Positions 1 to 64,000 of a stretch of DNA of 64,000 nt are shown here, piece after piece. A model generated the notes under the pieces. That model saw only the letters and a program-made list of their open reading frames with translations, had not been told where the DNA came from and searched no databases. Every line of letters begins with the position of its first letter. Position 1 is the stretch's first letter. The DNA is from an uncultured Bifidobacteriaceae bacterium (GTDB lineage: Bacteria > Verrucomicrobiota > Verrucomicrobiia > Limisphaerales > JADLHS01), in NCBI GenBank assembly GCA_964458575.1, contig CAYWMD010000027.1, forward strand, positions 20,642 through 84,641. The letters are read 5' to 3'. Position numbers and translations under genes: made by a program.

Positions 1-1333
1 CCTGCCGGATCGTGGCGAGCCCGTTCGTTATCTGGTGGATGCGACGTCGCTGCCGGCGGGGATTTCACAGGCGCAGGCCCTGGCGGCGGTCAGCAACGCC
101 ATGTCCGCCTGGGCGGCGGCCAGCAGTTTCCGATTTGCCTTCGCGGGAACGCAGAGTTTTGGCATGAACGCGGTGAACATCACCAACAGTGACGGCTGCG
201 TTCGCATTCAACTCCACGACAACTACAATTACATTTCGACCAGTAACGTCCTGGGCATCGGCGGCAGTTGGCGCGTCGGCCCATTGTTGACGGACGCGAA
301 CTGGGGCATGGGTGGTCGGATCGCGGGCATGGAATTCAACGTCAGTGTGAATGGCTACGTGATCCTCGAACGCACCAACACCGCGATGCAAAACCTGTCC
401 ACGTTCACCGAGGTCCTGACGCACGAGATTGGTCACGTTCTGGGCCTGGCCCATTCGAGCAATGTTGCCACGAACGACACGACGCTCACCAATTCGACCA
501 TGTACTACCTCGCTCACGCGGACGGTCGTGGCGCCGCCTTGAACAGCTACGACACCAACGTCATCCGGCTGTTGCACCCGACCAACACCCCGCCTTGGAC
601 ATTCGACCGGGTCATGGACGTGACGACGGCGCCCGCGGCCATCAACGTTGGCGGCATCAATGAACTGGAGTTTCGTGGTTACGATTTGCAAACGGCGAAC
701 GTCACCCTGAGTACCAACGGTCAGTCCACGAACAACGGTGCCTTCACGCTCGTGGCCAGCAAGCTCAAGTACACCCCGCGTGCTTATTTCGGCGACTCGG
801 CGCGTAATGACCCCGATCTCAGCGGTGACAGTTACAGTTTCAAGGACGTGATTTACGCCCGCTATTCCGATGGCACCAATTACTCCCCGTTTGGAATTAT
901 TCGCGTCGTATCGTTCCGGGGCGAAGCCACGGCCACCCCCGATGGCATTCCTGATTATTGGATGCTGAATTATTTTGGCCACGCGAATCCACAGGCGGCC
1001 GATCTCTCGCGGGCGACGGACGATGCCGATGGCGATCGTCTGACGAATCTTCAGGAATACCTCGCCGGAACAAACCCGAAACTTGCCACCTCGGCCCAAC
1101 GCATCACGTCCGTGGCGCCGGGCACGATACAATTTCAAGCCAAGGCCTACGATCTTTACGAGGTTTTGGGTTCGACCAATCTCACCACTTGGACGCGCGT
1201 GACCGCCTTCGAGCCAACCAACGCATCTTACGAAGTGAGAACCACTCTCCCGCAGACCAATATCACCGCCACCATTTCCAACCTGCCGACTTCGGGCCCG
1301 CGCATGTTCTTCCGGGTATTGAAGGTGCCGTAA
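1..1333 (+). CDS. Secreted zinc metalloprotease, metzincin/matrixin-like (5' end outside window)
   Basis: Extended zinc-binding motif HEIGHVLGLAHS (HExxHxxGxxH) followed by a Met-turn-like STMYY. C-terminal Asp-rich Ca-binding-like motif DDADGDRLTNLQEY. ORF is open to the window edge. Confidence 0.7.
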   Translation, partial: LPDRGEPVRYLVDATSLPAGISQAQALAAVSNAMSAWAAASSFRFAFAGTQSFGMNAVNITNSDGCVRIQLHDNYNYISTSNVLGIGGSWRVGPLLTDANWGMGGRIAGMEFNVSVNGYVILERTNTAMQNLSTFTEVLTHEIGHVLGLAHSSNVATNDTTLTNSTMYYLAHADGRGAALNSYDTNVIRLLHPTNTPPWTFDRVMDVTTAPAAINVGGINELEFRGYDLQTANVTLSTNGQSTNNGAFTLVASKLKYTPRAYFGDSARNDPDLSGDSYSFKDVIYARYSDGTNYSPFGIIRVVSFRGEATATPDGIPDYWMLNYFGHANPQAADLSRATDDADGDRLTNLQEYLAGTNPKLATSAQRITSVAPGTIQFQAKAYDLYEVLGSTNLTTWTRVTAFEPTNASYEVRTTLPQTNITATISNLPTSGPRMFFRVLKVP

Positions 1334-1367
1334 ACCGGTCCGGCAAATCGCGCGCGCCCGGCTGAGT

Positions 1368-3050
1368 TCACCAATCGCGCACGTTTCCGCCGGCCCGCGG
1401 ATCCGCCGCGCCGGCGAATCCTTTGTTGTCGGCCGTCCGCGCGACGATTTGCGACACCGCCATGGACGACACGGTTCGCACCGGGTGCCCGCGTTGCGAC
1501 AGGGCCGCTTGCAGGTGCGCCGGCAGCGTTTGCTCCACCGCCAATTCATCCGGCAGCCATTGATGATGAATCCGCGGCGCCGCGACAGCTTCGGCGGGGC
1601 TTAGGCCCAGATCCAGCAGACAAACCAGTTCCATCAAAACCGTGCTGATGATCCGCGGTCCGCCCGCCGCTCCCAGCGCAAGCACGGGTTTGCCGTCACG
1701 CAATACGATGGTTGGAGTCATGGACGACAAGGGCCGCTTGCGGGGCGCAACGGCATTGGCTTCCGCGCCGACCAGACCGAAATAATTCTTCGCCCCGGCT
1801 TGGGCCGAGAAATCGTCCATCTCGTTGTTCATCACCACGCCCGTGCCTGGTATCACGACCTTCGACCCGAAACTGGTGTTGACCGTGGCGGTGCAGGCAA
1901 CCCAGTTGCCGGCGGCGTCGGCCACCGAGAAGTGGGTTGTGTGCTTCTTGAAAACGTCGGTCTTCCATCCTGCCGGGGTGCCGTGCGTGGTGACTTCGAT
2001 CGCGTGCTGCGGGTTGATTCGAGCGGTGAGCGACGCGGCGTACGCTTTTGACACTAACCCACGTGGCACCCTGGCAAAATCCGGATCCCCAAGCCAATAC
2101 GCCCGGTCCGCAAATGCCAGCTTCATCGCCTCGGCCATCAAGTGCAGCCGCGTCACGTCGTCGGCCGATTTCAGGTCGAAGGGTTCGAGGATGTTCAACA
2201 TCTGTGCCACATGGACGCCCCCCGAACTGGGCGGCGGGAACGTGATCACCTCGTAGTCTCGATAGGTCGTGGTGATGGGTCTCCGCAGTCGGATGCGGTA
2301 TTGGGCGAAGTCGGCGGCGTTCAGAATGCCCCCATTGGCCTTCATCCACTTTTCGACGGCTTGGGCGAACGGGCCGCGATAAAACCACTTGCCTCCCTGC
2401 TTGGCGATGTGGCGGTACGTCCGGGCGAGATCGGCCTGTTTGAGAATGTCCCCGGCTGCCAGTGGTTGGTGGTTACGGAAAAACACGGCGCGCGACGACT
2501 CGAACTGCGCGATGTCCGCGGATTCTTCCTTGAGCCGTTTGGCGTAACTCGCGCTGATGGCAAAGCCATCCTCAGCGATTTGTGCCGCCGGCAAAATCAA
2601 ATCGCCGAGTTTCCGCCGGCCGAATTTCCTCACGGCGTATTCAAACGCGGCCAGTTCGCCCGGAACACCGCTGGCCAGCGCGCCGGTCTGGCTGAGCGTC
2701 GCGTCGGCCACGCCATTGCGAACAAACATATCCCGCGTCGCTGCGCCCGGCGCCATCTCCCGTCCGTCAATCGCGACCAGCTTCCCGTTCGCGAGCCGGA
2801 TGAGCAGAAAGCATCCGCCGCCGATGCCGGCGTCGGCCCCATCCACCACACCGAGCGTCAGCCCGACCGCGACGGCGGCGTCAATCGCGTTGCCGCCGGC
2901 TTTCAAGACGTTGAGCCCGGCTTCGGTCGCCAGCGGGTGCACGGATGCCACGACTCCATGCACATTTTCGGCGGTGGCCGGCTGGCTGACCAACCGGCCC
3001 AGCAGGAGACAGAGGGCCAACAGGTGTACTTGGCGGGGCACGGCAATCAT
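1368..3050 (-). CDS. ggt: Gamma-glutamyltranspeptidase
   Basis: 560 aa with N-terminal signal peptide. GGT hallmarks are the TTHFSVADAAGNWVACTATVNTSFGSKVVIPGTGVVMNNEMDDF autoprocessing Thr region and the GGPRIIS C-terminal motif. Confidence 0.9.
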   Translation of the reverse strand: MIAVPRQVHLLALCLLLGRLVSQPATAENVHGVVASVHPLATEAGLNVLKAGGNAIDAAVAVGLTLGVVDGADAGIGGGCFLLIRLANGKLVAIDGREMAPGAATRDMFVRNGVADATLSQTGALASGVPGELAAFEYAVRKFGRRKLGDLILPAAQIAEDGFAISASYAKRLKEESADIAQFESSRAVFFRNHQPLAAGDILKQADLARTYRHIAKQGGKWFYRGPFAQAVEKWMKANGGILNAADFAQYRIRLRRPITTTYRDYEVITFPPPSSGGVHVAQMLNILEPFDLKSADDVTRLHLMAEAMKLAFADRAYWLGDPDFARVPRGLVSKAYAASLTARINPQHAIEVTTHGTPAGWKTDVFKKHTTHFSVADAAGNWVACTATVNTSFGSKVVIPGTGVVMNNEMDDFSAQAGAKNYFGLVGAEANAVAPRKRPLSSMTPTIVLRDGKPVLALGAAGGPRIISTVLMELVCLLDLGLSPAEAVAAPRIHHQWLPDELAVEQTLPAHLQAALSQRGHPVRTVSSMAVSQIVARTADNKGFAGAADPRAGGNVRDW

Positions 3051-3181
3051 GTCAGCACGCGGGCGCGGGTTGGAACGACGGATTCACGTGCCTTGAGATG
3101 CGATTTACGGGGCCGCTTGTCAAATTCTCCGTGACGCGGCTCGGACTCCGTCAAATTTCGGACAAGAATGAGATTGAATAA

Positions 3182-6832
<3,651 letters not shown>

Positions 6833-6966
6833 GGCGGCGAAAAAAGGCCCGGGCACTCCGCTTCCCCTCCAATCTCACCGCGAGCCACAGTGGTGCGCCG
6901 TGGCGAGTCCCTGCTCTGGTTTGCGCCGTTCGCCCCAGAATGTGTCCCGGCGCCTTCGGGGCTGGA

Positions 6967-8787
6967 TCAATCTTGCGCGGTCTCTTCCATCTCCAAAAAA
7001 CCGTGAAGCTGCCGCAGCCGGGTGGGATGCCGCATCTTGCGCAAGGCCTTGGCTTCAATCTGGCGAATGCGTTCGCGGGTGACGCGAAACTGCCGGCCCA
7101 CTTCCTCCAGCGTCCGCGCGCAACCGTCCCCCAGGCCAAACCGCAATTCGAGCACCTTGCGCTCGCGCGCCGTGAGGCTGCATAACACCTCACCCAACTT
7201 GTCCTTCAACAAGCTGAAGCTCGTGATGTCCAGCGGATTCTCGGCGCCCTTGTCCTCGATGAAATCGCCGAAACTGGCGTCTTCGCCATCGCCGACGACT
7301 GATTGGAGGGAGATGGGTTGCTGCGCCATCTTCAAGACGGCCCGGACGCGTTCCACCGGCATTTCCATCTCCTCGGCGATTTCCTCGGCCGCCGGTTCGC
7401 GGCCAAAGTCCTGCAGCAACCGTTTCTGCGTGCGCATGAGCTTGTTGATCGTGTCAATCATGTGCACGGGAATGCGGATGGTGCGCGCCTGATCCGCGAT
7501 GGAGCGGGCGATGGCCTGGCGGATCCACCACGTGCCGTAGGTGGAGAATTTGTAGCCGCGGCGGTATTCGAACTTCTCGACCGCTTTCATCAGGCCCATG
7601 TTGCCTTCCTGGATCAGGTCGAGGAACGACAGGCCGCGATTGGCGTAATGCTTGGCAATGGAGATGACCAGGCGCAGGTTGGCCTCCACCATTTCGGTCT
7701 TGGCCTGGTTGGCGAGCGCGACGAAGTGTTTGAGCCGTTCGTACATTTTGAAGTACGCCTTGTGGGGCTTGCGCACGAATCGCTCCAGCGTCTGGAGTTT
7801 CTCGGCCTCGGCTTGAACCTCCACCGGCAGCGGGGCGGTTTTGGATTGCCGCTTGCCATCGCAAATCTGGCGCAGGGCGGACTGGAGCCGGTCGTGAATA
7901 TTTTCGGCCACCAGGGTCATTTCCTCAATGACCTTCTGCTTGAAAGCGAACCGGTGGAAGTTCTGTTGAAGCTTTTCCTCCGCCCGGGCCAGCGCGGCCG
8001 CCGCCCGTTTGATGCCCGATTTGGTCTGGGCTTTTTCCAGGGTGGCATACTTCTCATCCACCGCGCGGTCCAGTTCGTGCACGAGGGGGATGAGCTGGCG
8101 CAATTCGCGCAAATGCCGGTCGCGGTTGTCCACCTTCTTCTCGAGAATGACACGGTCGAAGCGTTCCTTGGGCGGCTTGGCCACGAGTTTCTCGGCCAGG
8201 GCAACATGCTCCTTGGCCGCGAAGCCCAGGTTGTAAATGATTTTCACGATTTCCGCCTCGGCGCTTTCAATCCGCCGGGAAATCTCCACTTCCTGATCGC
8301 GCGTGAGCAGGGGCACCTGCCCCATCTGTTTCAGATACATGCGCACCGGATCGTCCAGGCCATCCAACCGGGATCGGTCATGGCCCTCTTCCGACTCGGC
8401 CGCCTTGGTGCGGTCCACTTCCGCCTGATCCACCAACTCAATTTCCAGGTTGTGGAGCTTGACGAGTATCTCCTCGCGTTCCGCCGGCAAGACCTGAAAA
8501 TCGCTCAGGGCTTCATTGATGTCGCCGTGGCTGAGGCAACCTTGTTCGCGCGCCAGTTGGATCAGTTCCTTGACCTTCTGGGCCAGTTCGCCACGGGTGA
8601 GCCGGGGCAGATCCACTGCGGGCCCGGCCGGCGACGACCGGGTGGCGCGCACCGTCCGCGCGGATGCGCCATTGCGGGACCAACCCGGCCGGCGGGTTCG
8701 GGGCGAAGTCGCCCGCGTGGCCGTGACGCGACGCGCCCCCTGAACTCTGGGTACTTCTGGGGAACGCCGATCCTTCGACTTAGGCAT
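6967..8787 (-). CDS. rpoD: RNA polymerase sigma-70 factor RpoD
   Basis: Region 2 [73 protein letters not shown]. Region 4 [30 protein letters not shown]. Long acidic/non-conserved region 1.1-1.2 spacer. Confidence 0.95.
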
Positions 8788-8999
8788 AACTACTCAATAC
8801 GCAAGTTGCACCGCATTGAAATTGGGATAGCAATATGCTGAGCGCGCACCCGACTCGTCAAGGGAGGAAAAAACTTTTTTTGTCGGATGAAATCCGGAGT
8901 GGCGGATCGCAAGCCGCCGCGCGAATGGCGGCATGAATATCTCATCGCCGGCGGGGAAGCGCAGGGGACATTTGTGGCGAGGCACGGCGTGAATAAAAT

Positions 9000-11012
9000 T
9001 CATTTGGCTGCTTCCGCCCTCTTGATTTCCTCCAGGCTGGCGCGGAGGCCGGTCTGGTCGGGATATTTCTTGAGCAATTCCTCCGTCAAGCGGCGGGCGC
9101 GCGGCCAGTCCTGGTCGGCGATGGCTTTTCGCGCCAGATATTCCCTGGCCTCATCCGAGGTCGTTTCGATCCCCGCGTATAGCTTGTCCGCCGCTGCTGC
9201 ATCGCCCTGCTGCAGCGCGATGCGCGCGAGCAATTCCTGTCCCGCCGTGCTGTGTTCGAGCCGGGGTTGGGCCGTGACCGCCGCCCGGGCCTCGTCGGGG
9301 TGTTTGAGACGGAGTTGCGTTTCGGCAATCGCCCGCGCCGCGTACATGCCTTCCTCGGAATCCTTGGCCGCCAGCGGCGTCAATTTGTTCATCGCTTCGG
9401 CGATCCGCCCGTCAGCGATGAGCATGTCGGCGGTGAACAAATCCAACATGGGCGTTGGCGCCTGCCGGGCGGCGAATTCAAGGGCGTTGGCATTCCCGCG
9501 GTTGAAGCGCCGGGCCTGGGTCAAACCGAACGCCACCCAGGTGGGGAATCCGTCCGGAATCACCTCCTGCCGGGCCAATTGCAGCGCCGCCTCCGCCCAT
9601 CCCGCCGCGAGGAATACCGCCGCAAAGGCGTCCGGACTGCGCAGGAGTAGCGCCGTGTTTTCCGGCATGGGTTGCCCCGGTTCTTTCGTCAGGGCATCGA
9701 GCAATTCAAAAAGCTGGTGACGGGTTCGGGGCGGCGACTTGCTCAACGGCAGGTTCACGTCCGGCGGAAATTTCACCTCGCCGCTTTTGCGGAAATTCAG
9801 CACGCGCAGCAGCGCGCTCTCCAGTTCGAGATTGTAAGAGCTCGGCCGGAAGCGGTTTGACACGAGCAGTTTCAGCGCGTCCTCCTCGCGGCCCGCCTGG
9901 AGCGTCGCCAGCAAGCGCAGCCAGAACGTTTCCTGAAAGACTTCCTCATAGCGGCGCGGCGGGAGCCGGTTGAAAGCCGCCTCTTCCCAGAACGTGCCTG
10001 GGGGCAGCAGCTTCAGGTAGCGAACAAACGGCTCGAACAGCCCCGGGGGCGGCTCGACCGCCGTCCAGTCGAACTGGATCGTGCGCGCCACCCGCGTCCA
10101 GAACAGCGCCCGCACCCACATTGAATCGGTGGCGGTGATGTGCACCAGCCCACCGGCCCAGACGTACGCCGCCAGGTCGTAATTGCCGGTGCGTCGCAGG
10201 AATTCGGCCAATTGGTCGCGGAAGTAGGCATTGTTGGTGTTGGCGCCAAACGCGGCGTTGTACTCGGCGTTGGCGGCAGACAACGAACCGGCGCGTTCGA
10301 ACATGCGCCCACGTTGCAGACGAACCTCCGGGTTGCGCGGGTCCAGGCTGACCGCTTGTTCCAGATATTTCGCGGCCGTCCCGGGATCCTCTGACAGGCG
10401 GACCATCGCCAGCCGCATGAGCCGACCACTGTCCGCGGCGCCGGGGAAGGATCGTGACTGCAACTGCTGGATCGCTTCGTTCCGTTTGCCCCGCAGCAGC
10501 AGCGCATCCACGTCCACTTCAAACCAGGGCGCCGGCGAGGTCTCGCGCTTGCGCCACGCCTCGCGCAGCTTGTCGAACCGTTCGAAGTCCCCGACCCGCA
10601 GAAGCGCGCGGCATACCTGGAGCGACGCCGGTTCCTGGTTCTCGATGGCGGCGGGAACCCGATGATAGATCGTCAACAGGCGCGGGCCATCACCCGTTTG
10701 CGCCAACGCCGCGGCTTCCAGGGCCAGCCACACCCGGCGCAGTCGCTCCGACTGCTTTTTGACGGTGCGATTTCGAACTTGGATGAAGATCAAGGCCTCC
10801 TCGCCCCGGCCTTGCGCAATGAGTTTCTCCACGTGCTCGCGCTCGGCCCGGGCGGTGTCCACCCCCTCCTGCCAGGACATCATGATCAATCCCAAAATCA
10901 CGCAGCCAGCCGCCAGGGCGGCCACGACCATCCACCACCGTGGTGAACGGGCAACGCCGGCAACATTATTGGCAACGGGGGTTTTGATGATCGGATTCTG
11001 GCGCAATTCCAT
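9000..11012 (-). CDS. TPR-repeat protein with N-terminal transmembrane anchor
   Basis: N-terminal hydrophobic helix WWMVVAALAAGCVILGLIMM followed by many Ala/Leu-rich 34-residue TPR-like repeats. No enzymatic motifs. Confidence 0.65.
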   Translation of the reverse strand: MELRQNPIIKTPVANNVAGVARSPRWWMVVAALAAGCVILGLIMMSWQEGVDTARAEREHVEKLIAQGRGEEALIFIQVRNRTVKKQSERLRRVWLALEAAALAQTGDGPRLLTIYHRVPAAIENQEPASLQVCRALLRVGDFERFDKLREAWRKRETSPAPWFEVDVDALLLRGKRNEAIQQLQSRSFPGAADSGRLMRLAMVRLSEDPGTAAKYLEQAVSLDPRNPEVRLQRGRMFERAGSLSAANAEYNAAFGANTNNAYFRDQLAEFLRRTGNYDLAAYVWAGGLVHITATDSMWVRALFWTRVARTIQFDWTAVEPPPGLFEPFVRYLKLLPPGTFWEEAAFNRLPPRRYEEVFQETFWLRLLATLQAGREEDALKLLVSNRFRPSSYNLELESALLRVLNFRKSGEVKFPPDVNLPLSKSPPRTRHQLFELLDALTKEPGQPMPENTALLLRSPDAFAAVFLAAGWAEAALQLARQEVIPDGFPTWVAFGLTQARRFNRGNANALEFAARQAPTPMLDLFTADMLIADGRIAEAMNKLTPLAAKDSEEGMYAARAIAETQLRLKHPDEARAAVTAQPRLEHSTAGQELLARIALQQGDAAAADKLYAGIETTSDEAREYLARKAIADQDWPRARRLTEELLKKYPDQTGLRASLEEIKRAEAAK

Positions 11013-11033
11013 TTGTCCGCAAGCGTTTTGAAC

Positions 11034-11804
11034 TCATCCGCGCACCTCTAAAAATTTTATCACCGCGGCGACGACGGCGTCCGGTTGGTCGGCATGAACC
11101 CAGTGGCCGGCCCCGCTGATGGTGCAAAACTCCGCCCGCGGAAACAGCCCGCGGATCAGCGTTTCGTCGGACGCGGGAACAAAATCAGAACGATCGCCGC
11201 GGAGGAACAAGGCCGGTCGGTCGCATGATTGCTCGCCGGTCACGGCCGCGGTGAGCCGCTCGTAATTTTCCCATAGCCCGCGCACGTTGGACTTCCATCG
11301 AAAGCCCCCCGCCGCGTCGCGACCGGCGTTTTTGAGCAAAAACCGGCGCACCTCGAGGTCCTCCACGGATTTCGCCAGTTCGACATCGAGCTGGTCACGG
11401 CGCTGAAAACGGTGCAGGTCCAGCGCGAGCAAGGCCGCGAGCGTGCGTTTGTGGCGCGGCGGATACGCCCGCGGTGACATGTCCACCACGACCAGTTTCT
11501 GCACGCGGTCGGGATGCCACAGCGCGAATTGCATCGCCACCTTCCCCCCCATCGAGTGGCCGAGCAGATGGGCGCGGGACAGGTTGTGCGTCCGCATGAA
11601 CTCTTCCAGATCGGCTGCCATGGCATCATAACTCACGTCATCGTGATGCGGTGACTGACCGTGGTTGCGCAGGTCCACGGCGAACACCTCGAACTGCTCC
11701 GCAAACCGGCGGGCCAGGGGTTGCCAGTTGTCCAACGACCCGAGCAAGCCGTGCAAAACGATCAACGGCTCGCCCTCGCCCAGTTTGCGGAAATGAAGCT
11801 TCAT
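11034..11804 (-). CDS. Alpha/beta-fold hydrolase (esterase YbfF-like)
   Basis: LIVLHGLLGSLDNW and nucleophile elbow GHSMGG. Size is 256 aa. Immediately upstream of the TPR gene on the same strand. Confidence 0.8.
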   Translation of the reverse strand: MKLHFRKLGEGEPLIVLHGLLGSLDNWQPLARRFAEQFEVFAVDLRNHGQSPHHDDVSYDAMAADLEEFMRTHNLSRAHLLGHSMGGKVAMQFALWHPDRVQKLVVVDMSPRAYPPRHKRTLAALLALDLHRFQRRDQLDVELAKSVEDLEVRRFLLKNAGRDAAGGFRWKSNVRGLWENYERLTAAVTGEQSCDRPALFLRGDRSDFVPASDETLIRGLFPRAEFCTISGAGHWVHADQPDAVVAAVIKFLEVRG

Positions 11805-11929
11805 CGGGCTAAACGACCGTGGCTGCGTTCGTCAGAACGCGGCAAAAGAACTTCCAAGCGCCCCGAACCATCTTTTCGATCGTCATTTTTCATTCTTCAT
11901 TTCCCGCGTTCCGCGACTATTCTCCCCAC

Positions 11930-12610
11930 ATGAATAATCATGGCGCCGGTTTCATCAAGGAAGACCCGTGGCGGATTTTCCGCATCATGGCCGAGTTCGT
12001 GGACTCGTTCGAGACGCTGTCCCGCATCAGCCCGGCGGTGACGATCTTCGGCTCGGCCCGGATGCCGCGCAAGAGCCAATGGTATCGTGCCGCCGAGATC
12101 CTGGGGCGTGAACTGGCCAGACACAACCTCACGGTCATCACCGGCGGCGGCCCCGGCATCATGGAGGCCGCCAACAAGGGCGCGGCGCTGGCCAAAGGCA
12201 AATCCGTGGGTCTCAACATCGAATTGCCCCACGAACAGGCAGGCAACCGTTACGCCAACGTGCCCATTCACTTTCACTACTTCTTCGCGCGCAAGGTGTG
12301 CTTCGCCAAATACAGCCTCGCGTTCGTGTTCATGCCCGGCGGCTTCGGCACACTGGACGAGTTTGCGGAGGTGATCACGCTGGTGCAAACGCAGCGCATC
12401 CCCAGGTTTCCGCTGATTCTGTTCGGCAAAAAATACTGGCGCGGCCTGCTCCGCTGGATGAAGTTGGATATGATGAAGCCCGGTTACATCGGAACGAACG
12501 ACCTCGACCTCGTGCAGGTCACCGACGACCCGCTGGAAGCCGTGAAAATCATTCTCGATTACGAGCGCGAGGTCGGCGCGCCGGAAACGATCCCCATGGC
12601 GTTCTCGTGA
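11930..12610 (+). CDS. LOG-family protein (cytokinin riboside 5'-monophosphate phosphoribohydrolase / PpnN-like nucleotide hydrolase)
   Basis: VTIFGSARMP ... TGGGPGIMEAANKGA ... PGGFGTLDEFAEVITLVQTQ (TIGR00730 signature). Start re-placed at the ATG at 11930 (MNNHGAG). The ORF-track start at 11819 overlaps the divergent hydrolase promoter region. Confidence 0.8.
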   Translation: MNNHGAGFIKEDPWRIFRIMAEFVDSFETLSRISPAVTIFGSARMPRKSQWYRAAEILGRELARHNLTVITGGGPGIMEAANKGAALAKGKSVGLNIELPHEQAGNRYANVPIHFHYFFARKVCFAKYSLAFVFMPGGFGTLDEFAEVITLVQTQRIPRFPLILFGKKYWRGLLRWMKLDMMKPGYIGTNDLDLVQVTDDPLEAVKIILDYEREVGAPETIPMAFS

Positions 12611-12984
12611 CCACGAACGTGCGCTGCGTAGGCCGGAACGAGTTGAGTCGCTGTCCATCGGACTCGACAAGCTGGATTACGTTCTTGCTGGCACTATGCG
12701 TCCTCGGCGGGGCGGCTGAATTGTTGTGGGGCGAAAGAATTTATGATTGGATGCGGCTGGGCCAGATCTCCCGCGAACGCGCCCGCATCATCCAGAGTTA
12801 CCAGCAAAACGCCGCCCAGGGGCTTGTCTCCAAACCCGCCGACGCGAACTCGATCGAGGTGTATCGCCCGGACAAGTCCTCCCCGCGCACCGCGATTCGC
12901 GTGCGAACCCAAGCGGGTGAGACAATCCAATATGAAGCCCTGCGGCCGGCCGGCAGCGCGACCACCAACTGGTCGTTTCGCTAA
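12607..12984 (+). CDS. Hypothetical small membrane protein (possible GTG start overlapping the LOG stop)
   Basis: Open frame after the LOG stop with a predicted TM helix WITFLLALCVLGGAAELLW and then a soluble tail. No homology recognised. Start codon and reality uncertain. Confidence 0.3.
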   Translation: MTTNVRCVGRNELSRCPSDSTSWITFLLALCVLGGAAELLWGERIYDWMRLGQISRERARIIQSYQQNAAQGLVSKPADANSIEVYRPDKSSPRTAIRVRTQAGETIQYEALRPAGSATTNWSFR

Positions 12985-12996
12985 TCGTCTCCCCAA

Positions 12997-14598
12997 ATGC
13001 GCCCGCTGATTGTCGAAGTTCCGACGGCACACACGCCCGAATCGTTGGTGGAGCAACTCCACGGCACGATGGGCGTGGTCTTGTTGCGCAGTGCGCTCTT
13101 CGATTCACCGCAGGCGCGCTACTCGTTTGTTGCGGCGCAGCCGTTCCTGACGTTTCGTTCGTTCGGCTCCCGGTGCGAAATCGCGCACCACGCACCATGC
13201 ACCACGCGCCACGAGCAATTCGGCAATCCGTGGCACCTGCTGGATGCGCTCATGGCGCGTTATGAAATCCTCGATGAGATTGACCTGCCCTTCCCGCTCG
13301 GCGGCTGCTTCGGTTACTGGGGTTACGACCTGAAGAATTTCACCGAGCCGAAACTCCCGCGCCGCGCGGTGAACGATCTGGAACTGCCTGATTGTCACGT
13401 GGGCTTTTATGACAGTCTTGTGGTTTTCGATCATCACCTTGGAAAAACTTGCATCGTCTCGACCGGCCTCGGCGAGGATGGTTCGCGGAATGAAGGGCGC
13501 GCACAGGAACGGGTGGAGTTTTGGCGACAGCGGTTGGCGAGTGAATCAAAACAAACCCTCACCCCGGCCCTCTCCCGTCCAACGGGAGAGGGAGAATCGT
13601 CGGACGGGTGCTTGAATCAAAAGTCCGCGTCATTTGCCGGACGACTCCCGGTGAATCCGAAAGCGCCCGGTTGCTGTCCCCCTCTCCCATCAGATGGGAG
13701 AGGGGTCAGGGGTGAGGGTTCGGTGATTTCCAACCTCACCCGTGACGAATTCCTCGCCGCCGTCCAGCGCGCCCAGCGATACATCTGCGCCGGCGACATT
13801 TACCAGGTGAACCTGTCGCATCGCCTTGCCGCGCCGTGTCCGTTTTCTGGCTGGGAGCTTTTTGAACGGCTGCTCGCCGTGTCACCCGCCCCGTTCGCGG
13901 CGTATTTCGATTGCGGCCATGTTCAAATCGCCTCCTCGTCACCGGAACAATTTCTCCGCCTGAGCGGACCGCACATCACCACGCGCCCGATCAAAGGCAC
14001 GCGCCCGCGTTCATCCGACCCCACGCGCGACGCGCAACTCGCCTACGAACTCCAGACCAGTCCCAAGGAACTCGCCGAACTGGTGATGATCACCGACCTG
14101 CTCCGCAATGACCTCGGCAAGGTTTGCGAATTCGGCTCCGTGCAAGTACCGGAGCTGGCCCGGCTGGAACGTTTCCCCCAGGTGCAACATCTCGTCTCGA
14201 CGGTGGAAAGTCGCCTGCGAAACGACGTGACGCATTTCGCCGCGCTGGCCTCGTGCTTCCCCGGCGGCAGCATCACCGGCGCGCCGAAGTTCCGCGCGAT
14301 GGAGATCATTGACGAGCTTGAACCCATCGCGCGCGGGCCGTATTGCGGCTGTCATGGCTATCTGGGTTTCAACCGCGAGAGCCAGTTGAGCATCAGCATC
14401 CGCACGGCAGTTCACAAAGATGCCACGGCCCACTTTCACGTCGGCGCCGGCATTGTGGCGGACTCCAATCCCGAGGCGGAATACGACGAAACGCTGGCGA
14501 AGGCGGGCGGGTTTCTCGCGGCATTGCAATTTGCAAAACCTGCTTCGCTCCCAGTCCCGGCGTCATCCAAGCGAAGCAAGCACTACAGAACCTCGTAA
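12997..14598 (+). CDS. pabB: Aminodeoxychorismate synthase component I (chorismate-binding enzyme) carrying an in-frame repeat insertion
   Basis: Chorismate-binding domain GDIYQVNLSHR, ASSSPEQFLRL, PIKGTRPR, MITDLLRNDLGKVC and GAPKFRAMEIIDELEP. The Lys in PIKGT is Ala in TrpE/isochorismate synthase, which favours PabB. A roughly 54-aa low-complexity segment (LTPALSRPTGEGE...PLPSDGRGVRGEG) sits between the N-domain and the chorismate-binding domain. Confidence 0.75.
   Translation: MRPLIVEVPTAHTPESLVEQLHGTMGVVLLRSALFDSPQARYSFVAAQPFLTFRSFGSRCEIAHHAPCTTRHEQFGNPWHLLDALMARYEILDEIDLPFPLGGCFGYWGYDLKNFTEPKLPRRAVNDLELPDCHVGFYDSLVVFDHHLGKTCIVSTGLGEDGSRNEGRAQERVEFWRQRLASESKQTLTPALSRPTGEGESSDGCLNQKSASFAGRLPVNPKAPGCCPPLPSDGRGVRGEGSVISNLTRDEFLAAVQRAQRYICAGDIYQVNLSHRLAAPCPFSGWELFERLLAVSPAPFAAYFDCGHVQIASSSPEQFLRLSGPHITTRPIKGTRPRSSDPTRDAQLAYELQTSPKELAELVMITDLLRNDLGKVCEFGSVQVPELARLERFPQVQHLVSTVESRLRNDVTHFAALASCFPGGSITGAPKFRAMEIIDELEPIARGPYCGCHGYLGFNRESQLSISIRTAVHKDATAHFHVGAGIVADSNPEAEYDETLAKAGGFLAALQFAKPASLPVPASSKRSKHYRTS
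13556..13718. repeat. MITE/RPE-like palindromic element, copy 1 (full length, in-frame inside pabB)
   Basis: Left end ccctcacccc-ggc-ccctctccc/gtccaac/gggagaggg and right end cccctctccc/atcagat/gggagagggg-tcaggggtgaggg. The ends are inverted repeats of each other. Each holds a perfect 9-10-bp-stem hairpin. The 86-bp internal segment is not conserved. Confidence 0.7.
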
Positions 14599-14851
14599 AC
14601 AGGGCTGAACAGATCAACCTGGGATCATTAGGGTGCGCCCGGAAGTGGCGGGCAGTCAGCTTCCCACTCCCCTCCACGCGGAGTGGAGGAAAGGGCCGGG
14701 GAAAGGAGGTGCGGTGCAGTCGCGACTTCAATCAATCCGTGACTCACAGTTGCGGCTCCAACCTCGGCAGCCAGCTTGTTTGTTTGCCGCCCGATTTGTG
14801 GTTTTGACACCGTCCAGCAATTGCACTTAATTATGCCACTGAATCCGGGTT

Positions 14852-17800
14852 ATGGACGCGTTCGCGCGCGTTCCGTCGCCCTTCGTCATGGCCAGATCGA
14901 AAATCAATTTGCGCATTCGCTCGGCGGCGGTTCGCGGCAGCCTGCTGCTGGCCTTGACCCTGTCCGGCGCCACGACGGAGGCCGCCACGGATTTCCAGCG
15001 CGACATCAGGCCAATTCTTGCCGAACAGTGTTATTCCTGCCACGGCCCGGAAAAGCACAAAGGCGGATTGCGGTTGGACAAGAAAACTGACGCGTTCAAG
15101 GGCGGCGATTCCGGCGCGGCCATCGTGCCGAACAAAAGCGCGGACAGCCTCCTCTTCAAAAACATTTCCGGCGCGAATCCCGACAGCATCATGCCGCCCA
15201 AGGGCGATCCGCTTACCGGGACACAAGTCGCCTTGATCAAAGCGTGGATTGACGAGGGCGCGCCCTGGCCGGACGAAGTTGCTGACAGCGACAGGACGCG
15301 CAGCACTCATTGGTCATTTCAACCAGTGAAGCGACCGGAAGTTCCCGCAGTCAAAGACAAACGCTGGGCGCGCAACCCGATAGACAATTTCGTCCTGGCG
15401 CGTTTGGAGAAAGAAAAGATCAAACCGTCGCCCGAAGCGGATCGCATCAATTTGATTCGGCGGTTGAGTCTCGATTTGCTGGGGTTGCCGCCCACGCCCG
15501 AGGAAGTGAAGGCGTTTCTAAAAGACAAAAAGCCCGGCGCCTACGAGCGGCTGGTGGACCGATTGCTGGCCTCGCCGCACTTTGGCGAACGCTGGGGGCG
15601 ACACTGGCTCGATCTCGCGCGTTACGCGGACAGTGATGGTTACGAGAAGGATTCGCCCCGGCCCTACGCGTATCTTTATCGCGATTGGGTCATCGAGGCG
15701 ATCAACCGCGACCTGCCCTTCGATCAATTCACCATCGAGCAACTCGCCGGCGACCTTTTGCCGAACCCGACGAAGGATCAAAAAATTGCCACCGCGTTCC
15801 ATCGCCAGACGCTTATCAACAAGGAAGGCGGCGTGGACCCCGAAGAATTCCGCGACAAGGCGGTGATGAACCGCGTGGACACCACGGGCACGGTGTGGCT
15901 GGGCTTGACGATCAGTTGCGCCCAATGTCACACGCACAAATACGATCCCATCACGCAGCGCGAGTATTATCAGATGTTCGCCTTCTTCAACAATTCCGAC
16001 GAACAGGACCTGCCCGCCGCCAAGCCCGAAGAAATCGCGAAGTTTAACACAAAGAAATCCGAATGGGACACCGAGCACGCGAAACTGAAGAAGCCATACG
16101 ACGATTACGTACGCGAAAAATTGCCGGCCAAGGTGGCCCGTTGGAGTTCAAGCTTCAGCTTGTCCCAGCCTTCCGATGGTTCCGACGATGACAGGCTAAA
16201 GCCTGAACTCCAACCCCGGCTGGCTTTGTGGAGCGTTCTCAAGCCGGAGCAGGTTGCCGCCGCCAACGGGGCGACGCTGACCGCGGAAACCAACCATTCG
16301 ATCGTTGCCTCCGGCACCAATCCGCTCACCGAAACTTACACGGTGGAAATCAAACCAGCGCCGGGCGACATCACCGGATTTCGAATCGAGGTGTTGCCCG
16401 ATGATAAAGGCGAATCCGGCCCGGGGCGTGTTGGCAGCGGCAACTTTGTTCTCAATGAATTCACGGTGACGATCCAATCCACGGACGGCGCGGCACCACG
16501 TGCGGTTGCATTGACCAATGCCTCGTCGGATTTTTCGCAAAAGGAATATGACGTCGGCGGGGCGATTGACGGCAAAGCCAACACGGGTTGGGCCGTCGGA
16601 GGGGAAGCCAAAAAACGCCACGTGGCGGTGTTTGCGTGTGCCACGCCGCTGAAGCTCGCGGCCGACGAAACGCTGGTGTTCACGTTGAACCAGCAATTTG
16701 GCAACCAGCACACAATCGGCCGCTTTCGATTGTCCGCCACGGCCACGCCGTCACCATTCCAGGCCACGCTCGTCTCGGATGCCGTGCCGGCGGCGTGGTT
16801 TACGCCCGCAGAAAAGCGCACCGCCGAACAAAAGGACACCTTGGCCGATTATTATCGGGACGAGGTGGACCCCGGCGCGAAGAAACTGCGCAAGCCGATT
16901 CAGGAACACGCGAAGAAAGAACCGAAATATCCCGAAACCGCCGCCGCCATCCTGGTCGAGCGGGAGAAACCGCGCGCCACGCATGTCCACGTTCGTGGCG
17001 ATTTCCTCCGGCCGGGCGATGCGGTGCAACCGGGGACGCTGGCCGTGCTTAACCCGTTCAACCCGCGCAACGGAAAGCCCGACCGGCTCGATCTGGCGCG
17101 CTGGTTGATGGATGAGACCAACCCGTTGACCGGTCGCGTCGTGGTGAATCAGATCTGGAACAATCTTTTTGGCCGCGGGCTCGTGGCGACGGTAAACGAT
17201 TTCGGCACGCGCGGGGAGAAACCGTCGCATCCGGAGCTGTTGGATTGGCTCGCGACGGAATTCCCGCGCTTGGCCTGGAGTCGCAAGGCCCTCATCAAGT
17301 TGATCGTTACGTCGGCCACCTACCGTCAATCCGCCAACTACCGGCGGGATCTCGAAGCGCGCGATCCGCTGAACACCTTGCTCGCGCGGCAGAACCGGTT
17401 GCGTTTGGAGGCCGAGACCGTGCGCGATGTTCACCTCGCGGCGAGCGGTTTGTTGTCCGACAAAATCGGCGGGCCCAGCGTACGGCCACCGTTGCCGGCG
17501 GACATCGCCGCGCTGGGCTACGCTAGTTCCATCAAATGGGAGGAGAGCAAGGGCGAGGAGCGTTATCGGCGCGGCATGTATATCTTTTTCCAGCGCACCG
17601 TGGCTTACCCGATGCTGGTGACCTTCGACGTGCCCGATTCGAACAACACCTGCACCCGCCGCGAGCGTTCCAACACGCCATTGCAGGCGCTGACACTGTG
17701 GAACGATCCGGTGTTCTTTGATTGTGCCCGCGCGTTGAGCAAACGTGTCGCGGGTGAACGAAGTGTGAACGCACGGCTCAAACGCGCGTTCGAGCTTTGT

Positions 17801-18013
17801 CTCGCGCGTCCGCCGAGCCGACGGGAACTCGCACGCTTGCGGCAGCTTTACGAAGACCAGCAACGTTTGACACGGGAGCATCCCGACAGCGCGCCGGCCA
17901 TTCTCGGGCTGGACAAGAAAGCTGAACCACTGGCGGACGCGGTGGAACAGGCCAGCCTCGTGGCGGCCGCGCGCGTCATCATGAACCTGGACGAGTTCAT
18001 CACCCGCGATTGA
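14852..18013 (+). CDS. PSCyt1/PSCyt2/PSD1 domain protein (DUF1549/DUF1553)
   Basis: Signal peptide. DIRPILAEQCYSCHGPEKHKGGLRLD (CxxCH). WLDLARYADSDGYEKD, EQLAGDLLP, WLGLTISCAQCHTHKYDPITQREYY. C-terminal CTRRERSNTPLQALTLWND. Stop overlaps the start of the DUF1501 gene. Confidence 0.85.
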   Translation: MDAFARVPSPFVMARSKINLRIRSAAVRGSLLLALTLSGATTEAATDFQRDIRPILAEQCYSCHGPEKHKGGLRLDKKTDAFKGGDSGAAIVPNKSADSLLFKNISGANPDSIMPPKGDPLTGTQVALIKAWIDEGAPWPDEVADSDRTRSTHWSFQPVKRPEVPAVKDKRWARNPIDNFVLARLEKEKIKPSPEADRINLIRRLSLDLLGLPPTPEEVKAFLKDKKPGAYERLVDRLLASPHFGERWGRHWLDLARYADSDGYEKDSPRPYAYLYRDWVIEAINRDLPFDQFTIEQLAGDLLPNPTKDQKIATAFHRQTLINKEGGVDPEEFRDKAVMNRVDTTGTVWLGLTISCAQCHTHKYDPITQREYYQMFAFFNNSDEQDLPAAKPEEIAKFNTKKSEWDTEHAKLKKPYDDYVREKLPAKVARWSSSFSLSQPSDGSDDDRLKPELQPRLALWSVLKPEQVAAANGATLTAETNHSIVASGTNPLTETYTVEIKPAPGDITGFRIEVLPDDKGESGPGRVGSGNFVLNEFTVTIQSTDGAAPRAVALTNASSDFSQKEYDVGGAIDGKANTGWAVGGEAKKRHVAVFACATPLKLAADETLVFTLNQQFGNQHTIGRFRLSATATPSPFQATLVSDAVPAAWFTPAEKRTAEQKDTLADYYRDEVDPGAKKLRKPIQEHAKKEPKYPETAAAILVEREKPRATHVHVRGDFLRPGDAVQPGTLAVLNPFNPRNGKPDRLDLARWLMDETNPLTGRVVVNQIWNNLFGRGLVATVNDFGTRGEKPSHPELLDWLATEFPRLAWSRKALIKLIVTSATYRQSANYRRDLEARDPLNTLLARQNRLRLEAETVRDVHLAASGLLSDKIGGPSVRPPLPADIAALGYASSIKWEESKGEERYRRGMYIFFQRTVAYPMLVTFDVPDSNNTCTRRERSNTPLQALTLWNDPVFFDCARALSKRVAGERSVNARLKRAFELCLARPPSRRELARLRQLYEDQQRLTREHPDSAPAILGLDKKAEPLADAVEQASLVAAARVIMNLDEFITRD

Positions 18014-18014
18014 T

Positions 18015-19493
18015 ATGAGCCCTGATGAAATCATAAAGCTGACCCGCCGCGATTTTCTCGCCACCAGCGCCAGCGGCATCGGCGCGCTGGCTTTGGCGTC
18101 GTTGTTCCAGGCGGAAGGATTGCTCGCCGCGGAAGCCGACAAGGCCGTTGCACCCGTAGCGCCGCGCGGTCCGCATTTCACGCCCAAGGCCAAGAGTTGC
18201 ATTTTCATCTACATGGAAGGCGCGCCCAGCCAGATGGATTTGTTCGACCCGAAGCCGAAGCTCAACGAATTAAACGGCCAGAAGCTGCCGGATTCCATGC
18301 TGGAAAAAGTGCGGTTCGCCTTCATTCAAAAGGACGGCGCGCGGCTGATGGGTTCGCCGCGAAAATTCACCAAGCATGGTCAGTGCGGCATGGAGATGTC
18401 CGATCTCCTGCCACACCTTGGCACGTGCGCCGACGACATCGCGCTGATTCGCTCGATGCACACGGACCAGTTCAACCATCATCCGGGTCAGTTGATGATG
18501 CAATGTGGCTCGCCCATGTTTGGCCGGCCAGCGATGGGCTCGTGGCTGAACTACGGACTCGGCAGCGAATCGAAAAATCTGCCGGGCTACGTGGTGTTGA
18601 CCGCCGGACGGGGCACGAGCGGCGGCGCGTCATTGTGGTCGAGCGGCTTTCTCCCGTCCAATTTCGCGGGGACATTGTTTCGCAACCAAGGCGATCCGGT
18701 GCTTGATTTGAGCAACCCGCCGGGCATTACCGATAAGATGCAACACTACGGTCTCAATGCGATCACCGACCTGAACCACCTGCGTCACAAGCAGGTTCAT
18801 GATCCGGAAATCGCCAGCCGCATCAGTGCCTACGAGCTTGCGTTCCGCATGCAAACCGCCGCGCCGGAGTTGATTGACCTGGCAGGTGAGTCCAAGGCCA
18901 CGCTGGAGGCCTATGGCATCGAACGCGAAGACCCGAAGCAGGGGGCCGAGCGCAGCGGCGGCAAGGATGATTACCGGACCTTCGCCAAGAATTGCCTGCT
19001 CGCCCGGCGGCTCGTTGAGCGGGGCGTGCGGTTCGTCAATATTTTTCACGCCTCCTGGGACCATCACAGCGATCTCGACAACGGGCTCGCCTTCAACGCC
19101 GGCATGGCGGACCAGCCGATTGCCGCGCTCCTCAAGGATTTGAAACAACGCGGGCTGCTCGACAGCACGATGGTGGTTTGGGGTTCGGAATTCGGCCGCA
19201 CGCCGCTCGGCGAAAACCGCGTGGGCTTTCAGTCGGTTACGGGCCGCGACCATCACCCCTTCGCTTTCAGTCTCTGGCTCGCCGGCGGCGGCATCAAGGG
19301 CGGTCAGGTCATTGGTGAGACGGACGACATCGGTTGGAACATCGTCAAGGATCCCATTCATGTGAACGACTTGCACGCGACGATGCTGCATTGCTTCGGC
19401 TTGGAACATACGAAGCTGACTTATCGTTTTCAAGGCCGCGATTTCCGGCTGACCGACGTGGCGGGCAAATTGGTGGACAAACTGCTGGCTTGA
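18015..19493 (+). CDS. DUF1501 family protein (sulfatase-like, Tat signal)
   Basis: Tat motif TRRDFLATSASG. Typical DUF1501 blocks FIYMEGAPSQMDLFDPKP, VVWGSEFGRTP and DHHP. Translationally coupled to the PSCyt/PSD1 gene (TGA/ATG one base apart). Confidence 0.85.
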   Translation: MSPDEIIKLTRRDFLATSASGIGALALASLFQAEGLLAAEADKAVAPVAPRGPHFTPKAKSCIFIYMEGAPSQMDLFDPKPKLNELNGQKLPDSMLEKVRFAFIQKDGARLMGSPRKFTKHGQCGMEMSDLLPHLGTCADDIALIRSMHTDQFNHHPGQLMMQCGSPMFGRPAMGSWLNYGLGSESKNLPGYVVLTAGRGTSGGASLWSSGFLPSNFAGTLFRNQGDPVLDLSNPPGITDKMQHYGLNAITDLNHLRHKQVHDPEIASRISAYELAFRMQTAAPELIDLAGESKATLEAYGIEREDPKQGAERSGGKDDYRTFAKNCLLARRLVERGVRFVNIFHASWDHHSDLDNGLAFNAGMADQPIAALLKDLKQRGLLDSTMVVWGSEFGRTPLGENRVGFQSVTGRDHHPFAFSLWLAGGGIKGGQVIGETDDIGWNIVKDPIHVNDLHATMLHCFGLEHTKLTYRFQGRDFRLTDVAGKLVDKLLA

Positions 19494-19602
19494 AACCTGC
19501 CTTGCTTGAGCTTGCGCGCCGGTGTGTGGCAGGCGGACCCGCGCCCCAAGAAGGTTGATTTTTCTTCTCGCCCGAATTCGGGGAATTCTGTAATTGTAGT
19601 GC

Positions 19603-20442
19603 ATGGTTGTATTTCTAAACGGTCAACTCGTGCCGGAAGCACAAGCAGTTGTGCCCGTAAGCGACCGTGGATTCTTGTATGGCGATGGGTTGTTCGAAAC
19701 GATGCGGGTCTTCAACGGCCGGCCGTTTCGGATGGCGCAGCATCTTGAACGCATGGTGCGCGGGGCAAACTATCTCAAAATCCCGCTGCCCTTTACGCCC
19801 AAGCAACTCCAGCATTTCGCCGAGGACCTGATTGAGCAGAACAAGCTGACCGAGGCCGTCCTGCGCGTGGTGCTGTCGCGCGGCCCGGGCAAACGCGGTT
19901 ATTCGCCGAAGGATGCCGGCCCGCCGAATGTGGTGATGACGATGCACGAGATTGCGCCGCTCGATACAGCCAATCCCCCGCGCTGGAGCATGGTGACATC
20001 GCCGTTCCAGGTGCCGGCGAGTGATCCGTTGGCCTCGTTCAAGACCACCAACAAACTGCTGCACGTCGCCGCGCGCGCCGACGCCGAAACCCGGGATGCC
20101 GACGAAGCCCTGCTCATCAACACCAATGGGGAGGTGGCGGAAGCCGCCGGCGGGAACCTGTTCTGGGTCTATCACGACAAGATTTGCACCACCCCCACGG
20201 GCCGCGGCGCATTGCCAGGCATTACGCGGGCCGTGATGCTGGAAATCTGTCAGGTGCTCGGTTTGCCGACCAACAAACGCGTCATCAAGCGCGAGGCGCT
20301 GAAAAACGCCGAAGCCATCTTCCTCTCGCAAAGCGCACTCGGCTTGGTTTCGATCGTCAGTCTTGATGGCGAGCCCGTGCCGGATTCCCCGCTGGTGGAA
20401 AAGATTTACAAGGCTTACTGCGAAATGCTGGCGAAGGAGTAG
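19603..20442 (+). CDS. Class IV aminotransferase-fold protein, probably 4-amino-4-deoxychorismate lyase (PabC-like)
   Basis: 279 aa. DRGFLYGDGLFETMRV and NLFWV with EAIFLSQSALGLVSI are typical of the BCAT/ADCL fold IV. Its size and its position about 5 kb from pabB suggest ADC lyase. A D-amino-acid aminotransferase cannot be excluded. Confidence 0.7.
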   Translation: MVVFLNGQLVPEAQAVVPVSDRGFLYGDGLFETMRVFNGRPFRMAQHLERMVRGANYLKIPLPFTPKQLQHFAEDLIEQNKLTEAVLRVVLSRGPGKRGYSPKDAGPPNVVMTMHEIAPLDTANPPRWSMVTSPFQVPASDPLASFKTTNKLLHVAARADAETRDADEALLINTNGEVAEAAGGNLFWVYHDKICTTPTGRGALPGITRAVMLEICQVLGLPTNKRVIKREALKNAEAIFLSQSALGLVSIVSLDGEPVPDSPLVEKIYKAYCEMLAKE

Positions 20443-20549
20443 GCTGCGTCGAACGCACACTCATTGAACCGTCGCGCCGGGGAGGATCAAACGGCAACGC
20501 CTGTTGTGATCCGACGATTTTAACGACCCAAATTGACCAAAATTACCGC

Positions 20550-20577
20550 TTGCACGACTCCGCGAAGCCGCTATATT
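20550..20577 (+). promoter_or_regulatory. Putative sigma-70 promoter for rpmI-rplT
   Basis: TTGCAC - 16 bp - TATATT lies 30 bp upstream of the rpmI ATG. No infC precedes rpmI here. Confidence 0.35.
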
Positions 20578-20606
20578 GCGCGCTCTTTTTCGTAGAAAAT
20601 TGATTT

Positions 20607-20816
20607 ATGCGACGTCCCAAAGGCATCAAAACCAAAAAGTCCGTGGCGAAACGGTTCAAGATCACGGCCGGCGGCAAGGTCCTGCGCAAAATGGCGGGCC
20701 GACGGCATCTGTGCCAAACCAAAAGCCCCAAGCGCCGCCGCGGCCTGCGCGGCAACGTAGTTGTCCATCCCACTGACGAGTACCGCATCAAGCAGAACCT
20801 CCCGTTCAACCACTGA
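20607..20816 (+). CDS. rpmI: 50S ribosomal protein L35
   Basis: MRRPKGIKTKKSVAKRFKITAGGKVLRKMAGRRHL is a classic L35 sequence. Size 69 aa. Confidence 0.9.
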   Translation: MRRPKGIKTKKSVAKRFKITAGGKVLRKMAGRRHLCQTKSPKRRRGLRGNVVVHPTDEYRIKQNLPFNH

Positions 20817-20851
20817 CTTTCCGAACATCGATATTTACCTGAAACTTTATT

Positions 20852-21235
20852 ATGCGCGTCACAAACGCCCCCGCTTCTTGGAAACGCCGCAAACGCATGT
20901 TGCAAGCCGCGAAAGGCTTTCGCCTGCGGCGTTCGAAACTTTACCGCTACGCCTCCGATGCCGTTGACCACGGCCGGCAATACGCCTATCGCGACCGCCG
21001 TCGCAAAAAGCGCACGTTCCGCTATCTCTGGCAGGCGCGCATCAACGCGGCGGCCCGCAGCGCGGGCATCACTTACAGCCGCCTGATCGAAGGCCTGAAG
21101 GCGGCCAAGTGCGAACTCGACCGCAAGGTCATCGCCGACATCGCGGCGCAGGACAACGCGGCGTTTGTCGAGTTGGTCAACGTCGCGAAGAACGCGCTGA
21201 AGTCCAAACCCGGCGCGGCACTCGCCAAGGCCTGA
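20852..21235 (+). CDS. rplT: 50S ribosomal protein L20
   Basis: KRRKRMLQAAKGFRLRRSKLYRYASDAVDHGRQYAYRDRRRKKRTFRYLWQARINAAAR matches L20 throughout. Confidence 0.95.
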   Translation: MRVTNAPASWKRRKRMLQAAKGFRLRRSKLYRYASDAVDHGRQYAYRDRRRKKRTFRYLWQARINAAARSAGITYSRLIEGLKAAKCELDRKVIADIAAQDNAAFVELVNVAKNALKSKPGAALAKA

Positions 21236-21256
21236 TCAACCGACGGCATTTTCAAC

Positions 21257-21290
21257 GGGCGACCAGCAATGGCCGCCCGTTTTTCTTTCG
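21257..21290 (+). terminator. Putative Rho-independent terminator after rplT
   Basis: gggcgacc/agcaat/ggccgccc is an 8-bp stem with one mismatch. It is followed by gtttttctttcg. Confidence 0.45.
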
Positions 21291-21328
21291 TGTCTCGACC
21301 GCCGCTTCGCCGGTATGCTTGAGGTGCT

Positions 21329-22024
21329 ATGAGTGAAGCGCAATGGACCGAGGTTGACCGTTACCTGACCGACCTGTTTGTCGCGTCCGACGACGCGTTG
21401 GTGACGACGCTTGAAACCAGTGCCGCTGCCGGTCTGCCGTCCATCAGCGTCACGCCCGCCCAAGGCAAGCTGCTCCACCTCCTGGCCCGATCCGTGGGCG
21501 CTCGGAAAATTCTGGAACTCGGCACGCTGGGCGGTTACAGCACCATCTGGCTGGGACGCGCCCTGCCCGCCGGCGGAAAGCTTGTCACGCTGGAATCCCA
21601 GCCCAAACACGCCGAAGTCGCGCGCGCCAACATCGCTCGCGCCGGCTTGTCCGGTGTGGTTGAATTAAGTCTGGGCCCGGCGCTGGACACGCTGCCAAAA
21701 CTGGTGGCCGAGGGATGCGGGCCTTTTGATCTCATCTTCGTTGACGCCGACAAGCCAAACTATCCGAATTATCTGCCGTGGGTTTTAAAGCTCTCCCGCA
21801 AAGGCACCTTGATCATCGCCGACAACATCGTGCGCAAGGGCGCGGTGGCGGATGCAGCCAGCGCCGATCCTCTGGTTCAAGGCGTGCGCCGTTTCAACGA
21901 TCTCCTGGCGGCTGAACCCCGCGTGAGCGCCACAGCCATCCAAACCGTCGGCAGCAAAGGTTACGACGGTTTCGCGCTGGCGTTGGTCACTGCCGACGAG
22001 CGACCCGGCGCCGTCGTTGAATGA
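21329..22024 (+). CDS. Class I SAM-dependent O-methyltransferase (family 3, caffeoyl-CoA OMT-like)
   Basis: ILELGTLGGYSTIWLGRAL (SAM motif I), DLIFVDADKPNYPNY and LIIADNIV. Size 231 aa. Confidence 0.8.
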   Translation: MSEAQWTEVDRYLTDLFVASDDALVTTLETSAAAGLPSISVTPAQGKLLHLLARSVGARKILELGTLGGYSTIWLGRALPAGGKLVTLESQPKHAEVARANIARAGLSGVVELSLGPALDTLPKLVAEGCGPFDLIFVDADKPNYPNYLPWVLKLSRKGTLIIADNIVRKGAVADAASADPLVQGVRRFNDLLAAEPRVSATAIQTVGSKGYDGFALALVTADERPGAVVE

Positions 22025-22071
22025 ATTCACTTTCTGCCCCCGGGACTTCCTCCTAAACTCGACCTCCATTT

Positions 22072-23130
22072 ATGGCCGGAATTCTTAACGAGATCGAACC
22101 GCTGAAACAAACCGCGCTCGCGGAACTCAAAGCCGCCGCCGACTTGGCCGCACTGGACCATGCGAAGGGCGCGTGGGTCGGGCCCAATGGCAGGTTCACC
22201 GCCTTGATGAAACAACTCGGCACGCTGCCGAAAGAGGACAAGCCCGCCGCCGGCAAGCTCATCAACGCTGCCAAGGTCGAGCTTGAAGCTGCGCTCGTTG
22301 CCCGCCGCGAAGAACTCGAACTGGCCGCCGCCCTGCCCAAAGAGCCGACGGATTTCACGCTGCCCGGGCGCCGACGCACATTGGGCAAACTTCATCCGCT
22401 CACCCAAGTCACCGAGGACATCGTTCGCGCGTTCCGCAAAATTGGTTTCGCCGTGGCCGACGGGCCGGAAATTGAGGACGAGTATCATTGTTTCGACGCG
22501 CTCAATACGCCCGCCGATCATCCCGCGCGCGACACACAAGACACATTTTACCTCGCGAACAAACTGGCGAATGAGTCTCCCTCGCCCGCGGGAGCGGGAG
22601 AGGGTCGTGAGGAAAGGCCCTTGCTCCTTCGCACCCACACCAGTTCCGTCCAAATCCGCGTGATGAAATCCCAGCCGCCGCCGGTGCGCATCATCGTGCC
22701 GGGCCGCGTCTATCGCCGCGACAACGCCGACGCCACGCACAATCCGACCTTCCACCAGATCGAAGGTCTCTACGTGGACAAAGGCGTCACCGTCGGCGAC
22801 CTCAAGGGCACGGTGGAATTCGTCTTCAAGGAGCTCATGGGCAGTGACGTGAAGATCCGTTTCCGCCCGCACTATTTCAGTTACACCGAGCCGAGCTACG
22901 AAATTGATTTCACCAATGCGCTCGTGAAGAAGATGGGCAAGGACTGGCTGGAAATCGCCGGCTGCGGCATGGTGCACCCGCAGGTGTTCGAGAACGTCGG
23001 CTACGATCCTGAGGTCTGGACCGGCTGGGCGTTCGGCTTCGGCATCGAACGCATCGCCATGCTCCGCTACGGCATCAACGACATCCGCCTCTTCTACGAA
23101 AACGATGTGCGGTTTTTGAAGCAGTTCTAA
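22072..23130 (+). CDS. pheS: Phenylalanine--tRNA ligase alpha subunit
   Basis: HPLTQVTEDIVRAFRKIGF, PADHPARDTQDTFYL, LLRTHTSSVQIR and GCGMVHPQVFENVGYDPEVWTGWAFGFGIERIAML. Contains an extra roughly 18-aa segment (ANESPSPAGAGEGREERP) not present in E. coli PheS. No pheT follows. Confidence 0.95.
   Translation: MAGILNEIEPLKQTALAELKAAADLAALDHAKGAWVGPNGRFTALMKQLGTLPKEDKPAAGKLINAAKVELEAALVARREELELAAALPKEPTDFTLPGRRRTLGKLHPLTQVTEDIVRAFRKIGFAVADGPEIEDEYHCFDALNTPADHPARDTQDTFYLANKLANESPSPAGAGEGREERPLLLRTHTSSVQIRVMKSQPPPVRIIVPGRVYRRDNADATHNPTFHQIEGLYVDKGVTVGDLKGTVEFVFKELMGSDVKIRFRPHYFSYTEPSYEIDFTNALVKKMGKDWLEIAGCGMVHPQVFENVGYDPEVWTGWAFGFGIERIAMLRYGINDIRLFYENDVRFLKQF
22577..22616. repeat. Degenerate solo hairpin of the MITE/RPE-like family, in-frame inside pheS
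   Basis: ccctc-g-cccgc/ggga/gcggg-a-gaggg followed by tcgtgagg. Compare the element right end gggagaggg-tcagggtgaggg. It encodes SPSPAGAGEGRE. Confidence 0.5.
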
Positions 23131-23148
23131 CCACGTGGTCGCCATGAA

Positions 23149-24468
23149 ATGAAGGCTGCAACACCGACGTTCGCTGTTACTCGCCGGGAATTTCTTCGCT
23201 CAACAGGAATCGTGGCCCTCGCCACCGGGGTCAGTCCACAAATGGTCCCCTCTTCCGTCCTCGGCATGGGCGGACGGGCTTCGCCCAACAACCGTATCAC
23301 CGTTGGCTTCATTGGCACGGGCGATCACGGCGTCGGTTGGAATCTTGGGCCGTATTTGCGCCATCCGGACGCGCAGGTCGTCGCTGCGTGCGACGTGGAC
23401 AGCAATCATTTGATCCGCGCGCAGGAGACAATCAATGACCGCTACAAGAACGAAGATTGTTTCGTCACCAAGGATTTTCGCGAGGTCCTTGCGCGCCCCG
23501 ACGTTGACGCGGTGATGATTTCCACGCCGGACCATTGGCACACGATCATCAGCATCCTGGCCGTGCAGGCGGGCAAGGATGTGCAATGCGAGAAGCCGAC
23601 GCTGACGATTGATGAAGGCAAGCTGCTCATCAAGGCCGTTCGCAAATACAAGAAGGTTTTCCAGACCAGCACCGAAGATCGGTCGTTACCGATGTATCAT
23701 CGCATGGCTGAATTGGTGCGCAACGGTCGCATCGGAAAACTCCAGCGCATCGAGGTGGTTTTGCCCCAGCGACCAGACAAACCGGGCGATCCGACGCCAA
23801 TGCCGGTGCCGAAGGAATTGGATTACGACCTATGGCTTGGTCCCGCACCGGTCAAGCCCTACACGCGCGATCGCGTGCATTACAACTTCCGCTGGATTCA
23901 GGATTACTCGGGTGGCGTGATTCCGGACTGGGGCGCGCATCTGTTTGACACCGCTCAATGGGCGAACGACACCGAACGCAGCGGACCGGTCGAAATCGTC
24001 GGCACCGGCACGTATTGGACTGGCGGCCTTTACGACACGGTCAAGGATTACGATGTGACCTATCGCTATGCGAATGGCGTGGTGATGACGTGCAAACCGG
24101 GCAACCCGAGCATCAAGTTCATCGGCCGGGATGGTTGGGTGGGCAACACCGGCTGGCGCGGAGAAGTGAAAGCCAGTTCGCCGGAAATCCTGAACTCAAA
24201 AATCGGCGACCGTGAAATTCACCTGTACACCAACCCAAACGGCGAGCATGACGATTTTCTGAAATGTGTCCGCAGCCGGAAGGATCCGTATTTCCCGGTG
24301 GACATCGGTCATCGGGTTTCTACCGTGAGCCATCTGGCCCTGATCGCGATCAAGCTGGGCCGCCGGTTGCAGTGGGATCCGAAGCGCGAACATTTCATCG
24401 GTGACGAGGAGGCGAACACCCTCCTCGATCGTCCGCGCCGCGATCCGTGGCAGTTGCCGGAGGTTTGA
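23149..24468 (+). CDS. Gfo/Idh/MocA-family oxidoreductase with Tat signal (GH109-like)
   Basis: Tat motif TRREFLRSTG. NAD-binding ITVGFIGTGDHG and MISTPDHWHT. Size 439 aa. Confidence 0.8.
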   Translation: MKAATPTFAVTRREFLRSTGIVALATGVSPQMVPSSVLGMGGRASPNNRITVGFIGTGDHGVGWNLGPYLRHPDAQVVAACDVDSNHLIRAQETINDRYKNEDCFVTKDFREVLARPDVDAVMISTPDHWHTIISILAVQAGKDVQCEKPTLTIDEGKLLIKAVRKYKKVFQTSTEDRSLPMYHRMAELVRNGRIGKLQRIEVVLPQRPDKPGDPTPMPVPKELDYDLWLGPAPVKPYTRDRVHYNFRWIQDYSGGVIPDWGAHLFDTAQWANDTERSGPVEIVGTGTYWTGGLYDTVKDYDVTYRYANGVVMTCKPGNPSIKFIGRDGWVGNTGWRGEVKASSPEILNSKIGDREIHLYTNPNGEHDDFLKCVRSRKDPYFPVDIGHRVSTVSHLALIAIKLGRRLQWDPKREHFIGDEEANTLLDRPRRDPWQLPEV

Positions 24469-24500
24469 ACAGCAGGAAGTCGAAAACGCCGCGTTACTCG

Positions 24501-25325
24501 CTATTTCTTGTATTTGGAGAAGACCGGCATTTTTTTGAATTTGGCTAGCGGGTCTTCTTTCCCAATCAGGGCGGATGGACGCGTGGCCGGATTTTCCACG
24601 TCGTCAGCAGGTTCGGCGTCCGTTGCGGCAGGTGAAACACCGCCCGGTGGCGACGCCTGCGCGACCACATGCGCGGCGACCGGTGCGGACTGCACTGATC
24701 GTTTCTCGAAAAATGAGCTTTGAGTAAAACCAGCTTGCGGCGCCACAGGTGCCGCGACTGACGGCGGGGCGGGCATTGGCTTCGATTGCGCGACCTCCGC
24801 TGCTTTGATTTCAGTCGTCCGCCAACAGAGCCGCACGGAAGGAATTGGGCCAACACCGACGGCCACTTCGCTGTAAACCAAATCCCCGAGTTCCACGGTA
24901 TCCGCCATTTGCCCGGCCTGTAGCAACGAGGATAAAATCGCGCGTGTCGTCCGCCGTTGTTGGTTCGCCTGCAACAACGACCGCAACACCGACGTATGCA
25001 CGTCGTCAATCTTCGTCAGATGCACCAACAGGCGTTGCACGGGGCTGATTTCCAAATCCATGCCGCTGAGTTTGAAGCCGGCTTTGGCAAGCACATCCAC
25101 GCTACTGTGAATCTCCGCCAGCGCCCCGCTGAGGCGATCTTCCTGGTCCGCCTTCAAATCGGCGACGCTGTATTGAATCTCCGATTTGAGTTGCTGCAAC
25201 TGGCCCGTCGTTGCGGCAACTGTGTCGCGTACGTCCGCTATTTTTGGCGGAAGCTGCTGCATCGCCGCTTTGATCTCGGCGGCTTTCTGACTCAGGTTCT
25301 TCACTTTGCTGATAAACTGCTTCAT
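24501..25325 (-). CDS. Hypothetical coiled-coil / Pro-Ala-rich protein (last gene of the SPFH-ATPase cluster)
   Basis: Start re-placed at the ATG 25325 (MKQFISKVKNL). RBS GAGGAG lies 5 nt upstream and 10 bp after the stop of the giant ATPase gene. N-terminal heptad-rich region and C-terminal PAPPSVAAPVAPQ low-complexity region. No recognised domain. Confidence 0.55.
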   Translation of the reverse strand: MKQFISKVKNLSQKAAEIKAAMQQLPPKIADVRDTVAATTGQLQQLKSEIQYSVADLKADQEDRLSGALAEIHSSVDVLAKAGFKLSGMDLEISPVQRLLVHLTKIDDVHTSVLRSLLQANQQRRTTRAILSSLLQAGQMADTVELGDLVYSEVAVGVGPIPSVRLCWRTTEIKAAEVAQSKPMPAPPSVAAPVAPQAGFTQSSFFEKRSVQSAPVAAHVVAQASPPGGVSPAATDAEPADDVENPATRPSALIGKEDPLAKFKKMPVFSKYKK

Positions 25326-25335
25326 AACGTTCTCC

Positions 25336-28300
25336 TCATTTCTGCTCCGGCGGCGGTTCTCCACTTTGCGCGGCTTCACGCTGTTTCTGCGCCTCGGCAA
25401 TTGCTTTCTGGAATTGTTCGAGGAACGCCCCTTCGTTACTCAACATCTCTTGGGTGACATCAATCTCCAACGAACCTTGTTTGGCACGAGTCTCCAGCAA
25501 CTCTTGAGACTTGTGTAAATGATCCCGCTGCCGCCCCGCCATGTCCTTCAACGTCGCCAGCGTGCTGTGGACCATCTCCATCTCGTGCTCCATCCGCTTC
25601 ATGGCATCCGCCATCGTGCCGGTGTGAACAACCGAAATCGCCTGGCTCAAATCCTGGCGCAACGCGCTCAATCCCTCACCCAGCTTCGCAGCCAGTGCAT
25701 TGAAATCGCCGTGGCCGTTATCGTCCTTCTTGGCCGGTTGCGCCAGGCGTTGATCAACGGTGTTGCGCAAGGCTTCGAGGTTCGCCGCCAATGGCGCGAG
25801 ATCAATCGTCACGTTCGGCGGCGGTTGGACCGGCTGCGGCCTGGCGGCCTGCTTTTCCAACGTCGCCTGTAAAGCTTCGAGCCCCTTGCCCACGGGTGAC
25901 ATGTCCACCACGACCTGCGGCGCGGCTTGGGGCTTTGCCGATTGTTTGTCCACCGCCGCTTGCAGTGCCTCCAGGCTCTTACCCACCGGCGTCATGTCCA
26001 CATTGACCTGCGGAGGTGGTGGCGGCGGCTTGGCCAACTGGTCGGAGATGATCTTCTGAATGCCTTCCAATCCGGACTGAAATCCGCTCAACTGCGCCAC
26101 GATGCGTCCGGCCGGATCGTGATCCCCGCCCGCGCCCCGTGCCGCCGTGTTGTGTTTGAAGGTCTTCTTGATCTCCTCCCAACGTGATTTTTCCTCTGCT
26201 GTCTGAACGCCGATCAGTTCCCGGAACTTGAGCATGTTCGCTTCCGTGCCCGTCGTGAGCGTCTGCGACTCGCCGCGGTAGTGATCGAGGATGAGCGCGC
26301 GCATCTCGTCATCGTTCATGATCGTGACGACTTTTTCCGCGAGGCGGTTCATGTTGCGATACGATCCCTGCAACCGGAACGGCGGCTCGACGCGGAACTC
26401 ATCCGCCTGAGCAGCGGAGTAGATGTATTCTTGGTTCACGCGCAAGATGACCTCGCGAGTCATCACGAGCTTCTTCATCACCGACAAAATCTCTTCCACT
26501 TCCTGTGACGAATAACTGCCCTCGAACCCTTCCGCCTCGCGCTCGCCGGATTCCGCCATGCGGATGAACGAGCGAATGTCCTTCTGACTCTTGTTCGCCA
26601 GCGGCGCCAGCACGGCGTTCGACGTCACGGCGTTTTCGAGATAGCTCGCTTTGAAATAATCCGCTTTGCCGCCGATGATGTCGCCGAGATTGTAGGTGTC
26701 GGCACGGTTCGCGAGCATGTCCGGGATTTTGAACTTCTGCCCGCTCTCGGTGTAAGGATTGCCCGCCATCACGACCACGACCTTGCGTCCGCGCAAATCG
26801 TAAGTGCGCGGTTTCCCGCGCCAGACGCCTTCGATGCGGCGCTGCCCGTCGCAGAGCGAAATGAACTTCTGCAAAAACTCCGGGTTGCAATGCTGGATAT
26901 CGTCCACGCAGATCATCGCGTTGTCGCCCATCTCCAGCGCGAGGTTCAGCTTGATGATTTCCTCACGCGCGGCGGCGTTCGGCGCTTCTTCCGGATCGAG
27001 CGACACGACATTGTGGCCGAGCGCCGGGCCGTTGATCTTGATGAAGATGATGCCCAACCGGCTCGCAACATATTCCATCAACGTCGTCTTGCCGTAACCG
27101 GGCGGCGAAATGATGAGCAGCAAACCCATCAAGTCTGTGCGCTTGGCTGCGCCCGCCGCGCCGATTTGCTTGGCGAGATTGTCGCCGACCATCGGGAGAT
27201 AAATCTGGTCAATGAGCTGATTGCGCACGAACGACGTCAGCACCTTGGGCTTGAATTCATCGAGTCGCAGCTTGGCGCGTTCGCGTTCGATCAACTGTTG
27301 CTTCAGCGCGTGGAACTTTTCAAAACGCGGGACGACGTCGCGCTCAAATTTCTGGAGGCGATCCTGGAAGTTCAGGTAATCGAACTGATACTTGCTGCCT
27401 TGAATGAGCGCGTGATTCCCGCGCATGCCTTCGATTACCCGCGACGTTGCGGCCTTGACCACGGACCGCTTGAGTGCGTCACCACAAAAGAGAATGGCAG
27501 AGATTTCGTCGAGATAGCGGAACTGGTGGGTCGAGTCGCGCTGCGACTCGACGTCCGGTCGCAGCGCGACCGGACCTACCTGCAGAAAGCCCCGCACCCA
27601 GTCGCGCACCAAATCCAGTTCGCTGCCGGGATGTTCAGCGAGCGCCTCTCGCCGCTGCTCGAAAGCTTTCTCGCTGCCTTTGCTGGCGAGATGCCGGTTG
27701 AACGACGCCACCAGTCCCTCCGCCTCCTGACTGACGGAAACCGCCTCGCCCGTGATCAGTTCGTTGAAAAGGTACTCGCCTGCTTCATTCGCAGTTGCCG
27801 GCGGATAAAGCTTGGTTTGCTCGACGAACGCGGCAATCAAACCTTGCAGCGCGGCGATGTAGTTCTGCTGCGTCGGATCGCCGGGGAACAGCTTGTTGCG
27901 CTCGGCAAAGGCATCGAGCTTGGCCGACCACAGCGTCTTCGTTTCCGCCGGGCAGAAGCGATTCCAATAAACCACCGCACAGGCCCGCGCTGCCGGACTG
28001 AACCGCGCCAGTTGCAGCGCGTGATGGGTCGTGAGCAGCGCGTGGAAAATCTTCGCACCGTCCAGATCGTGAATGCCCTTGGTGTAACCTTCCTGATAAC
28101 GCGCGCCCATAAACTCCTGCACGAACGCAAGGCGTTTGTCTTCCGAGAATGCGAGCGCTTCCGCCAAGCTCGGAGCGCCGAGCACCGGCTCGGCTCGCAC
28201 TGAGCTGTTGGAACGGGCCGAGCTGGTGCTGGGCGCTCCTATCGCCTTCAACATCTGCCACGCCAGATATTCAGCACGATACACCTCGCGGTTCTCGGAC

Positions 28301-31092
28301 ACGACTTCCTGATCCCACACATCGCGCGTGGCCAGGAATGCCTCGTCCGTAATCGCCTCGAAATACTTGGTGCTCGTCAGGTGGATATGCTGCACGCCGT
28401 CGCGGTTGACCACCGTGAGTTCAAGGGGCTGCGTGTTGATGTTGAAATGATGCTTGCCGAGTTTGATGACATCCTGCCCACCAACAAACAACTCCTGCCG
28501 ATCCTTCAACTGCCGCACGGCTTCCTGCTGCGTGCCTTTGAGGCGACCTTGCAGATCGTCGGCCTTCACCGAATCGCCCAGCGCGAGCAGTTGCTCAATC
28601 GTCTCGCGGACCTTGGCGATCATCAGGTCCGACGCCATGTAGCTATTGATATCCTCGATGCTCTTGAACCCGGCGAGGCGATTTTGAATCACCTTGAGGA
28701 TGCGCTCGGCGGCGGTCAGCAACGCGCTGGCCTTGCGATTGCGCTGTTCGACGAGTGCGACCTTGCGCTGCTCGAACGCCTCGTAAAGTTCCGTCCGTCG
28801 CTCGGCGAGTTGCACCGTGTATTCTTCGAAATCGGCGAACGTGCCTTCCAGTTCCTCAAGCTGAACGGAGAGGCGGTTCAAATACTCCTCGCACTTGGCG
28901 GGCGAATCGCACAGGTCGAGATAGCTCGACGCGGCTTGACCGAGCAACTTCATCTGCGCGCCAAACTGCGCCGCGCCTTCGCTGGCGATGAGATGTTGCA
29001 GGCGTTTCTTGAGCGCGGCCTTGACCTGATTGAGCGTGGAATAAACCGCCGTGATCGCGTCAATGATCCGCGTCGTCTCGGTCGCGTCCTCGATCTTCAG
29101 ACTGTTGACGATCTCGATGAGCATTTCGAGTTCGCCGCCCGCGACGGTGACGGCCTTCTCGATTTCCTTTCCCTCCGCAACCTTCGTCACGCGATCCACC
29201 GCCGTGAGATGATCGGCTGCCTGTCGGCGATAAGGCTCAAGCGACTCGGGCTTGAGAAGAAACTTCACGCAGGAATTGGAAAGCTCGTCGGTCTGTGTCG
29301 CGACCTGCTTTTCTGCTTCGTCAATTTGCGCGAGGTCAACGTAGCGGACTTCCCTGAGCGTGATGAGTTCACCGCGAAGCTTTCGGAGCGAAGCAAGGTT
29401 GAGAACAAAGTCATTCAGCACGCGGAAGCTGGCACGGCGGATGTTCTGAAACTGATCGGTGCAACGCTTGCGCACGTCTTTCACGCGCTCGACGGCCTCG
29501 CGTTGCAGGCGGCGCACCTTGTCGAATTCGTCCACGGCCTTGTCCGCCGCCTCGCGCACGGCGCGCAACGCACCATCCACGCCGAAGCCCTCCGCACTCG
29601 ACAGCCACGGATAGGAATCGAGAATCGCGCCGCAGCGTTTGACGAGGTCGGTGTAAATCTGCGCGTAGGGATTTTCCTTTCGCACCAGTGTCATCACCTC
29701 GTTGCACTCGGCGAGACAGCGCACGACTTCCTTGTTGCCGACCTGATACAGAAACGCGTCCTTCTTGCCGGCGGGTTCGAAGTCGGGCTGATGGAACGGC
29801 GTCTGCCGCAGTTGAATCATGTGATGCTTCTGCGGCTCGGCTTCGGCGCGGAACACGAGCAGGTGGCCGTTGGGGAACAGGGAATAACCCGGGCACCCAA
29901 TGCGCTCCTCGACCTTTTGCGCAATCAACCGATACGGCAGCAAGGCGTAATCGCCGGTCAAGCGATTGTAAAAGACATAGAGCACGTCTTCGCCGTTCGG
30001 CGCGTAGATGACGCGCTCGATGACCATCGGGCCGTCTTTGGACTCGAACTGTTTCAGTTCACCCGTTGCGAGGTAATAACCATCGGGAAAGATAAGCCCG
30101 TGTTCCTCGGGCAGGAAGACACACGACTGGCCGAGCGAATCCACGCGCAGCGCCGATTGCGTCTTCTCGTTGAAAATGAAAAAGCGCGGGGTGTTTTCCT
30201 TGTAGGGCCGGATCTTGAGCAGGATGAGGTGGTTGACAATCGCGTAGGCGATTTCGGCGTCGTCCACCTTTTGGTACTTGTCGTCCACCGGTTCGGCGTA
30301 GATGCCTTCGCCCGTCGCGGTGCTGTCTTCGACCTTGATCGTCAGGTCGCCACCGATGCACTCGACAAACACGCGGTCTTCAATCGAGATGTGCGGATAA
30401 TCGCCGTAGCGGTAGGACTCGCGGTCAGGCGTCAGCCAGCGAAACTCGAACTGCGGTGGGAAACCGACCTTGCGGAATTCGGCTTCGCTGCGGCCGTCGA
30501 GGTATTTCAGGTTGCCCTCGTTGTAAGCCCACTTGAAAACCGCGATGTCATTGATGCCCGGGCCGGTCGAGAACACCATGTAGAGTCTGCCCTCGATGAC
30601 CGAGAACTTCTGGAACGACGCCTTTTCGTAAACGTTGTAGAGCCGTTTGAAGTCCGTGATGAACGTCTTGTCCTGCAACCCGGCGAGGTCGGCTTCCTTG
30701 AACGTGCCGGCCTGGTCATCACGATGGTAGATGGCGAACACGTCGCCCAACTCAATCTCCTTCTTGAGACCAAACTGCACATTGAAGCCAAAGAGAAAGC
30801 GGCCCGAGCCCAACTGCACCATGTCCGCCGGAATGCAGTTGTGGGCGGTGATGATGCGGTCGGCCTGGAGCAGCTTGAATTCAATCGTGCCGAACACCTC
30901 CGCGCGCCGCGCGTTGAGCTGGCTCATGCACTCGCGCAACGTCGCGCCCTGCGTGTTCAGCCGCTGGCGGATGATCTCGTAAGTCGCGCTGCCAAGCGTC
31001 TGCGCGGTGGACGGCGCGGCGGCGGCCTCAGGCGCGGGTGCGGGTGCGCCTTCAGGCTGCGGGGCGGGTTTGGTTTCTGGGGCTTCAGCCAT
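25336..31092 (-). CDS. Giant (1918 aa) protein with a single MoxR/dynein-type AAA_5 ATPase domain
   Basis: Walker A LLIISPPGYGKTTL. Walker B AMICVDDIQHCNPEFL. Sensor VVVVMAGNPY. All lie around residues 1230-1400. About 1200 aa of unrecognised mostly helical sequence precede them. C-terminal coiled-coil region with three tandem 27-aa repeats. Confidence 0.8.
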   Translation of the reverse strand: MAEAPETKPAPQPEGAPAPAPEAAAAPSTAQTLGSATYEIIRQRLNTQGATLRECMSQLNARRAEVFGTIEFKLLQADRIITAHNCIPADMVQLGSGRFLFGFNVQFGLKKEIELGDVFAIYHRDDQAGTFKEADLAGLQDKTFITDFKRLYNVYEKASFQKFSVIEGRLYMVFSTGPGINDIAVFKWAYNEGNLKYLDGRSEAEFRKVGFPPQFEFRWLTPDRESYRYGDYPHISIEDRVFVECIGGDLTIKVEDSTATGEGIYAEPVDDKYQKVDDAEIAYAIVNHLILLKIRPYKENTPRFFIFNEKTQSALRVDSLGQSCVFLPEEHGLIFPDGYYLATGELKQFESKDGPMVIERVIYAPNGEDVLYVFYNRLTGDYALLPYRLIAQKVEERIGCPGYSLFPNGHLLVFRAEAEPQKHHMIQLRQTPFHQPDFEPAGKKDAFLYQVGNKEVVRCLAECNEVMTLVRKENPYAQIYTDLVKRCGAILDSYPWLSSAEGFGVDGALRAVREAADKAVDEFDKVRRLQREAVERVKDVRKRCTDQFQNIRRASFRVLNDFVLNLASLRKLRGELITLREVRYVDLAQIDEAEKQVATQTDELSNSCVKFLLKPESLEPYRRQAADHLTAVDRVTKVAEGKEIEKAVTVAGGELEMLIEIVNSLKIEDATETTRIIDAITAVYSTLNQVKAALKKRLQHLIASEGAAQFGAQMKLLGQAASSYLDLCDSPAKCEEYLNRLSVQLEELEGTFADFEEYTVQLAERRTELYEAFEQRKVALVEQRNRKASALLTAAERILKVIQNRLAGFKSIEDINSYMASDLMIAKVRETIEQLLALGDSVKADDLQGRLKGTQQEAVRQLKDRQELFVGGQDVIKLGKHHFNINTQPLELTVVNRDGVQHIHLTSTKYFEAITDEAFLATRDVWDQEVVSENREVYRAEYLAWQMLKAIGAPSTSSARSNSSVRAEPVLGAPSLAEALAFSEDKRLAFVQEFMGARYQEGYTKGIHDLDGAKIFHALLTTHHALQLARFSPAARACAVVYWNRFCPAETKTLWSAKLDAFAERNKLFPGDPTQQNYIAALQGLIAAFVEQTKLYPPATANEAGEYLFNELITGEAVSVSQEAEGLVASFNRHLASKGSEKAFEQRREALAEHPGSELDLVRDWVRGFLQVGPVALRPDVESQRDSTHQFRYLDEISAILFCGDALKRSVVKAATSRVIEGMRGNHALIQGSKYQFDYLNFQDRLQKFERDVVPRFEKFHALKQQLIERERAKLRLDEFKPKVLTSFVRNQLIDQIYLPMVGDNLAKQIGAAGAAKRTDLMGLLLIISPPGYGKTTLMEYVASRLGIIFIKINGPALGHNVVSLDPEEAPNAAAREEIIKLNLALEMGDNAMICVDDIQHCNPEFLQKFISLCDGQRRIEGVWRGKPRTYDLRGRKVVVVMAGNPYTESGQKFKIPDMLANRADTYNLGDIIGGKADYFKASYLENAVTSNAVLAPLANKSQKDIRSFIRMAESGEREAEGFEGSYSSQEVEEILSVMKKLVMTREVILRVNQEYIYSAAQADEFRVEPPFRLQGSYRNMNRLAEKVVTIMNDDEMRALILDHYRGESQTLTTGTEANMLKFRELIGVQTAEEKSRWEEIKKTFKHNTAARGAGGDHDPAGRIVAQLSGFQSGLEGIQKIISDQLAKPPPPPPQVNVDMTPVGKSLEALQAAVDKQSAKPQAAPQVVVDMSPVGKGLEALQATLEKQAARPQPVQPPPNVTIDLAPLAANLEALRNTVDQRLAQPAKKDDNGHGDFNALAAKLGEGLSALRQDLSQAISVVHTGTMADAMKRMEHEMEMVHSTLATLKDMAGRQRDHLHKSQELLETRAKQGSLEIDVTQEMLSNEGAFLEQFQKAIAEAQKQREAAQSGEPPPEQK
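25775..26035 (-). repeat. Tandem 81-bp (27-aa) coding repeats x3 in the giant ATPase C-terminus
   Basis: Protein QVNVDMTPVGKSLEALQAAVDKQSAKPQ / QVVVDMSPVGKGLEALQATLEKQAARPQ / NVTIDLAPLAANLEALRNTVDQRLAQP. The DNA repeats are visible directly (gtccaccgccgcttgcagtgcctccaggctcttacccaccggcgtcatgtccac ...). Confidence 0.5.
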
Positions 31093-31095
31093 TGC

Positions 31096-31899
31096 CTAAT
31101 TCCAGTTCAAAAAGCTTTGGGCTACTGCCTTTGAAAAAACTTCGGGTGACCAGCCGACTAAATCGGAAACCTGACCGTCGCCGATCTCCACAATCCGCAG
31201 CGTGCCGTCAGTTCGCTGGATCACGTCTGTAGAAAAGAATCTGCTCTTCACGCGGCTGGCGCACTGATGGACAATTTCGGGAACTTCGCCGATAGGTGCG
31301 CGTGGCTGGCCATTGAACACAAAGTACCGTCGCTCTGTGTCGGGCCGAAAGTCTTCCACCCGGCGTACGCAGAAGCCTCCTTCGATTGTGCCTCGGTAAC
31401 GTCGCATTTCGGAAACAACTACCTCGACAGCCTCGGGCTTCGATATGCGCGAGCCGACTGAAGTCTTGAGAGACTTCACATAATCCTTGATGAAGTATTC
31501 GCTCCATCCCAGTACTTTCAACTCTTTCGCCAAGTCGCAATCCGCCGGATACACTTTCGTCTCTGGAGTGAATTCACTCACGAGCGGATACCAGTTCGGC
31601 AAATAGTGACAGGCAAGATAATTGGTCGTGTCGCTCACAGGCTGGCAGCCTGTGCTGTGAATTGCCGCAACCAAAGATGTGTATTCGTCCTTTGAAAGCA
31701 TCCAGCCTCGATAAAGAACCTTGGCGCCAGTCGGAAGCGGCGGGCTGGCTTTGAAATCACCAGCCTGGAAAGCCTCCACGGAGAAAAGCGATGTTTCAAA
31801 GCCTTCGCTCCGCACCGCTTCCACCTCGGCCTGATAGTGTTCGTCCGGCTGGCGTGGCCGCAGCGGACTGCTTGGGTAAAGCAAATGCATTTGTCGCAA
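31096..31899 (-). CDS. Putative ATP-grasp enzyme (RimK-related, R2K/DUF4343-like)
   Basis: 267 aa. Candidate ATP-binding Lys in YFIKDYVKS. C-terminal Mg/ATP-site-like TLRIVEIGDGQVSD, which fits the ATP-grasp E-x-N/D region. The fold assignment is from motif memory, not a search. Its stop is 4 bp before the giant ATPase start. Confidence 0.55.
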   Translation of the reverse strand: MRQMHLLYPSSPLRPRQPDEHYQAEVEAVRSEGFETSLFSVEAFQAGDFKASPPLPTGAKVLYRGWMLSKDEYTSLVAAIHSTGCQPVSDTTNYLACHYLPNWYPLVSEFTPETKVYPADCDLAKELKVLGWSEYFIKDYVKSLKTSVGSRISKPEAVEVVVSEMRRYRGTIEGGFCVRRVEDFRPDTERRYFVFNGQPRAPIGEVPEIVHQCASRVKSRFFSTDVIQRTDGTLRIVEIGDGQVSDLVGWSPEVFSKAVAQSFLNWN

Positions 31900-31908
31900 G
31901 CATTCGCG

Positions 31909-34149
31909 TTACGCTTTGGCCGTCGTCTTGTCTGACAACACCGCCGATGCCATCACGTCGGACAAGCCGCTTTCTTTCGCCATCGCGTGTGCTGACTTTA
32001 GTAACGATTGCAGCCCGCTGTCCTTGGACGACGCGATCATTTTTCCGAGCAACGCGGCGACGGTCAGGTTCTTCAGGTCCTCGGTCTTGATGCCGAAATC
32101 CTTCACCCATTGCGCGAGCTGCGATTTGAAGAAGTCCGGGTCGCCGTTGAAGAACGTGTTCTTGATGTCGGACAACGTCTCGCTGTTGTTGACCATGCGA
32201 TCCACGGATTTCCCGTTGCCCACGGCGCGGACGATCTTCTCGAAGAAGTCGTTTTCACCACCGACGATGTCAATCTTGGCGGCCTTGAGCGCTTCCCCGA
32301 CAACTTCCGAGTGCGCGCGAGCGATGTCGCGATTGACGTTGATGGCCGCGAGTTCGACGTCGCGTTCCTTGGCAAGTTTGAGGCGGAATTCCTCGTGTTG
32401 CTGGCCGGCCTCGTGCAGAAGTTTCATCGCCTTCGCTTTTTCCTCGATGCCCTTCGCTTCGGCGAGCATCTTGGCCTGGATGCCGGTAGCAGTAGCCATT
32501 TCCTTGTCCTTCGTGCCTTCGGCTTCGGCTTCGGCTTGAGTCTGGGTGACCTTGGCGTGAGCATCGCCCTTGACCTGCTCCACTTCGGCCTCGGCGATGC
32601 CAACGGCTTTGATGGCTTCGGCATCGGCCTTCTTCGCGCTCGCCTTGGCAGTGATAACCTTGGCCTCGGCGAGTCCTTTCGCGGCTTCTTGCGCGGCGAC
32701 GCCTTCAGCTTCCTGCTCCATCGCAATGCGCTTCTTCTCGCTGGCCTTGGCTTCGGCGTCGGCAATCGTCTGAATCCGTTCCGATTCGCGCAAGGCAGCT
32801 TCCCGCCCCGCCTCGGCGGCGGTGACGGTTTTTATCTTATTGGCCTCGGCGAGGTTGCGATCCGCCTCCTTTTGCGCTTCGGCGGCAACGACCTTTTCAA
32901 CCTGCGCCTGCTTGGCGTTCATGTCCGCCTCAATGAGCGTGACTTCGCGGACGCGCTCGGCGGTCATACGGGCTTCGATGTTGGTCTTCTCCTCCTGCTG
33001 CTGCACGACGGCCTTTTGTTCAGCCACGACCACAGCGCGTTTGCGTTCCACCTCCACGGCGGCCTCGGCCACTTTGACTTCCTTGTCCATCTCAGCCAAT
33101 GAAACAGAACGTTCGCGGCGCACGCGGGCTTCCTCACCTTCTTGAACCGCTTCCTGTTCAAGGCGCTGTTTTTCCTTGCGGACCGTGAATTCGCGCTCCT
33201 GCACGGCGCGGTTCATATCCTGCGTGCGCAGCTGAATGGCTTCCTCGGCCTCCAATCGCTTGCCCTCCACTTCCTGCCGCCGGGCCTCGATGACCTTGCG
33301 GGCTTCGGCCTCTTCGTTGGCCTTGATCTCGGTAACGGCGCGCGTCTGTTTGGCGGTGTCTTCCTCGTTGCGACGCTTCTGTTCGCGCTTGGCGATGTCC
33401 GCGTCGGCGTTTTCCTTCTCCACCTGCACCTGGGCGCGCTGGGTGAATTCGTTGGCCACCACGCGTTCGCGCTGGGTGATCTCGGTGATTTTCTTGATGC
33501 CTTCGGAATCAAGGACGTTGTTGGGATCATGCTGATCGAGCGGGGTTTGTTCCAAATAATCAATCGCCACGTCCTGAAGCAGAAAACCGTCGAGGTCCTT
33601 GCCGATGGTGGCTTGAATCTGGTCGCGGAACTTGATGCGTTCGGTGAACAGTTCGTGGAATTCCATCTGCTTGCCCGCGGTCTTGAGCGCCTCCGAGAAT
33701 TTCGCCTCAAACAACTCGCGCAACTGCTCGATATCCGCCACGCGTTCCGGGGTCAACATCTGGGCCACTTTGCGGACGCTTTCCTCGGTGGCCTCGACGC
33801 GGATGTAAAAGGCCACGGTGATGTCGGCGCGGATGTTGTCCTTGCAGACGAGACCATCCTTGCCTTTGCGCGCGATCTCGAGCTTCTTCACCGAGATGTC
33901 CACGATGTGGTAATTCTGCAGGACGGGGAAACGCAGCATGTAGTCGAAGGACACGCGCAACCCGCCCATGCCGGTGGTAACGCCGGCGCGTCCGGGTTGG
34001 ATCTTGCGGATGCAGATGCCGATGATGGCAACGGCGACCAGGCAGATGACAATGAGCAGGGCAATGAGCAGATAGGTGAGCATAGGATGTAATCGGTTGT
34101 ATATTATCACCAACGCCGCGCGAGTCACCCTGTCAACCAGAGCGTCCAT
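31909..34149 (-). CDS. SPFH/Band-7 flotillin-like protein (YqiK-like) with very long charged helical region
   Basis: N-terminal TM LLIALLIVICLVAVAIIGI. SPFH core VSFDYMLRFPVLQNYHIVDISVKKLEIARKGKDGLVCKDNIRADITVAFYIRV. Then about 400 aa of E/A/K/R-rich heptad sequence and a C-terminal flotillin tail. Confidence 0.85.
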   Translation of the reverse strand: MDALVDRVTRAALVIIYNRLHPMLTYLLIALLIVICLVAVAIIGICIRKIQPGRAGVTTGMGGLRVSFDYMLRFPVLQNYHIVDISVKKLEIARKGKDGLVCKDNIRADITVAFYIRVEATEESVRKVAQMLTPERVADIEQLRELFEAKFSEALKTAGKQMEFHELFTERIKFRDQIQATIGKDLDGFLLQDVAIDYLEQTPLDQHDPNNVLDSEGIKKITEITQRERVVANEFTQRAQVQVEKENADADIAKREQKRRNEEDTAKQTRAVTEIKANEEAEARKVIEARRQEVEGKRLEAEEAIQLRTQDMNRAVQEREFTVRKEKQRLEQEAVQEGEEARVRRERSVSLAEMDKEVKVAEAAVEVERKRAVVVAEQKAVVQQQEEKTNIEARMTAERVREVTLIEADMNAKQAQVEKVVAAEAQKEADRNLAEANKIKTVTAAEAGREAALRESERIQTIADAEAKASEKKRIAMEQEAEGVAAQEAAKGLAEAKVITAKASAKKADAEAIKAVGIAEAEVEQVKGDAHAKVTQTQAEAEAEGTKDKEMATATGIQAKMLAEAKGIEEKAKAMKLLHEAGQQHEEFRLKLAKERDVELAAINVNRDIARAHSEVVGEALKAAKIDIVGGENDFFEKIVRAVGNGKSVDRMVNNSETLSDIKNTFFNGDPDFFKSQLAQWVKDFGIKTEDLKNLTVAALLGKMIASSKDSGLQSLLKSAHAMAKESGLSDVMASAVLSDKTTAKA

Positions 34150-34355
34150 ACCTCAGCATCACGCAACGTCCAGAACTGCCCAGTGGTTATCAGAACACCG
34201 AAATCCTTGCCAATACAATTCCGGCCAAAGTTTACAATGGGCCATCGGTCCTGGCGAGCCGCCGGGAAAGTTTGAATGCCAGGCGCCGTTGCTGCGTCGG
34301 GTGTTTGTCTCCGCGACAACGCGGTTGCGGAACATCCACACGCGAACTCCAGCGA

Positions 34356-36677
34356 ATGAATATGAAATCCCAAGTGCTGCTTGGGCTGATGTTGCTGGGC
34401 GGTTGTTCAAGCCTGACGGCGATGACGCTTGCCTCCGGCGGAAAACCCCGTTGCGTCATCGTCCAAGCAGCCGCCGCCACCGCGCCGGAGCGACATGCTG
34501 TTGCGGAGCTGGCGTTGCACCTGAACCTGATTACCGGCGCGACGTTTGAGATCAAAACCAATGCGGTTGAGGCTCCGAAAAGGGCCATCATCGTTGGCCG
34601 GGGTTCGCTCGCGATGAAGCTGTTTCCGGAAATCGAATTCGCGAAACTGGGCGCGGAAGAACTGGTCATCCGCACGAAAGGCAATCACCTGTTGCTCGCC
34701 GGCGGCCGGCCACGCGGGACGATTTATGCCGTGAACCGCTTCTTGCAGGAACAATGCGGCGTGCGTTGGTGGACGCCGTGGGCCACGAACATTCCGCATC
34801 GCGCCACGTTGCGCGTCGGCGATCTGAACGTGCGGCGGCAGCCCCCGTTCGAGTACCGCGCGCCGTTCTGGTTTCAGGGATTCGACCCGCTGTGGAAGGT
34901 CCGCAACAACGCCAATGATGAACATCGCCGCATTCCGCCCGAATGGGGCGGCTGCATCAGTTACAAGGGTTTTTGTCACACGTTCTATCCGCTGGTGCCA
35001 CCGGAAAAATATTTTGCCAGCCATCCCGAGTGGTACAGCGAACTCAAAGGCAAGCGGACCCACGAACGGGCGCAACTTTGCCTGTCGAATCCCGAGTTGC
35101 GCGATTTTGTCGTGGCACGGGTGAAGGAGTGGCTGCGCGAAGCACCGGAAGCCGCGATCATTTCCGTTACCCAAAACGACTGGCACGGCCAGTGTGAGTG
35201 TGCGAAGTGCAAGGCCATTGATGATGCGGAAGGCGGTCCGGCCGGCAGCATGATCACTTTCGTCAACTACGTCGCCGAGCAGATCGAGCCCGAGTTCCCG
35301 AACGTGGCGGTGGACACGTTCGCGTATCAATACACGCGCAAGCCGCCCAAAACGGTCAAGCCCCGGCCCAACGTCATCGTGCGCCTGTGCAGCATCGAGT
35401 GCAATTTCCGCGAACCGCTGGACGGACCGTCCAATGCCCGGTTCCTTGCCGACTTGGAAGGCTGGTCGAAAATCTGCCAGCGGCTTTACATCTGGGATTA
35501 CACCACTGATTTCCACAATTACGTCAATCCGCATCCGAACTGGTTCACGCTGGGTGCAAACGTGCGGCTGTTTCAGAAGTTTGGCGTGCGCGGGGTGTTC
35601 GAGCAGGGTTCGTATCAGGCCTATGGGGGCGAGATGGGCGAATTGCGCGTCTGGCTGCTGGCGCAACTCCTCTGGAATCCGCAGCAGGATGACCGCGCCC
35701 TCATCAAGGAGTTTCTCGAAGGTTACTACGGCAAGGCTGCCGCCAAACCGATTGGGCGCTACCTTGATTTAATGTATGCCGCCGCGGATGGATTCTACCT
35801 CGGCTGCTACACCAAACCGTTTCCGCCGCACCTGGAGTTCAAAGTTCTCCACGAAGCGGAAAAGTTGTGGCAACAGGCCGAGCAAGGCGCAGCCAGCAAT
35901 CCCGAGTTGCTGGCCCGTGTGCGCCTGAGTCATCTGCCGGTGCAACATGCGTTTTTGGCCGACTGGCAGCGTCTGCGTTACGATTGCTGGGAACAAAACG
36001 CTCGATGGCCCCTGCCGCAAACACTGAAAGCCGCCACCGCCGAGTTTGTTGAAAGATGCGAAGGCGTTCCGGACAAGAAGTGGTCGGTGGTGACCCGCTT
36101 AAGCGAACGCAAGTTCTTCGTGAGCGACTTCATAAGTTCGCTGACCAATGATCCGCCGGCGTTGCCGGCGTCCCCGCCGAAGCGCTTGAGCCGGCCCAAA
36201 CTGCCAGCGGACCTGAAGCCACAGAACCTCCGCGGCGCGGTGGATTTGCAGGACAACGTCGCGCGCCTCGCCAAGCCCGGCAAATGGGCGCAAATCCGGC
36301 CTGACCTGACGGCTTCCGACCGGCGGGCCGCGTGGATGCCCGGCAACCACAGCGAATGGGCGTTTCGCATTCCGGCGTCGAAAATCCCGAAGTCGCCGAC
36401 GGGTTCATGGCAGGTTTATGCCATCGTCCGCATCGAACCGAATGCGGCGGCCAGGCCCGATTCAATCGCGTTTTATGCCGGAGTTTACGACAACGCGGCG
36501 AAGGACTACCCGGCCAATGCGAAATTCCCGATCAACCAAACGGGCATAGATTATCGTTCGTATCTCATCGGAACATTCGAGCCGGGACCGGATCGGGACA
36601 TTTTTGTGTCGCCGGCCGGAAACGCGGATGCCAGCGCCGTCTGGGTGGACCGGGTGGTTTTGATTCCGCAGCGCTAA
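34356..36677 (+). CDS. DUF4838 domain lipoprotein (GH20-related putative glycoside hydrolase)
   Basis: Start placed at the ATG 34356 (MNMKSQVLLGLMLLGGCSS, lipobox LGGC). The ORF-track TTG at 34272 is unlikely. Characteristic DUF4838 blocks GTIYAVNRFLQEQCGVRWW, FCHTFYPLV and ISVTQNDWHGQCECAKC. Confidence 0.7.
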   Translation: MNMKSQVLLGLMLLGGCSSLTAMTLASGGKPRCVIVQAAAATAPERHAVAELALHLNLITGATFEIKTNAVEAPKRAIIVGRGSLAMKLFPEIEFAKLGAEELVIRTKGNHLLLAGGRPRGTIYAVNRFLQEQCGVRWWTPWATNIPHRATLRVGDLNVRRQPPFEYRAPFWFQGFDPLWKVRNNANDEHRRIPPEWGGCISYKGFCHTFYPLVPPEKYFASHPEWYSELKGKRTHERAQLCLSNPELRDFVVARVKEWLREAPEAAIISVTQNDWHGQCECAKCKAIDDAEGGPAGSMITFVNYVAEQIEPEFPNVAVDTFAYQYTRKPPKTVKPRPNVIVRLCSIECNFREPLDGPSNARFLADLEGWSKICQRLYIWDYTTDFHNYVNPHPNWFTLGANVRLFQKFGVRGVFEQGSYQAYGGEMGELRVWLLAQLLWNPQQDDRALIKEFLEGYYGKAAAKPIGRYLDLMYAAADGFYLGCYTKPFPPHLEFKVLHEAEKLWQQAEQGAASNPELLARVRLSHLPVQHAFLADWQRLRYDCWEQNARWPLPQTLKAATAEFVERCEGVPDKKWSVVTRLSERKFFVSDFISSLTNDPPALPASPPKRLSRPKLPADLKPQNLRGAVDLQDNVARLAKPGKWAQIRPDLTASDRRAAWMPGNHSEWAFRIPASKIPKSPTGSWQVYAIVRIEPNAAARPDSIAFYAGVYDNAAKDYPANAKFPINQTGIDYRSYLIGTFEPGPDRDIFVSPAGNADASAVWVDRVVLIPQR

Positions 36678-36915
36678 CACCGGCGCGCGGGCGTCCGCCC
36701 GCAGCAGGCACATTCGCAGAAATACCAGCTCGAAGCCTGTCCCTCACGCCTCACGCGTGACGCGGCGTGCTGCGTCCGGAAGGTCGCGCGTCGGGGCTGT
36801 TCTGGAAGTTTACCGTTGACAGTTGCCCATCGGGCGGGTGTATTGCGCCCATTTCGCCGAAGTCAGTTCCGCCCGGTTGGACTGCACTTGGCAGGCCTGA
36901 ACCACACAACTCAGC

Positions 36916-38040
36916 ATGAGCAAAAAGAAAATCAACGTCGCGATTGTCGGTCTCGGTTTCGGAGCAGAATTCATCCCTCTTTGGCAGAAGCATCCCCACG
37001 CCACCTGTTACGCCATCTGCCAGCGTAATGAAAAGAAGCTCAACGCCGTGGGGGATTACTTCGGCGTCGAGGTGCGCTACTCGGATTTCAACCGGCTGCT
37101 CAAGGACAAGAACGTTGACGTCGTCCACATCAACTCGCCGATTCCCGACCACGCGTGGATGAGCATCGCGGCGCTGAAGGCCGGCAAACACGTGGCCTGC
37201 ACCGTGCCGATGGCCACGAACATCGCCGATTGCAAGAAGATTGTGGATCTCGCGAAGCGCACCGGGCTCAAATACATGATGATGGAGACGGTCGTGTATG
37301 CCCGCGAATATCTGTTCATGAAGGAAATGCTGGACCAGGGCGAACTCGGCAAGCTTCAGTTCGTGCAGGCGAGCCATCAGCAGGACATGGACGGCTGGCC
37401 GAACTACTGGCCCGGCCTGCCGCCGATGTGGTACGCGACGCACTGTGTCGGACCAGTGGCGGGACTCATTGGCCAGCCGGCGGAATACGTGAGCTGCTTC
37501 GGCTCGGGGACGATTCGCAAGCGCCTCATCAAATGCTACGGCTCGCCGTTTGCCGTCGAAACCGCACACATCAAATTCAAGGGCACCGACGTCAACGCCC
37601 GCATCATTCGCAGCCTGTTCGACACGGCACGACAATATCGCGAGAGCATTGACGTCTATGGCACGAAGAAAGCCGTCGAGTGGCCGCTGATCGAACACGA
37701 ACCGCTTATCCTGCACACGGCGAAATTGCCCGAGCCTAAGATTCCCAAGCCGGTCAAATGCCCGGACTTCGCGTATCGCCTGCCGAAGAGCATCGCGAAA
37801 TACACGACGCAGGGCGTTTACGATGCGAGCAAGAAGACTCACCTGAGCTTCACGCAGGGCAGCGGTCATGGCGGTTCCCATCCGCACCTCGCGCATGAGT
37901 TCGCCATGGCGCTGGTCGAGGACCGCGACCCGTTCCCGAACGCGAAACAATCCGCGAACTGGACCTGCGTCGGCCTTTGCGCCCACGAATCCGCGCTCAA
38001 AGGCGGCGCGATTGTAAAGCTGCCGGCGTTCACCCTCTGA
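36916..38040 (+). CDS. Gfo/Idh/MocA-family oxidoreductase
   Basis: INVAIVGLGFGAEF Rossmann motif, NSPIPDHAW, and a C-terminal alpha/beta domain. Confidence 0.85.
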   Translation: MSKKKINVAIVGLGFGAEFIPLWQKHPHATCYAICQRNEKKLNAVGDYFGVEVRYSDFNRLLKDKNVDVVHINSPIPDHAWMSIAALKAGKHVACTVPMATNIADCKKIVDLAKRTGLKYMMMETVVYAREYLFMKEMLDQGELGKLQFVQASHQQDMDGWPNYWPGLPPMWYATHCVGPVAGLIGQPAEYVSCFGSGTIRKRLIKCYGSPFAVETAHIKFKGTDVNARIIRSLFDTARQYRESIDVYGTKKAVEWPLIEHEPLILHTAKLPEPKIPKPVKCPDFAYRLPKSIAKYTTQGVYDASKKTHLSFTQGSGHGGSHPHLAHEFAMALVEDRDPFPNAKQSANWTCVGLCAHESALKGGAIVKLPAFTL

Positions 38041-38081
38041 TTTCCTGACCAACCCAACCCAAAAACTTCTCAGCAAAAACT

Positions 38082-39671
38082 ATGAGCAACGTTCAAGTCA
38101 GCAATGAAGCCATCGCCCCGAATGCCAAACGATTGTTGTACGCCGGCTTCATGGCGATCTTCGCCGCCGGCGTCGGTTTCGCCATCCGCGGTGGCATCTT
38201 TGACAACTGGGGTGCGGCGTACGGCTTCACCGCCGCGCAACTCGGCGCGATTGGCGGCGCGGGTTTCTCCGGCTTCTGCTTTGGCATCATCATCGGCGGT
38301 GTGGTTTGCGACAAGATCGGTTACGGCAAACTGGTGATTCTCGCGTTCGCGCTGCACGTGCTCTCGGCGTTCGTGACCTTCACGGCGAGCGGGGCGAGCG
38401 CATATCCCAGTTTGTACTGGGGCATGTTCCTGTTCGCTTATGCCAACGGCACGCTTGAAGCCGTGGCCAACCCCCTCGTCGCCACGCTCTATCCGAACAA
38501 CCGCACGCACTTCCTGAACATTCTGCACGCAAGCTGGCCCGCCGGACTTGTTGCCGGCAGCGCCTTGGGCTGGCTGCTGGACGACCAGATGAAACTGAGC
38601 TGGCAGATTCAACTCTCGTTCTACCTCATCCCCACCATCGCCTACGGCGCGATGTTCTTCGGCCAGCACATGCCCAAGTCCGAGGCGTCCAAGAAGGGGT
38701 TGAGCCTCGGGGAGATGTTTAAGGACGTCGGAATTCTCGGCGGACTGGTCGTTTGCTACCTGCTGACCTTGTTCTTCCAAGGCGCACTGGGTCTGTCCTC
38801 CGGCGTGGCCTACGCTATTTGCGGGGTGTTATTGATTGTGGTGGCATTGATCACCCGGTTTTCCATCGGCTCAATTCTTTTGTTTGTCCTGTTCATCGCC
38901 CATGCGCTGGTCGGCGCGGTGGAACTGGGCACGGACGGCTGGATTCAAAACATCACCGGCAACCTGTTCACCTCGGCGCAGGGCAAGTACCTCTTCATGT
39001 GGACTTCACTCATCATGTTCAGCCTGCGCTTCTGCGCGGACTTCATTGAGAAGCGCCTCGGCATCTCGCCGGTGGGAATTTTGCTGGGCTCCGCGATCCT
39101 CGCGTGCGTCGGCTTGCAATTGTCCAGCAACATCACCTCCATCGGCATGGCCTTCCTGGCGCTGGCCGTTTATGCCGTGGGCAAAACGTTCTTCTGGCCG
39201 ACCATGCTGGCCGTCGCCTCGGATCGCTTCCCGCGCACCGGCGCCATTGCCATCAGCATCATGGGCGGGATCGGCATGTTGTCCGCCGGCATGATCGGCT
39301 CGCCGGGGCTGGGTTACGCGAAAGATCGTTTCGCCACCGAGGCCCTGGCCCAATCGAACCCGGCGGCCCTGGCCAACTACAAGTCGGATAAACCCAGCAC
39401 CTTCCTGTTCTTCTCCGAAGCCGCCGCGCTCGACGGCACGAAGTTGGCCGAGGCGCAAAAAGTCGCCGCTGACCAGCGCACGCCCGAACAGAAAGCCGTG
39501 GCCGAAGCGAGCATCGCCGGCGATCGCAAGACGCTGAAGGCCGACTCATTCATCCCTGGCATCATGGCTGTGATTTATTTGATCCTGCTCATCTACTTCA
39601 AAACCATCGGCGGCTACAAACCCGTCCACCTGCTTTCAACTGAGGAGCAGACCAAGACCGAGCAGGCGTGA
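38082..39671 (+). CDS. MFS transporter
   Basis: 12 predicted TM helices with an MFS-like duplicated 6+6 arrangement. Size 529 aa. Substrate unknown (sugar/organic solute, given the neighbours). Confidence 0.8.
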
Positions 39672-39766
39672 TGGAGTTGCGCGAGACTCTTTTCGATTTG
39701 AACGTGGCTCATTCGTGGGCCACTGGTCGTTCCGCTGAATCGAGCCGAAAGTAAACTCACTGCACC

Positions 39767-40663
39767 ATGCCAAATCCCTGGACCGGGAAAGGAAATCCCT
39801 ACACGCGCAAGGAAGTCGTCGAGCGCTTGCGAACCACGTTGAGCAAAGGCAACGCCATCCTCGCCGCCGGCGCGGGCACGGGCATCAGCGCCAAGTTCAT
39901 CGAGCAGGGTGGCGCGGACCTCATCATCATCTACAATTCGGGCCGCTTCCGCATGATGGGCCACGGTTCAACCTGTGGTTTGATGGCCTACGGCGACGCC
40001 AATGCCATCGCGATGGAGATCGGTGAGTACGAAGTGCTCCCGGTGGTGGAAGAGGTGCCGGTAATTTGCGGCGTCCACGCCACCGACCCGCGCCGGCGGA
40101 TGTGGCACTGGCTGGGGCGTGTGAAGGAGATGGGTTTCAGCGGCGTGAACAATTTCCCCACCCACACCATCGTGGACGGTCATTTCCGTGGCGTGCTGGA
40201 AGAGACCGGCATGAGCGTGCAAAAGGAATTCGAAATGGTCGCGCTTGCCCGCAGGATGGGTTTGTTCAGCATTGTCTATGTCGCCACGCCGGACGAAGCC
40301 GTGCAGATGGCCCAAGCCGGCGCGGATGCCATCATCGCGCATGTCGGCACAACCGTCGGCGGCAGCATCGGCGTGAAAAAGGCCGTCGTGACCTGGGACT
40401 TCACGATCAGGCGCACACAGGAAATCATCAACGCTGCTCGGCGCGTGCGGAAGGACATCTTCTTCCTCGCGCACGGTGGCCCGATTAACACGCCGGCGGA
40501 CGCGGATCGCGTCTTGAAAAACACGGACGCAGTGGGTTTTGTCGGTGCGAGTTCGCTGGAGCGCATGGGCGTGGAAGCATCGCTAACGAACCTCACGCGG
40601 GATTTCAAAAAACTGAAAGCGCCCGCCTCAAAAACTTTCGGCAACGCATCCCGTAGGAAATGA
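39767..40663 (+). CDS. TIM-barrel PEP-hydrolase-like protein (Tm-1 C-terminal-domain family, PF09370-like)
   Basis: About 298 aa. ILAAGAGTGISAKFIEQGGADLIIIYNSGRFRM and VGFVGASSLER are as remembered for this family. The partner UPF0261 gene lies 6 kb downstream. Confidence 0.55.
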   Translation: MPNPWTGKGNPYTRKEVVERLRTTLSKGNAILAAGAGTGISAKFIEQGGADLIIIYNSGRFRMMGHGSTCGLMAYGDANAIAMEIGEYEVLPVVEEVPVICGVHATDPRRRMWHWLGRVKEMGFSGVNNFPTHTIVDGHFRGVLEETGMSVQKEFEMVALARRMGLFSIVYVATPDEAVQMAQAGADAIIAHVGTTVGGSIGVKKAVVTWDFTIRRTQEIINAARRVRKDIFFLAHGGPINTPADADRVLKNTDAVGFVGASSLERMGVEASLTNLTRDFKKLKAPASKTFGNASRRK

Positions 40664-41091
40664 GCATTGCCCAACGCCGCTTCGTGACCGCCGCCGACAA
40701 GGTGGATTTTCTTTCGCCGTGGACCTTGGAGGAATGGTTCTGCCGTTCCGATATCGTGCCGAATCAGGAGTTGCTGATGGTCCGCGCGAACATGGAGCCC
40801 GGTCGTTCGCATCCGTTTCATACGCACCCCACGCGCGAGGAAATCATCTACGTGCTCTCCGGTCGTGCCGAGCAGTGGATCGGTCAGGAACATCGCATCC
40901 TCGGTCCCGGCGAGATGGTGTTGGTTCCAAAAGGTGAAGTTCACGGCACCTACAACCCGTTCCGCGAGCGACTGGTATTCCTCGCCATCCTCGCGCCGGC
41001 CAACGCGCCCGAGCCCGGCATCGTGGATGTTTCCACTCAAGCGCCCTGGGTCACGCTGCGCCAAAAGCACGGGCTGCCCGATTGCAAATGA
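40660..41091 (+). CDS. Cupin-domain protein
   Basis: HPFHTHPTREEIIYVLSGRAEQWIGQEHRILGPGEMVLVPKGEVHGTYN is the conserved cupin motif pair. ATGA overlap with the upstream gene. Confidence 0.75.
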   Translation: MSIAQRRFVTAADKVDFLSPWTLEEWFCRSDIVPNQELLMVRANMEPGRSHPFHTHPTREEIIYVLSGRAEQWIGQEHRILGPGEMVLVPKGEVHGTYNPFRERLVFLAILAPANAPEPGIVDVSTQAPWVTLRQKHGLPDCK

Positions 41092-41207
41092 CCCGTCGGA
41101 CTGAATCCTGAAACACAGTAAACCGCAGAGACGCGATGACCGGAGAGAAACCAGACCAAAAAATCTCTGCGTCTATCGCGCCTCTGCGGTGGTAGAGCCT
41201 CAACCGA

Positions 41208-44200
41208 ATGAAACAAATCTTCAGCTTCATCCTCACCGGTTTCTTCTGCATCGCCACGGTTCAGTCCGCCGAACCGCTCCGCGTCTTTATCCGCAGTGGG
41301 GCGAAGACCCACGGCCCCGGCCAGCATGACCATCCGCGCTTCCTGAAGGAATGGACCCAACTCCTCTCGGAACGCGGTCTCAAGGTGCAGGGCGGCAACG
41401 AATTTCCAACCGCCGCGCAACTCGAACAAACCGACGTTGTCATCATCCACTGCCAGGACGGCATGAAGATCGTTGGCGATGATCGTGTGGCTTTTGAAAA
41501 GTTCCTCGCGCGCGGCGGCGGCGTGGTGGTCATTCATGCCGGCGTGGTTGGTGGCGACCAGCACGCGTGGGCCAAAAAAATTCTCGGCGGCACCTGGCGC
41601 TGGTCGGCGCCCGACCTGCCCAAGGAGAAAGCCACCAAGTGGCTCGAAGGCGAAGTGGGTCTGTGCTGGATTGATACCGAGCACCCCATCAGCCGCGGGC
41701 TGTCGAACTGGGATTGGAAGGACGAAATCTATTACGACATGGACATCGCCTCCGACATCGGCGTCCTCGCCACCAGCTTCCACAACGTCCACATCATCGC
41801 GCCGCAAATCTGGACTTACGAAAAGACGCTCGAAGGCGCGCCCACGCCCTATCGCGCCTTTGTGAGCCTCGCCGGCCACGAATATGCGTCTTTCAACACG
41901 CCGAATTATCGCGTCGTGCTGCTGCGCGGCATCGCCTGGGCTGGCAAACGCGCCAGCGTGGATGAATTCTGCCAGCCGTCGGAACTTGCGTCGCTCCGTT
42001 ATCCACCCGGTGGCCCGCGCCCGGCAGTCGAGGCGATGAAAACCTTCCAGCTTCACCCGGAATTCAATCTCAGCCTGGTGGCCGACGAAAATGTCGCGGA
42101 GAAAATTATGTCGCTCGACTGGGATCCACAAGGTCGCCTGTGGGTTGTGGAGACGCCGGAGTATCCTGGCGGCCGGGAAATCAACCAGAACGATGCGCGC
42201 ATCTCGCCATGGCGCACGCGCGAGCCCGACAAATTTCCCACGGGCGGCAGCGAGCCCCGGAAAGCCCGTGATCGCGTTGCGATCCTCGAAGACACCAACG
42301 GCGACGGCGTGATGGACAAGCAGACGGTGTTCGCCGATGGCCTGGAACTTCCGACTTCGCTCGTGTTCTACCAGGACGGTGTGATTGTTTCGCAGGCGCC
42401 GCACACGCTCTGGATTCGTGACACGGACGGCGACGGCAAAGCCGACAAGACGGAGATACTTTTCACCGGCTGGGGCACGCGCGACACGCACGCGGTGACC
42501 AGCAATTTGCGCTGGGGACCGGACGGCTGGGTTTACGGGAGTGTCGGCTACAGCGCGGGGGACGTGACCTCCGGCGATGGCTCGAAAGTCTTCGGCAAAA
42601 TCACGGCCGGAATTTACCGTTTCCGCCCGGACGGCTCGGCGTTGGAGCAGGTGGCCGCCGGTTCCTGTAACACCTGGGGCTGCGAAATCGCTCCCGACAG
42701 CGAAATCTTTTTCAGCACCGCCACATGTGGCGAGCCGATGCTGCACGTCGTACTGCCGGAAAAAATCATCAGCCGCGCCGGCGTGCCCGGTGTGCGCTCG
42801 GCGAAGCCGATCATTTCCGAAAACAAGGTCTTCCCGGCGCGTTTCGAAAACCGCCAGCCGTATTTGCAAATTGACTGGGTTGGTGCATTCACCGCCGCGG
42901 CGGGCGCCACGATCTACAACGGCGGCGCATGGCCGGGCAGATGGGAAGGACCGCCCTGGGCATTTTTCGTTCACGAACCGACCGTGTGGCTCACCCATCA
43001 AGAGTTCGTCGGTCAGCAGGGCGTGAGTTACCAGGGCAAAAAGGAGCCGGGCCGCGAGCAAAACCACTTCCTCGCCAGTACGGACTACTGGTTCAAGCCC
43101 ATTCACAGCCGCGTCGGTCCGGATGGCGCGCTTTACGAGGTCGATTTTTACAATCAAATCGCGGTGCACAATGACACACGCGGTCCACCCCACGGCGCGC
43201 GCAACGCCGCCACGCGGCCGGATCGGGATCACCATTTCACGCGGCTCTACCGCATCCAGCACAAGCAGCCACTGGCGCTCCCCGCGTTCGAGTTGAATCC
43301 CAAGAATCCCGCGCGCCTGGTCGAAATGCTCGACCACCCCAACGGCTGGGTGCGCGAGACGGCCAACCGCTTGTTGACCGAAGGCGCGGGAAGGTCGGTC
43401 ATCGAAAAGCTCCGCAATCAAGCCACCCAGGCCCGGACCGCTTACGGTCGGATACAGGCGCTTTGGGTAATGAGCAATCTCGGCGAGTTGGGGGAGGATG
43501 AACTCGCGTCCGCCATCCGCGATTCGAATGCCATGGTTCGCAAGAACGCGCTCCGCATCGCCGCCGAGCGCGACAACTCCGGCGCCCAGCCGGAAATGGA
43601 AATGGTCCGCGCCCTGTTGGCCGATGACGATCAACGGGTGCGCATTGCGGCTTTGGTCGCCGGCACGACCATCACGCCCAATGCGGAATTCGCCACGGCA
43701 CTCGTTGAAGCCTGGCCGACGTTTCAAAATCCGCACCTCGAAGCCGCAGCCCTCGCCATCACCGTCAGGAATCCGTTGCTTTTCGCCGGTGCCGCGCTGG
43801 ACGCAAGAAATCCGGCGCCGCTCGGCGGCTTCCTGTCGCAACTGGCCCGGCAGATTGCCAATCAACCGACGCCTGAAGCCGCCCGCCGATTCGTGCTCGC
43901 GCTGGCGGACAAGCCGGCGACGGCGGACGCGCTCAAGGCTGTCGCGTTGCAGGCGCTGACGGCCAACCTCAAGGGCGAAGGGAAACCCGCTCCGGACGAG
44001 GCGCTCGCCGGTGCGTTGAAAGTGCTGCTCGCGTCGGAACAAACCGCCGGGGCCGTCCTGCCGCTCATTGCCCGCTGGGGTTATCTTGATCAGGTGGGTG
44101 ACGCCGCCAGAACCGCCGTCACCAAGGCCGAGGCGCGGCTCGCGGACAAGTCGCTCTCCGACGACGAACGCGCGCAGGTCGCCGCCAATGTGCTCGGTGT

Positions 44201-46295
44201 GCGCGTGATTGATCCGGGAGTGGTGGCCGCCGTCGCTGGGCTGATTGCGAGCGACGCCAGCCCCGGGTTGCAGCGCCGCATCATGGAGGCGCTCGGCAAC
44301 ACCGGCGACCCGGCGGCTGGCCAGGCCCTGCTCGCGGCCCTGCCGAAGCTTGACCAGGATCTGCGCGAGGTAGCGTTCGGCCAGTTGCTCAAGCGCGCCG
44401 ATTGGTCCGGCGCAGTCGTTCAAGCTCTGGCCGACCACAAGCTTGATCCCGCGCTCCTCGGGCCGGGCAATCTTTTCCGGCTGCGCACCCACGCGGATGC
44501 AACCGTCGCCAAGCGCGCGGCGGAAGTGATTGCCGAGTTAAAAGGCCCGGAGCAAAAGGAAAAGGAAACCTTGATCGCCAGGTTGCGGCCGGAAGTCGTC
44601 AAACCCGGCAATGCGGCAAACGGGGCCAAGCTGTTCACGCAAAACTGCGCCGTCTGCCATAAGTTCAAGAACGAGGGCGCGGACTTCGCCCCCAACCTGA
44701 CCGGCATGGGCGCGCACGGGCCCGAAGATTTGCTCGTTCACATTCTTGATCCCAACCGCGTCGTCGAGCCGAACTTCATCTCCGTCAGCATCGAGACCAA
44801 GGACGATCTGAGCTGCGACGGGATTTTGCTGCGCGAAAACAACAATGTGGTCGTGATGCGCAATCAGAACGCCGAAACGGAAATCCGCAAGAATAACATC
44901 GCCTCGCGGCGCAGCACCGGACGGTCGCTGATGCCCGAAGGCTTCGAGCAACTTGGCGCGGAAGGTTTGCGCGACATCCTGACCCATCTCTGCGCCGATG
45001 AGCAACGGTACCGGATTCTAAACATGACCGACGCGTTCACCGCGGACACTTCGCGCGGCATTTACATGACACTAGAATCGCGCGACGAATCGCTGCGCTT
45101 CAAGAAGTGGGGAACGATGAAGCATCGCGACGTGCCATTCGATATCGTAAATCCGGCGCGAACGGCCACCGGGCGCAATGTGACCGTGCTGCAAGGCGGC
45201 GCCGGGATTGCGCGCAACTATCCGAAGGCGGTTGAAGTGCAGGTCGGGTTGCCGGCAACCAAGCTCCACTTCCTCGGCGGCGTGGCGGGTTGGGGCTTTC
45301 CGCTTGGCCGCTCCAACGAGCCCACCGCGAAGATCACGGTCAATTTCGCCGGCGGCGAAAAGGAGGAGTTCATCCTCCGCAACGGCGTTGAAATCGCCGA
45401 CTACATCGGCCGCTACGATGTGCCCGGGTCGGAAGCGCTGAGTAATCTCGACGATCTTCTGCATCAACGCCGGCAGCTACGTTACTTCGTGCGACCGCTG
45501 TCGAAACGCGGCGTGGTCGAATCGTTGACACTTTCCAGCTACGCCAACGAAGTCGCGCCGACCTTCGTCGCCATCACGGCCGAGGTGGGCAACGCCGCGT
45601 TGGCCTCCGGCCCGGCGGCGGCGACACCGGCTCCGGCGACGCACCATTGGCTGCCGGGCGTGAAGGTTCTCATCATCGGCGGCGGCGCGAGCCACGATTA
45701 TGATCGGTGGTTCAAGGATGCCGACATGAAAGCGCTAAACGCCTCCGGCGGCATCAGCGCGAATTACACGGAGCCGATCAGCGGTCTGGCCAACGTGATT
45801 GCTGGTGTGGACGTGCTCATCGTCAGCAACAACAAGCCGTTCGCCGACGACTCGACCCGGCAGGCCATTCTGCGCCATGTCGAGAGCGGCAAGGGACTCA
45901 TCGGCCTGCATCCCGGGCTTTGGTACAACTGGAAGGACTGGCCGGAATACAATCGCAATCTCATCGGCGGCGGCGCGCGTGGACACGACCGACTGGGTGA
46001 GTTCGAGGTGATCGTGACCAATCCCGGCCATCCCCTGATGCGCGGGGTGCCGCCAAAGTTTTCCATCCGGGACGAACTGTATTGGTTCGAGCCGGATGCG
46101 TCCGGCACGGCGATCAACGTGCTCGCCACCGCGCATTCGCCGTCGAAGAAAAAGGATTTCCCGCAAGTCTTCGTCGTGCGGCACCCGAAGGCCCGCGTCG
46201 TCGGCCTCACGCTCGGCCACGATGGCGACGCGCACAACCACGCGGCCTACGTGCAACTGCTGCGCAACGCGGTGCTTTGGACTGCGGGGAAGTAA
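41208..46295 (+). CDS. Giant (1695 aa) secreted ThuA-like / beta-propeller dehydrogenase-like / HEAT-repeat / cytochrome c / ThuA-like fusion protein
   Basis: Signal peptide MKQIFSFILTGFFCIATVQSA. N-terminal ThuA-like (VVVIHAGVVGG). Propeller region DWDPQGRLWVVETPEYPGG with many WG/DG blades. HEAT repeats (VRKNALRIAAE...). Haem site CAVCHKFKNEG. Second ThuA-like domain at the C-terminus (VLIIGGGASHDYD ... GLHPG). Confidence 0.8.
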   Translation: MKQIFSFILTGFFCIATVQSAEPLRVFIRSGAKTHGPGQHDHPRFLKEWTQLLSERGLKVQGGNEFPTAAQLEQTDVVIIHCQDGMKIVGDDRVAFEKFLARGGGVVVIHAGVVGGDQHAWAKKILGGTWRWSAPDLPKEKATKWLEGEVGLCWIDTEHPISRGLSNWDWKDEIYYDMDIASDIGVLATSFHNVHIIAPQIWTYEKTLEGAPTPYRAFVSLAGHEYASFNTPNYRVVLLRGIAWAGKRASVDEFCQPSELASLRYPPGGPRPAVEAMKTFQLHPEFNLSLVADENVAEKIMSLDWDPQGRLWVVETPEYPGGREINQNDARISPWRTREPDKFPTGGSEPRKARDRVAILEDTNGDGVMDKQTVFADGLELPTSLVFYQDGVIVSQAPHTLWIRDTDGDGKADKTEILFTGWGTRDTHAVTSNLRWGPDGWVYGSVGYSAGDVTSGDGSKVFGKITAGIYRFRPDGSALEQVAAGSCNTWGCEIAPDSEIFFSTATCGEPMLHVVLPEKIISRAGVPGVRSAKPIISENKVFPARFENRQPYLQIDWVGAFTAAAGATIYNGGAWPGRWEGPPWAFFVHEPTVWLTHQEFVGQQGVSYQGKKEPGREQNHFLASTDYWFKPIHSRVGPDGALYEVDFYNQIAVHNDTRGPPHGARNAATRPDRDHHFTRLYRIQHKQPLALPAFELNPKNPARLVEMLDHPNGWVRETANRLLTEGAGRSVIEKLRNQATQARTAYGRIQALWVMSNLGELGEDELASAIRDSNAMVRKNALRIAAERDNSGAQPEMEMVRALLADDDQRVRIAALVAGTTITPNAEFATALVEAWPTFQNPHLEAAALAITVRNPLLFAGAALDARNPAPLGGFLSQLARQIANQPTPEAARRFVLALADKPATADALKAVALQALTANLKGEGKPAPDEALAGALKVLLASEQTAGAVLPLIARWGYLDQVGDAARTAVTKAEARLADKSLSDDERAQVAANVLGVRVIDPGVVAAVAGLIASDASPGLQRRIMEALGNTGDPAAGQALLAALPKLDQDLREVAFGQLLKRADWSGAVVQALADHKLDPALLGPGNLFRLRTHADATVAKRAAEVIAELKGPEQKEKETLIARLRPEVVKPGNAANGAKLFTQNCAVCHKFKNEGADFAPNLTGMGAHGPEDLLVHILDPNRVVEPNFISVSIETKDDLSCDGILLRENNNVVVMRNQNAETEIRKNNIASRRSTGRSLMPEGFEQLGAEGLRDILTHLCADEQRYRILNMTDAFTADTSRGIYMTLESRDESLRFKKWGTMKHRDVPFDIVNPARTATGRNVTVLQGGAGIARNYPKAVEVQVGLPATKLHFLGGVAGWGFPLGRSNEPTAKITVNFAGGEKEEFILRNGVEIADYIGRYDVPGSEALSNLDDLLHQRRQLRYFVRPLSKRGVVESLTLSSYANEVAPTFVAITAEVGNAALASGPAAATPAPATHHWLPGVKVLIIGGGASHDYDRWFKDADMKALNASGGISANYTEPISGLANVIAGVDVLIVSNNKPFADDSTRQAILRHVESGKGLIGLHPGLWYNWKDWPEYNRNLIGGGARGHDRLGEFEVIVTNPGHPLMRGVPPKFSIRDELYWFEPDASGTAINVLATAHSPSKKKDFPQVFVVRHPKARVVGLTLGHDGDAHNHAAYVQLLRNAVLWTAGK

Positions 46296-46325
46296 GCAAC
46301 GCCAGCGACTCAACCGTGAAAAATC

Positions 46326-46485
46326 CCCTCACCCCAGCCCTCTCCCGTCCGACGGGAGAGGGAGAATTATCCACCGCTGGTTGGAGATTTCGTGAGTTGG
46401 CGATGGCAGCAAGGCCCTTTGAAGATTCAGTAACATCGGATCGCTGTTCCCTCTTCCATCGGATCGGAGAGGGTCAGGGTGAGGG
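46326..46485. repeat. MITE/RPE-like palindromic element, copy 2 (full length, intergenic)
   Basis: ccctcacccc-ag-ccctctccc/gtccgac/gggagaggg ... 86-bp internal segment ... ccctcttcc/atcggat/cggagaggg-tcagggtgaggg. Same architecture and length as copy 1, with a different internal sequence. Confidence 0.7.
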
Positions 46486-46503
46486 TTTTCCTGTATAACT
46501 CAC

Positions 46504-47763
46504 ATGCCCACCATCGCCATCCTCGGCACGATGGACACAAAAGGCGACGAACACGCCTTCGTGGCCGAACTCATCCGCCAACGCGGACACCAGGTTTTCG
46601 TCATTGACGTCGGCACGCTTGGCGAGCCGCGACTCCAACCGGCCATCTCGCGCACTGAAGTCGCGGCGGCAGCGGGAGTTGACCTCGCCGCCCTCGTGGC
46701 TAAGAAAGATCGGGGCGAAGCCGTCACCGCCATGTCACGCGGCGCACCGGTGGTGCTCGCAAAGCTGGTCGCGGAGAAACGGATTGACGGCGTGATTTCA
46801 CTCGGTGGCGGCGGTGGGACGGCCATCGCCACGGCAGCGATGCGCGCGTTGCCCGTGGGATTTCCCAAGCTCATGGTATCCACTCTCGCCAGCGGCAACG
46901 TCGCGCCGTACGTCGGTGTAAAGGACATCGTGATGTTTCCGAGTGTGGTGGACGTGGCGGGATTGAACCGTATTTCCCGGATGCTGCTTGCTCGCGCAGC
47001 GGGAGCGATTTGCGGCATGGTGGAAGTTGGAGTTCAAGCTTCAGTTTGCCCGGGGGAGACGCTGAAGCGTGAACTCCAACCGGACAAGCCCATCATCGTC
47101 GCCAGCCAGTTCGGCAACACCACGCCCTGCATCGAGCACACCAAGAAAATCCTCGAGGCCGCCGGTTATGAAGTCGTGGTCTTCGCCGCCACGGGCACGG
47201 GCGGACGCACGATGGAGTCGCTGATTGAAACCGGCCTCGTCGCCGGCGTGCTGGACGTGACCACGACCGAATGGGCGGATGAACTGGTGGACGGCGTGCT
47301 GACGGCCGGGCCGACGCGGCTCGAAGCCGCCGCGCGCCGCGGGGTGCCCGCAGTGGTTTCCACCGGCTGCCTCGACATGGTGAACTTCGGCGCTCCGGAT
47401 TCCGTGCCGGCAAAGTTCGCCGGTCGGAAGTTCTACCAGCACAATCCCCAGGTAACGCTCATGCGAACTACGGCGGAAGAATGCGCGCGGCTTGGCCGGA
47501 TTCTCGCGGAGAAACTGAATCTTTCGACCGGTCCGGTGACCGTGCTGTTGCCATTGCGTGGCGGCAGCGTGATCAGCGCACCGGGCGGGCCGTTCCATGA
47601 CGCGGCGGCGGACGCAACATTGTTCGCCGCACTGAAAGCGGGTTTGCGCGCGGACATTCCGGTGCGGGAACTGGATTGCAACATCAATGATGCCGCCTTC
47701 GCGCAAGCGTGTGCGCAAGCCTTGCTGGATCAGTTGGCGACTTCCGTGAACCGGAAACTGTAG
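46504..47763 (+). CDS. UPF0261-family protein (Tm-1-like N-terminal ATP-binding domain)
   Basis: MPTIAILGTMDTKGDEHAFVAELIRQRGHQVFVIDVG is the family's hallmark N-terminus. Size 419 aa. Confidence 0.7.
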   Translation: MPTIAILGTMDTKGDEHAFVAELIRQRGHQVFVIDVGTLGEPRLQPAISRTEVAAAAGVDLAALVAKKDRGEAVTAMSRGAPVVLAKLVAEKRIDGVISLGGGGGTAIATAAMRALPVGFPKLMVSTLASGNVAPYVGVKDIVMFPSVVDVAGLNRISRMLLARAAGAICGMVEVGVQASVCPGETLKRELQPDKPIIVASQFGNTTPCIEHTKKILEAAGYEVVVFAATGTGGRTMESLIETGLVAGVLDVTTTEWADELVDGVLTAGPTRLEAAARRGVPAVVSTGCLDMVNFGAPDSVPAKFAGRKFYQHNPQVTLMRTTAEECARLGRILAEKLNLSTGPVTVLLPLRGGSVISAPGGPFHDAAADATLFAALKAGLRADIPVRELDCNINDAAFAQACAQALLDQLATSVNRKL

Positions 47764-47817
47764 CGGCGGCCATCCCGGCTGACGTCGAGCCGGTTCTTCC
47801 ACCCCGGAGGCCCGACG

Positions 47818-50800
47818 CTACCTTTTTGGCGGCAACGCAAACGCCACATAGGCATCGCCGCGTTGTGCTTCCAGCTTGCTCCCGGTCGCGGGGATGACGA
47901 GGTATTGGCGGCCATCCACTTGATACGTCGCGGGTGGCGCGTTGCCGACCCACGGGAGTTTGGCGGACCAAAGCTCCGCGCCCGTGTCCTTGTCGAACGC
48001 GCGGATCTTGCGGTCGCGTGTTCCCGCGCAAAACACCAGGCCGCCCGCCGTCACGATCGCGCCGCCGTAGTTTTCCGTGCCGGTTTTCGGCACGCCCTGC
48101 GCGGTGAGTTCGGGATGCTCGCCGAGCGGAACTTTCCACAGGAGCTTGCCGGTGTTGAGATCGAGGCAATTGAGCGAGCCCCACGGCGGTTTGCTGGCGG
48201 GATAACCTTCCTGGTCGAAAAATCTCGGGTAACCCGCAAAACTGTAAACGGGCCGTTCCGTCTGCGCTTTCGGCGGCAGCGACCGGTCGCGCAACATCAG
48301 AAAATCCACGAGCGCCTGCAGATCGGGCTGGCCGATTTGCGCTTCCGGGAAAGCGGGCATGGCGTATTTGCCAGTGCGGATTTGATTCGTCACGGCCTGA
48401 TCGGTGAGGCGATGGCGCAATCCCCGCAGCGCCGGGGCGGTGCCGATGCCGAGCCGGTTCATGCCGTGGCAGGTGGCACAGGCGGTTTCAAAAACGATCT
48501 GCCCGCGCGTTTTCGGCGCGTTCGGATCGTCCGGCGGATCGTCGTCGCGGAAAATCGTGATGAGCCAGCCAATGTGATTGGCGCTGACGTAAAGCCGGCC
48601 TGATTCCGGGTCAACGCACGAGCCGGTCCATTCGCCGCCGCCGTCAATGTTGAAGAACAAATTCGCGCGGCCTTCGCTGCCGGGACGGAACCAGCCCTTG
48701 GTGGCGCTGTTGAAACGGGTCAGCGCGAATTCGGCGGCCTCTTCGGTGCGGTCGGTGAGGTCCGCTTGGGTGAACTCCTGTTTCGAGAAGCGCTCGGGCA
48801 ACTCCAGATCTGGTTGGTAGGGCGACGTGACTTCGCCGCGCAGATCGCTCGTGGGCGCGCGGCGCAGGCGGAAGGGAAAAATGGGCTTGCCCGTCACGCG
48901 ATCGAGCAAGAGCGTGTTGCCGATCTTCGTCACGACGGCGACCACGTCCACGCGTTTGCCGTCGCGCGTGATCGTGGCGAGGTTCGGCGGCGCGGGGATG
49001 TCGAGGTCCCAAATGTCGTGGCGGATTTCCTGAAAGTGCCAGAGCCGCTGGCCGGTGCGGGCGTCAATGGCGATGAGACAATTCGCGAACAGGTTGTTAC
49101 CGAGGTGATTGACGCCGATGAAATTGTTCTTCGGTGACCCGGTCGAGACGTAGGCGATGCCGCGTTGCTCGTCCATGGCCATGCCGCTCCAGCAATTGGC
49201 GCCGTAGACTTCAGTCCGATCCCAGGTATCGTAGCCGAATTCGCCCGGTTGCGGTACGGTGTGAAAGGTCCAAAGGTGCTTGCCGGTCGTGACATCGAAG
49301 CCCCAAACATCCTTTTCAAAGCCCGGCACGACGATGACGCGTTGAAAGATTGCCGGGCAGGCCGTTGCCGCGCCAAAGTCTCCCTGCACCCGCCCGGGCA
49401 GTGCGGTTTTTCCGCCCTCACCAAAACCAGCAATGGGCTGGCCGCTTTTCGGATTGAGCGCGTAAAGATATTGGCCCGCGCAAAACATCACCCGCTCGCT
49501 CGCATGACGGTCACGCGGCCGGTAAATCAAACCGCGAAATGCCGGGCGTCCTTCCGGTTTGAAACGCCAACGCTCAGTGCCGGTTGCCGCATCCACGGCC
49601 AAGATGTGCTGCCCGGGTGTCGGCGCGAACAGGACGCCCTCGACGATGATGGGGTTGCATTGAATGTAATTGCTGCCATCGCGCGAGTGGTAGGTCCACG
49701 CGACCTGGAGGTTGGTGACATTTTGGCGATTGATCTGGTCGAGCGCGGAGTAGCGTGTCCCGCCGTTGTCGCCGTGGGAACGATGCCACGACTGATAGGT
49801 CTTGCGTTTGGGGTAACCGTTGGCGCGCGTGAGTTCCTCCGGCTTCGCGGCGGGAATGGTTTGGTAAAGGGGCAGTTTCTCGCGCGCCTTCGGGTCTTCG
49901 ACGGCCCAATAGCGGTTGGTCGCAAGTGTGACATTGGTCCAATTCTCCTCACCCAGGCTGACGGCCACCCTCTCCCCATCGGATGGGGAGAGGGGAGGGT
50001 GAGGGGGAGTATTCGCGCGTTGACGGGATAACTGGCCGGCCAAACGCTCCAGCCCCTGCAAATTGGCCTGCAACCGCGTTTCCGCGTCCTCGTCCGTGTG
50101 GCTCAAAATTCCAATCGGCCCGCGCCAGCCGCTCGCCACGATCATTTGCAGCAGGCTCAAATCCAGATCGCCCTGACCAATCGGCAGAATCTTCCTCCCG
50201 CTCTTGTCACCGTCACGGACCATGCCGTTGAGATTCAGCGCGAACAGGTGGGGTTTCATTTTCGCCAACAACCCGGCGAAGCGGTCAACGTGACCGTGGC
50301 CGTGGTGCAGATTGTAAACGATGCCAACATTGGTGACTCTTTGATCACGGAGTCGGGCAATGATCTCGAGCTGATTCTCCGGCTCGCCGAACCACCCGCC
50401 GTGATTGTAAAGCGCAACGGTGCAATGGAGTTCCGCGGCGGCGTCGGTAATGGGTTTGATCCGTGCCGCCTCAGCCGCAACCCGGGCCGTTTGTTCATCC
50501 GGGCTCTTCGTGGGTTCGCCGCCGCCCGAGATCCATAGTTGAACCCCGCGCAATTTGTGCCGCTGGAGCACATCCAGAATCAACCGGGCCTCATTGTTCA
50601 ACGTTCCCGGAAACCACCAGGCCAGCAGGCGGACGTTGTGGCGCTTGAGCGCGTCCATTTCGGCGTCGAAGGTCGGAACATGCTCGGCGCGATAATCGTA
50701 GGCAAAGAGTTGGAAGCCGAGCTTCTCCAGCATTGCCGCACGCTCCTCCGGCCCGCGCTTCTTGGCATCGAACGGGACAATACACCAGGCGACCAGATTG

Positions 50801-50922
50801 GTGCGGGCAAACAGACCAGCGTCACGGGTTGAACCGGCAGCCGTGTCGAGGGCAAACACCCGGAAGGCCGAGAACGCCAGCTCGGCAGAGACCCAGATGA
50901 CCAGCCACAGTCCCTTGCGCAT
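47818..50922 (-). CDS. Fusion ORF of a xylose-isomerase-like TIM-barrel domain with a PQQ-dependent dehydrogenase beta-propeller and a C-terminal cytochrome c
   Basis: N-terminal about 300 aa sugar-phosphate isomerase/epimerase-like (HGGWFGEPENQLE ... NLHHGHGH). Then the solo repeat-encoded PPHPPLSPSDGERV. Then a PQQ propeller (AWTYHSRDG, repeated W-motifs, DIWDLDIPAPP). Then CATCHG haem site. Its start is 6 bp after the dnaE stop. It may be one fusion gene or two adjacent genes. Confidence 0.7.
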   Translation of the reverse strand: MRKGLWLVIWVSAELAFSAFRVFALDTAAGSTRDAGLFARTNLVAWCIVPFDAKKRGPEERAAMLEKLGFQLFAYDYRAEHVPTFDAEMDALKRHNVRLLAWWFPGTLNNEARLILDVLQRHKLRGVQLWISGGGEPTKSPDEQTARVAAEAARIKPITDAAAELHCTVALYNHGGWFGEPENQLEIIARLRDQRVTNVGIVYNLHHGHGHVDRFAGLLAKMKPHLFALNLNGMVRDGDKSGRKILPIGQGDLDLSLLQMIVASGWRGPIGILSHTDEDAETRLQANLQGLERLAGQLSRQRANTPPHPPLSPSDGERVAVSLGEENWTNVTLATNRYWAVEDPKAREKLPLYQTIPAAKPEELTRANGYPKRKTYQSWHRSHGDNGGTRYSALDQINRQNVTNLQVAWTYHSRDGSNYIQCNPIIVEGVLFAPTPGQHILAVDAATGTERWRFKPEGRPAFRGLIYRPRDRHASERVMFCAGQYLYALNPKSGQPIAGFGEGGKTALPGRVQGDFGAATACPAIFQRVIVVPGFEKDVWGFDVTTGKHLWTFHTVPQPGEFGYDTWDRTEVYGANCWSGMAMDEQRGIAYVSTGSPKNNFIGVNHLGNNLFANCLIAIDARTGQRLWHFQEIRHDIWDLDIPAPPNLATITRDGKRVDVVAVVTKIGNTLLLDRVTGKPIFPFRLRRAPTSDLRGEVTSPYQPDLELPERFSKQEFTQADLTDRTEEAAEFALTRFNSATKGWFRPGSEGRANLFFNIDGGGEWTGSCVDPESGRLYVSANHIGWLITIFRDDDPPDDPNAPKTRGQIVFETACATCHGMNRLGIGTAPALRGLRHRLTDQAVTNQIRTGKYAMPAFPEAQIGQPDLQALVDFLMLRDRSLPPKAQTERPVYSFAGYPRFFDQEGYPASKPPWGSLNCLDLNTGKLLWKVPLGEHPELTAQGVPKTGTENYGGAIVTAGGLVFCAGTRDRKIRAFDKDTGAELWSAKLPWVGNAPPATYQVDGRQYLVIPATGSKLEAQRGDAYVAFALPPKR
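49964..50008. repeat. Solo right-end hairpin of the MITE/RPE-like family, in-frame at the domain junction of the fusion ORF
   Basis: ccctctcccc/atcggat/ggggagaggg-gagggtgaggg. Confidence 0.6.
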
Positions 50923-50928
50923 CGTTGA

Positions 50929-53900
50929 TTACTCCCCGCTGTCCCCGTTTTCCGCCCGCCGACCCCAGCGTTGCTGGCGCTCCGGCAGGCTCGTGTCCAC
51001 TTTCGCGTAGTAAGTGTCCTCCCCAAACTGCCGGTCGGCGGCCTCCTGAAGCTGGCGCGAGGGCGTCACAAAAAATCGCTCGTGGGTTTCAACAAAGATC
51101 ACCTCGCCCGTCGGCCGCTGAAAGCACAGGAACAACGGACACTTGCCGGCATGCGCGACGACCAGTTCGCGCACCGCCTCAAGTTGTTCCAGCTTGAGGT
51201 GCGCCATCCGCAGACGGAGATGCACCTGTTTCGTAAATTTCCGGGGCGCGTCTTCCAGCAGCATGATTTCCTGCGGGAAAATCTTCGGACGCTCGTCGCC
51301 GGTGTTTACTTCACCGATGACAAGGATGGCTTTGTTCGGTACGAGCAGCTCGCGGTATTTGTCGTAGTTCTCGTTCATGACGAGCACCTGCACCGAACCT
51401 TCCAGGTCTTCGAGCGTCACCATCGAATACGGTTTGCCGCTTTTCTTTGAGACGCCATGTTGTGCCGCGGCGATGAGGCCGCCGATGCGGGTGAGACTGC
51501 GGTTCGGCAATTCAGCGAGCTTGGTAGTAGTGGCGAGGCAATACTTTTGCAGGATGCTGGCGTACGGCGTGAGCGGATGGCCGGTGACGTAGAAGCCAAG
51601 CAGTTCCTTTTCGTGTGCGAGCAGTTCATGCTGCGGCCACTCGGGGAGATTGCTGATGGTTTCGGGCATGGGCGGCGCTTTTTCCTCCAATGCGCCAAAC
51701 AGCGAACTCTGCCCGCGCTGCCGGTCGGCCACGATGCTCGCGGCACGGGCCAGCGTGCGCTCAATCTGCGCGAAGAGGGTTGCGCGCGTCTGACCAAAAC
51801 AATCGCAGGCGCCGCTCTTGATGAGCGCTTCAAGAATCTTCCGGTTTACCGTGCGGCCATCCACGCGTTCGCAGAGATCCGAAAGCGACGTGAACCTGCC
51901 GGTGTCATTCCGGGCCTTGAGGATGGTTTCCACGGCGACTTCGCCCACGCCCTTGATCGCGGCGAGGCCGAAGCGAATCACTTGTTGCGGAGCGCGGTTG
52001 TCCGCGGCCGTAGCACGCCCGGCCGCGGTCCGCCACGCGGGCGCGAAGTGCACGCTGCTTTCGTTCACGTCGGGCTGGAGGACCTCAATGCCGAACGCGC
52101 GCGCCTCGTTGATGTATTGGCTCAACTTGGCGGTGTCGCCCATGTCGTTGGTCATCATCGCGCAGAAAAATTCCACGGGATAATTTGCCTTGAGATAGGC
52201 GGTCTGATACGCGACAACCGCGTAGGCGGCGGCGTGGGACTTATTGAAACCGTAGCCGGCGAACTTCTCCAGCAAATCGAAAATCTGATTCGCCTTGGCC
52301 TTGGGAATGTTGTTTTTCTCGTGGCAGCCTTTGACGAAGGTCTCGCGCTGCTTCTGCATTTCCTCGACCTTCTTCTTGCCCATGGCGCGGCGAAGCAGAT
52401 CCGCGCTGCCGAGCGTGTAGCCAGCCAGGACTTGCGCGGCCTGCATCACCTGCTCCTGATAAATCAAAATGCCGTAGGTCTCGCGGGCGATCGGTTCAAG
52501 CAGCGGATGCTCGTATTTGATTTCGATTTCCCCGTGACGACGCCGGATGAATTCCGGAATGAGTTCCATCGGCCCGGGGCGGTAAAGCGCGACGAGCGCG
52601 GTGATGTGCTCGACGGAACTGATTTGGAACTTGCGGCACAGGTCGCGCATTCCACCGGATTCCAATTGGAAGATGCCGAGCGTGTTCGCCTTGTTGAGCA
52701 GGTCGTAGGTCTTCGCATCATCGAGCGGCAAATGGTCAACATCCACCATGATGTTCTTCGTCTGCCTGACCATTTCGCACGTGTTGCGGATGACGGTGAG
52801 CGTTTTCAGCCCGAGAAAATCCATCTTCAGCAGGCCGAGGTCGCCGACGGGATTCATCGCGTATTGCGTGACGAGGGTGCCGCTGTCGTCCTGCTTGAGC
52901 GGCAGCAGATTCACCAACGGCTCCGGTCCAATGACGACGCCAGCCGCGTGGACGCTAGCGTTGCGTGTCAGGTCTTCCAGGATGAAAGCCGTGTCAATCA
53001 GTTCACGCGTGACTTCCTCGCTTTCGTAAGCCTGTTTGAGTTCCGGCGATTGCTTGAGCGCTTTTTCGAGCGTCATCTTCAGATCCAACGGAATCATCTT
53101 CGCCAAGCGGTCGCACTCGCCGTAACTCAGCCCCATCACGCGGCCCACGTCGCGCACGACCGACTTCGCGCCCATCGTGCCGAACGTGATGATCTGCGCG
53201 ACGGAATCGCGACCATATTTTTCGCGGACATACTCGATGACGTCGGCGCGGCGGTCGTCGGCAAAATCAATGTCAATATCGGGCGGGTTGACGCGTTCGG
53301 GATTCAGGAAGCGTTCGAACAGCAGGCCGTAGCGGATCGGGTCCACGTTGGCGATTTCCAGCAGGTAGGTGACGAGCGACCCGGCGGCGCTGCCACGCGC
53401 GACGCATGCCACGCCCATTTCCCGGCCTTTGCGGACAAAATCGCCGACGATCAGGAAGTAGGAGATGAAGCCGGTCTTCTCAATCACCGCGAGTTCGAGC
53501 TTTAGCCGGTCGAGCACGAGCTTAACCGCTTCCGATTCGTTCGGGATTTTTGGATCGAAGTTCGGCAGCCGTTTCGGGTCGTCAACACTCTCCACAATGA
53601 AATCCTTTCCCTCGGCTTTCGCGTGGATGGTGTATCGCCGGTGTAAACCCTCGGCCAACCATTGGCGCAGGAAACCTTCCCGTGTGAAATGCTCGGGAGG
53701 ATGAAACACCGGGTAATGCAGCCTGCCGAATTCGATTTCCACGTTGCACTTTTCAGCCACCTCCATCGTGTTCTTGACCGCCTCCGGCGTGTCAGCGAAC
53801 CGCGCCTTCATTTCCTCGGCGGAGCGCAGATAGAACTGCTCCGGCACGTAGCCCGCGCTCATGCGCTTGGGATCGCTCAACATTGTCTGCGTGCCGATGC

Positions 53901-54579
53901 ACACCAGGCAATCGTGCGCGTGCGAGTGGCTTTTCTCGACGTAATGAACGTCGTTGGTTGCGACCAGTTTGAGGCCAAATTCCTTCGACCATTGGATCAG
54001 ATGCTGGTTGACCTTGGCTTGTTCCGGCACACCGTGGTTTTGGAGCTCGAGGTAAAAATTGTCCGCGCCGAGCGTTTGCTTAAACCAATCCACCGCGTCA
54101 CGCGCCTTGGAAATCTGGTCCTTCAAAATCTTTTCCGGGATTTCGCTGGCGAGACAACCGGAGAGGGCCAGCAACCCCTGTTTGTGCGCGGCGAGCACCT
54201 CCTTGTCTATGCGCGGCTTGTAGTAATAGCCCTCCAGGTGCGCGGCGGTGACGAGCTTGATGAGGTTTTTGTAGCCGGTTTCGTCCCGGGCCAGCAACAC
54301 GAGGTGGTTGTAAACGTCACGCCCACCGCTGGCGGTCTTCTTTTCCAGCCGGCTGCCGGGTGCAACATAGACCTCGCAGCCAATGATGGGCTTGATGCCC
54401 TTTTCCCGCGCGACCTGGTAAAAATCAATGACCCCGTGCATCGCGCCGTGGTCGGTGATGGCGAGCGCCGGGAATTTCAGTTCATGCGCCTTGTCCAACA
54501 ACCGGTCCAGACGGCACGCGCCATCGAGCAACGAATACTCGGTGTGCAGGTGAAGGTGGACAAAATCCGCATGCGTCAT
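50929..54579 (-). CDS. dnaE: DNA polymerase III alpha subunit
   Basis: PHP domain VHLHLHTEYSLLDGACR, polymerase core and OB-fold. 1216 aa colinear with DnaE. Confidence 0.95.
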   Translation of the reverse strand: MTHADFVHLHLHTEYSLLDGACRLDRLLDKAHELKFPALAITDHGAMHGVIDFYQVAREKGIKPIIGCEVYVAPGSRLEKKTASGGRDVYNHLVLLARDETGYKNLIKLVTAAHLEGYYYKPRIDKEVLAAHKQGLLALSGCLASEIPEKILKDQISKARDAVDWFKQTLGADNFYLELQNHGVPEQAKVNQHLIQWSKEFGLKLVATNDVHYVEKSHSHAHDCLVCIGTQTMLSDPKRMSAGYVPEQFYLRSAEEMKARFADTPEAVKNTMEVAEKCNVEIEFGRLHYPVFHPPEHFTREGFLRQWLAEGLHRRYTIHAKAEGKDFIVESVDDPKRLPNFDPKIPNESEAVKLVLDRLKLELAVIEKTGFISYFLIVGDFVRKGREMGVACVARGSAAGSLVTYLLEIANVDPIRYGLLFERFLNPERVNPPDIDIDFADDRRADVIEYVREKYGRDSVAQIITFGTMGAKSVVRDVGRVMGLSYGECDRLAKMIPLDLKMTLEKALKQSPELKQAYESEEVTRELIDTAFILEDLTRNASVHAAGVVIGPEPLVNLLPLKQDDSGTLVTQYAMNPVGDLGLLKMDFLGLKTLTVIRNTCEMVRQTKNIMVDVDHLPLDDAKTYDLLNKANTLGIFQLESGGMRDLCRKFQISSVEHITALVALYRPGPMELIPEFIRRRHGEIEIKYEHPLLEPIARETYGILIYQEQVMQAAQVLAGYTLGSADLLRRAMGKKKVEEMQKQRETFVKGCHEKNNIPKAKANQIFDLLEKFAGYGFNKSHAAAYAVVAYQTAYLKANYPVEFFCAMMTNDMGDTAKLSQYINEARAFGIEVLQPDVNESSVHFAPAWRTAAGRATAADNRAPQQVIRFGLAAIKGVGEVAVETILKARNDTGRFTSLSDLCERVDGRTVNRKILEALIKSGACDCFGQTRATLFAQIERTLARAASIVADRQRGQSSLFGALEEKAPPMPETISNLPEWPQHELLAHEKELLGFYVTGHPLTPYASILQKYCLATTTKLAELPNRSLTRIGGLIAAAQHGVSKKSGKPYSMVTLEDLEGSVQVLVMNENYDKYRELLVPNKAILVIGEVNTGDERPKIFPQEIMLLEDAPRKFTKQVHLRLRMAHLKLEQLEAVRELVVAHAGKCPLFLCFQRPTGEVIFVETHERFFVTPSRQLQEAADRQFGEDTYYAKVDTSLPERQQRWGRRAENGDSGE

Positions 54580-54702
54580 GCGGAGAAGTTACTCTCCGAC
54601 GGCAAGGGCACGCAAGATTCGGATGTTCACAGGCGGCGAAGGAATTCGGGCCGGGCTGAAATGTGGATCGTTCCGGCGAGCTAGCGTTGGCGGAATCCGG
54701 AT

Positions 54703-55110
54703 TTATGGTGCCGGGATGGTCGCTCCCGGAGCGTAAGGCCCCAACCCGACGCCGTTGGGCAGCAGGGCCTCGGGCGGCGCGCCGACGGGATTGGGGAGGT
54801 AATTCTCGTGAATGACGTCATTGATGCGGCCATGACGGAAGTAGTCGCTCAGGTCGCTGAGGCCGTTCACGATCACGCCCGTGGCTTTGTTACGCTCCAT
54901 GGCCCATTGCTCCTTGGCGCAGTCAATTTCGCGAAGATTCCGGTAAATCACCCCGAGCCGGGAATTATCACGTGCCTTGACAAACAAGGGCATGGCCAAC
55001 GTCGCCAACAAGCCAATGATGGTGACCACGATCATCAATTCGGTCAGTGTGAAACCCGTCCACCGGACGATCCGGGTATCGGGCCGGGAATTGCGGCTGA
55101 AAATCATCAT
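54703..55110 (-). CDS. Prepilin-type N-terminal cleavage/methylation domain protein (pseudopilin-like)
   Basis: RWTG/FTLTELMIVVTIIGLLATLAMP is the class III signal with Glu at +5. Start is probably the MMIFSR methionine. The ORF-track extension to 55197 is unlikely. Confidence 0.7.
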   Translation of the reverse strand: MMIFSRNSRPDTRIVRWTGFTLTELMIVVTIIGLLATLAMPLFVKARDNSRLGVIYRNLREIDCAKEQWAMERNKATGVIVNGLSDLSDYFRHGRINDVIHENYLPNPVGAPPEALLPNGVGLGPYAPGATIPAP

Positions 55111-55244
55111 AATCTCACAGCCGGGAGATTGCAGCTTCCGTGCCGCCGACCGGCGTCCGTAGCTGGCCCGAAACGATTCGGCGGAAGCAGTTGGCACAAC
55201 TCTCCTGTTTCCGGCGAAATGGCGCGACGCAGAGCGATGCTGGC

Positions 55245-56639
55245 TTAAATCGAGACAGATTCCTTGTAATCGGGCACAATCACTTCGGCGCTGGGCTTGA
55301 GCGCCCGCAGGGTCGAAGCGAACGCCATGGCCTGGGATTCCTCACCGTGGACCACGCTGATCTTCTTAATGTCACCGCCAAGCCGCCCGACGTACCGGAG
55401 CAATTCAGTCTTATCCGCGTGACCGGAGTAGGAGTCAATGGAGCCAACCCGGGCACGCACGACATTGGGTTCCCCGAAGATGTTGACGGGGCTTTTGCCG
55501 GCCAGGATTTGCGCGCCCAAAGTGTGCTCCGCACAGTAACCGATAAAGAGGATCAGGTTCTTCGGGTCGCCGATGTTGTTGCGCAAATGGTGACGAATGC
55601 GGCCGCCTTCGGCCATGCCCGAGGCGCTGATGATGATGGCGGGTTCCTTGAGGTCGTTAAGTTTCATCGAATGTGTGACTTCCCGGATGTAGGTGAGGTT
55701 TTCCATGCCGAAGGGGTTTTCCTTTTCGCGCAAGAATTTGTAGATCGCATCGTTGAAGCACTCCGGATGCAGGCGGTAGATCTCCGTGGCGTTCACGCTC
55801 AACGGACTGTCCACGAAAATCGGCACGCGCGGCAGGCGACCGGCCAGCGCCAGTTCGTGGAGCACGTAAACAATCTGCTGCGTGCGCCCCACGGAAAACG
55901 CCGGGATGATGACCTTGCCCCTTTTCTCCACGGTGTCGCACACGAAACGGCAGACCGCTTCATCCGCGTCCCCGCGCGGCGAGTGTTCGCGGTCGCCGTA
56001 GGTGGATTCGACCTGGAGATAATCCACGTCTTCAACCGGCTCAGGATCGCGCAGGATGTCGTCCTGATCGCGGCCCACGTCGCCGCTGAACAAATAGCGG
56101 AACTTCCGTCCGTTTTCGCGAACATCCAGCACCACCTGGGCCGAACCCAAAATATGTCCCGCATCACGAAACGTCACCGTCACGCCGTCCGCCACCGGAA
56201 AGGGGCGGTTGTAATTGAACGTGACGAACTGGCGGATGGATTTCTCCGCTTCCGTCGCCGTGTAAAGCGGCTCCACGGGCGGCAGCCCCTGTTTTGCGCG
56301 TTTCTTCGACACGAACGCGGCGTCATCGGCCTGAATGCCCGCCGAATCTTCAAGCATGATGCTGGCGAGATCGCGCGTGGCGAACGTGCAGTAGATGTTG
56401 CCCTCGAAGCCCTGGCGGCAAAGGTTGGGCAGGTTGCCGCAATGATCAATGTGCGCGTGACTCAAAATCACCGCGCCGAGTTCTTTCGGGTCAAAGGGGA
56501 AGTTACGGTTGCGTTCGATGGACTCACCCCGCCGGCCCTGAAACAATCCGCATTCCAGCAACAGCCGCTGCCCGTTGATCTCCAGCAAAAACATCGAGCC
56601 GGTCGTCGTGCGCGTGGCGCCGAAGAAGTGAACTCGCAT
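55245..56639 (-). CDS. MBL-fold metallo-hydrolase of the beta-CASP RNA-metabolising family (RNase J / CPSF73-like)
   Basis: HAHIDHCG (motif 2), beta-CASP region and C-terminal SGHAD. Start re-placed at the ATG 56639 (MRVHFFG) because the upstream extension overlaps infA. Confidence 0.8.
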   Translation of the reverse strand: MRVHFFGATRTTTGSMFLLEINGQRLLLECGLFQGRRGESIERNRNFPFDPKELGAVILSHAHIDHCGNLPNLCRQGFEGNIYCTFATRDLASIMLEDSAGIQADDAAFVSKKRAKQGLPPVEPLYTATEAEKSIRQFVTFNYNRPFPVADGVTVTFRDAGHILGSAQVVLDVRENGRKFRYLFSGDVGRDQDDILRDPEPVEDVDYLQVESTYGDREHSPRGDADEAVCRFVCDTVEKRGKVIIPAFSVGRTQQIVYVLHELALAGRLPRVPIFVDSPLSVNATEIYRLHPECFNDAIYKFLREKENPFGMENLTYIREVTHSMKLNDLKEPAIIISASGMAEGGRIRHHLRNNIGDPKNLILFIGYCAEHTLGAQILAGKSPVNIFGEPNVVRARVGSIDSYSGHADKTELLRYVGRLGGDIKKISVVHGEESQAMAFASTLRALKPSAEVIVPDYKESVSI

Positions 56640-56728
56640 GCCGTCAAGATGCGGACCGGGCCCGGGTTGTCGAGCGTGGAAACATTGACGGAACGAAAAA
56701 GTCCAACCCGTCGGCGAACCGGCTGCCG

Positions 56729-56959
56729 TCAGGTAACGCGAAAGGTGATCCGTGCCTTGCCGAGGTCGTAGGGCGACATTTCGACTTTCACCTTGTCGCC
56801 GACGCTGATGCGGATGAAGTTCTTTCGCATCTTGCCGGAGATATGGGCCAGAACTTCGTGCCCGTTGGGCAGGGCCACGCGAAACATCGTTCCTGGCAGG
56901 ACTTGGGTCACTGCGCCCGTTAATTCGATTGGTTCTTCTTTCGCCACGCGGTTTGCCAA
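56729..56959 (-). CDS. infA: Translation initiation factor IF-1
   Basis: [68 protein letters not shown] is nearly invariant IF-1. Confidence 0.95.
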
Positions 56960-57090
56960 CTGAAAAACGGGAGGAGCTTAAAGGGCGCGAGCCGGTGGAA
57001 TCAATACTTTTCCCGTCAAACCGCCATCGGGTAAAATCGGTCAAAAAACACCTTGGCCCTGGGGCTGGAAACCACTAAAGTCACTCCCGA

Positions 57091-57381
57091 ATGAAATCCG
57101 AAAAAATAGGTTCCACGCTCAACCTGGTCCTGGCCATCAGCTTGATCGTCCTGGCTCTCTTGTGCGTCCAATATTATTTCAAGTCCAAGGAGTTGCGTAA
57201 CTTCCAAACCACGGTCGCCGCCTACCAGAACCGGAAGGCCCAATTGAACATGCTGGTCGCGGACCTGGCGGAGTACGGCAAAACGCATCCCGCGATTCAC
57301 CCGCTGTTGGAATCGGCCGGAATCCCGGTCGTCAAACCGAATCCTGCCACCCCAAGCAGCGCAACGAAATCTTCCAAGTAA
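57091..57381 (+). CDS. Hypothetical small membrane protein (paralogue A)
   Basis: One TM helix (LNLVLAISLIVLALLCV). Motif LAEYGKTHPAIHPLLESAGIPV is shared with the next ORF. Confidence 0.5.
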   Translation: MKSEKIGSTLNLVLAISLIVLALLCVQYYFKSKELRNFQTTVAAYQNRKAQLNMLVADLAEYGKTHPAIHPLLESAGIPVVKPNPATPSSATKSSK

Positions 57382-57389
57382 AACATCCC

Positions 57390-57794
57390 ATGAGCGAAAT
57401 TCCTTCCGTTCCCACTGGGTCGGCTGAAAACGAGGAGCTTAAGCGCCAGGTTGCCTCGCTCCGCGATTTGACGGTCAAACTTCAATACAGCCTCATTGCT
57501 TTCACCTGGATCGTCGGTCTGTTTCTTTTCACCCAGGTTTGGCGCGCCTACAAGGATGTCAACGCCGCCCGTCCGCAGGTCAGTCAGATCGTGGAAATGG
57601 CGCGGCGCGAACAGGCGGGCATCGAGCAATTCGCGGGCAGTCTCGCGGAGTTTGGCCGCACCCACGTGGATTTTCGTCCGATCCTGACCAAGTACGGGAT
57701 TCAGATCCCGGCGACGCCCGTCGCCGCGCCCGCCGCGCCTGCGGGCACAACGGCTGCTCCCAAACCGGCCCCGGCGCCGACGCAAAAAAAATAG
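57390..57794 (+). CDS. Hypothetical small membrane protein (paralogue B)
   Basis: One TM helix (LIAFTWIVGLFLFTQVW). Motif LAEFGRTHVDFRPILTKYGIQIPA. Pro/Ala-rich tail. Confidence 0.5.
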   Translation: MSEIPSVPTGSAENEELKRQVASLRDLTVKLQYSLIAFTWIVGLFLFTQVWRAYKDVNAARPQVSQIVEMARREQAGIEQFAGSLAEFGRTHVDFRPILTKYGIQIPATPVAAPAAPAGTTAAPKPAPAPTQKK

Positions 57795-57800
57795 CGTTCT

Positions 57801-58211
57801 TTAGTTGCCGACCGGCTTCGCCGTCAGACGCGTCCCGCACGAAAAACAATAATTCGAGTGCGGCGGACAAATGTTCCCGCAGCCCGGACAATCGAGATGC
57901 GCCTCCTTGTGTCGCCGGTGGATGATCAGATTGCGGATGTAGGGAATCCACGTGAACGCGTAGGCAAAGATAAACACGGAGTCCCGCTGATAAAACAGCG
58001 CGTAGCTCAACAACAGCACTGACCCCAGCAGGCTCAACCACCAAAATGCCGTCGGCACCACCACGCGTTTGAGCCGCTCGGTCGCGTACCATTGCACGAA
58101 AAAGCGGGAAAAGAAGACCGCGTTTCCCAGCCAGCCGACCACCTTCCACCAGTGCCAGTCAATGCCGAGAAACTTGCCGTCAAACCAGAGTAAATTCGTC
58201 AGCCAGTCCAT
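57801..58211 (-). CDS. Lipid-A-biosynthesis N-terminal (LAB_N) domain membrane protein with C-terminal zinc ribbon
   Basis: AVFFSRFFVQWYATERLKRVVVPTAFWWLSLLGSVLLLSYALFYQRD matches the LAB_N pattern. C-terminal CPGCGNICPPHSNYCFSCG zinc ribbon. Confidence 0.55.
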   Translation of the reverse strand: MDWLTNLLWFDGKFLGIDWHWWKVVGWLGNAVFFSRFFVQWYATERLKRVVVPTAFWWLSLLGSVLLLSYALFYQRDSVFIFAYAFTWIPYIRNLIIHRRHKEAHLDCPGCGNICPPHSNYCFSCGTRLTAKPVGN

Positions 58212-58358
58212 ACGCCGGCAGCTTAGAACATCAGCCGGAAACGGGAAGACTGAATTCTCCCTTCCGGAAGCCTCCGGTGCGCAGGTCAGCGAGGACCGCT
58301 TGCTTCAATGCGGTTCGTTCCTGGCAACGGCCGAATCGCTTCGCTTCGAAGCCCTTTG

Positions 58359-59684
58359 TCAGGCCATCGGCGGCGACGCGGTTTCCGAACGCAACCGCCA
58401 GTCGGAGTCCTGCTTCAGGTAGAGCGTCTGCGTCGGGAAGGCAAAATTGATCTTCTCGTTGTCGAACCGCTCCTTGAGCGAAAGATTCATCTCCTGCAAT
58501 GCAGCGAGGCACGCCTTCATGTCCGTGCCGTTCCACCAGTGGACCACGAGAATGTTGAGGGAGGAACTCTCAAACTTGTTGAAACTCATGACCAGGTCTG
58601 CGGTCTGGGCATGGCCGCGAAACACCTCTTCGATCAGTTTCAGCGCCAGCTTCACCTTGTCCACCGGAGTATCATAGGTGATGCCGATGTTCATCACCGT
58701 TTTGATGTTTGGCCGGGCGGCAATGTTGATGATGGTGGCATTGCCCATGGTTTTGTTCGGGATGGTGACGAGATAGCCGTCCAGGTTGCGAATGCGCGTG
58801 CTGCGCAGACCGATGGTCTCGACCGAACCGTCAACGGCGTCTATCTGGATGCGGTCGCCGATCTTGAAGGGCTTGTCGAGGAAGATGGCGACGGCCCCGA
58901 AGAGATTCGCCAGGGTATCCTGCGCCGCGAGACCCACCGCCAGACCGCCGATGGACAGGGACGCGATGGCCGCGGTGATATTGACACCCATGTGCCCCAG
59001 CGTCGTCAGCACCGCGATCACGACCACGAAAACCTTCAGCGTCTTCCGCACGATGGGCAGCAACTGTTGATTGAAGGCCTCGTCGTCCTTGCTCGCCGCC
59101 CGTTCCTTCCAGTAACCCATCAGCAGATCAACAAATTTCAACACCATGTAGGTGAGCGAAACCGCCACGATGATGGTGAACACTTTGGCCAGCACGTTCT
59201 CCACAATCTCCGGCCAATCGAACACGTCCAGCCCGATCCGGAGGAAGATGACGAAGGAAACCACCTTGACCGGCCCGTGCAGCAGGTTCAACAGCAGATC
59301 GTCAAACTTGGTGGCCGTTTTCTCGGCCCATTTTTTCAGCCAAACGCGCGTCAAAAAGTCCAGCAGCTTGGAGACATAGAACGCCAGAAAGATGTAAATC
59401 AGCGAAAAAAGGTATTTCCACAATTCATTGCCCCACCATTGCGATTTCAGAACTGGGAATGTGCCGGCCAGGGTTTCCACCCAGGCGGGCGTTTCAACCG
59501 GTGGTTTGCTGCGGGCGAGCGGTGCGGCATTGGTGGCGGTTTGGGTGCTTGCACTGAGCGCGGCCTCCGGTGCAGCGGCAGACAGCTTGGTTTCCTGCGC
59601 CATCGAACGCCAGACCGACCAAACCAGCATCAAGCAGAGCAAAAACAAGAAGCTGCGATACATGAATTCCAATTTCTTTTGCAT
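58359..59684 (-). CDS. Mechanosensitive ion channel, MscS family
   Basis: TM3/pore helix LSIGGLAVGLAAQDTLANLFGAVAIFLDKPFKIGDRIQI and the beta-domain GSVETIGLRSTRIRNLDGYLVTIPNKTM. Confidence 0.85.
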   Translation of the reverse strand: MQKKLEFMYRSFLFLLCLMLVWSVWRSMAQETKLSAAAPEAALSASTQTATNAAPLARSKPPVETPAWVETLAGTFPVLKSQWWGNELWKYLFSLIYIFLAFYVSKLLDFLTRVWLKKWAEKTATKFDDLLLNLLHGPVKVVSFVIFLRIGLDVFDWPEIVENVLAKVFTIIVAVSLTYMVLKFVDLLMGYWKERAASKDDEAFNQQLLPIVRKTLKVFVVVIAVLTTLGHMGVNITAAIASLSIGGLAVGLAAQDTLANLFGAVAIFLDKPFKIGDRIQIDAVDGSVETIGLRSTRIRNLDGYLVTIPNKTMGNATIINIAARPNIKTVMNIGITYDTPVDKVKLALKLIEEVFRGHAQTADLVMSFNKFESSSLNILVVHWWNGTDMKACLAALQEMNLSLKERFDNEKINFAFPTQTLYLKQDSDWRLRSETASPPMA

Positions 59685-59735
59685 CCTCGAATTAAAAACC
59701 AGAACCCGACAGGTGACAAGCAGGAGAGAGGAAGA

Positions 59736-59945
59736 TCAACCACCCGCCACGATCTTCACGATTTCCAACCGGTCGCCCGGCTGGAGCTGGCGGTGCGCGA
59801 ACTCGGACGGCGCGACGGCGGCGCCGTTATGCTCCACCACGACGCTGCGCGGCAACAACCCTTGCGCGACCAAAAAAGCTTCGATGGTGCAAGGCAGGTT
59901 CGCCTCGACCGGTTTGCCGTTGGCCACCACAAATGTCGGTTTCAC
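59736..59945 (-). CDS. thiS: Sulfur-carrier protein ThiS
   Basis: 69 aa ubiquitin-like beta-grasp ending in IVKIVAGG. Confidence 0.75.
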   Translation of the reverse strand: MKPTFVVANGKPVEANLPCTIEAFLVAQGLLPRSVVVEHNGAAVAPSEFAHRQLQPGDRLEIVKIVAGG

Positions 59946-60839
59946 TCACACCAGCGTTATCAGACTCACCTCGGGCGGGCAATTGAAACGCACACCCCAA
60001 AGATTGCCCACGCCGCGCGTCACGTGAACCCAGCGGCCTTCCCATTCCCGCAACCCCGCCACAAATCGCTTGTCCCGCACCGACGACACGGGCGCGCCGA
60101 TGAATGGCAGAACCACCTGACCGCCGTGCGTGTGGCCGCTGAGGAGCAAATCCCACACATAAGGCCGCAGGTAATCCTTGGAGTCCGGATTGTGCGAGAG
60201 GACGATGGTTCGCTCCGCATTCGGATCCGGCCGCGCAAAAGCGATCATGGGCTGCATCTCGCCCGCCCAGAGATCGCCCAAACCCACGATCCTCAAATTA
60301 CAGTCGCGCACGCGAATGGTTTGCGCCGAGTTGTGCAGCAGCGCGGCGCCGGCTTTGGCCAGCACCTCGCGCACCCGGCTGGAGTCCGTATAACCGCGCC
60401 GCTGCGCCGCCCAACGCCCGCCGTCATGATTCCCCAGACACGCAAACGTTGGCGCGTGTGCCGCCAGCGGCTTGAGCACCTCCGCGTATCCATCCAGATG
60501 GTGATAGCCCCTCGTGATGAAATCACCGGTCAAACAAATCAGGTCCGGCTGTAACTCCAATCCCGTCCGGACTGCCTCGCCGATGAAATCCAGACTCACG
60601 ACGCGCGAGGCGTGCAGGTCGGAAAGCTGCAAAATCTTCAACGGCTTGCCGCTCCGGCCTGTTGGCAAATTCACCGTGTGCCGGCCGATCACCAGCCAAT
60701 GAGGTTCAACCACGCGCACATAAAACCCGCTGCCGGCCGCACAAATACCCACGGTCGCCAGAAACTTCCGTCGCGTGAGGCTCTTTTGGAAAAACTTCAC
60801 TGGGATGTGACAACGCGCGGCCGGAAACTGCACAAACAA
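59946..60839 (-). CDS. Metallophosphoesterase (calcineurin-like, YkuE-type) with Tat signal
   Basis: Tat TRRKFLATVG. Metal ligands LSDLHAS, LTGDFITRG, GNHDG and GHTHGGQ. Confidence 0.8.
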   Translation of the reverse strand: MFVQFPAARCHIPVKFFQKSLTRRKFLATVGICAAGSGFYVRVVEPHWLVIGRHTVNLPTGRSGKPLKILQLSDLHASRVVSLDFIGEAVRTGLELQPDLICLTGDFITRGYHHLDGYAEVLKPLAAHAPTFACLGNHDGGRWAAQRRGYTDSSRVREVLAKAGAALLHNSAQTIRVRDCNLRIVGLGDLWAGEMQPMIAFARPDPNAERTIVLSHNPDSKDYLRPYVWDLLLSGHTHGGQVVLPFIGAPVSSVRDKRFVAGLREWEGRWVHVTRGVGNLWGVRFNCPPEVSLITLV

Positions 60840-60868
60840 TCACGGCCGACCGAATGTCATTCATCGAA

Positions 60869-61315
60869 TCAAGGCTTCACAAAATCGTTCTTTAAACTAT
60901 CGAAAACGATGTCGTCTTTATCTCCGAATTTTCGATTCTGGCCCGCGGAGCGTATGACGTAGTTGGTCTGAATGTTCACTTTGATTCGGTAAGGTGTGCG
61001 CCAGTGATCCAGTAATTCGCCGTTTAGGTTCGTTTTGCTCGCATGAATGAGAATTCCTCTGTTAGTTGAACCGAAGAAAGCCGCCGGAATGGATTGGTCT
61101 AGCCCGAGTTGGAATTGAGTGTCCAACCAACCAAAACCACGCTGCCTCAATGCCACGTTGATCGCGATTACCTCGCGTCGCGTTCTTGCCCTGCCGGCGG
61201 AACCCGGGCCTCCGAAAGTCGGCAGGAACAGACTCACCACACATGGAATGATCACAAATACAATAAATAGCCCGAGCAAGAATCCCGGTCGAATTCGCAT
61301 CTGGGATTGGTCCAT
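60869..61315 (-). CDS. Membrane-anchored protein with T2SS GspG-like C-terminal domain
   Basis: N-terminal hydrophobic helix, but no canonical GFTLIE prepilin motif. C-terminal LLDHWRTPYRIKV ... IRSAGQNRKFGDKDDIVFDS resembles the GspG DxWGxPY ... SxGxDG ... DDI block. Confidence 0.45.
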   Translation of the reverse strand: MDQSQMRIRPGFLLGLFIVFVIIPCVVSLFLPTFGGPGSAGRARTRREVIAINVALRQRGFGWLDTQFQLGLDQSIPAAFFGSTNRGILIHASKTNLNGELLDHWRTPYRIKVNIQTNYVIRSAGQNRKFGDKDDIVFDSLKNDFVKP

Positions 61316-61325
61316 ATTTGCCCCA

Positions 61326-62519
61326 TCACGCCATCAACGCTGCATCCCAATCCTTCCACACCGGTTCGTAGCCAAGGCGTTGGATGGACTGGGCCACCTC
61401 GTCGGCGGAACGTTCATCGGCGATGTTGAACTGGCCGGTCGCATTCGTCGTGTGACCGTTCGTGGCCCACTCACTGGATCCAGTCTCCACGATGCGCCCG
61501 CGCACGGTCTGATGCGTGTGTTCCCGTCCCGCGCCGGTGTAGCCGCCCGGCTCGGTGTGGCTGCCCGCGCTCATCAAGGTAATGCCCAGCGGAATCAAAC
61601 CGTCGCGAAGCTTCGCCGGTTCGCGCGTCGAGAGCACCAGCCCTACATCGGGGAACATCAATCGAAATGCGCAGACCAGTTGCACCAGTTCCCGATCCGT
61701 CATGTGCGTGAGCGGTTGAAACTCGCCCGCGCACGGACGCAGCCGCGGCAGCGAGATGGTGAGGTAAGCCTTCCAGCAATTGCGCAGAAGATAATCGGCG
61801 TGCGCCGCCACGCACAACGCCTCGTAGCGCCAGTCCGCCAGCCCGTAAAGCGCGCCGATGCCGATGCGTCGAAAGCCCGCCGCGTACGCGCGCTCCGGCG
61901 TTTCCAGCCGCCAGTCGAAATTCCGCTTCGGTCCGGCAGTGTGCATGTCGGCATACACCGCCCGATCATACGTCTCCTGATACACGACCAGGCCATCCGC
62001 GCCAGCCGCGACGAGCGGTTGGTAGTCCGCGGTTTCCATCGGTCCAACTTCGAGCGAAACGCTGGGAAACTCCGTGTGCAACGCCGCCACACATTCTGCG
62101 AGATAGCCGTTGGAAACAAATTTCGGGTGCTCACCAGCAACCAGCAAAATGTTGCGAAAGCCCTGCGCCGTCAGTGCGCGTGCCTCGCGCAGCACTTCAT
62201 TGACCGAGAGGGTCACCCGCAGAATGGCATTGTCGCGCGAGAAGCCGCAGTATCGGCAATTGTTGATGCACTCGTTGGAGAGGTAAAGCGGCGCAAAGAG
62301 CCGGATGACCTTGCCGAACCGTTGCCGCGTGATTTGCTGTGAACGCCGTCCCATGGCTTCCAGCAGCTCGCCGGCCGCCGGCGAAATCAATTGAGCGAAG
62401 TCCGCCAGAGTCCGCCGGTCCTTGGCCAAGCATTCGCGCGCGCCAGACGTCGCCGCCGCTTTCGACCGCTTCACAAGCGGGTCGAGCGGCAGGGAGTTGA
62501 ATTCCGCAACAAAGCTCAC
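61326..62519 (-). CDS. thiH: 2-iminoacetate synthase ThiH (radical SAM)
   Basis: Radical-SAM cluster motif YLSNECINNCRYCGF. 397-aa length fits ThiH rather than HydG. Confidence 0.8.
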   Translation of the reverse strand: MSFVAEFNSLPLDPLVKRSKAAATSGARECLAKDRRTLADFAQLISPAAGELLEAMGRRSQQITRQRFGKVIRLFAPLYLSNECINNCRYCGFSRDNAILRVTLSVNEVLREARALTAQGFRNILLVAGEHPKFVSNGYLAECVAALHTEFPSVSLEVGPMETADYQPLVAAGADGLVVYQETYDRAVYADMHTAGPKRNFDWRLETPERAYAAGFRRIGIGALYGLADWRYEALCVAAHADYLLRNCWKAYLTISLPRLRPCAGEFQPLTHMTDRELVQLVCAFRLMFPDVGLVLSTREPAKLRDGLIPLGITLMSAGSHTEPGGYTGAGREHTHQTVRGRIVETGSSEWATNGHTTNATGQFNIADERSADEVAQSIQRLGYEPVWKDWDAALMA

Positions 62520-62623
62520 GATGGAAGCGTAACAGTCACCGCGAAAAAGTCGAGATTCGCCGATTCCAACCGTGCCCGTTTTTCCTTCACCCGGCGGCGC
62601 ATCCTGCTACTCTCCGCGCCTTC

Positions 62624-63760
62624 ATGACTCCAAAACATTTCAAAATTGCGGCATTGGCCGGCGATGGCATCGGGCCGGAAGTCATGCGCGAAGCCATCAA
62701 GGTTCTGCGCGCGGTTGAAAAAAAGTCCGGCCTCAAACTGCAAATCACCGAAGCGCCGGTCGGCTGGGCGGGCATTGACGCCGCGGGGAAGGCGTTGCCG
62801 GATGACACGCTCGCGCTTTGCAAACATTCGGACGCCATTCTGTTTGGCTCGGTGGGTTTGCCGGACCGTGACCCGACCATCGCCAAGGAAAAGCGTCCGG
62901 AACGCGCGGCTTTGCTGCGACTGAGGAAGGAGTTTGATTTGTTCGCCAATCTTCGCCCGGTGAAACTGCCGAAGGAACTGGCGGGAATTTGTCCTTTGCG
63001 GTGCGAACGCCAGGGCAAGGGCATTGACGTGCTGGTCGTGCGTGAGTTGACTGCTGGGCTTTACTTCGGCCCCAAATCCACCGAGGAAGTGGTGGAGTTG
63101 CATGAACATCCCCACAAGCAACGCCGTTATCGCAAAGCCGTGGACACGATGGTCATCACCTGCGGCGAGATCGAGCGCATTGCACACGTGGCGTTTCAGG
63201 CCGCCCGGCAGCGACGTAAACACGTCACGAGCATTGATAAAGCAAACGTCCTGGAAACCGGCGTCCTATGGCGCGAAGTGGTCACGAACCTCGCCAAACA
63301 ATATCCCGACGTCACGCTCGACCACATGTTCGTGGACAACGGCGCCATGCAGCTCGTGCTGCGGCCGGACCAGTTCGACGTGATGCTGTGCGAAAACACC
63401 TTCGGCGACATTTTGAGCGACGAAGCGGCCGCGCTGGGTGGTTCGCTGGGCATGTTGCCCAGCGCCAGCCTCGGAAAGACCGATGCGCAAAAGACGTTTG
63501 GGCTTTACGAACCGGCGGGTGGCACCGCGCCGGACATCGCCGGGAAGAACCTGGCCAATCCCATTGCGCAAATCCTTTCCGCTGCGCTGATGCTGCGTCA
63601 CAGTTTTGGCCTGCCGGACGCGGCAGCGGTGATTGAATCCGCCGTGGCCAAGACCATCGCCGCGGGTTATCGCACCGGCGACATTTACCAGGCGGGCGAC
63701 TCGAAGACCAAGAAGGTCGGCACCCGCGAAATGGGCGACGCAATCGCCGCGGCGATTTGA
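62624..63760 (+). CDS. leuB: 3-isopropylmalate dehydrogenase
   Basis: IAALAGDGIGPEV, NLRP, LVVRELTAGLYFG and MLCENTFGDILSDEAAALGGSLGMLPSASLG. Confidence 0.9.
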   Translation: MTPKHFKIAALAGDGIGPEVMREAIKVLRAVEKKSGLKLQITEAPVGWAGIDAAGKALPDDTLALCKHSDAILFGSVGLPDRDPTIAKEKRPERAALLRLRKEFDLFANLRPVKLPKELAGICPLRCERQGKGIDVLVVRELTAGLYFGPKSTEEVVELHEHPHKQRRYRKAVDTMVITCGEIERIAHVAFQAARQRRKHVTSIDKANVLETGVLWREVVTNLAKQYPDVTLDHMFVDNGAMQLVLRPDQFDVMLCENTFGDILSDEAAALGGSLGMLPSASLGKTDAQKTFGLYEPAGGTAPDIAGKNLANPIAQILSAALMLRHSFGLPDAAAVIESAVAKTIAAGYRTGDIYQAGDSKTKKVGTREMGDAIAAAI

Positions 63761-63769
63761 CGACGTAGC

Positions 63770-63874
63770 GCAGATTGGCAATCTGCCGTATCCGCCGACT
63801 GGCAGTCGGCAGGATATCCACTCTTCGCTGGCGTGCGGATTGCCAATCCGCGATACGGCAGACTGCCAGTCTGC
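63770..63874. repeat. Cluster of four 17-bp perfect palindromes downstream of leuB (REP-like)
   Basis: gcagattggcaatctgc (63770), gccgactggcagtcggc (63794), gcggattgccaatccgc (63835) and gcagactgccagtctgc (63858). Consensus GCRGAYTGSCARTCYGC. Copies 1+2 and 3+4 form two larger units that are imperfect inverted repeats of each other. Confidence 0.6.
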
Positions 63875-64000
63875 GCCACGCCAGTCGCGTTTCCTGCATC
63901 AAACGCTCGGCTGATGCCACACGGGCGAAAATTCGACTGCTGCGTGGGCGCAACTTGACACCACCACCATAATGGGGGTGTGAACGGTTCCTCATCCGAG

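Follow-up and report, generated by a model that had tools for sequence, protein, structure and literature searches.

The 163-bp palindromic insert at positions 13556-13718 of the window (the whole 64-kb stretch of DNA analysed here), which lies in frame within pabB, carries at either end a unit of the BoxC / PIT / TM_ECO "intrastrand triplex" motif, which has already been described. We consider the pair, with a probability of roughly 0.55, to be a gene-less selfish derivative of cassettes carrying a DUF559 gene, tolerated by the enzyme as a disordered spacer, and infer a mechanism for its spread below. What is known is the motif itself; what is new are its in-frame copies in protein linkers and its bracketing of DUF559 genes. 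The features concerned are the following.

12997-14598, plus strand: pabB ORF (aminodeoxychorismate synthase component I, 533 aa; from the ORF list and Pfam), host of the insert
13556-13718, no strand assigned: 163-bp pair of two triplex-motif units, inverted, with tails outward; translated as LTPALSRPTGEGE...PLPSDGRGVRGEG
13556-13592, minus strand: left unit, reading on the minus strand CCCTCTCCC GTTGGAC GGGAGAGGG CCG GGGTGAGGG (relaxed TM regex, alignments, G4 scan)
13593-13679, no strand assigned: spacer of ~87 nt, starting with the conserved sub-terminal tail (A)GAATCG and ending with GCTGT
13680-13718, plus strand: right unit, CCCTCTCCC ATCAGAT GGGAGAGGGG TCA GGGGTGAGGG
46326-46485, no strand assigned: second pair of the same family, intergenic, between a 1695-aa ORF (ends at 46295) and a UPF0261 gene (starts at 46504)
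49968-50005, plus strand: single unit in a 1034-aa sugar-isomerase-like/PQQ-dehydrogenase fusion ORF (47818-50922, minus strand), encoding PPHPPLSPSDGER
End types of the units, two in number: a CCG end with a GAGAATCG tail, and a TCA end with a GCTGTT tail

Pfam places Anth_synt_I_N at aa 12-150 of PabB and Chorismate_bind at aa 249-502, and the insert occupies approximately aa 187-241 between them. The protein is a single 533-aa ORF, present in identical form on an NCBI contig and in a Logan assembly. The in-frame placement in the inter-domain linker, claimed by a previous reading made from the DNA letters alone (hereafter the sequence-only reading), is confirmed. The palindromic insert is also real, its sequence matching the earlier description. 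Its terminal inverted repeats, put there at ~20 bp, are arms of 21 nt (13554-13574 and 13700-13720) with 86% complementarity, and the inversion continues beyond these arms over the whole ~38-nt units, the ends of which read CCCTCACCCC and GGGGTGAGGG. Hairpins of 9-10 bp with a 7-nt loop had been described at both ends and were found there: the left one (CCCTCTCCC-GTCCAAC-GGGAGAGGG) has a 9-bp stem with a 7-nt loop, or 11 bp with a 3-nt loop, and the right one (CCCCTCTCCC-ATCAGAT-GGGAGAGGGG) has a 10-bp stem that can extend to 13. When folded as single-stranded DNA, the insert reaches -52.2 kcal/mol (z = -6.5). One of the six frames, that of pabB, is open through the whole insert; taken unit by unit, five of six are open in the left unit and in the single unit at 49968-50005, and three of six in the right unit. 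PLPSDGRG is read from both strands of the right unit, in agreement with the proposal that either strand encodes nearly the same peptide. The insert is predicted by AlphaFold to be a coil between two helices (pLDDT ~28) and the least structured stretch of PabB, the model, built from a 30-sequence alignment, being poor overall (mean pLDDT 49) and used for the disorder of the insert alone. Searching the whole window against Rfam at gathering thresholds returned no family.

The element had been taken to belong to an unrecognised family, which is not the case, since each end is an instance of a known motif with a cross-phylum distribution (PMC4666352). Each unit consists of a 9-nt C-rich stem (CCCTCNCCC), a loop, a 9-nt G-rich stem (GGGNGAGGG), 2-3 nt, and a second G-rich block (GGGNGAGGG or GGGTGAGGG). 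The left unit of the pabB pair, which is BoxC/TM_ECO type-B-like with CCG as its second loop, is the same as E. coli TM_ECO #1 and #4 at all non-loop positions, and the window units align with E. coli TM_ECO #9 as well as with units flanking DUF559 genes. The published TM_ECO pattern has a loop 1 of 3-6 nt and a loop 2 of 3 nt (Holder et al. 2015, PMC4666352). The strict regex matches nothing in the window, the sole obstacle being a loop 1 of 7 nt (effectively 3 nt, since the stem extends by 2 bp); a relaxed one was used in its place, loop 2 being 2-3 nt in the window. The window units thus read as a loop variant of the TM_ECO pattern and not as another motif. The E. coli motif was shown by CD and NMR to form an intrastrand purine-motif triplex in vitro, and BLAST within E. 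coli revealed no link to transposons, phages or plasmids (Holder et al., PMC4666352); the same motif is the HPG1 'G-quadruplex-hairpin-duplex switch' of Kaplan et al. 2016 (PMC5100583). The units analysed here share with BoxC/TM_ECO the order of blocks, a nearly identical sequence, the occurrence as single units and as inverted pairs combining two end types, the predicted G4 and triplex potential and the spread across phyla. They differ in that the pairs are tail-outward with spacers of 67-87 nt, whereas those of E. coli are tail-inward with ~16-30 nt, and in that copies lie inside genes and appear to be translated, whereas E. coli copies were reported as intergenic only (PMC4666352). The host differs as well, being, from the names of the PabB relatives, a Limisphaerales-type verrucomicrobium. 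BoxC / PIT was reportedly described earlier by Bergler in 1992 and by Hoyne and Maher in 2000; to our knowledge, neither its nature nor its mode of spread has been explained, and it has counted as an orphan repeat ever since the 1990s.

The sequence-only reading had proposed a repeated element, and had named uniqueness of the insert in the genome as evidence to the contrary. Uniqueness was rejected, as the window alone holds two pairs and one single unit. These five units are found by the relaxed TM regex with at most one substitution per block, where 20 shuffled sequences gave 0-1 matches; the hairpin pattern has four matches in the window (0.00 expected from shuffles) and GGGGTGAGGG has three (0.07 expected). 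Three of the five lie within ORFs. Repeat units also account for four of the five canonical G4 motifs of the window (G3+ N1-7, four tracts), at 13556-13576 (minus), 13696-13718 (plus), 46325-46346 (minus) and 49985-50007 (plus), both units of the pabB pair included. The intergenic pair at 46326-46485 has the same left and right end types as the pabB pair and about the same length, with an unrelated interior. The single unit at 49968-50005 is located in the linker between AP_endonuc_2 (aa 131-292) and PQQ (aa 379-795); it is present only in its own protein and the closest relative (P0382), and forms a clean indel relative to P0383 and others. A clean indel of this kind had been anticipated among the PabB orthologues. 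It was seen for this PQQ-dehydrogenase gene but not at pabB, where there is no clean empty site because most other orthologues hold a different repeat-like sequence.

Approximately 40% of the sampled Limisphaerales-type PabB orthologues have a related pair at the same site, and in two of them (P0002 and P0003) the end types are those of the pabB pair and the interior is homologous. A homologous segment in orthologues from unrelated lineages had been named as grounds for doubting an insertion; such a segment is present, but in related lineages only, and the insertion is therefore old and vertically inherited, already in place in the ancestor common to the closest relatives, with no recent hop. 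Translation of the insert is strongly implied, because 81 of 81 orthologous linkers have a length that is a multiple of three and contain no stop codon. Between orthologous pairs, identity is 90% at the ends, 50% in the spacer and 48-55% at third codon positions. Depending on the orthologue, the right end is read as GGEGRGEG or LLGERAGVRA, and since the frame read differs, conservation is at the level of nucleotides, and of the two ~38-nt ends only, with the spacer drifting like synonymous sites. As most orthologues without the motif carry a different repeat-like or palindromic sequence in the same linker, this linker is a hot spot for repeat-like sequences. Perfect stems of at least 9 bp occur in 42 of the 81 linkers, compared with 3% of control coding segments, and inverted repeats with a stem of at least 14 bp number 14 in ~8.5 kb of linker, compared with 25 in 846 kb elsewhere. 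On a 143-taxon NJ tree of PabB cores the linker types are interleaved, with 63 changes of type against 78.5 when labels are shuffled, the tree being shallow and star-like, so that a count of independent events is unreliable. Many other palindromic families were observed in these genomes.

Beyond the window, a 21-mer from the unit matches nearly every bacterial phylum, at no fewer than 120 genome loci, where the match is almost always followed by the loop and GGGAGAGGG, and it also matches in more than 120 viral contigs. Units in frame were found in MetRS, an ABC transporter, an IcmF-like mutase, Lpd, VgrG and DsbD. The presence of motif units in frame in linkers and loops of real proteins, as it appears from these loci in many phyla, is new; the literature searched contained no paper on intragenic BoxC and none tying DUF559 to BoxC.

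DUF559, a very common domain of unknown function, is a Vsr-like PD-(D/E)XK endonuclease, and its widespread genes appear to be bracketed by the motif, which is likewise new. With a flank-free query against cluster representatives (a query including the motif-coded flanks is biased), motif-coded peptides were found next to the DUF559 domain in 65 of 140 representatives, at a density per 1000 aa of 3.0 near the domain and 0.65 far from it, and of 0 in a control of 51,600 aa. Every DUF559 gene with DNA examined is bracketed by the motif. Cassettes were identified at the DNA level in L003 (in metG), L203 and L204, E. coli ycjD is also linked, and three of three DUF559 domains in viral loci are bracketed by units. 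Such cassettes were seen across many phyla as well as in viral contigs, some of them in frame within host genes, and the window units align with the cassette ends of L204 and L003. The minimal cassette has its tails inward, while those of the window pair point outward, and the link between the two runs via flanking pairs or junctions (L203, L221, P0344) and not via identity of layout: tail-outward pairs stand on both sides of DUF559 in L203 and L221 (DNA) and in P0344, P0175 and P0185 (peptide level). DUF559 is absent from the window and from 791 kb of PabB-orthologue loci, and none of the PabB orthologues has it in the linker. Among the window, the at least 120 cross-phylum loci and the 80 pabB loci it was found in L003 only, so that for the source genome the link is putative. 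The window pair, with an interior of 87 nt and no DUF559 ORF between its units, is not itself a cassette; if related to the cassettes, it would be a gene-less relative. Long DUF559 representatives (~570-630 aa) were considered as candidates for PabB with a DUF559 linker and rejected, as they had no BLAST match to PabB; they are HsdS, MmeI-type enzymes, methyltransferases, LeuRS and others.

In our preferred explanation, the pabB pair would be a gene-less selfish repeat that is merely tolerated in the form of a spacer of ~54 unstructured Pro/Gly/Ser/Glu-rich residues. With less confidence, we suggest that small cassettes, each a DUF559 gene with the motif as its inverted ends, serve as the autonomous partners, that the nuclease may nick or cut at the structured motif, and that repair would then copy the element in a homing-like gene conversion. 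Vsr-like putative homing endonucleases have precedent (Dassa et al. 2009, PMC2677866). Such conversion would account both for the spread of the units and for their constant sequence next to a decaying spacer. Against this explanation, conversion from many genomic copies is no obvious source of the conservation of the ends, because the flanks of 80 orthologue loci contain no further units; a function of the structure for the host would explain that conservation just as well; and neither a target-site duplication nor an empty site marks a transposition event for the pabB copy. In a more general form, for which we would give somewhat less than even odds, the BoxC motif would form the terminal inverted repeats of a selfish DUF559 cassette of very wide distribution, which, together with the far commoner gene-less units and pairs, has spread across phyla and via phages into operon junctions and, in frame and without intein or intron, into linkers. 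The nuclease would keep the motif constant by homing-like repair, and the pabB insert would be a gene-less derivative at a long-occupied site.

It is also conceivable, though rather unlikely, that selection maintains, for the benefit of the host, a strong structure in the mRNA or DNA of pabB where the two domains meet, be it a hairpin, a G-quadruplex or a triplex. Such a structure could act by pausing ribosomes for the co-translational folding of the N-terminal domain or by stabilising or processing the mRNA, in which cases any palindromic repeat might suffice. This would account for ends that are conserved at the nucleotide level across a divergence which saturates third codon positions, for the repeat-like sequence that most orthologues have at exactly this site (about half with a perfect stem of at least 9 bp, of any family), for orthologue flanks devoid of motif copies that could act as conversion donors, and for the share of the window's G4 motifs contributed by these units. 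However, what occupies the site varies between orthologues, without relation in sequence, in stem length (4-27 bp) or in position; in about a third of the linkers no stem reaches 8 bp; elements that are collapsed or reduced to a half have survived (L127, L145, L154, L164); and the same units occur in unrelated linkers and in intergenic DNA. In addition, the E. coli motif has no promoter or terminator activity and forms no stable triplex in vivo (PMC4666352), and a promoter and terminator scan of 13300-14900 returned no site.

It is improbable that the pair is of the REP/BIME/REPIN type, that is, two extragenic palindromes in inverted orientation that are moved by a RAYT (IS200/IS605-like Y1 transposase). 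As in those systems, the units are short GC-rich palindromes, abundant, non-autonomous and often in inverted pairs, here around a less conserved spacer, and the many other palindromic families of these genomes would fit as well. On the other hand, the unit ends lack the GTAG or CGTC tag which, as far as PMC3733652 describes them, defines most REPs; the motif recurs in nearly all phyla, whereas REP-RAYT pairs are lineage-specific; and the gene repeatedly found between units is DUF559 and not a Y1 transposase, with no RAYT gene between units in any locus examined. The sequence-only reading had used the label MITE, which fits poorly, and we regard as quite improbable a classical MITE in the sense of an internally deleted insertion sequence with ~20-bp terminal inverted repeats recognised by a DDE transposase. 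The inverted repeats, the small size (163 bp), the presence of several copies and the strong fold-back are all as such an element would have them, but no direct repeat indicating a target-site duplication was found in the flanks of the window pairs (...aatcaaaacaaa / ttcggtgattt... for pabB and ...ccgtgaaaaatc / ttttcctgtat... for the other pair). Interiors are unalignable even among copies of equal length, the ~87-nt interior at pabB included: across the two pairs of the window and five related ones, nothing but the sub-terminal tails could be usefully aligned. Single units and collapsed forms exist, and ~2.7 Mb of motif-containing loci held no transposase-bearing relative, DUF559 cassettes alone sharing the ends. 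That there is no element at all, but an assembly artefact, a pseudogene or a linker palindromic by chance, is hardly credible, since despite the metagenome-derived contig and the biased composition of the linker the same 533-aa protein is found in both assemblies, the window has five units where ~0 are expected, related pairs stand at the same site in dozens of independent metagenomes, and the motif is identical to that of E. coli.

Rickettsia palindromic elements (RPE), which were reportedly described by Ogata et al. in 2000, had been put forward as a parallel in behaviour without kinship in sequence, and both statements agree with our results, as the insert lies in frame in the PabB linker and is of the BoxC type. 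Like RPE and the MITEs found in frame in genes of Coxiella (PMC5896051), the units are short palindromes in frame, tolerated at surface or linker positions and with most frames open. They differ from RPE in belonging to an unrelated sequence family, in the organisation of the pabB element as a pair of units with an unconserved interior, and in being cross-phylum and associated with an endonuclease gene, whereas RPE are genus-restricted. Free-standing or embedded homing endonuclease genes are similar in that a small Vsr/PD-(D/E)XK nuclease gene lies inside or between host genes with hairpins adjoining it. Here, in contrast, a fixed inverted repeat of ~37 nt stands on either side of the nuclease gene and occurs in hundreds of further copies that enclose no gene, and read-through in frame would occur without intein or intron, homing itself being putative.

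Given the tight association between the motif and DUF559, a single, directly testable hypothesis can cover both what DUF559 does and where BoxC came from. For annotation, the motif accounts for the recurrent ...LTPALSPxxGEG... and ...GEGRGEG... peptides in predicted proteins. A motif that is apparently translated in essential enzymes of many phyla would extend the Rickettsia-type "selfish DNA in proteins" to a cross-phylum repeat. The linker of one enzyme appears to have been a repeated landing site for about a dozen families of repeat-like, mostly palindromic sequences, and the PabB linker may thus serve as a natural system for how such elements choose their sites or survive at them.

The element at 13556-13718, described in the sequence-only reading as a palindromic insertion inside pabB (aminodeoxychorismate synthase component I), was borne out in its arms, hairpins, frame and fold. 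It is a pair of inverted units around a spacer, and reads CCCTCACCCC-GG-CCCTCTCCC-GTCCAAC-GGGAGAGGG ... CCCCTCTCCC-ATCAGAT-GGGAGAGGGG-TCA-GGGGTGAGGG. According to the repeat finder, the terminal arms are 21 nt long with 86% complementarity, and the stems of the two perfect hairpins reach 11 and 13 nt once extended into the loops; the hairpin pattern has four matches in the window, where 0.00 are expected. Folded as single-stranded DNA (-52.2 kcal/mol, z = -6.5), the insert pairs its termini and forms two hairpins in its interior. It lies between the Pfam domains Anth_synt_I_N (aa 12-150) and Chorismate_bind (aa 249-502), and the only one of the six reading frames which is open through it is that of pabB. 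Residues 187-240 were modelled as coil (pLDDT ~28) between helices 166-181 and 249-264, in a structure model that is poor overall. In the gap just downstream of pabB, the unit profile weakly matches degenerate sequence (E = 1.2), and there is a short hairpin (CCTCCAC-GCGGA-GTGGAGG), both within 14647-14715; this may reflect either a unit that has decayed or a coincidence.

Units and host gene in the window
12997-14598: pabB, host of the insert, a single ORF of 533 aa with its Pfam domains
46326-46485: second pair, intergenic, with a 1695-aa ORF on one side and the UPF0261 gene on the other
49968-50005: single unit, in a minus-strand 1034-aa xylose-isomerase-like/PQQ-dehydrogenase ORF, encoding PPHPPLSPSDGER in the stretch that separates two Pfam domains

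A profile search of the window returned exactly five units, namely the two pairs and the single unit. The left end type (loop GTCCRAC, second loop CCG/CTG, tail AGAAT) and the right one (loop ATCRGAT, second loop TCA, tail GCTGT) differ, yet each is kept in both pairs, which are of near-equal length (163 and 160 bp) and have ~87-nt interiors that do not align to each other. A pair is therefore a defined composite in which conservation is confined to the ends. A clean indel, of the kind that the sequence-only reading had asked for, was found for the single unit in the PQQ-dehydrogenase: among homologues it is shared only with the closest relative, and the others have a clean short linker (e.g. 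P0383, ...AQLDGPSKYWAVED). The linker of this fusion (47818-50922, minus strand; homologues P0382-P0500) is hypervariable, some orthologues having an entire additional domain of ~200 aa (Pfam PF13385) and others short repeat-like peptides (..RRSGVAPDS..PETGETPVPQ.., ..GTGILPV..TGRMPVPQ). An unrelated second palindromic family, GTTGGAGTTCAAGCTTCAG...CTGAAGCnTGAACTCCAAC, has two copies (16140-16214 and 47026-47080), both intragenic and in frame: one in a 1053-aa PSCyt1/PSCyt2/PSD1 protein (peptide WSSSFSLSQPSDGSDDDRLKPELQP) and one, with the peptide VGVQASVCPGETLKRELQP, in the UPF0261 protein, exactly between its N domain (aa 2-175) and its C domain (aa 195-409). Palindromic inserts that keep the frame are thus common in this genome. 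Other long inverted repeats, with perfect stems of 11 bp or more, are found at 27535-27570, 63773-63871, 25653-25747 and 7261-7383.

A text search of the literature with the sequence blocks identified the unit as a motif named successively BoxC, PIT (potential intrastrand triplex) and TM_ECO (PMC4666352; related paper Kaplan et al. 2016, PMC5100583), with the published pattern 5'-CCCTCNCCC N3-6 GGGNGAGGG N3 GGGNGAGGG (Holder et al. 2015, PMC4666352). Read as its reverse complement, CCCTCTCCC-GTTGGAC-GGGAGAGGG-CCG-GGGTGAGGG, the left unit is identical to E. coli TM_ECO #1 everywhere outside the loops, and it can be aligned with TM_ECO #9 from the K-12 genome; the strict pattern misses the window units solely because of their 7-nt loop 1. 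The units are canonical G4 motifs, and make up four of the five such motifs in the 64-kb window. E. coli K-12 has 23 copies, all intergenic, including five inverted pairs that each combine two types; the triplex is stable in vitro but not in vivo, and neither promoter nor terminator activity, nor any connection to transposons, phages or plasmids, is reported for the motif (PMC4666352). Local genome instability has been reported for it, and the papers give no mechanism of spread (PMC4666352, PMC5100583). The coordinates and strands in the published table (PMC4666352) place the second G block of the E. coli pairs inward, whereas it points outward in the window pairs and in 15 of 15 pairs from PabB orthologues. 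What is new within BoxC/TM is a tail-outward pair with a 7-nt loop, which is intragenic and verrucomicrobial. The sequence-only reading was right that the element is real and in how it understood its behaviour, while the family turns out to be already known and the insertion to be ancient rather than a fresh hop.

The age of the insertion follows from a comparison of the best 120 PabB relatives (70-81% identical, under labels such as Limisphaerales and Verrucomicrobia subdivision 3) and 80 orthologous DNA loci from metagenomes. A related pair occupies the same linker position in ~40% of the sampled orthologues, coding for LTPALS[LSERERE / HPMGEGE / RPTGEGE / PSDGERE] ... LPLP..GGEGRGEG or ...LLGERAGVRA. 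In the two closest relatives (P0002 and P0003) the ends are of the window's types and the interior is recognisably homologous, so the insertion is older than their divergence from the window's pabB. Identity across nine orthologous pairs is 90% in the ends, 50% in the interior and 48-55% at the third codon positions of the flanking pabB, the ends being conserved as DNA while the spacer drifts. The reading frame of the right end varies among orthologues, which means that the nucleotides and not the protein sequence are conserved. All 81 PabB linkers have a length that is a multiple of three and no stop codons, as expected from translation and not from removal from the RNA. Collapsed forms (L127, L145) and half elements (L154, L164) are present too. 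No other triplex-motif units were found in the flanks of the 80 pabB loci, so the pabB copies of these genomes are not just a sample of an abundant genomic family. The pabB insert is thus a pair of BoxC/TM motifs that is repeated, old and in frame.

Most PabB orthologues without the triplex motif have other repeat-like sequence at the same place. At least 11 other recurrent peptide types, many of them palindromic, are found in the linker of Limisphaerales-type genomes (e.g. RAGSPLPA..RRARSDAPYL; GAPASGPA..AGPEAGAP; PQRHRDTE..LRLCASVAK; SRKDAKTQ..LCAFAPLRE; GRDAFHRVP..DAVERVPT), and several have copies outside pabB, which makes them genuine interspersed repeats.

Other repeat types of the PabB linker (pabB orthologue loci L122-L201)
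L149:2528-2686, L142:985-1122, L157:2440-2586, L126:910-1062, L176:8180-8320: example non-triplex linkers
L191:4256-4331, L199:288-340, L169:4568-4642, L193:1649, L173:3810: extra copies outside pabB

Perfect inverted repeats of at least 9 bp (up to 27 bp) are present in 42 of 81 linkers, against 3% of equal-length control segments from the same genes. With stems of 14 bp or more, there are 14 in ~8.5 kb of linker and 25 in the remaining 846 kb (20 of the 25 non-genic), and the density of long inverted repeats is several-fold higher in the linker than in intergenic DNA. On a weakly resolved 143-taxon NJ tree the linker type changes at least 63 times, compared with 78.5 for shuffled labels and a possible minimum of 12. 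The PabB linker is a hot spot of repeat-like elements, most of which are palindromic. Downstream of the usual site, one pabB (L198:1326-1408) has another long palindromic element (GGTGGGGCGAGCGTCC...GGACGCTCGCCCCACC), whose family also occurs within another long ORF (L183:16523-16595).

The left-end 21-mer CCCTCACCCCRGCCCTCTCCC was searched in species-representative genomes, where it matches at least 120 loci in Proteobacteria, Cyanobacteria, Verrucomicrobia, Planctomycetota, Acidobacteriota, Chloroflexota, Omnitrophota and others, as well as in Deinococcus and Bifidobacterium-labelled MAGs. Nearly all listed matches run on into a short variable loop and GGGAGAGGG, though the query did not demand them. 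The 21-mer is also present in at least 120 viral or prophage contigs (IMG/VR, L206-L325), with 216 units in 1.07 Mb of listed loci, and phages are a possible vehicle for its spread across phyla. The sub-terminal tail GAGAATCG is common to verrucomicrobial copies. Pairs with the window's two end types and a ~85-nt interior, likewise unalignable, occur in Verrucomicrobia/Pedosphaera MAGs (L046, L117) and a Bifidobacteriaceae-labelled contig (L103). Of 206 units in the cross-phylum loci, 41 lie inside ORFs extending at least 100 codons on each side; Pfam places in-frame units in a linker or loop of genuine host proteins, so that the motif occurs in frame within many proteins.

In-frame hosts in the cross-phylum loci
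MetRS
Verrucomicrobial ABC transporter: unit between membrane and ATPase domains
Acidobacterial IcmF-like mutase: pair between MeaB and the mutase domain, its interior 85 nt long
Lpd, VgrG, LigA, YgiQ and an MmeI-type enzyme
DsbD of an enterobacterium

In Pseudomonas (L006:433-756, L022:2784-3070, L102:6227-6402) the motif forms tail-outward pairs of ~175 bp with a partly conserved 110-nt interior (..GGCCGACCGAGGTGTCTGG..), and also tandem arrays with a period of ~151 bp; its tail there, GGGGGCMGACCGAG, is similar to the 3' end sequence of E. coli ycjD.

The motif also brackets genes for DUF559, a Vsr-like endonuclease domain. In the metG ORF of a Variovorax MAG (L003, 1307-1794), a unit, a DUF559 domain and an inverted unit, in this order and all of them in frame, separate the synthetase body from the tRNA-binding domain. 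A minimal cassette (L204: unit(+) 3036-3071, DUF559, unit(-) 3442-3479), with identical loops, fills the junction of two operon genes, where start and stop codons touch. At L203:3030-3737 a tail-outward pair stands on each side of DUF559, as a 594-bp direct repeat. In the 1.07 Mb of viral loci, units bracket three of the three DUF559 domains found, DUF559 again lying between tail-outward pairs at L221:378-1197. The only gene neighbours of TM_ECO #9 in E. coli K-12 are fabI and ycjD, which codes for a DUF559 protein; the end of the ycjD ORF (..RRSPSP*) falls in a degenerate motif hairpin, after which come a partly duplicated ycjD 3' end and then TM_ECO #9. This suggests a past rearrangement or duplication at a cassette end beside fabI, where BoxC was first described. 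A DUF559 protein lacking any motif-coded flank, used as query against 1.84 billion cluster representatives, gave 26,061 matches. Of the best 140, 60 have at least 300 aa with an embedded domain; in 65, peptides that are strictly motif-coded (GEGxGEG, PSPxxPLP and the like) stand beside the domain, and 11 of these 65 have them on either side. The density of such peptides per 1000 aa is 3.0 near DUF559, 0.65 far away and 0 in 51,600 aa of PabB cores. The larger embedding proteins among these 140 are especially often restriction-modification subunits, usually with motif-coded peptides on one or both sides.

DUF559 loci and host proteins
L202:1205-1430 (E. coli K-12 NC_000913.3 1351204-1351430): ycjD / TM_ECO #9 region
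L267:2461-2913 and L309:9103-9558: further motif-bracketed DUF559 genes
P0245, P0247, P0273: HsdS
P0291, P0305: MmeI-type
P0266, P0253: N6/N4 methyltransferases
P0344: LeuRS
P0250: fragment with Mfd D3 domain
P0258: DUF7008

DUF559 adjoins only ~2% of units, which is the ratio expected for autonomous versus non-autonomous elements. Vsr-like nucleases have previously been proposed as homing endonucleases (PMC2677866), and our literature search for a link between DUF559 and BoxC found no paper making it. We infer that the pabB pair would be a gene-less selfish derivative of DUF559 cassettes, or a junction or solo remnant of them, and that a motif-specific nuclease would both spread the units and keep them intact. 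The main rival explanation, a benefit of the structure itself for the expression of pabB, fits the conservation of the ends equally well, and likewise the absence of donor copies nearby; the diversity of the occupants of the linker and the many degenerate or half elements speak against it. Neither a REP/RAYT element nor a classical MITE fits: there is no tag, no target-site duplication, no common interior and, in about 2.7 Mb of motif-containing loci, no transposase. The wider leads, which raise the interest of the finding beyond the element alone, are the distribution of in-frame copies, the hot spot in the linker and the association with DUF559.

Follow-up and report, generated by a model that had tools for sequence, protein, structure and literature searches.

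Four open reading frames lie tightly packed on the minus strand of the window, that is, the whole stretch of 64,000 nucleotides that was analysed, at 31909-34149, 31096-31899, 25336-31092 and 24501-25325 (genes 1 to 4), as the preliminary description of this DNA had claimed. The gaps between them had been given as 10, 4 and 10 bp, which is right for the last one (10 nt between genes 3 and 4), but the others measure 9 or 18 nt (genes 1 and 2) and 3 nt (genes 2 and 3). Gene 2 encodes 267 aa if read from a TTG at 31899, and 264 aa from an ATG at 31890, the start used by its homologues. The flanking genes are unrelated and are located on the opposite strand, with a DUF4838 gene on one side, and a GFO/IDH/MocA oxidoreductase gene and pheS on the other. 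The features of the locus are the following:

31909..34149, minus strand: gene 1, YqiK-type flotillin (SPFH), 746 aa (BLASTP and hhalign against E. coli YqiK)
31096..31890, minus strand: gene 2, predicted R2K.3-family ATP-grasp amidoligase, 264 aa from ATG (Pfam R2K_3, AlphaFold2, Foldseek)
25336..31092, minus strand: gene 3, DUF3686-family cytoplasmic ATPase, 1918 aa (Pfam matches, homologue alignment)
29611..30939, minus strand: gene 3, DUF3686 domain, residues 52-494 (PF12458, E = 1.9e-162)
28996..29244, minus strand: gene 3, DUF7902, residues 617-699, inside a long helical middle region (PF25472, E = 5.6e-23)
26653..27222, minus strand: gene 3, AAA+ core, residues 1291-1480 (AAA_5 and AAA above the Pfam cut-offs)
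25339..26052, minus strand: gene 3, Verrucomicrobia-specific C-terminal tail, residues 1681-1918 (alignment of relatives)
24501..25325, minus strand: gene 4, Verrucomicrobia-specific partner protein, 274 aa from ATG (ORF and synteny)
34150..34271, no strand assigned: divergent intergenic region 5' of gene 1, presumed promoter region (ORF layout)

When the region upstream of gene 1, where a promoter had been suggested at 34150-34355, was scanned with promoter consensus sequences, the number of sites did not exceed that obtained in shuffled sequence.

The flotillin and the giant ATPase

Gene 1 had been described as coding for a flotillin-like protein, and this is borne out by its homology to E. 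coli YqiK, which is unambiguous at the sequence level (32% identity over 454 aa with E = 3e-41 in BLASTP; probability of 99.9% with E = 2.9e-32 in hhalign). The protein contains a single hydrophobic segment at about residues 24-47 (19-residue Kyte-Doolittle average of 3.48), corresponding to an N-terminal transmembrane segment, which is followed by an SPFH domain, a helical region of roughly 370 aa (residues 231-600, 65% of them E, A, K, R or Q), and a C-terminal domain that is conserved. Searches of Pfam and NCBIfam gave no match at E <= 0.1, Band_7 (PF01145) and Flot (PF15975) did not reach their thresholds, and a profile built from 16 orthologues found a sole match in the PDB, the helical region of QmcA; the Pfam models miss the divergent flotillin branch to which gene 1 belongs. 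Its identity is 71-90% among Verrucomicrobial loci and 34-46% to the flotillins whose genes precede that of the ATPase in other phyla. The known systems for comparison are the flotillin operons yqiJK of E. coli and yuaFG (floT) of B. subtilis. YqiK shares with gene 1 the layout of N-terminal transmembrane segment, SPFH domain and helices, but has 553 aa instead of 746, the helical region of gene 1 being much longer. Furthermore, the E. coli operon includes YqiJ and lacks an ATPase, whereas the window has the ATPase and lacks YqiJ.

In the product of gene 3, only one module had been recognised, with more than 1200 aa of unassignable sequence beside it. The count of one module is wrong: Pfam detects a DUF3686 domain, a DUF7902 domain within a helical region, and a C-terminal AAA+ domain, and homologues from five phyla can be aligned collinearly over the full length of residues about 33-1680. 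Over that length the identity to proteins from Bacteroidota, Actinomycetota, Deinococcota and Pseudomonadota is 36-48% (38-49% across phyla in the DUF3686 domain), and the homologues amount to 3309 at E <= 1e-10. The N-terminal portion of this ATPase architecture has been described as beta-propeller repeats (PMC11237479), and sequence searches with the N-terminal domain of gene 3 found no relative in the PDB. In the AAA+ core, identity across five phyla is 67-77%, and none of the motifs varies (Walker A SPPGYGKT, Walker B VDDIQH, AGNPYTE and PDMLANRAD). Because the Walker B motif carries Asp-Asp, and not Asp-Glu, in every homologue compared, the ATP turnover of this protein may be unusual. In the C-terminal tail, a repeat of roughly 30 aa (V.VD..P....LEAL) occurs three times and then gives way to helices; the copy number varies from 1 to 3 in the alignment of relatives, and conservation of the tail is confined to Verrucomicrobia, being absent outside the phylum. 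Its similarity to PspA (hhalign 46%; PDB profile E = 0.0035) is at the level of generic coiled coils. The earlier view that the giant protein resembles no characterised family stands, in the sense that its family has no experimentally characterised member: our literature search found no experiment on any of these ATPases and no publication naming 'DUF3686' or 'PF12458'.

A conserved pair and its partners

The flotillin gene lies directly upstream of the ATPase gene in 56/56 Verrucomicrobial loci and in 60 of the 62 loci from other phyla, while in the window the two are separated by the R2K.3 gene. Across the Verrucomicrobial phylum this core is vertically conserved, with identities of 60-90%. 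The locus is thus shown to be the Verrucomicrobial version of a two-gene module, consisting of a YqiK-type flotillin followed by a DUF3686–helical–AAA+ ATPase, and the proposal that it is a real gene cluster is supported by its conservation.

In other phyla, a YqiJ-like gene (YqiJ/YuaF, DUF1449) is located upstream of the flotillin in 56 of 58 loci; YqiJ is a common accompaniment, and the two-gene core is complete without it. Annotated plasmid loci of Hymenobacter, Streptomyces and Deinococcus, as well as pQBR103, display the order DUF1449/YqiJ, flotillin/SPFH and 'DNA repair ATPase', preceded by CesT/Tir and PspA genes in Hymenobacter, and by PspA and yjf-type genes on pQBR103. By tblastn (E <= 1e-3), no YqiJ, PspA or CesT was found in the window or in any other Verrucomicrobial locus.

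This neighbourhood was described from genomes, without experiments, in a comparative genomics study of the PSP system (PMC11237479; mSystems 2024), whose supplementary table contains the identical gene order. In the PspA-associated operons of that study, from Dokdonia donghaensis and from a plasmid of Hymenobacter sp. DG25B, a flotillin protein with transmembrane, SPFH and coiled-coil regions is encoded immediately upstream of a giant ATPase of the gene 3 family; the Hymenobacter ATPase and gene 3 share 48% identity over residues 33-1682, and the likeness of the Dokdonia one is taken from the description in the paper. The Verrucomicrobial loci differ from these operons in lacking YqiJ/YuaF (DUF1449), PspA and the CesT/Tir chaperone, and in possessing gene 4, a repeat-bearing ATPase tail and, in one sub-clade, the R2K.3 ligase. 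The statement that the combination was undescribed is not supported, as its layout had been published and is found in Hymenobacter, Pseudomonas pQBR103, Streptomyces and Deinococcus. The cluster is real and only partly new, the pair being widespread, and the novelty lies in the gene 4 partner and in the presence of a ligase in a variable slot.

The near-universal linkage of the ATPase to a membrane scaffold also bears on the name under which the family is found in databases. Gene 3 belongs to an NCBI family called 'DNA repair ATPase', the Pfam text for DUF3686 reads 'ATPase involved in DNA repair', and weak matches to RuvB_N and RuvB are detected, from which it might be proposed that the protein acts on DNA in repair, its adjacency to a flotillin being incidental to its biochemistry. 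However, no publication backing that name was found in the literature, no nucleic-acid-binding or nuclease domain was found in gene 3 by Pfam search, the NCBIfam RuvB model reaches 21.8 bits, far below its cut-off of 282, and covers residues 1309-1360 only, and the matches to RuvB-like PDB profiles span about 50 residues around the Walker A motif. We regard a DNA-repair function as highly improbable. As for a RuvB-type helicase, no full-length match to RuvB was obtained with gene 3, and this candidate was discarded.

Gene 4 is shown to be a third, lineage-specific gene following the ATPase, present in 49 of the 56 Verrucomicrobial loci (missing from 7) and lacking in all of the 80 loci taken from other phyla. 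No Pfam family matches it, and it has no structural neighbour in the PDB. The earlier depiction of its product as a coiled-coil and Pro/Ala-rich protein was correct, and can be extended: in the predicted structure, N-terminal helices are accompanied by a small beta-beta-alpha-alpha-beta-beta domain that is modelled with confidence (residues 84-170), the Pro/Ala linker is disordered and contains an SSFFE motif, and the conserved linear motifs include a C-terminal one that fits the family consensus RFKKMPDL and reads DPLAKFKKMPVF in the window. Gene 4 was also considered as a PspA/IM30 protein and rejected, the PspA_IM30 score being 19.5 bits (cut-off 33.9) over residues 2-59 only, with an hhalign probability of 0.1% against E. 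coli PspA.

The variable slot and its ATP-grasp ligase

The 267-aa gene had been related to RimK as an ATP-grasp enzyme, and can now be placed in the R2K clade by its match to Pfam R2K_3 (PF14243; 54.2 bits, cut-off 26.3, E = 2.7e-14) and by its predicted fold. The AlphaFold2 model (pLDDT 88.1, pTM 0.84) gave 389 Foldseek matches in the PDB at E <= 0.001, the best of them being ArgX/LysX, PsnB, RimK and MdnC, with E values of about 1e-10 and TM-scores of 0.6-0.7. R2K.3 proteins are recognised by two lysines in or after strand 2 of the RAGNYA fold, a kinase-like strand 1 Arg, a catalytic Asp, and ExGD (Burroughs, Zhang & Aravind 2015, PMC4431377). Gene 2 possesses these hallmarks, including the unusual ExGD in place of ExN, with K135, K139/K142, R176, D222 and E235-I-G237-D238 invariant in 26 homologues; strands were assigned by sequence position. 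Judged from sequence and model, gene 2 is a genuine R2K.3 ATP-grasp ligase whose catalytic residues are intact. The published contexts of R2K.3 genes involve GNAT acetyltransferases, R2K.2 and ADP-ribosylglycohydrolase, and do not include the place that it occupies here, with a flotillin gene on one side and a DUF3686 ATPase gene on the other; the literature consulted names no substrate for any member of the family (PMC4431377).

None of the 80 species-representative Verrucomicrobial loci contains the ligase gene, not even that of the nearest relative (90.8% ATPase identity), and none of the 80 loci of other phyla does. Since it is lacking in all these related species loci, a syntenic unit of four genes is unsupported; synteny holds for genes 1, 3 and 4, and the cluster is not a single machine made of four inseparable parts. 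The ligase gene is found in the same slot in a small sub-clade only (L082, L084, L085 and L100). In ten close relatives, the DNA homology with the window ends at the stop codon of gene 1 and restarts at the start codon of gene 3, with no remnant of gene 2 between them. Most slots are empty, and the remainder hold IS200-like/Y1 transposases, REP-like repeat arrays, a SUKH-1 gene, or unknown or unrelated ORFs; the slot behaves as a hot spot at which unrelated genes insert. In the ATPase tree, each ligase carrier is sister to non-carriers, while the in-slot ligases are mutual nearest relatives, and homologues at 59-66% identity are located in unrelated islands. Comparison of these sequences shows a ligase gene that was inserted once in one sub-lineage and then lost repeatedly, and that is apparently dispensable for the module.

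It has been suggested that the ligase tags a component of a flotillin-scaffolded machine, and the dispensability of the enzyme, the nature of the slot, and the location of its relatives of 66% identity or less all weaken this proposal. In its favour, the ligase gene is kept 2-3 nt upstream of the ATPase start in at least five outer contexts (the window and the four loci mentioned). This spacing and the intact catalytic residues, linked to ATPases with identities down to 76%, could mean a function tied to the module. In this sub-lineage, the R2K.3 ligase might attach amino acids to one of the other three products (flotillin, giant ATPase or gene 4 protein) and so tune assembly, as in the RimK/S6 and LysX/LysW systems. 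It co-diverges with the ATPase (identities of 86, 82 and 69% for the ligase, and 86, 88 and 76% for the ATPase), its nearest structural neighbours are protein or peptide ligases, and protein targets have been predicted for R2K.3 (PMC4431377). Moreover, another ATP-grasp, glutathionylspermidine-synthase-like, is arrayed on pQBR103 with the flotillin and the DUF3686 ATPase in a yjfIJKLMC-type module of PspA/CesT and polyamine genes; a module of this type with an ATP-grasp amidoligase has been described (PMC11237479). However, the pQBR103 enzyme is of a different family and lies upstream with DUF350, DUF1190 and DUF2491, partners absent from the window, outside the flotillin–ATPase slot, and carriers and non-carriers do not differ in any sequence feature of genes 1, 3 or 4, at the C-terminus or elsewhere. 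Taking all this into account, we consider it rather unlikely that the ligase is a working part of the module.

The contents of the slot might also be understood as exchangeable effector or immunity cargo (R2K.3, SUKH) of an anti-phage or conflict system, in which the pair would sense infection, or abort it, at the membrane. The R2K.3 ligases belong to a family for which a role in phage–host conflicts has been proposed (PMC4431377), the SUKH-1 protein is of the immunity type, stand-alone R2K.3 genes adjoin integrase, Imm63, Fic, HicA and PemK genes, and large plasmids from several genera carry the ATPase–flotillin pair. However, the phylum-wide vertical conservation of the core and its highly conserved AAA+ domain are unlike the patchy distribution of defence genes, the neighbours of the cluster in the window are housekeeping genes, most of the slots are empty, and no ligase homologues were found in phage records. 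When compared with PADLOC-DB, genes 1 and 2 had no match, gene 4 had marginal ones (E >= 0.004), and gene 3 had low-scoring coiled-coil or P-loop matches only (LmuB with E = 1.7e-5, Cas12d and mad8). A defence role is therefore given a low probability, slightly below that of a ligase working within the module.

Possible function of the module

The explanation that we favour, with moderate confidence and by analogy and gene neighbourhood, is that of a flotillin-anchored AAA+ membrane-maintenance module, to which an adaptor specific to the lineage has been added, together with a ligase that is a dispensable passenger. The flotillin would be anchored in the inner membrane by its N-terminal transmembrane segment. 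As in other SPFH proteins, its long coiled coil would probably mediate assembly into a cage or patch, located on the cytoplasmic side. To this assembly the ATPase may be recruited as a soluble protein, given that neither gene 3 nor genes 2 and 4 contain a hydrophobic segment, with its N-terminal domain and helical arm binding the scaffold or a client. Protein assemblies bound to the membrane would then be remodelled, loaded or taken apart by its AAA+ ring at the expense of ATP. The analogies invoked for this mechanism are HflK/C–FtsH and PspA/ESCRT-III–Vps4. In the former, an SPFH cage encloses an AAA+ machine at the inner membrane, and the comparison refers to the way of working, given that gene 3 lacks the protease domain and the transmembrane segment of FtsH and shares with it the AAA+ fold only.

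The module may participate in envelope stress or membrane maintenance, which is consistent with the PspA, CesT/Tir and YqiJ genes located beside the pair in other phyla. The absence of these PspA, CesT and YqiJ partners from Verrucomicrobial loci speaks against envelope stress. In B. subtilis, YdjI, of the flotillin family, is reportedly a link between PspA and the membrane.

Gene 4, which Verrucomicrobia possess while lacking the YqiJ and PspA partners, would most plausibly be an adaptor or regulator, with a folded head, a long disordered tether and a conserved terminal peptide that could dock on the ATPase or the flotillin. The ligase, predicted to be active and probably co-transcribed, would most likely be an accessory passenger with its own target, rather than a core subunit.

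There is a small chance that the ligase has instead been recruited to the flotillin–AAA+ module in this sub-lineage, where it would attach amino acids or peptides as tags to the flotillin, to the ATPase or to the gene 4 protein in its disordered tail. If this were true, a substrate would be revealed for an R2K.3 enzyme for the first time, and tagging of the tubulin or S6 type would have a bacterial counterpart directed at a membrane scaffold.

Organisation of the block and identity of its products

The four-gene cluster claimed in the preliminary description was largely right, and it is not a chance juxtaposition. It comprises the following genes:

31909-34149, minus strand: gene 1, YqiK-type flotillin, ORF of 746 aa
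31096-31899, minus strand: gene 2, R2K.3 ATP-grasp ligase, 267 aa from a TTG, or 264 aa from the ATG at 31890
25336-31092, minus strand: gene 3, giant DUF3686/AAA+ ATPase, ORF of 1918 aa
24501-25325, minus strand: gene 4, partner protein, 274 aa from an ATG

Homologues of gene 2 start at the ATG equivalent to 31890, giving the 264-aa product, and those of gene 4 start at MKQF; read mechanically from a TTG at 25400, the gene 4 ORF would overlap gene 3. The successive spacers measure 9 or 18 nt, 3 nt and 10 nt, and the block is flanked by unrelated genes on the opposite strand: upstream lies a gene for a DUF4838 protein, and downstream lie pheS and a GFO/IDH/MocA oxidoreductase gene. Its G+C content shows nothing unusual. 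Since consensus promoter and terminator scans of the block returned no more sites than shuffled sequence, it is from spacing and synteny that we infer the co-transcription of the four genes.

Gene 1 gave no match in Pfam, NCBIfam or PDB and, as these searches were uninformative, its identity was settled by direct comparison with E. coli YqiK, annotated as a "flotillin family inner membrane protein" (32% identity over 454 residues, E = 3e-41 by BLASTP; 99.9% probability by hhalign profile comparison). On sequence grounds it is clearly a YqiK homologue, with a single hydrophobic segment at its N-terminus, and the long E/A/K/R-rich stretch previously noticed in this flotillin-like protein is borne out by residues 231-600, 65% of which are E, A, K, R or Q.

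The ATP-grasp reading of gene 2 was likewise confirmed. The protein scores 54 bits against Pfam R2K_3 (cut-off 26), and the R2K.3 hallmarks described by Burroughs et al., namely two lysines, an arginine, the catalytic aspartate and an unusual ExGD motif (PMC4431377), are all invariant across 26 aligned homologues. Its AlphaFold2 model is confident (pLDDT 88, pTM 0.84), and in a structure search it matches ArgX/LysX, PsnB, RimK and MdnC with E about 1e-10.

Gene 3 had been described as one AAA_5 module in otherwise unassignable sequence, a view that does not survive the Pfam search, which assigns DUF3686 to residues 52-494 (E = 1.9e-162), DUF7902 to residues 617-699 and an AAA/AAA_5 core to residues 1291-1480 (window 26653-27222). 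Its family contains 3309 proteins at E <= 1e-10, which carry the NCBI name "DNA repair ATPase". This name, which would make gene 3 a DNA-repair enzyme, is almost certainly misleading: the protein resembles RuvB at the level of the P-loop, but past this resemblance the label has no support. The AAA+ domain is very strongly constrained, its core being 67-77% identical among five phyla, with SPPGYGKT, VDDIQH, AGNPYTE and PDMLANRAD invariant. In all homologues compared from these phyla, the Walker B motif, VDDIQH, has Asp-Asp instead of the usual Asp-Glu, so that ATP may be hydrolysed in an atypical way.

The C-terminal tail of gene 3 (residues 1681-1918, window 25339-26052) is confined to Verrucomicrobia, and contains a repeat of about 30 residues (V.VD..P....LEAL.....) present in one to three copies among relatives: three in the window and in locus L085, two in loci L002, L004 and L013, and one in most others. 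At the DNA level, the copies are too diverged to be detected by Tandem Repeats Finder. Comparison of the tail with PspA by hhalign gave 46% probability.

Conservation of the flotillin–ATPase pair and its lineage-specific partners

Scanning one genome per species yielded 80 loci, all Verrucomicrobiota by content, and flotillin lies directly upstream of the ATPase in 56 of the 56 with enough upstream sequence. Identity to the copies in the window is mostly 71-90% for flotillin and 60-88% for the ATPase, falling to about 48% and 52-56%, respectively, in the most divergent loci, L054 and L075. Flotillin, ATPase and gene 4 are syntenic in these relatives, whereas the fourth member proposed for the unit is not: no R2K.3 gene was found within 10 kb of the ATPase in any of the 80 loci, even at E <= 10 (tblastn; positive controls worked). 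The four genes resolve into a pair that is conserved, a third gene restricted to the phylum and a passenger restricted to a sub-clade.

Several of the contigs (those of L001, L012, L014, L017, L019, L043 and others), which come from metagenome-assembled genomes, bear database titles such as Bifidobacteriaceae, Klebsiella or Hyphomicrobiales. As they are plainly Verrucomicrobial, with 70-86% identity over the whole cluster, public taxon labels are unreliable here.

A gene 4 homologue lies downstream of the ATPase in 49 of the 56 Verrucomicrobial loci with at least 1 kb of downstream sequence, two of them on the opposite strand, and is absent from the other seven despite ample sequence. The two inverted copies (L054:15539-16456 and L075:15537-16388), which belong to the two most divergent loci, sit immediately downstream of the ATPase. 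Verrucomicrobial homologues are 26-62% identical to the copy in the window, and none of the 80 loci from outside Verrucomicrobiota has a homologue. The family is small, accounting for 237 of 1.84 billion cluster representatives, which differ little in length within the family, and the protein carries a C-terminal peptide, ...DPLAKFKKMPVF..., and an SSFFE motif. Its identification as PspA was rejected (hhalign probability 0.1%).

A tblastn search of plasmid records located the ATPase in Hymenobacter, Streptomyces, Nonomuraea, Deinococcus, Proteus, Pseudomonas fluorescens (pQBR103), Halomonas, Vibrio and Photobacterium, with 36-48% identity across residues about 33-1680. Four annotated plasmid contexts share one order, a small DUF1449/YqiJ-like membrane protein, a flotillin/SPFH protein (640-720 aa) and the "DNA repair ATPase". 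This set is preceded by CesT/Tir and PspA on the Hymenobacter plasmid, and on pQBR103 by PspA and a yjf-type polyamine module that includes a glutathionylspermidine-synthase-like ATP-grasp.

A wider scan of metagenomes with a cross-phylum ATPase alignment gave 80 further loci, where flotillin is directly upstream of the ATPase in 60/62 and a YqiJ-like gene is upstream in 56/58. Two loci have no upstream flotillin: ahead of the ATPase, one (L142:4401-9829) has genes for an Rce1-like protease and a BCCT transporter, and the other (L145:2209-6295) has AIM24 and Peptidase_M48 genes. YqiJ, PspA and CesT/Tir were found neither in the window nor in any Verrucomicrobial locus surveyed. In at least six phyla, flotillin and a soluble giant AAA+ protein have been inherited together, and this pair is the core of the module. 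YqiJ, PspA and CesT are lineage-specific partners in other phyla, as are gene 4 and the tail of the ATPase in Verrucomicrobia, and the ligase is accessory.

The variable slot and its R2K.3 ligase

The flotillin and ATPase genes of Verrucomicrobial loci are usually less than 300 nt apart, and about a dozen loci have inserts in this slot. Since IS200-like Y1 (RAYT-like) transposases (L017:896-1408, L036:9128-9580, L037:8830-9606, L043:9218-9670) and long REP-like repeat arrays (L016:8982-10025, L053:8338-10029) occupy it in relatives, the slot is a hot spot for mobile elements. The arrays read through as ORFs with the recurring "...GPEGRK.VAHGVSRGW...PQRGDR...APLRGW...". Other inserts are a TPR protein (L005), ORFs without assignment (L043, L079) and, in the place taken by the ligase in the window, a SUKH-1 (SMI1/KNR4) protein (L010:1420-2019), a family whose members are usually immunity proteins of polymorphic toxin systems.

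Such conflict-type cargo, together with the plasmid carriage of the flotillin–ATPase pair, makes a weak circumstantial case for the module being a defence system, but a PADLOC search gave nothing meaningful and no model match, and the core pair is vertically inherited.

All of the closest R2K.3 homologues of gene 2 (86, 82, 79 and 69% identity) occupy precisely this slot, ending 2-3 nt before the ATPase gene. The metagenomic contigs that carry them (L082/L083, L084, L100/L101 and L085/L086) differ in their outer flanks. When ten close relatives are compared with the window, DNA similarity ends with the stop codon of gene 1 and picks up again from the start codon of gene 3, with no trace of gene 2 in between; no ligase remnant was detected in non-carrier relatives by tblastn (E <= 10) or blastn (word size 7), and no R2K.3 gene in the 80 non-Verrucomicrobial metagenome loci. 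In the ATPase tree, loci with and without the ligase are sisters (window/L001, 90.8% identical; L082/L043; L084/L036 and L002; L085/L058), and the nearest relatives of the in-slot ligases are one another. The simplest histories are a single insertion followed by repeated loss, or cassette exchange by recombination through the conserved flanks, and either implies that the ligase is dispensable for the module. Judged from its sequence, the enzyme is intact, and the position that it occupies is dispensable.

Those homologues that do not exceed 66% identity are found outside the slot: one adjoins an integrase, Imm63 and a second R2K_3 gene, one is near a Fic gene, one is within an RtcB–RTC–Hen1–Pnkp RNA-repair array, and others are near HicA or PemK toxin genes, or near replication, partition and restriction genes on Nostoc plasmids. 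The large gene beside R2K.3 on one Nostoc plasmid (L096) was compared with genes 1 and 3 and is unrelated. No homologue was found in phage records. Published R2K.3 contexts comprise GNAT, R2K.2 and ADP-ribosylglycohydrolase, the flotillin–ATPase slot not being among them (PMC4431377).

Stand-alone Verrucomicrobial R2K.3 genes repeatedly adjoin a gene for an RNase_T/Rv2179c-like exonuclease (L089:8476-11161, L099:89-2107, L098:5982-10057), accompanied by a gene of about 222 aa without assignment (L089, L099) and by a Metallophos phosphoesterase gene (L089, L098); the L089 group is just downstream of an RtcB–RTC–Hen1–Pnkp array. This RNase_T-like/Metallophos context may be the native one of the ligase and a possible hint at its real target. 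Genes 1, 3 and 4 of carriers showed no distinctive C-terminus, a candidate acceptor feature, relative to non-carriers, and we consider it quite improbable that the ligase tags a component of the module.

Proposed mechanism and precedents

It may be proposed that the flotillin forms a membrane-attached scaffold, on which the ATPase would dock through its N-terminal domain and helical arm, spending ATP on remodelling or loading membrane-associated assemblies within envelope maintenance. HflK/C–FtsH and PspA/ESCRT-III–Vps4 offer analogies for such a mechanism. Gene 4 could be an adaptor or regulator, because its folded head, long tether and terminal peptide would suit that role. B. subtilis YdjI, of the flotillin family, reportedly tethers PspA to the membrane, an observation in favour of flotillins being functionally linked to the PSP network.

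The combination had been thought undescribed; however, flotillin and giant ATPase have already been published as an uncharacterised neighbourhood, in a 2024 comparative-genomics study of the PSP system reporting operons that join CesT/Tir–PspA with three further genes, a YqiJ/YuaF protein included, and widespread abbreviated forms with flotillin, YqiJ and sometimes the ATPase (PMC11237479). The Dokdonia gene order in its supplementary table is shared by the plasmid locus of Hymenobacter, where the ATPase has 48% identity to gene 3, and from architecture and synteny the Dokdonia ATPase is taken to be the same kind of protein. Our literature search found no paper mentioning DUF3686 or PF12458, none pairing "DNA repair ATPase" with flotillin, and no experiment on the pair. 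What is new is the Verrucomicrobial layout, without YqiJ, PspA or CesT and with gene 4 and a repeat-bearing ATPase tail, as well as the insertion hot spot between the core genes and the R2K.3 ligase within it.

Represented in six phyla or more, and with over 3,300 close homologues scored, the flotillin–ATPase pair is a very widespread uncharacterised machine, and the definition of its core indicates which two proteins should be studied jointly, and in which tractable hosts. Moreover, matched, near-identical loci with and without an intact R2K.3 gene constitute a natural experiment that could serve to find the substrate of the R2K.3 family.
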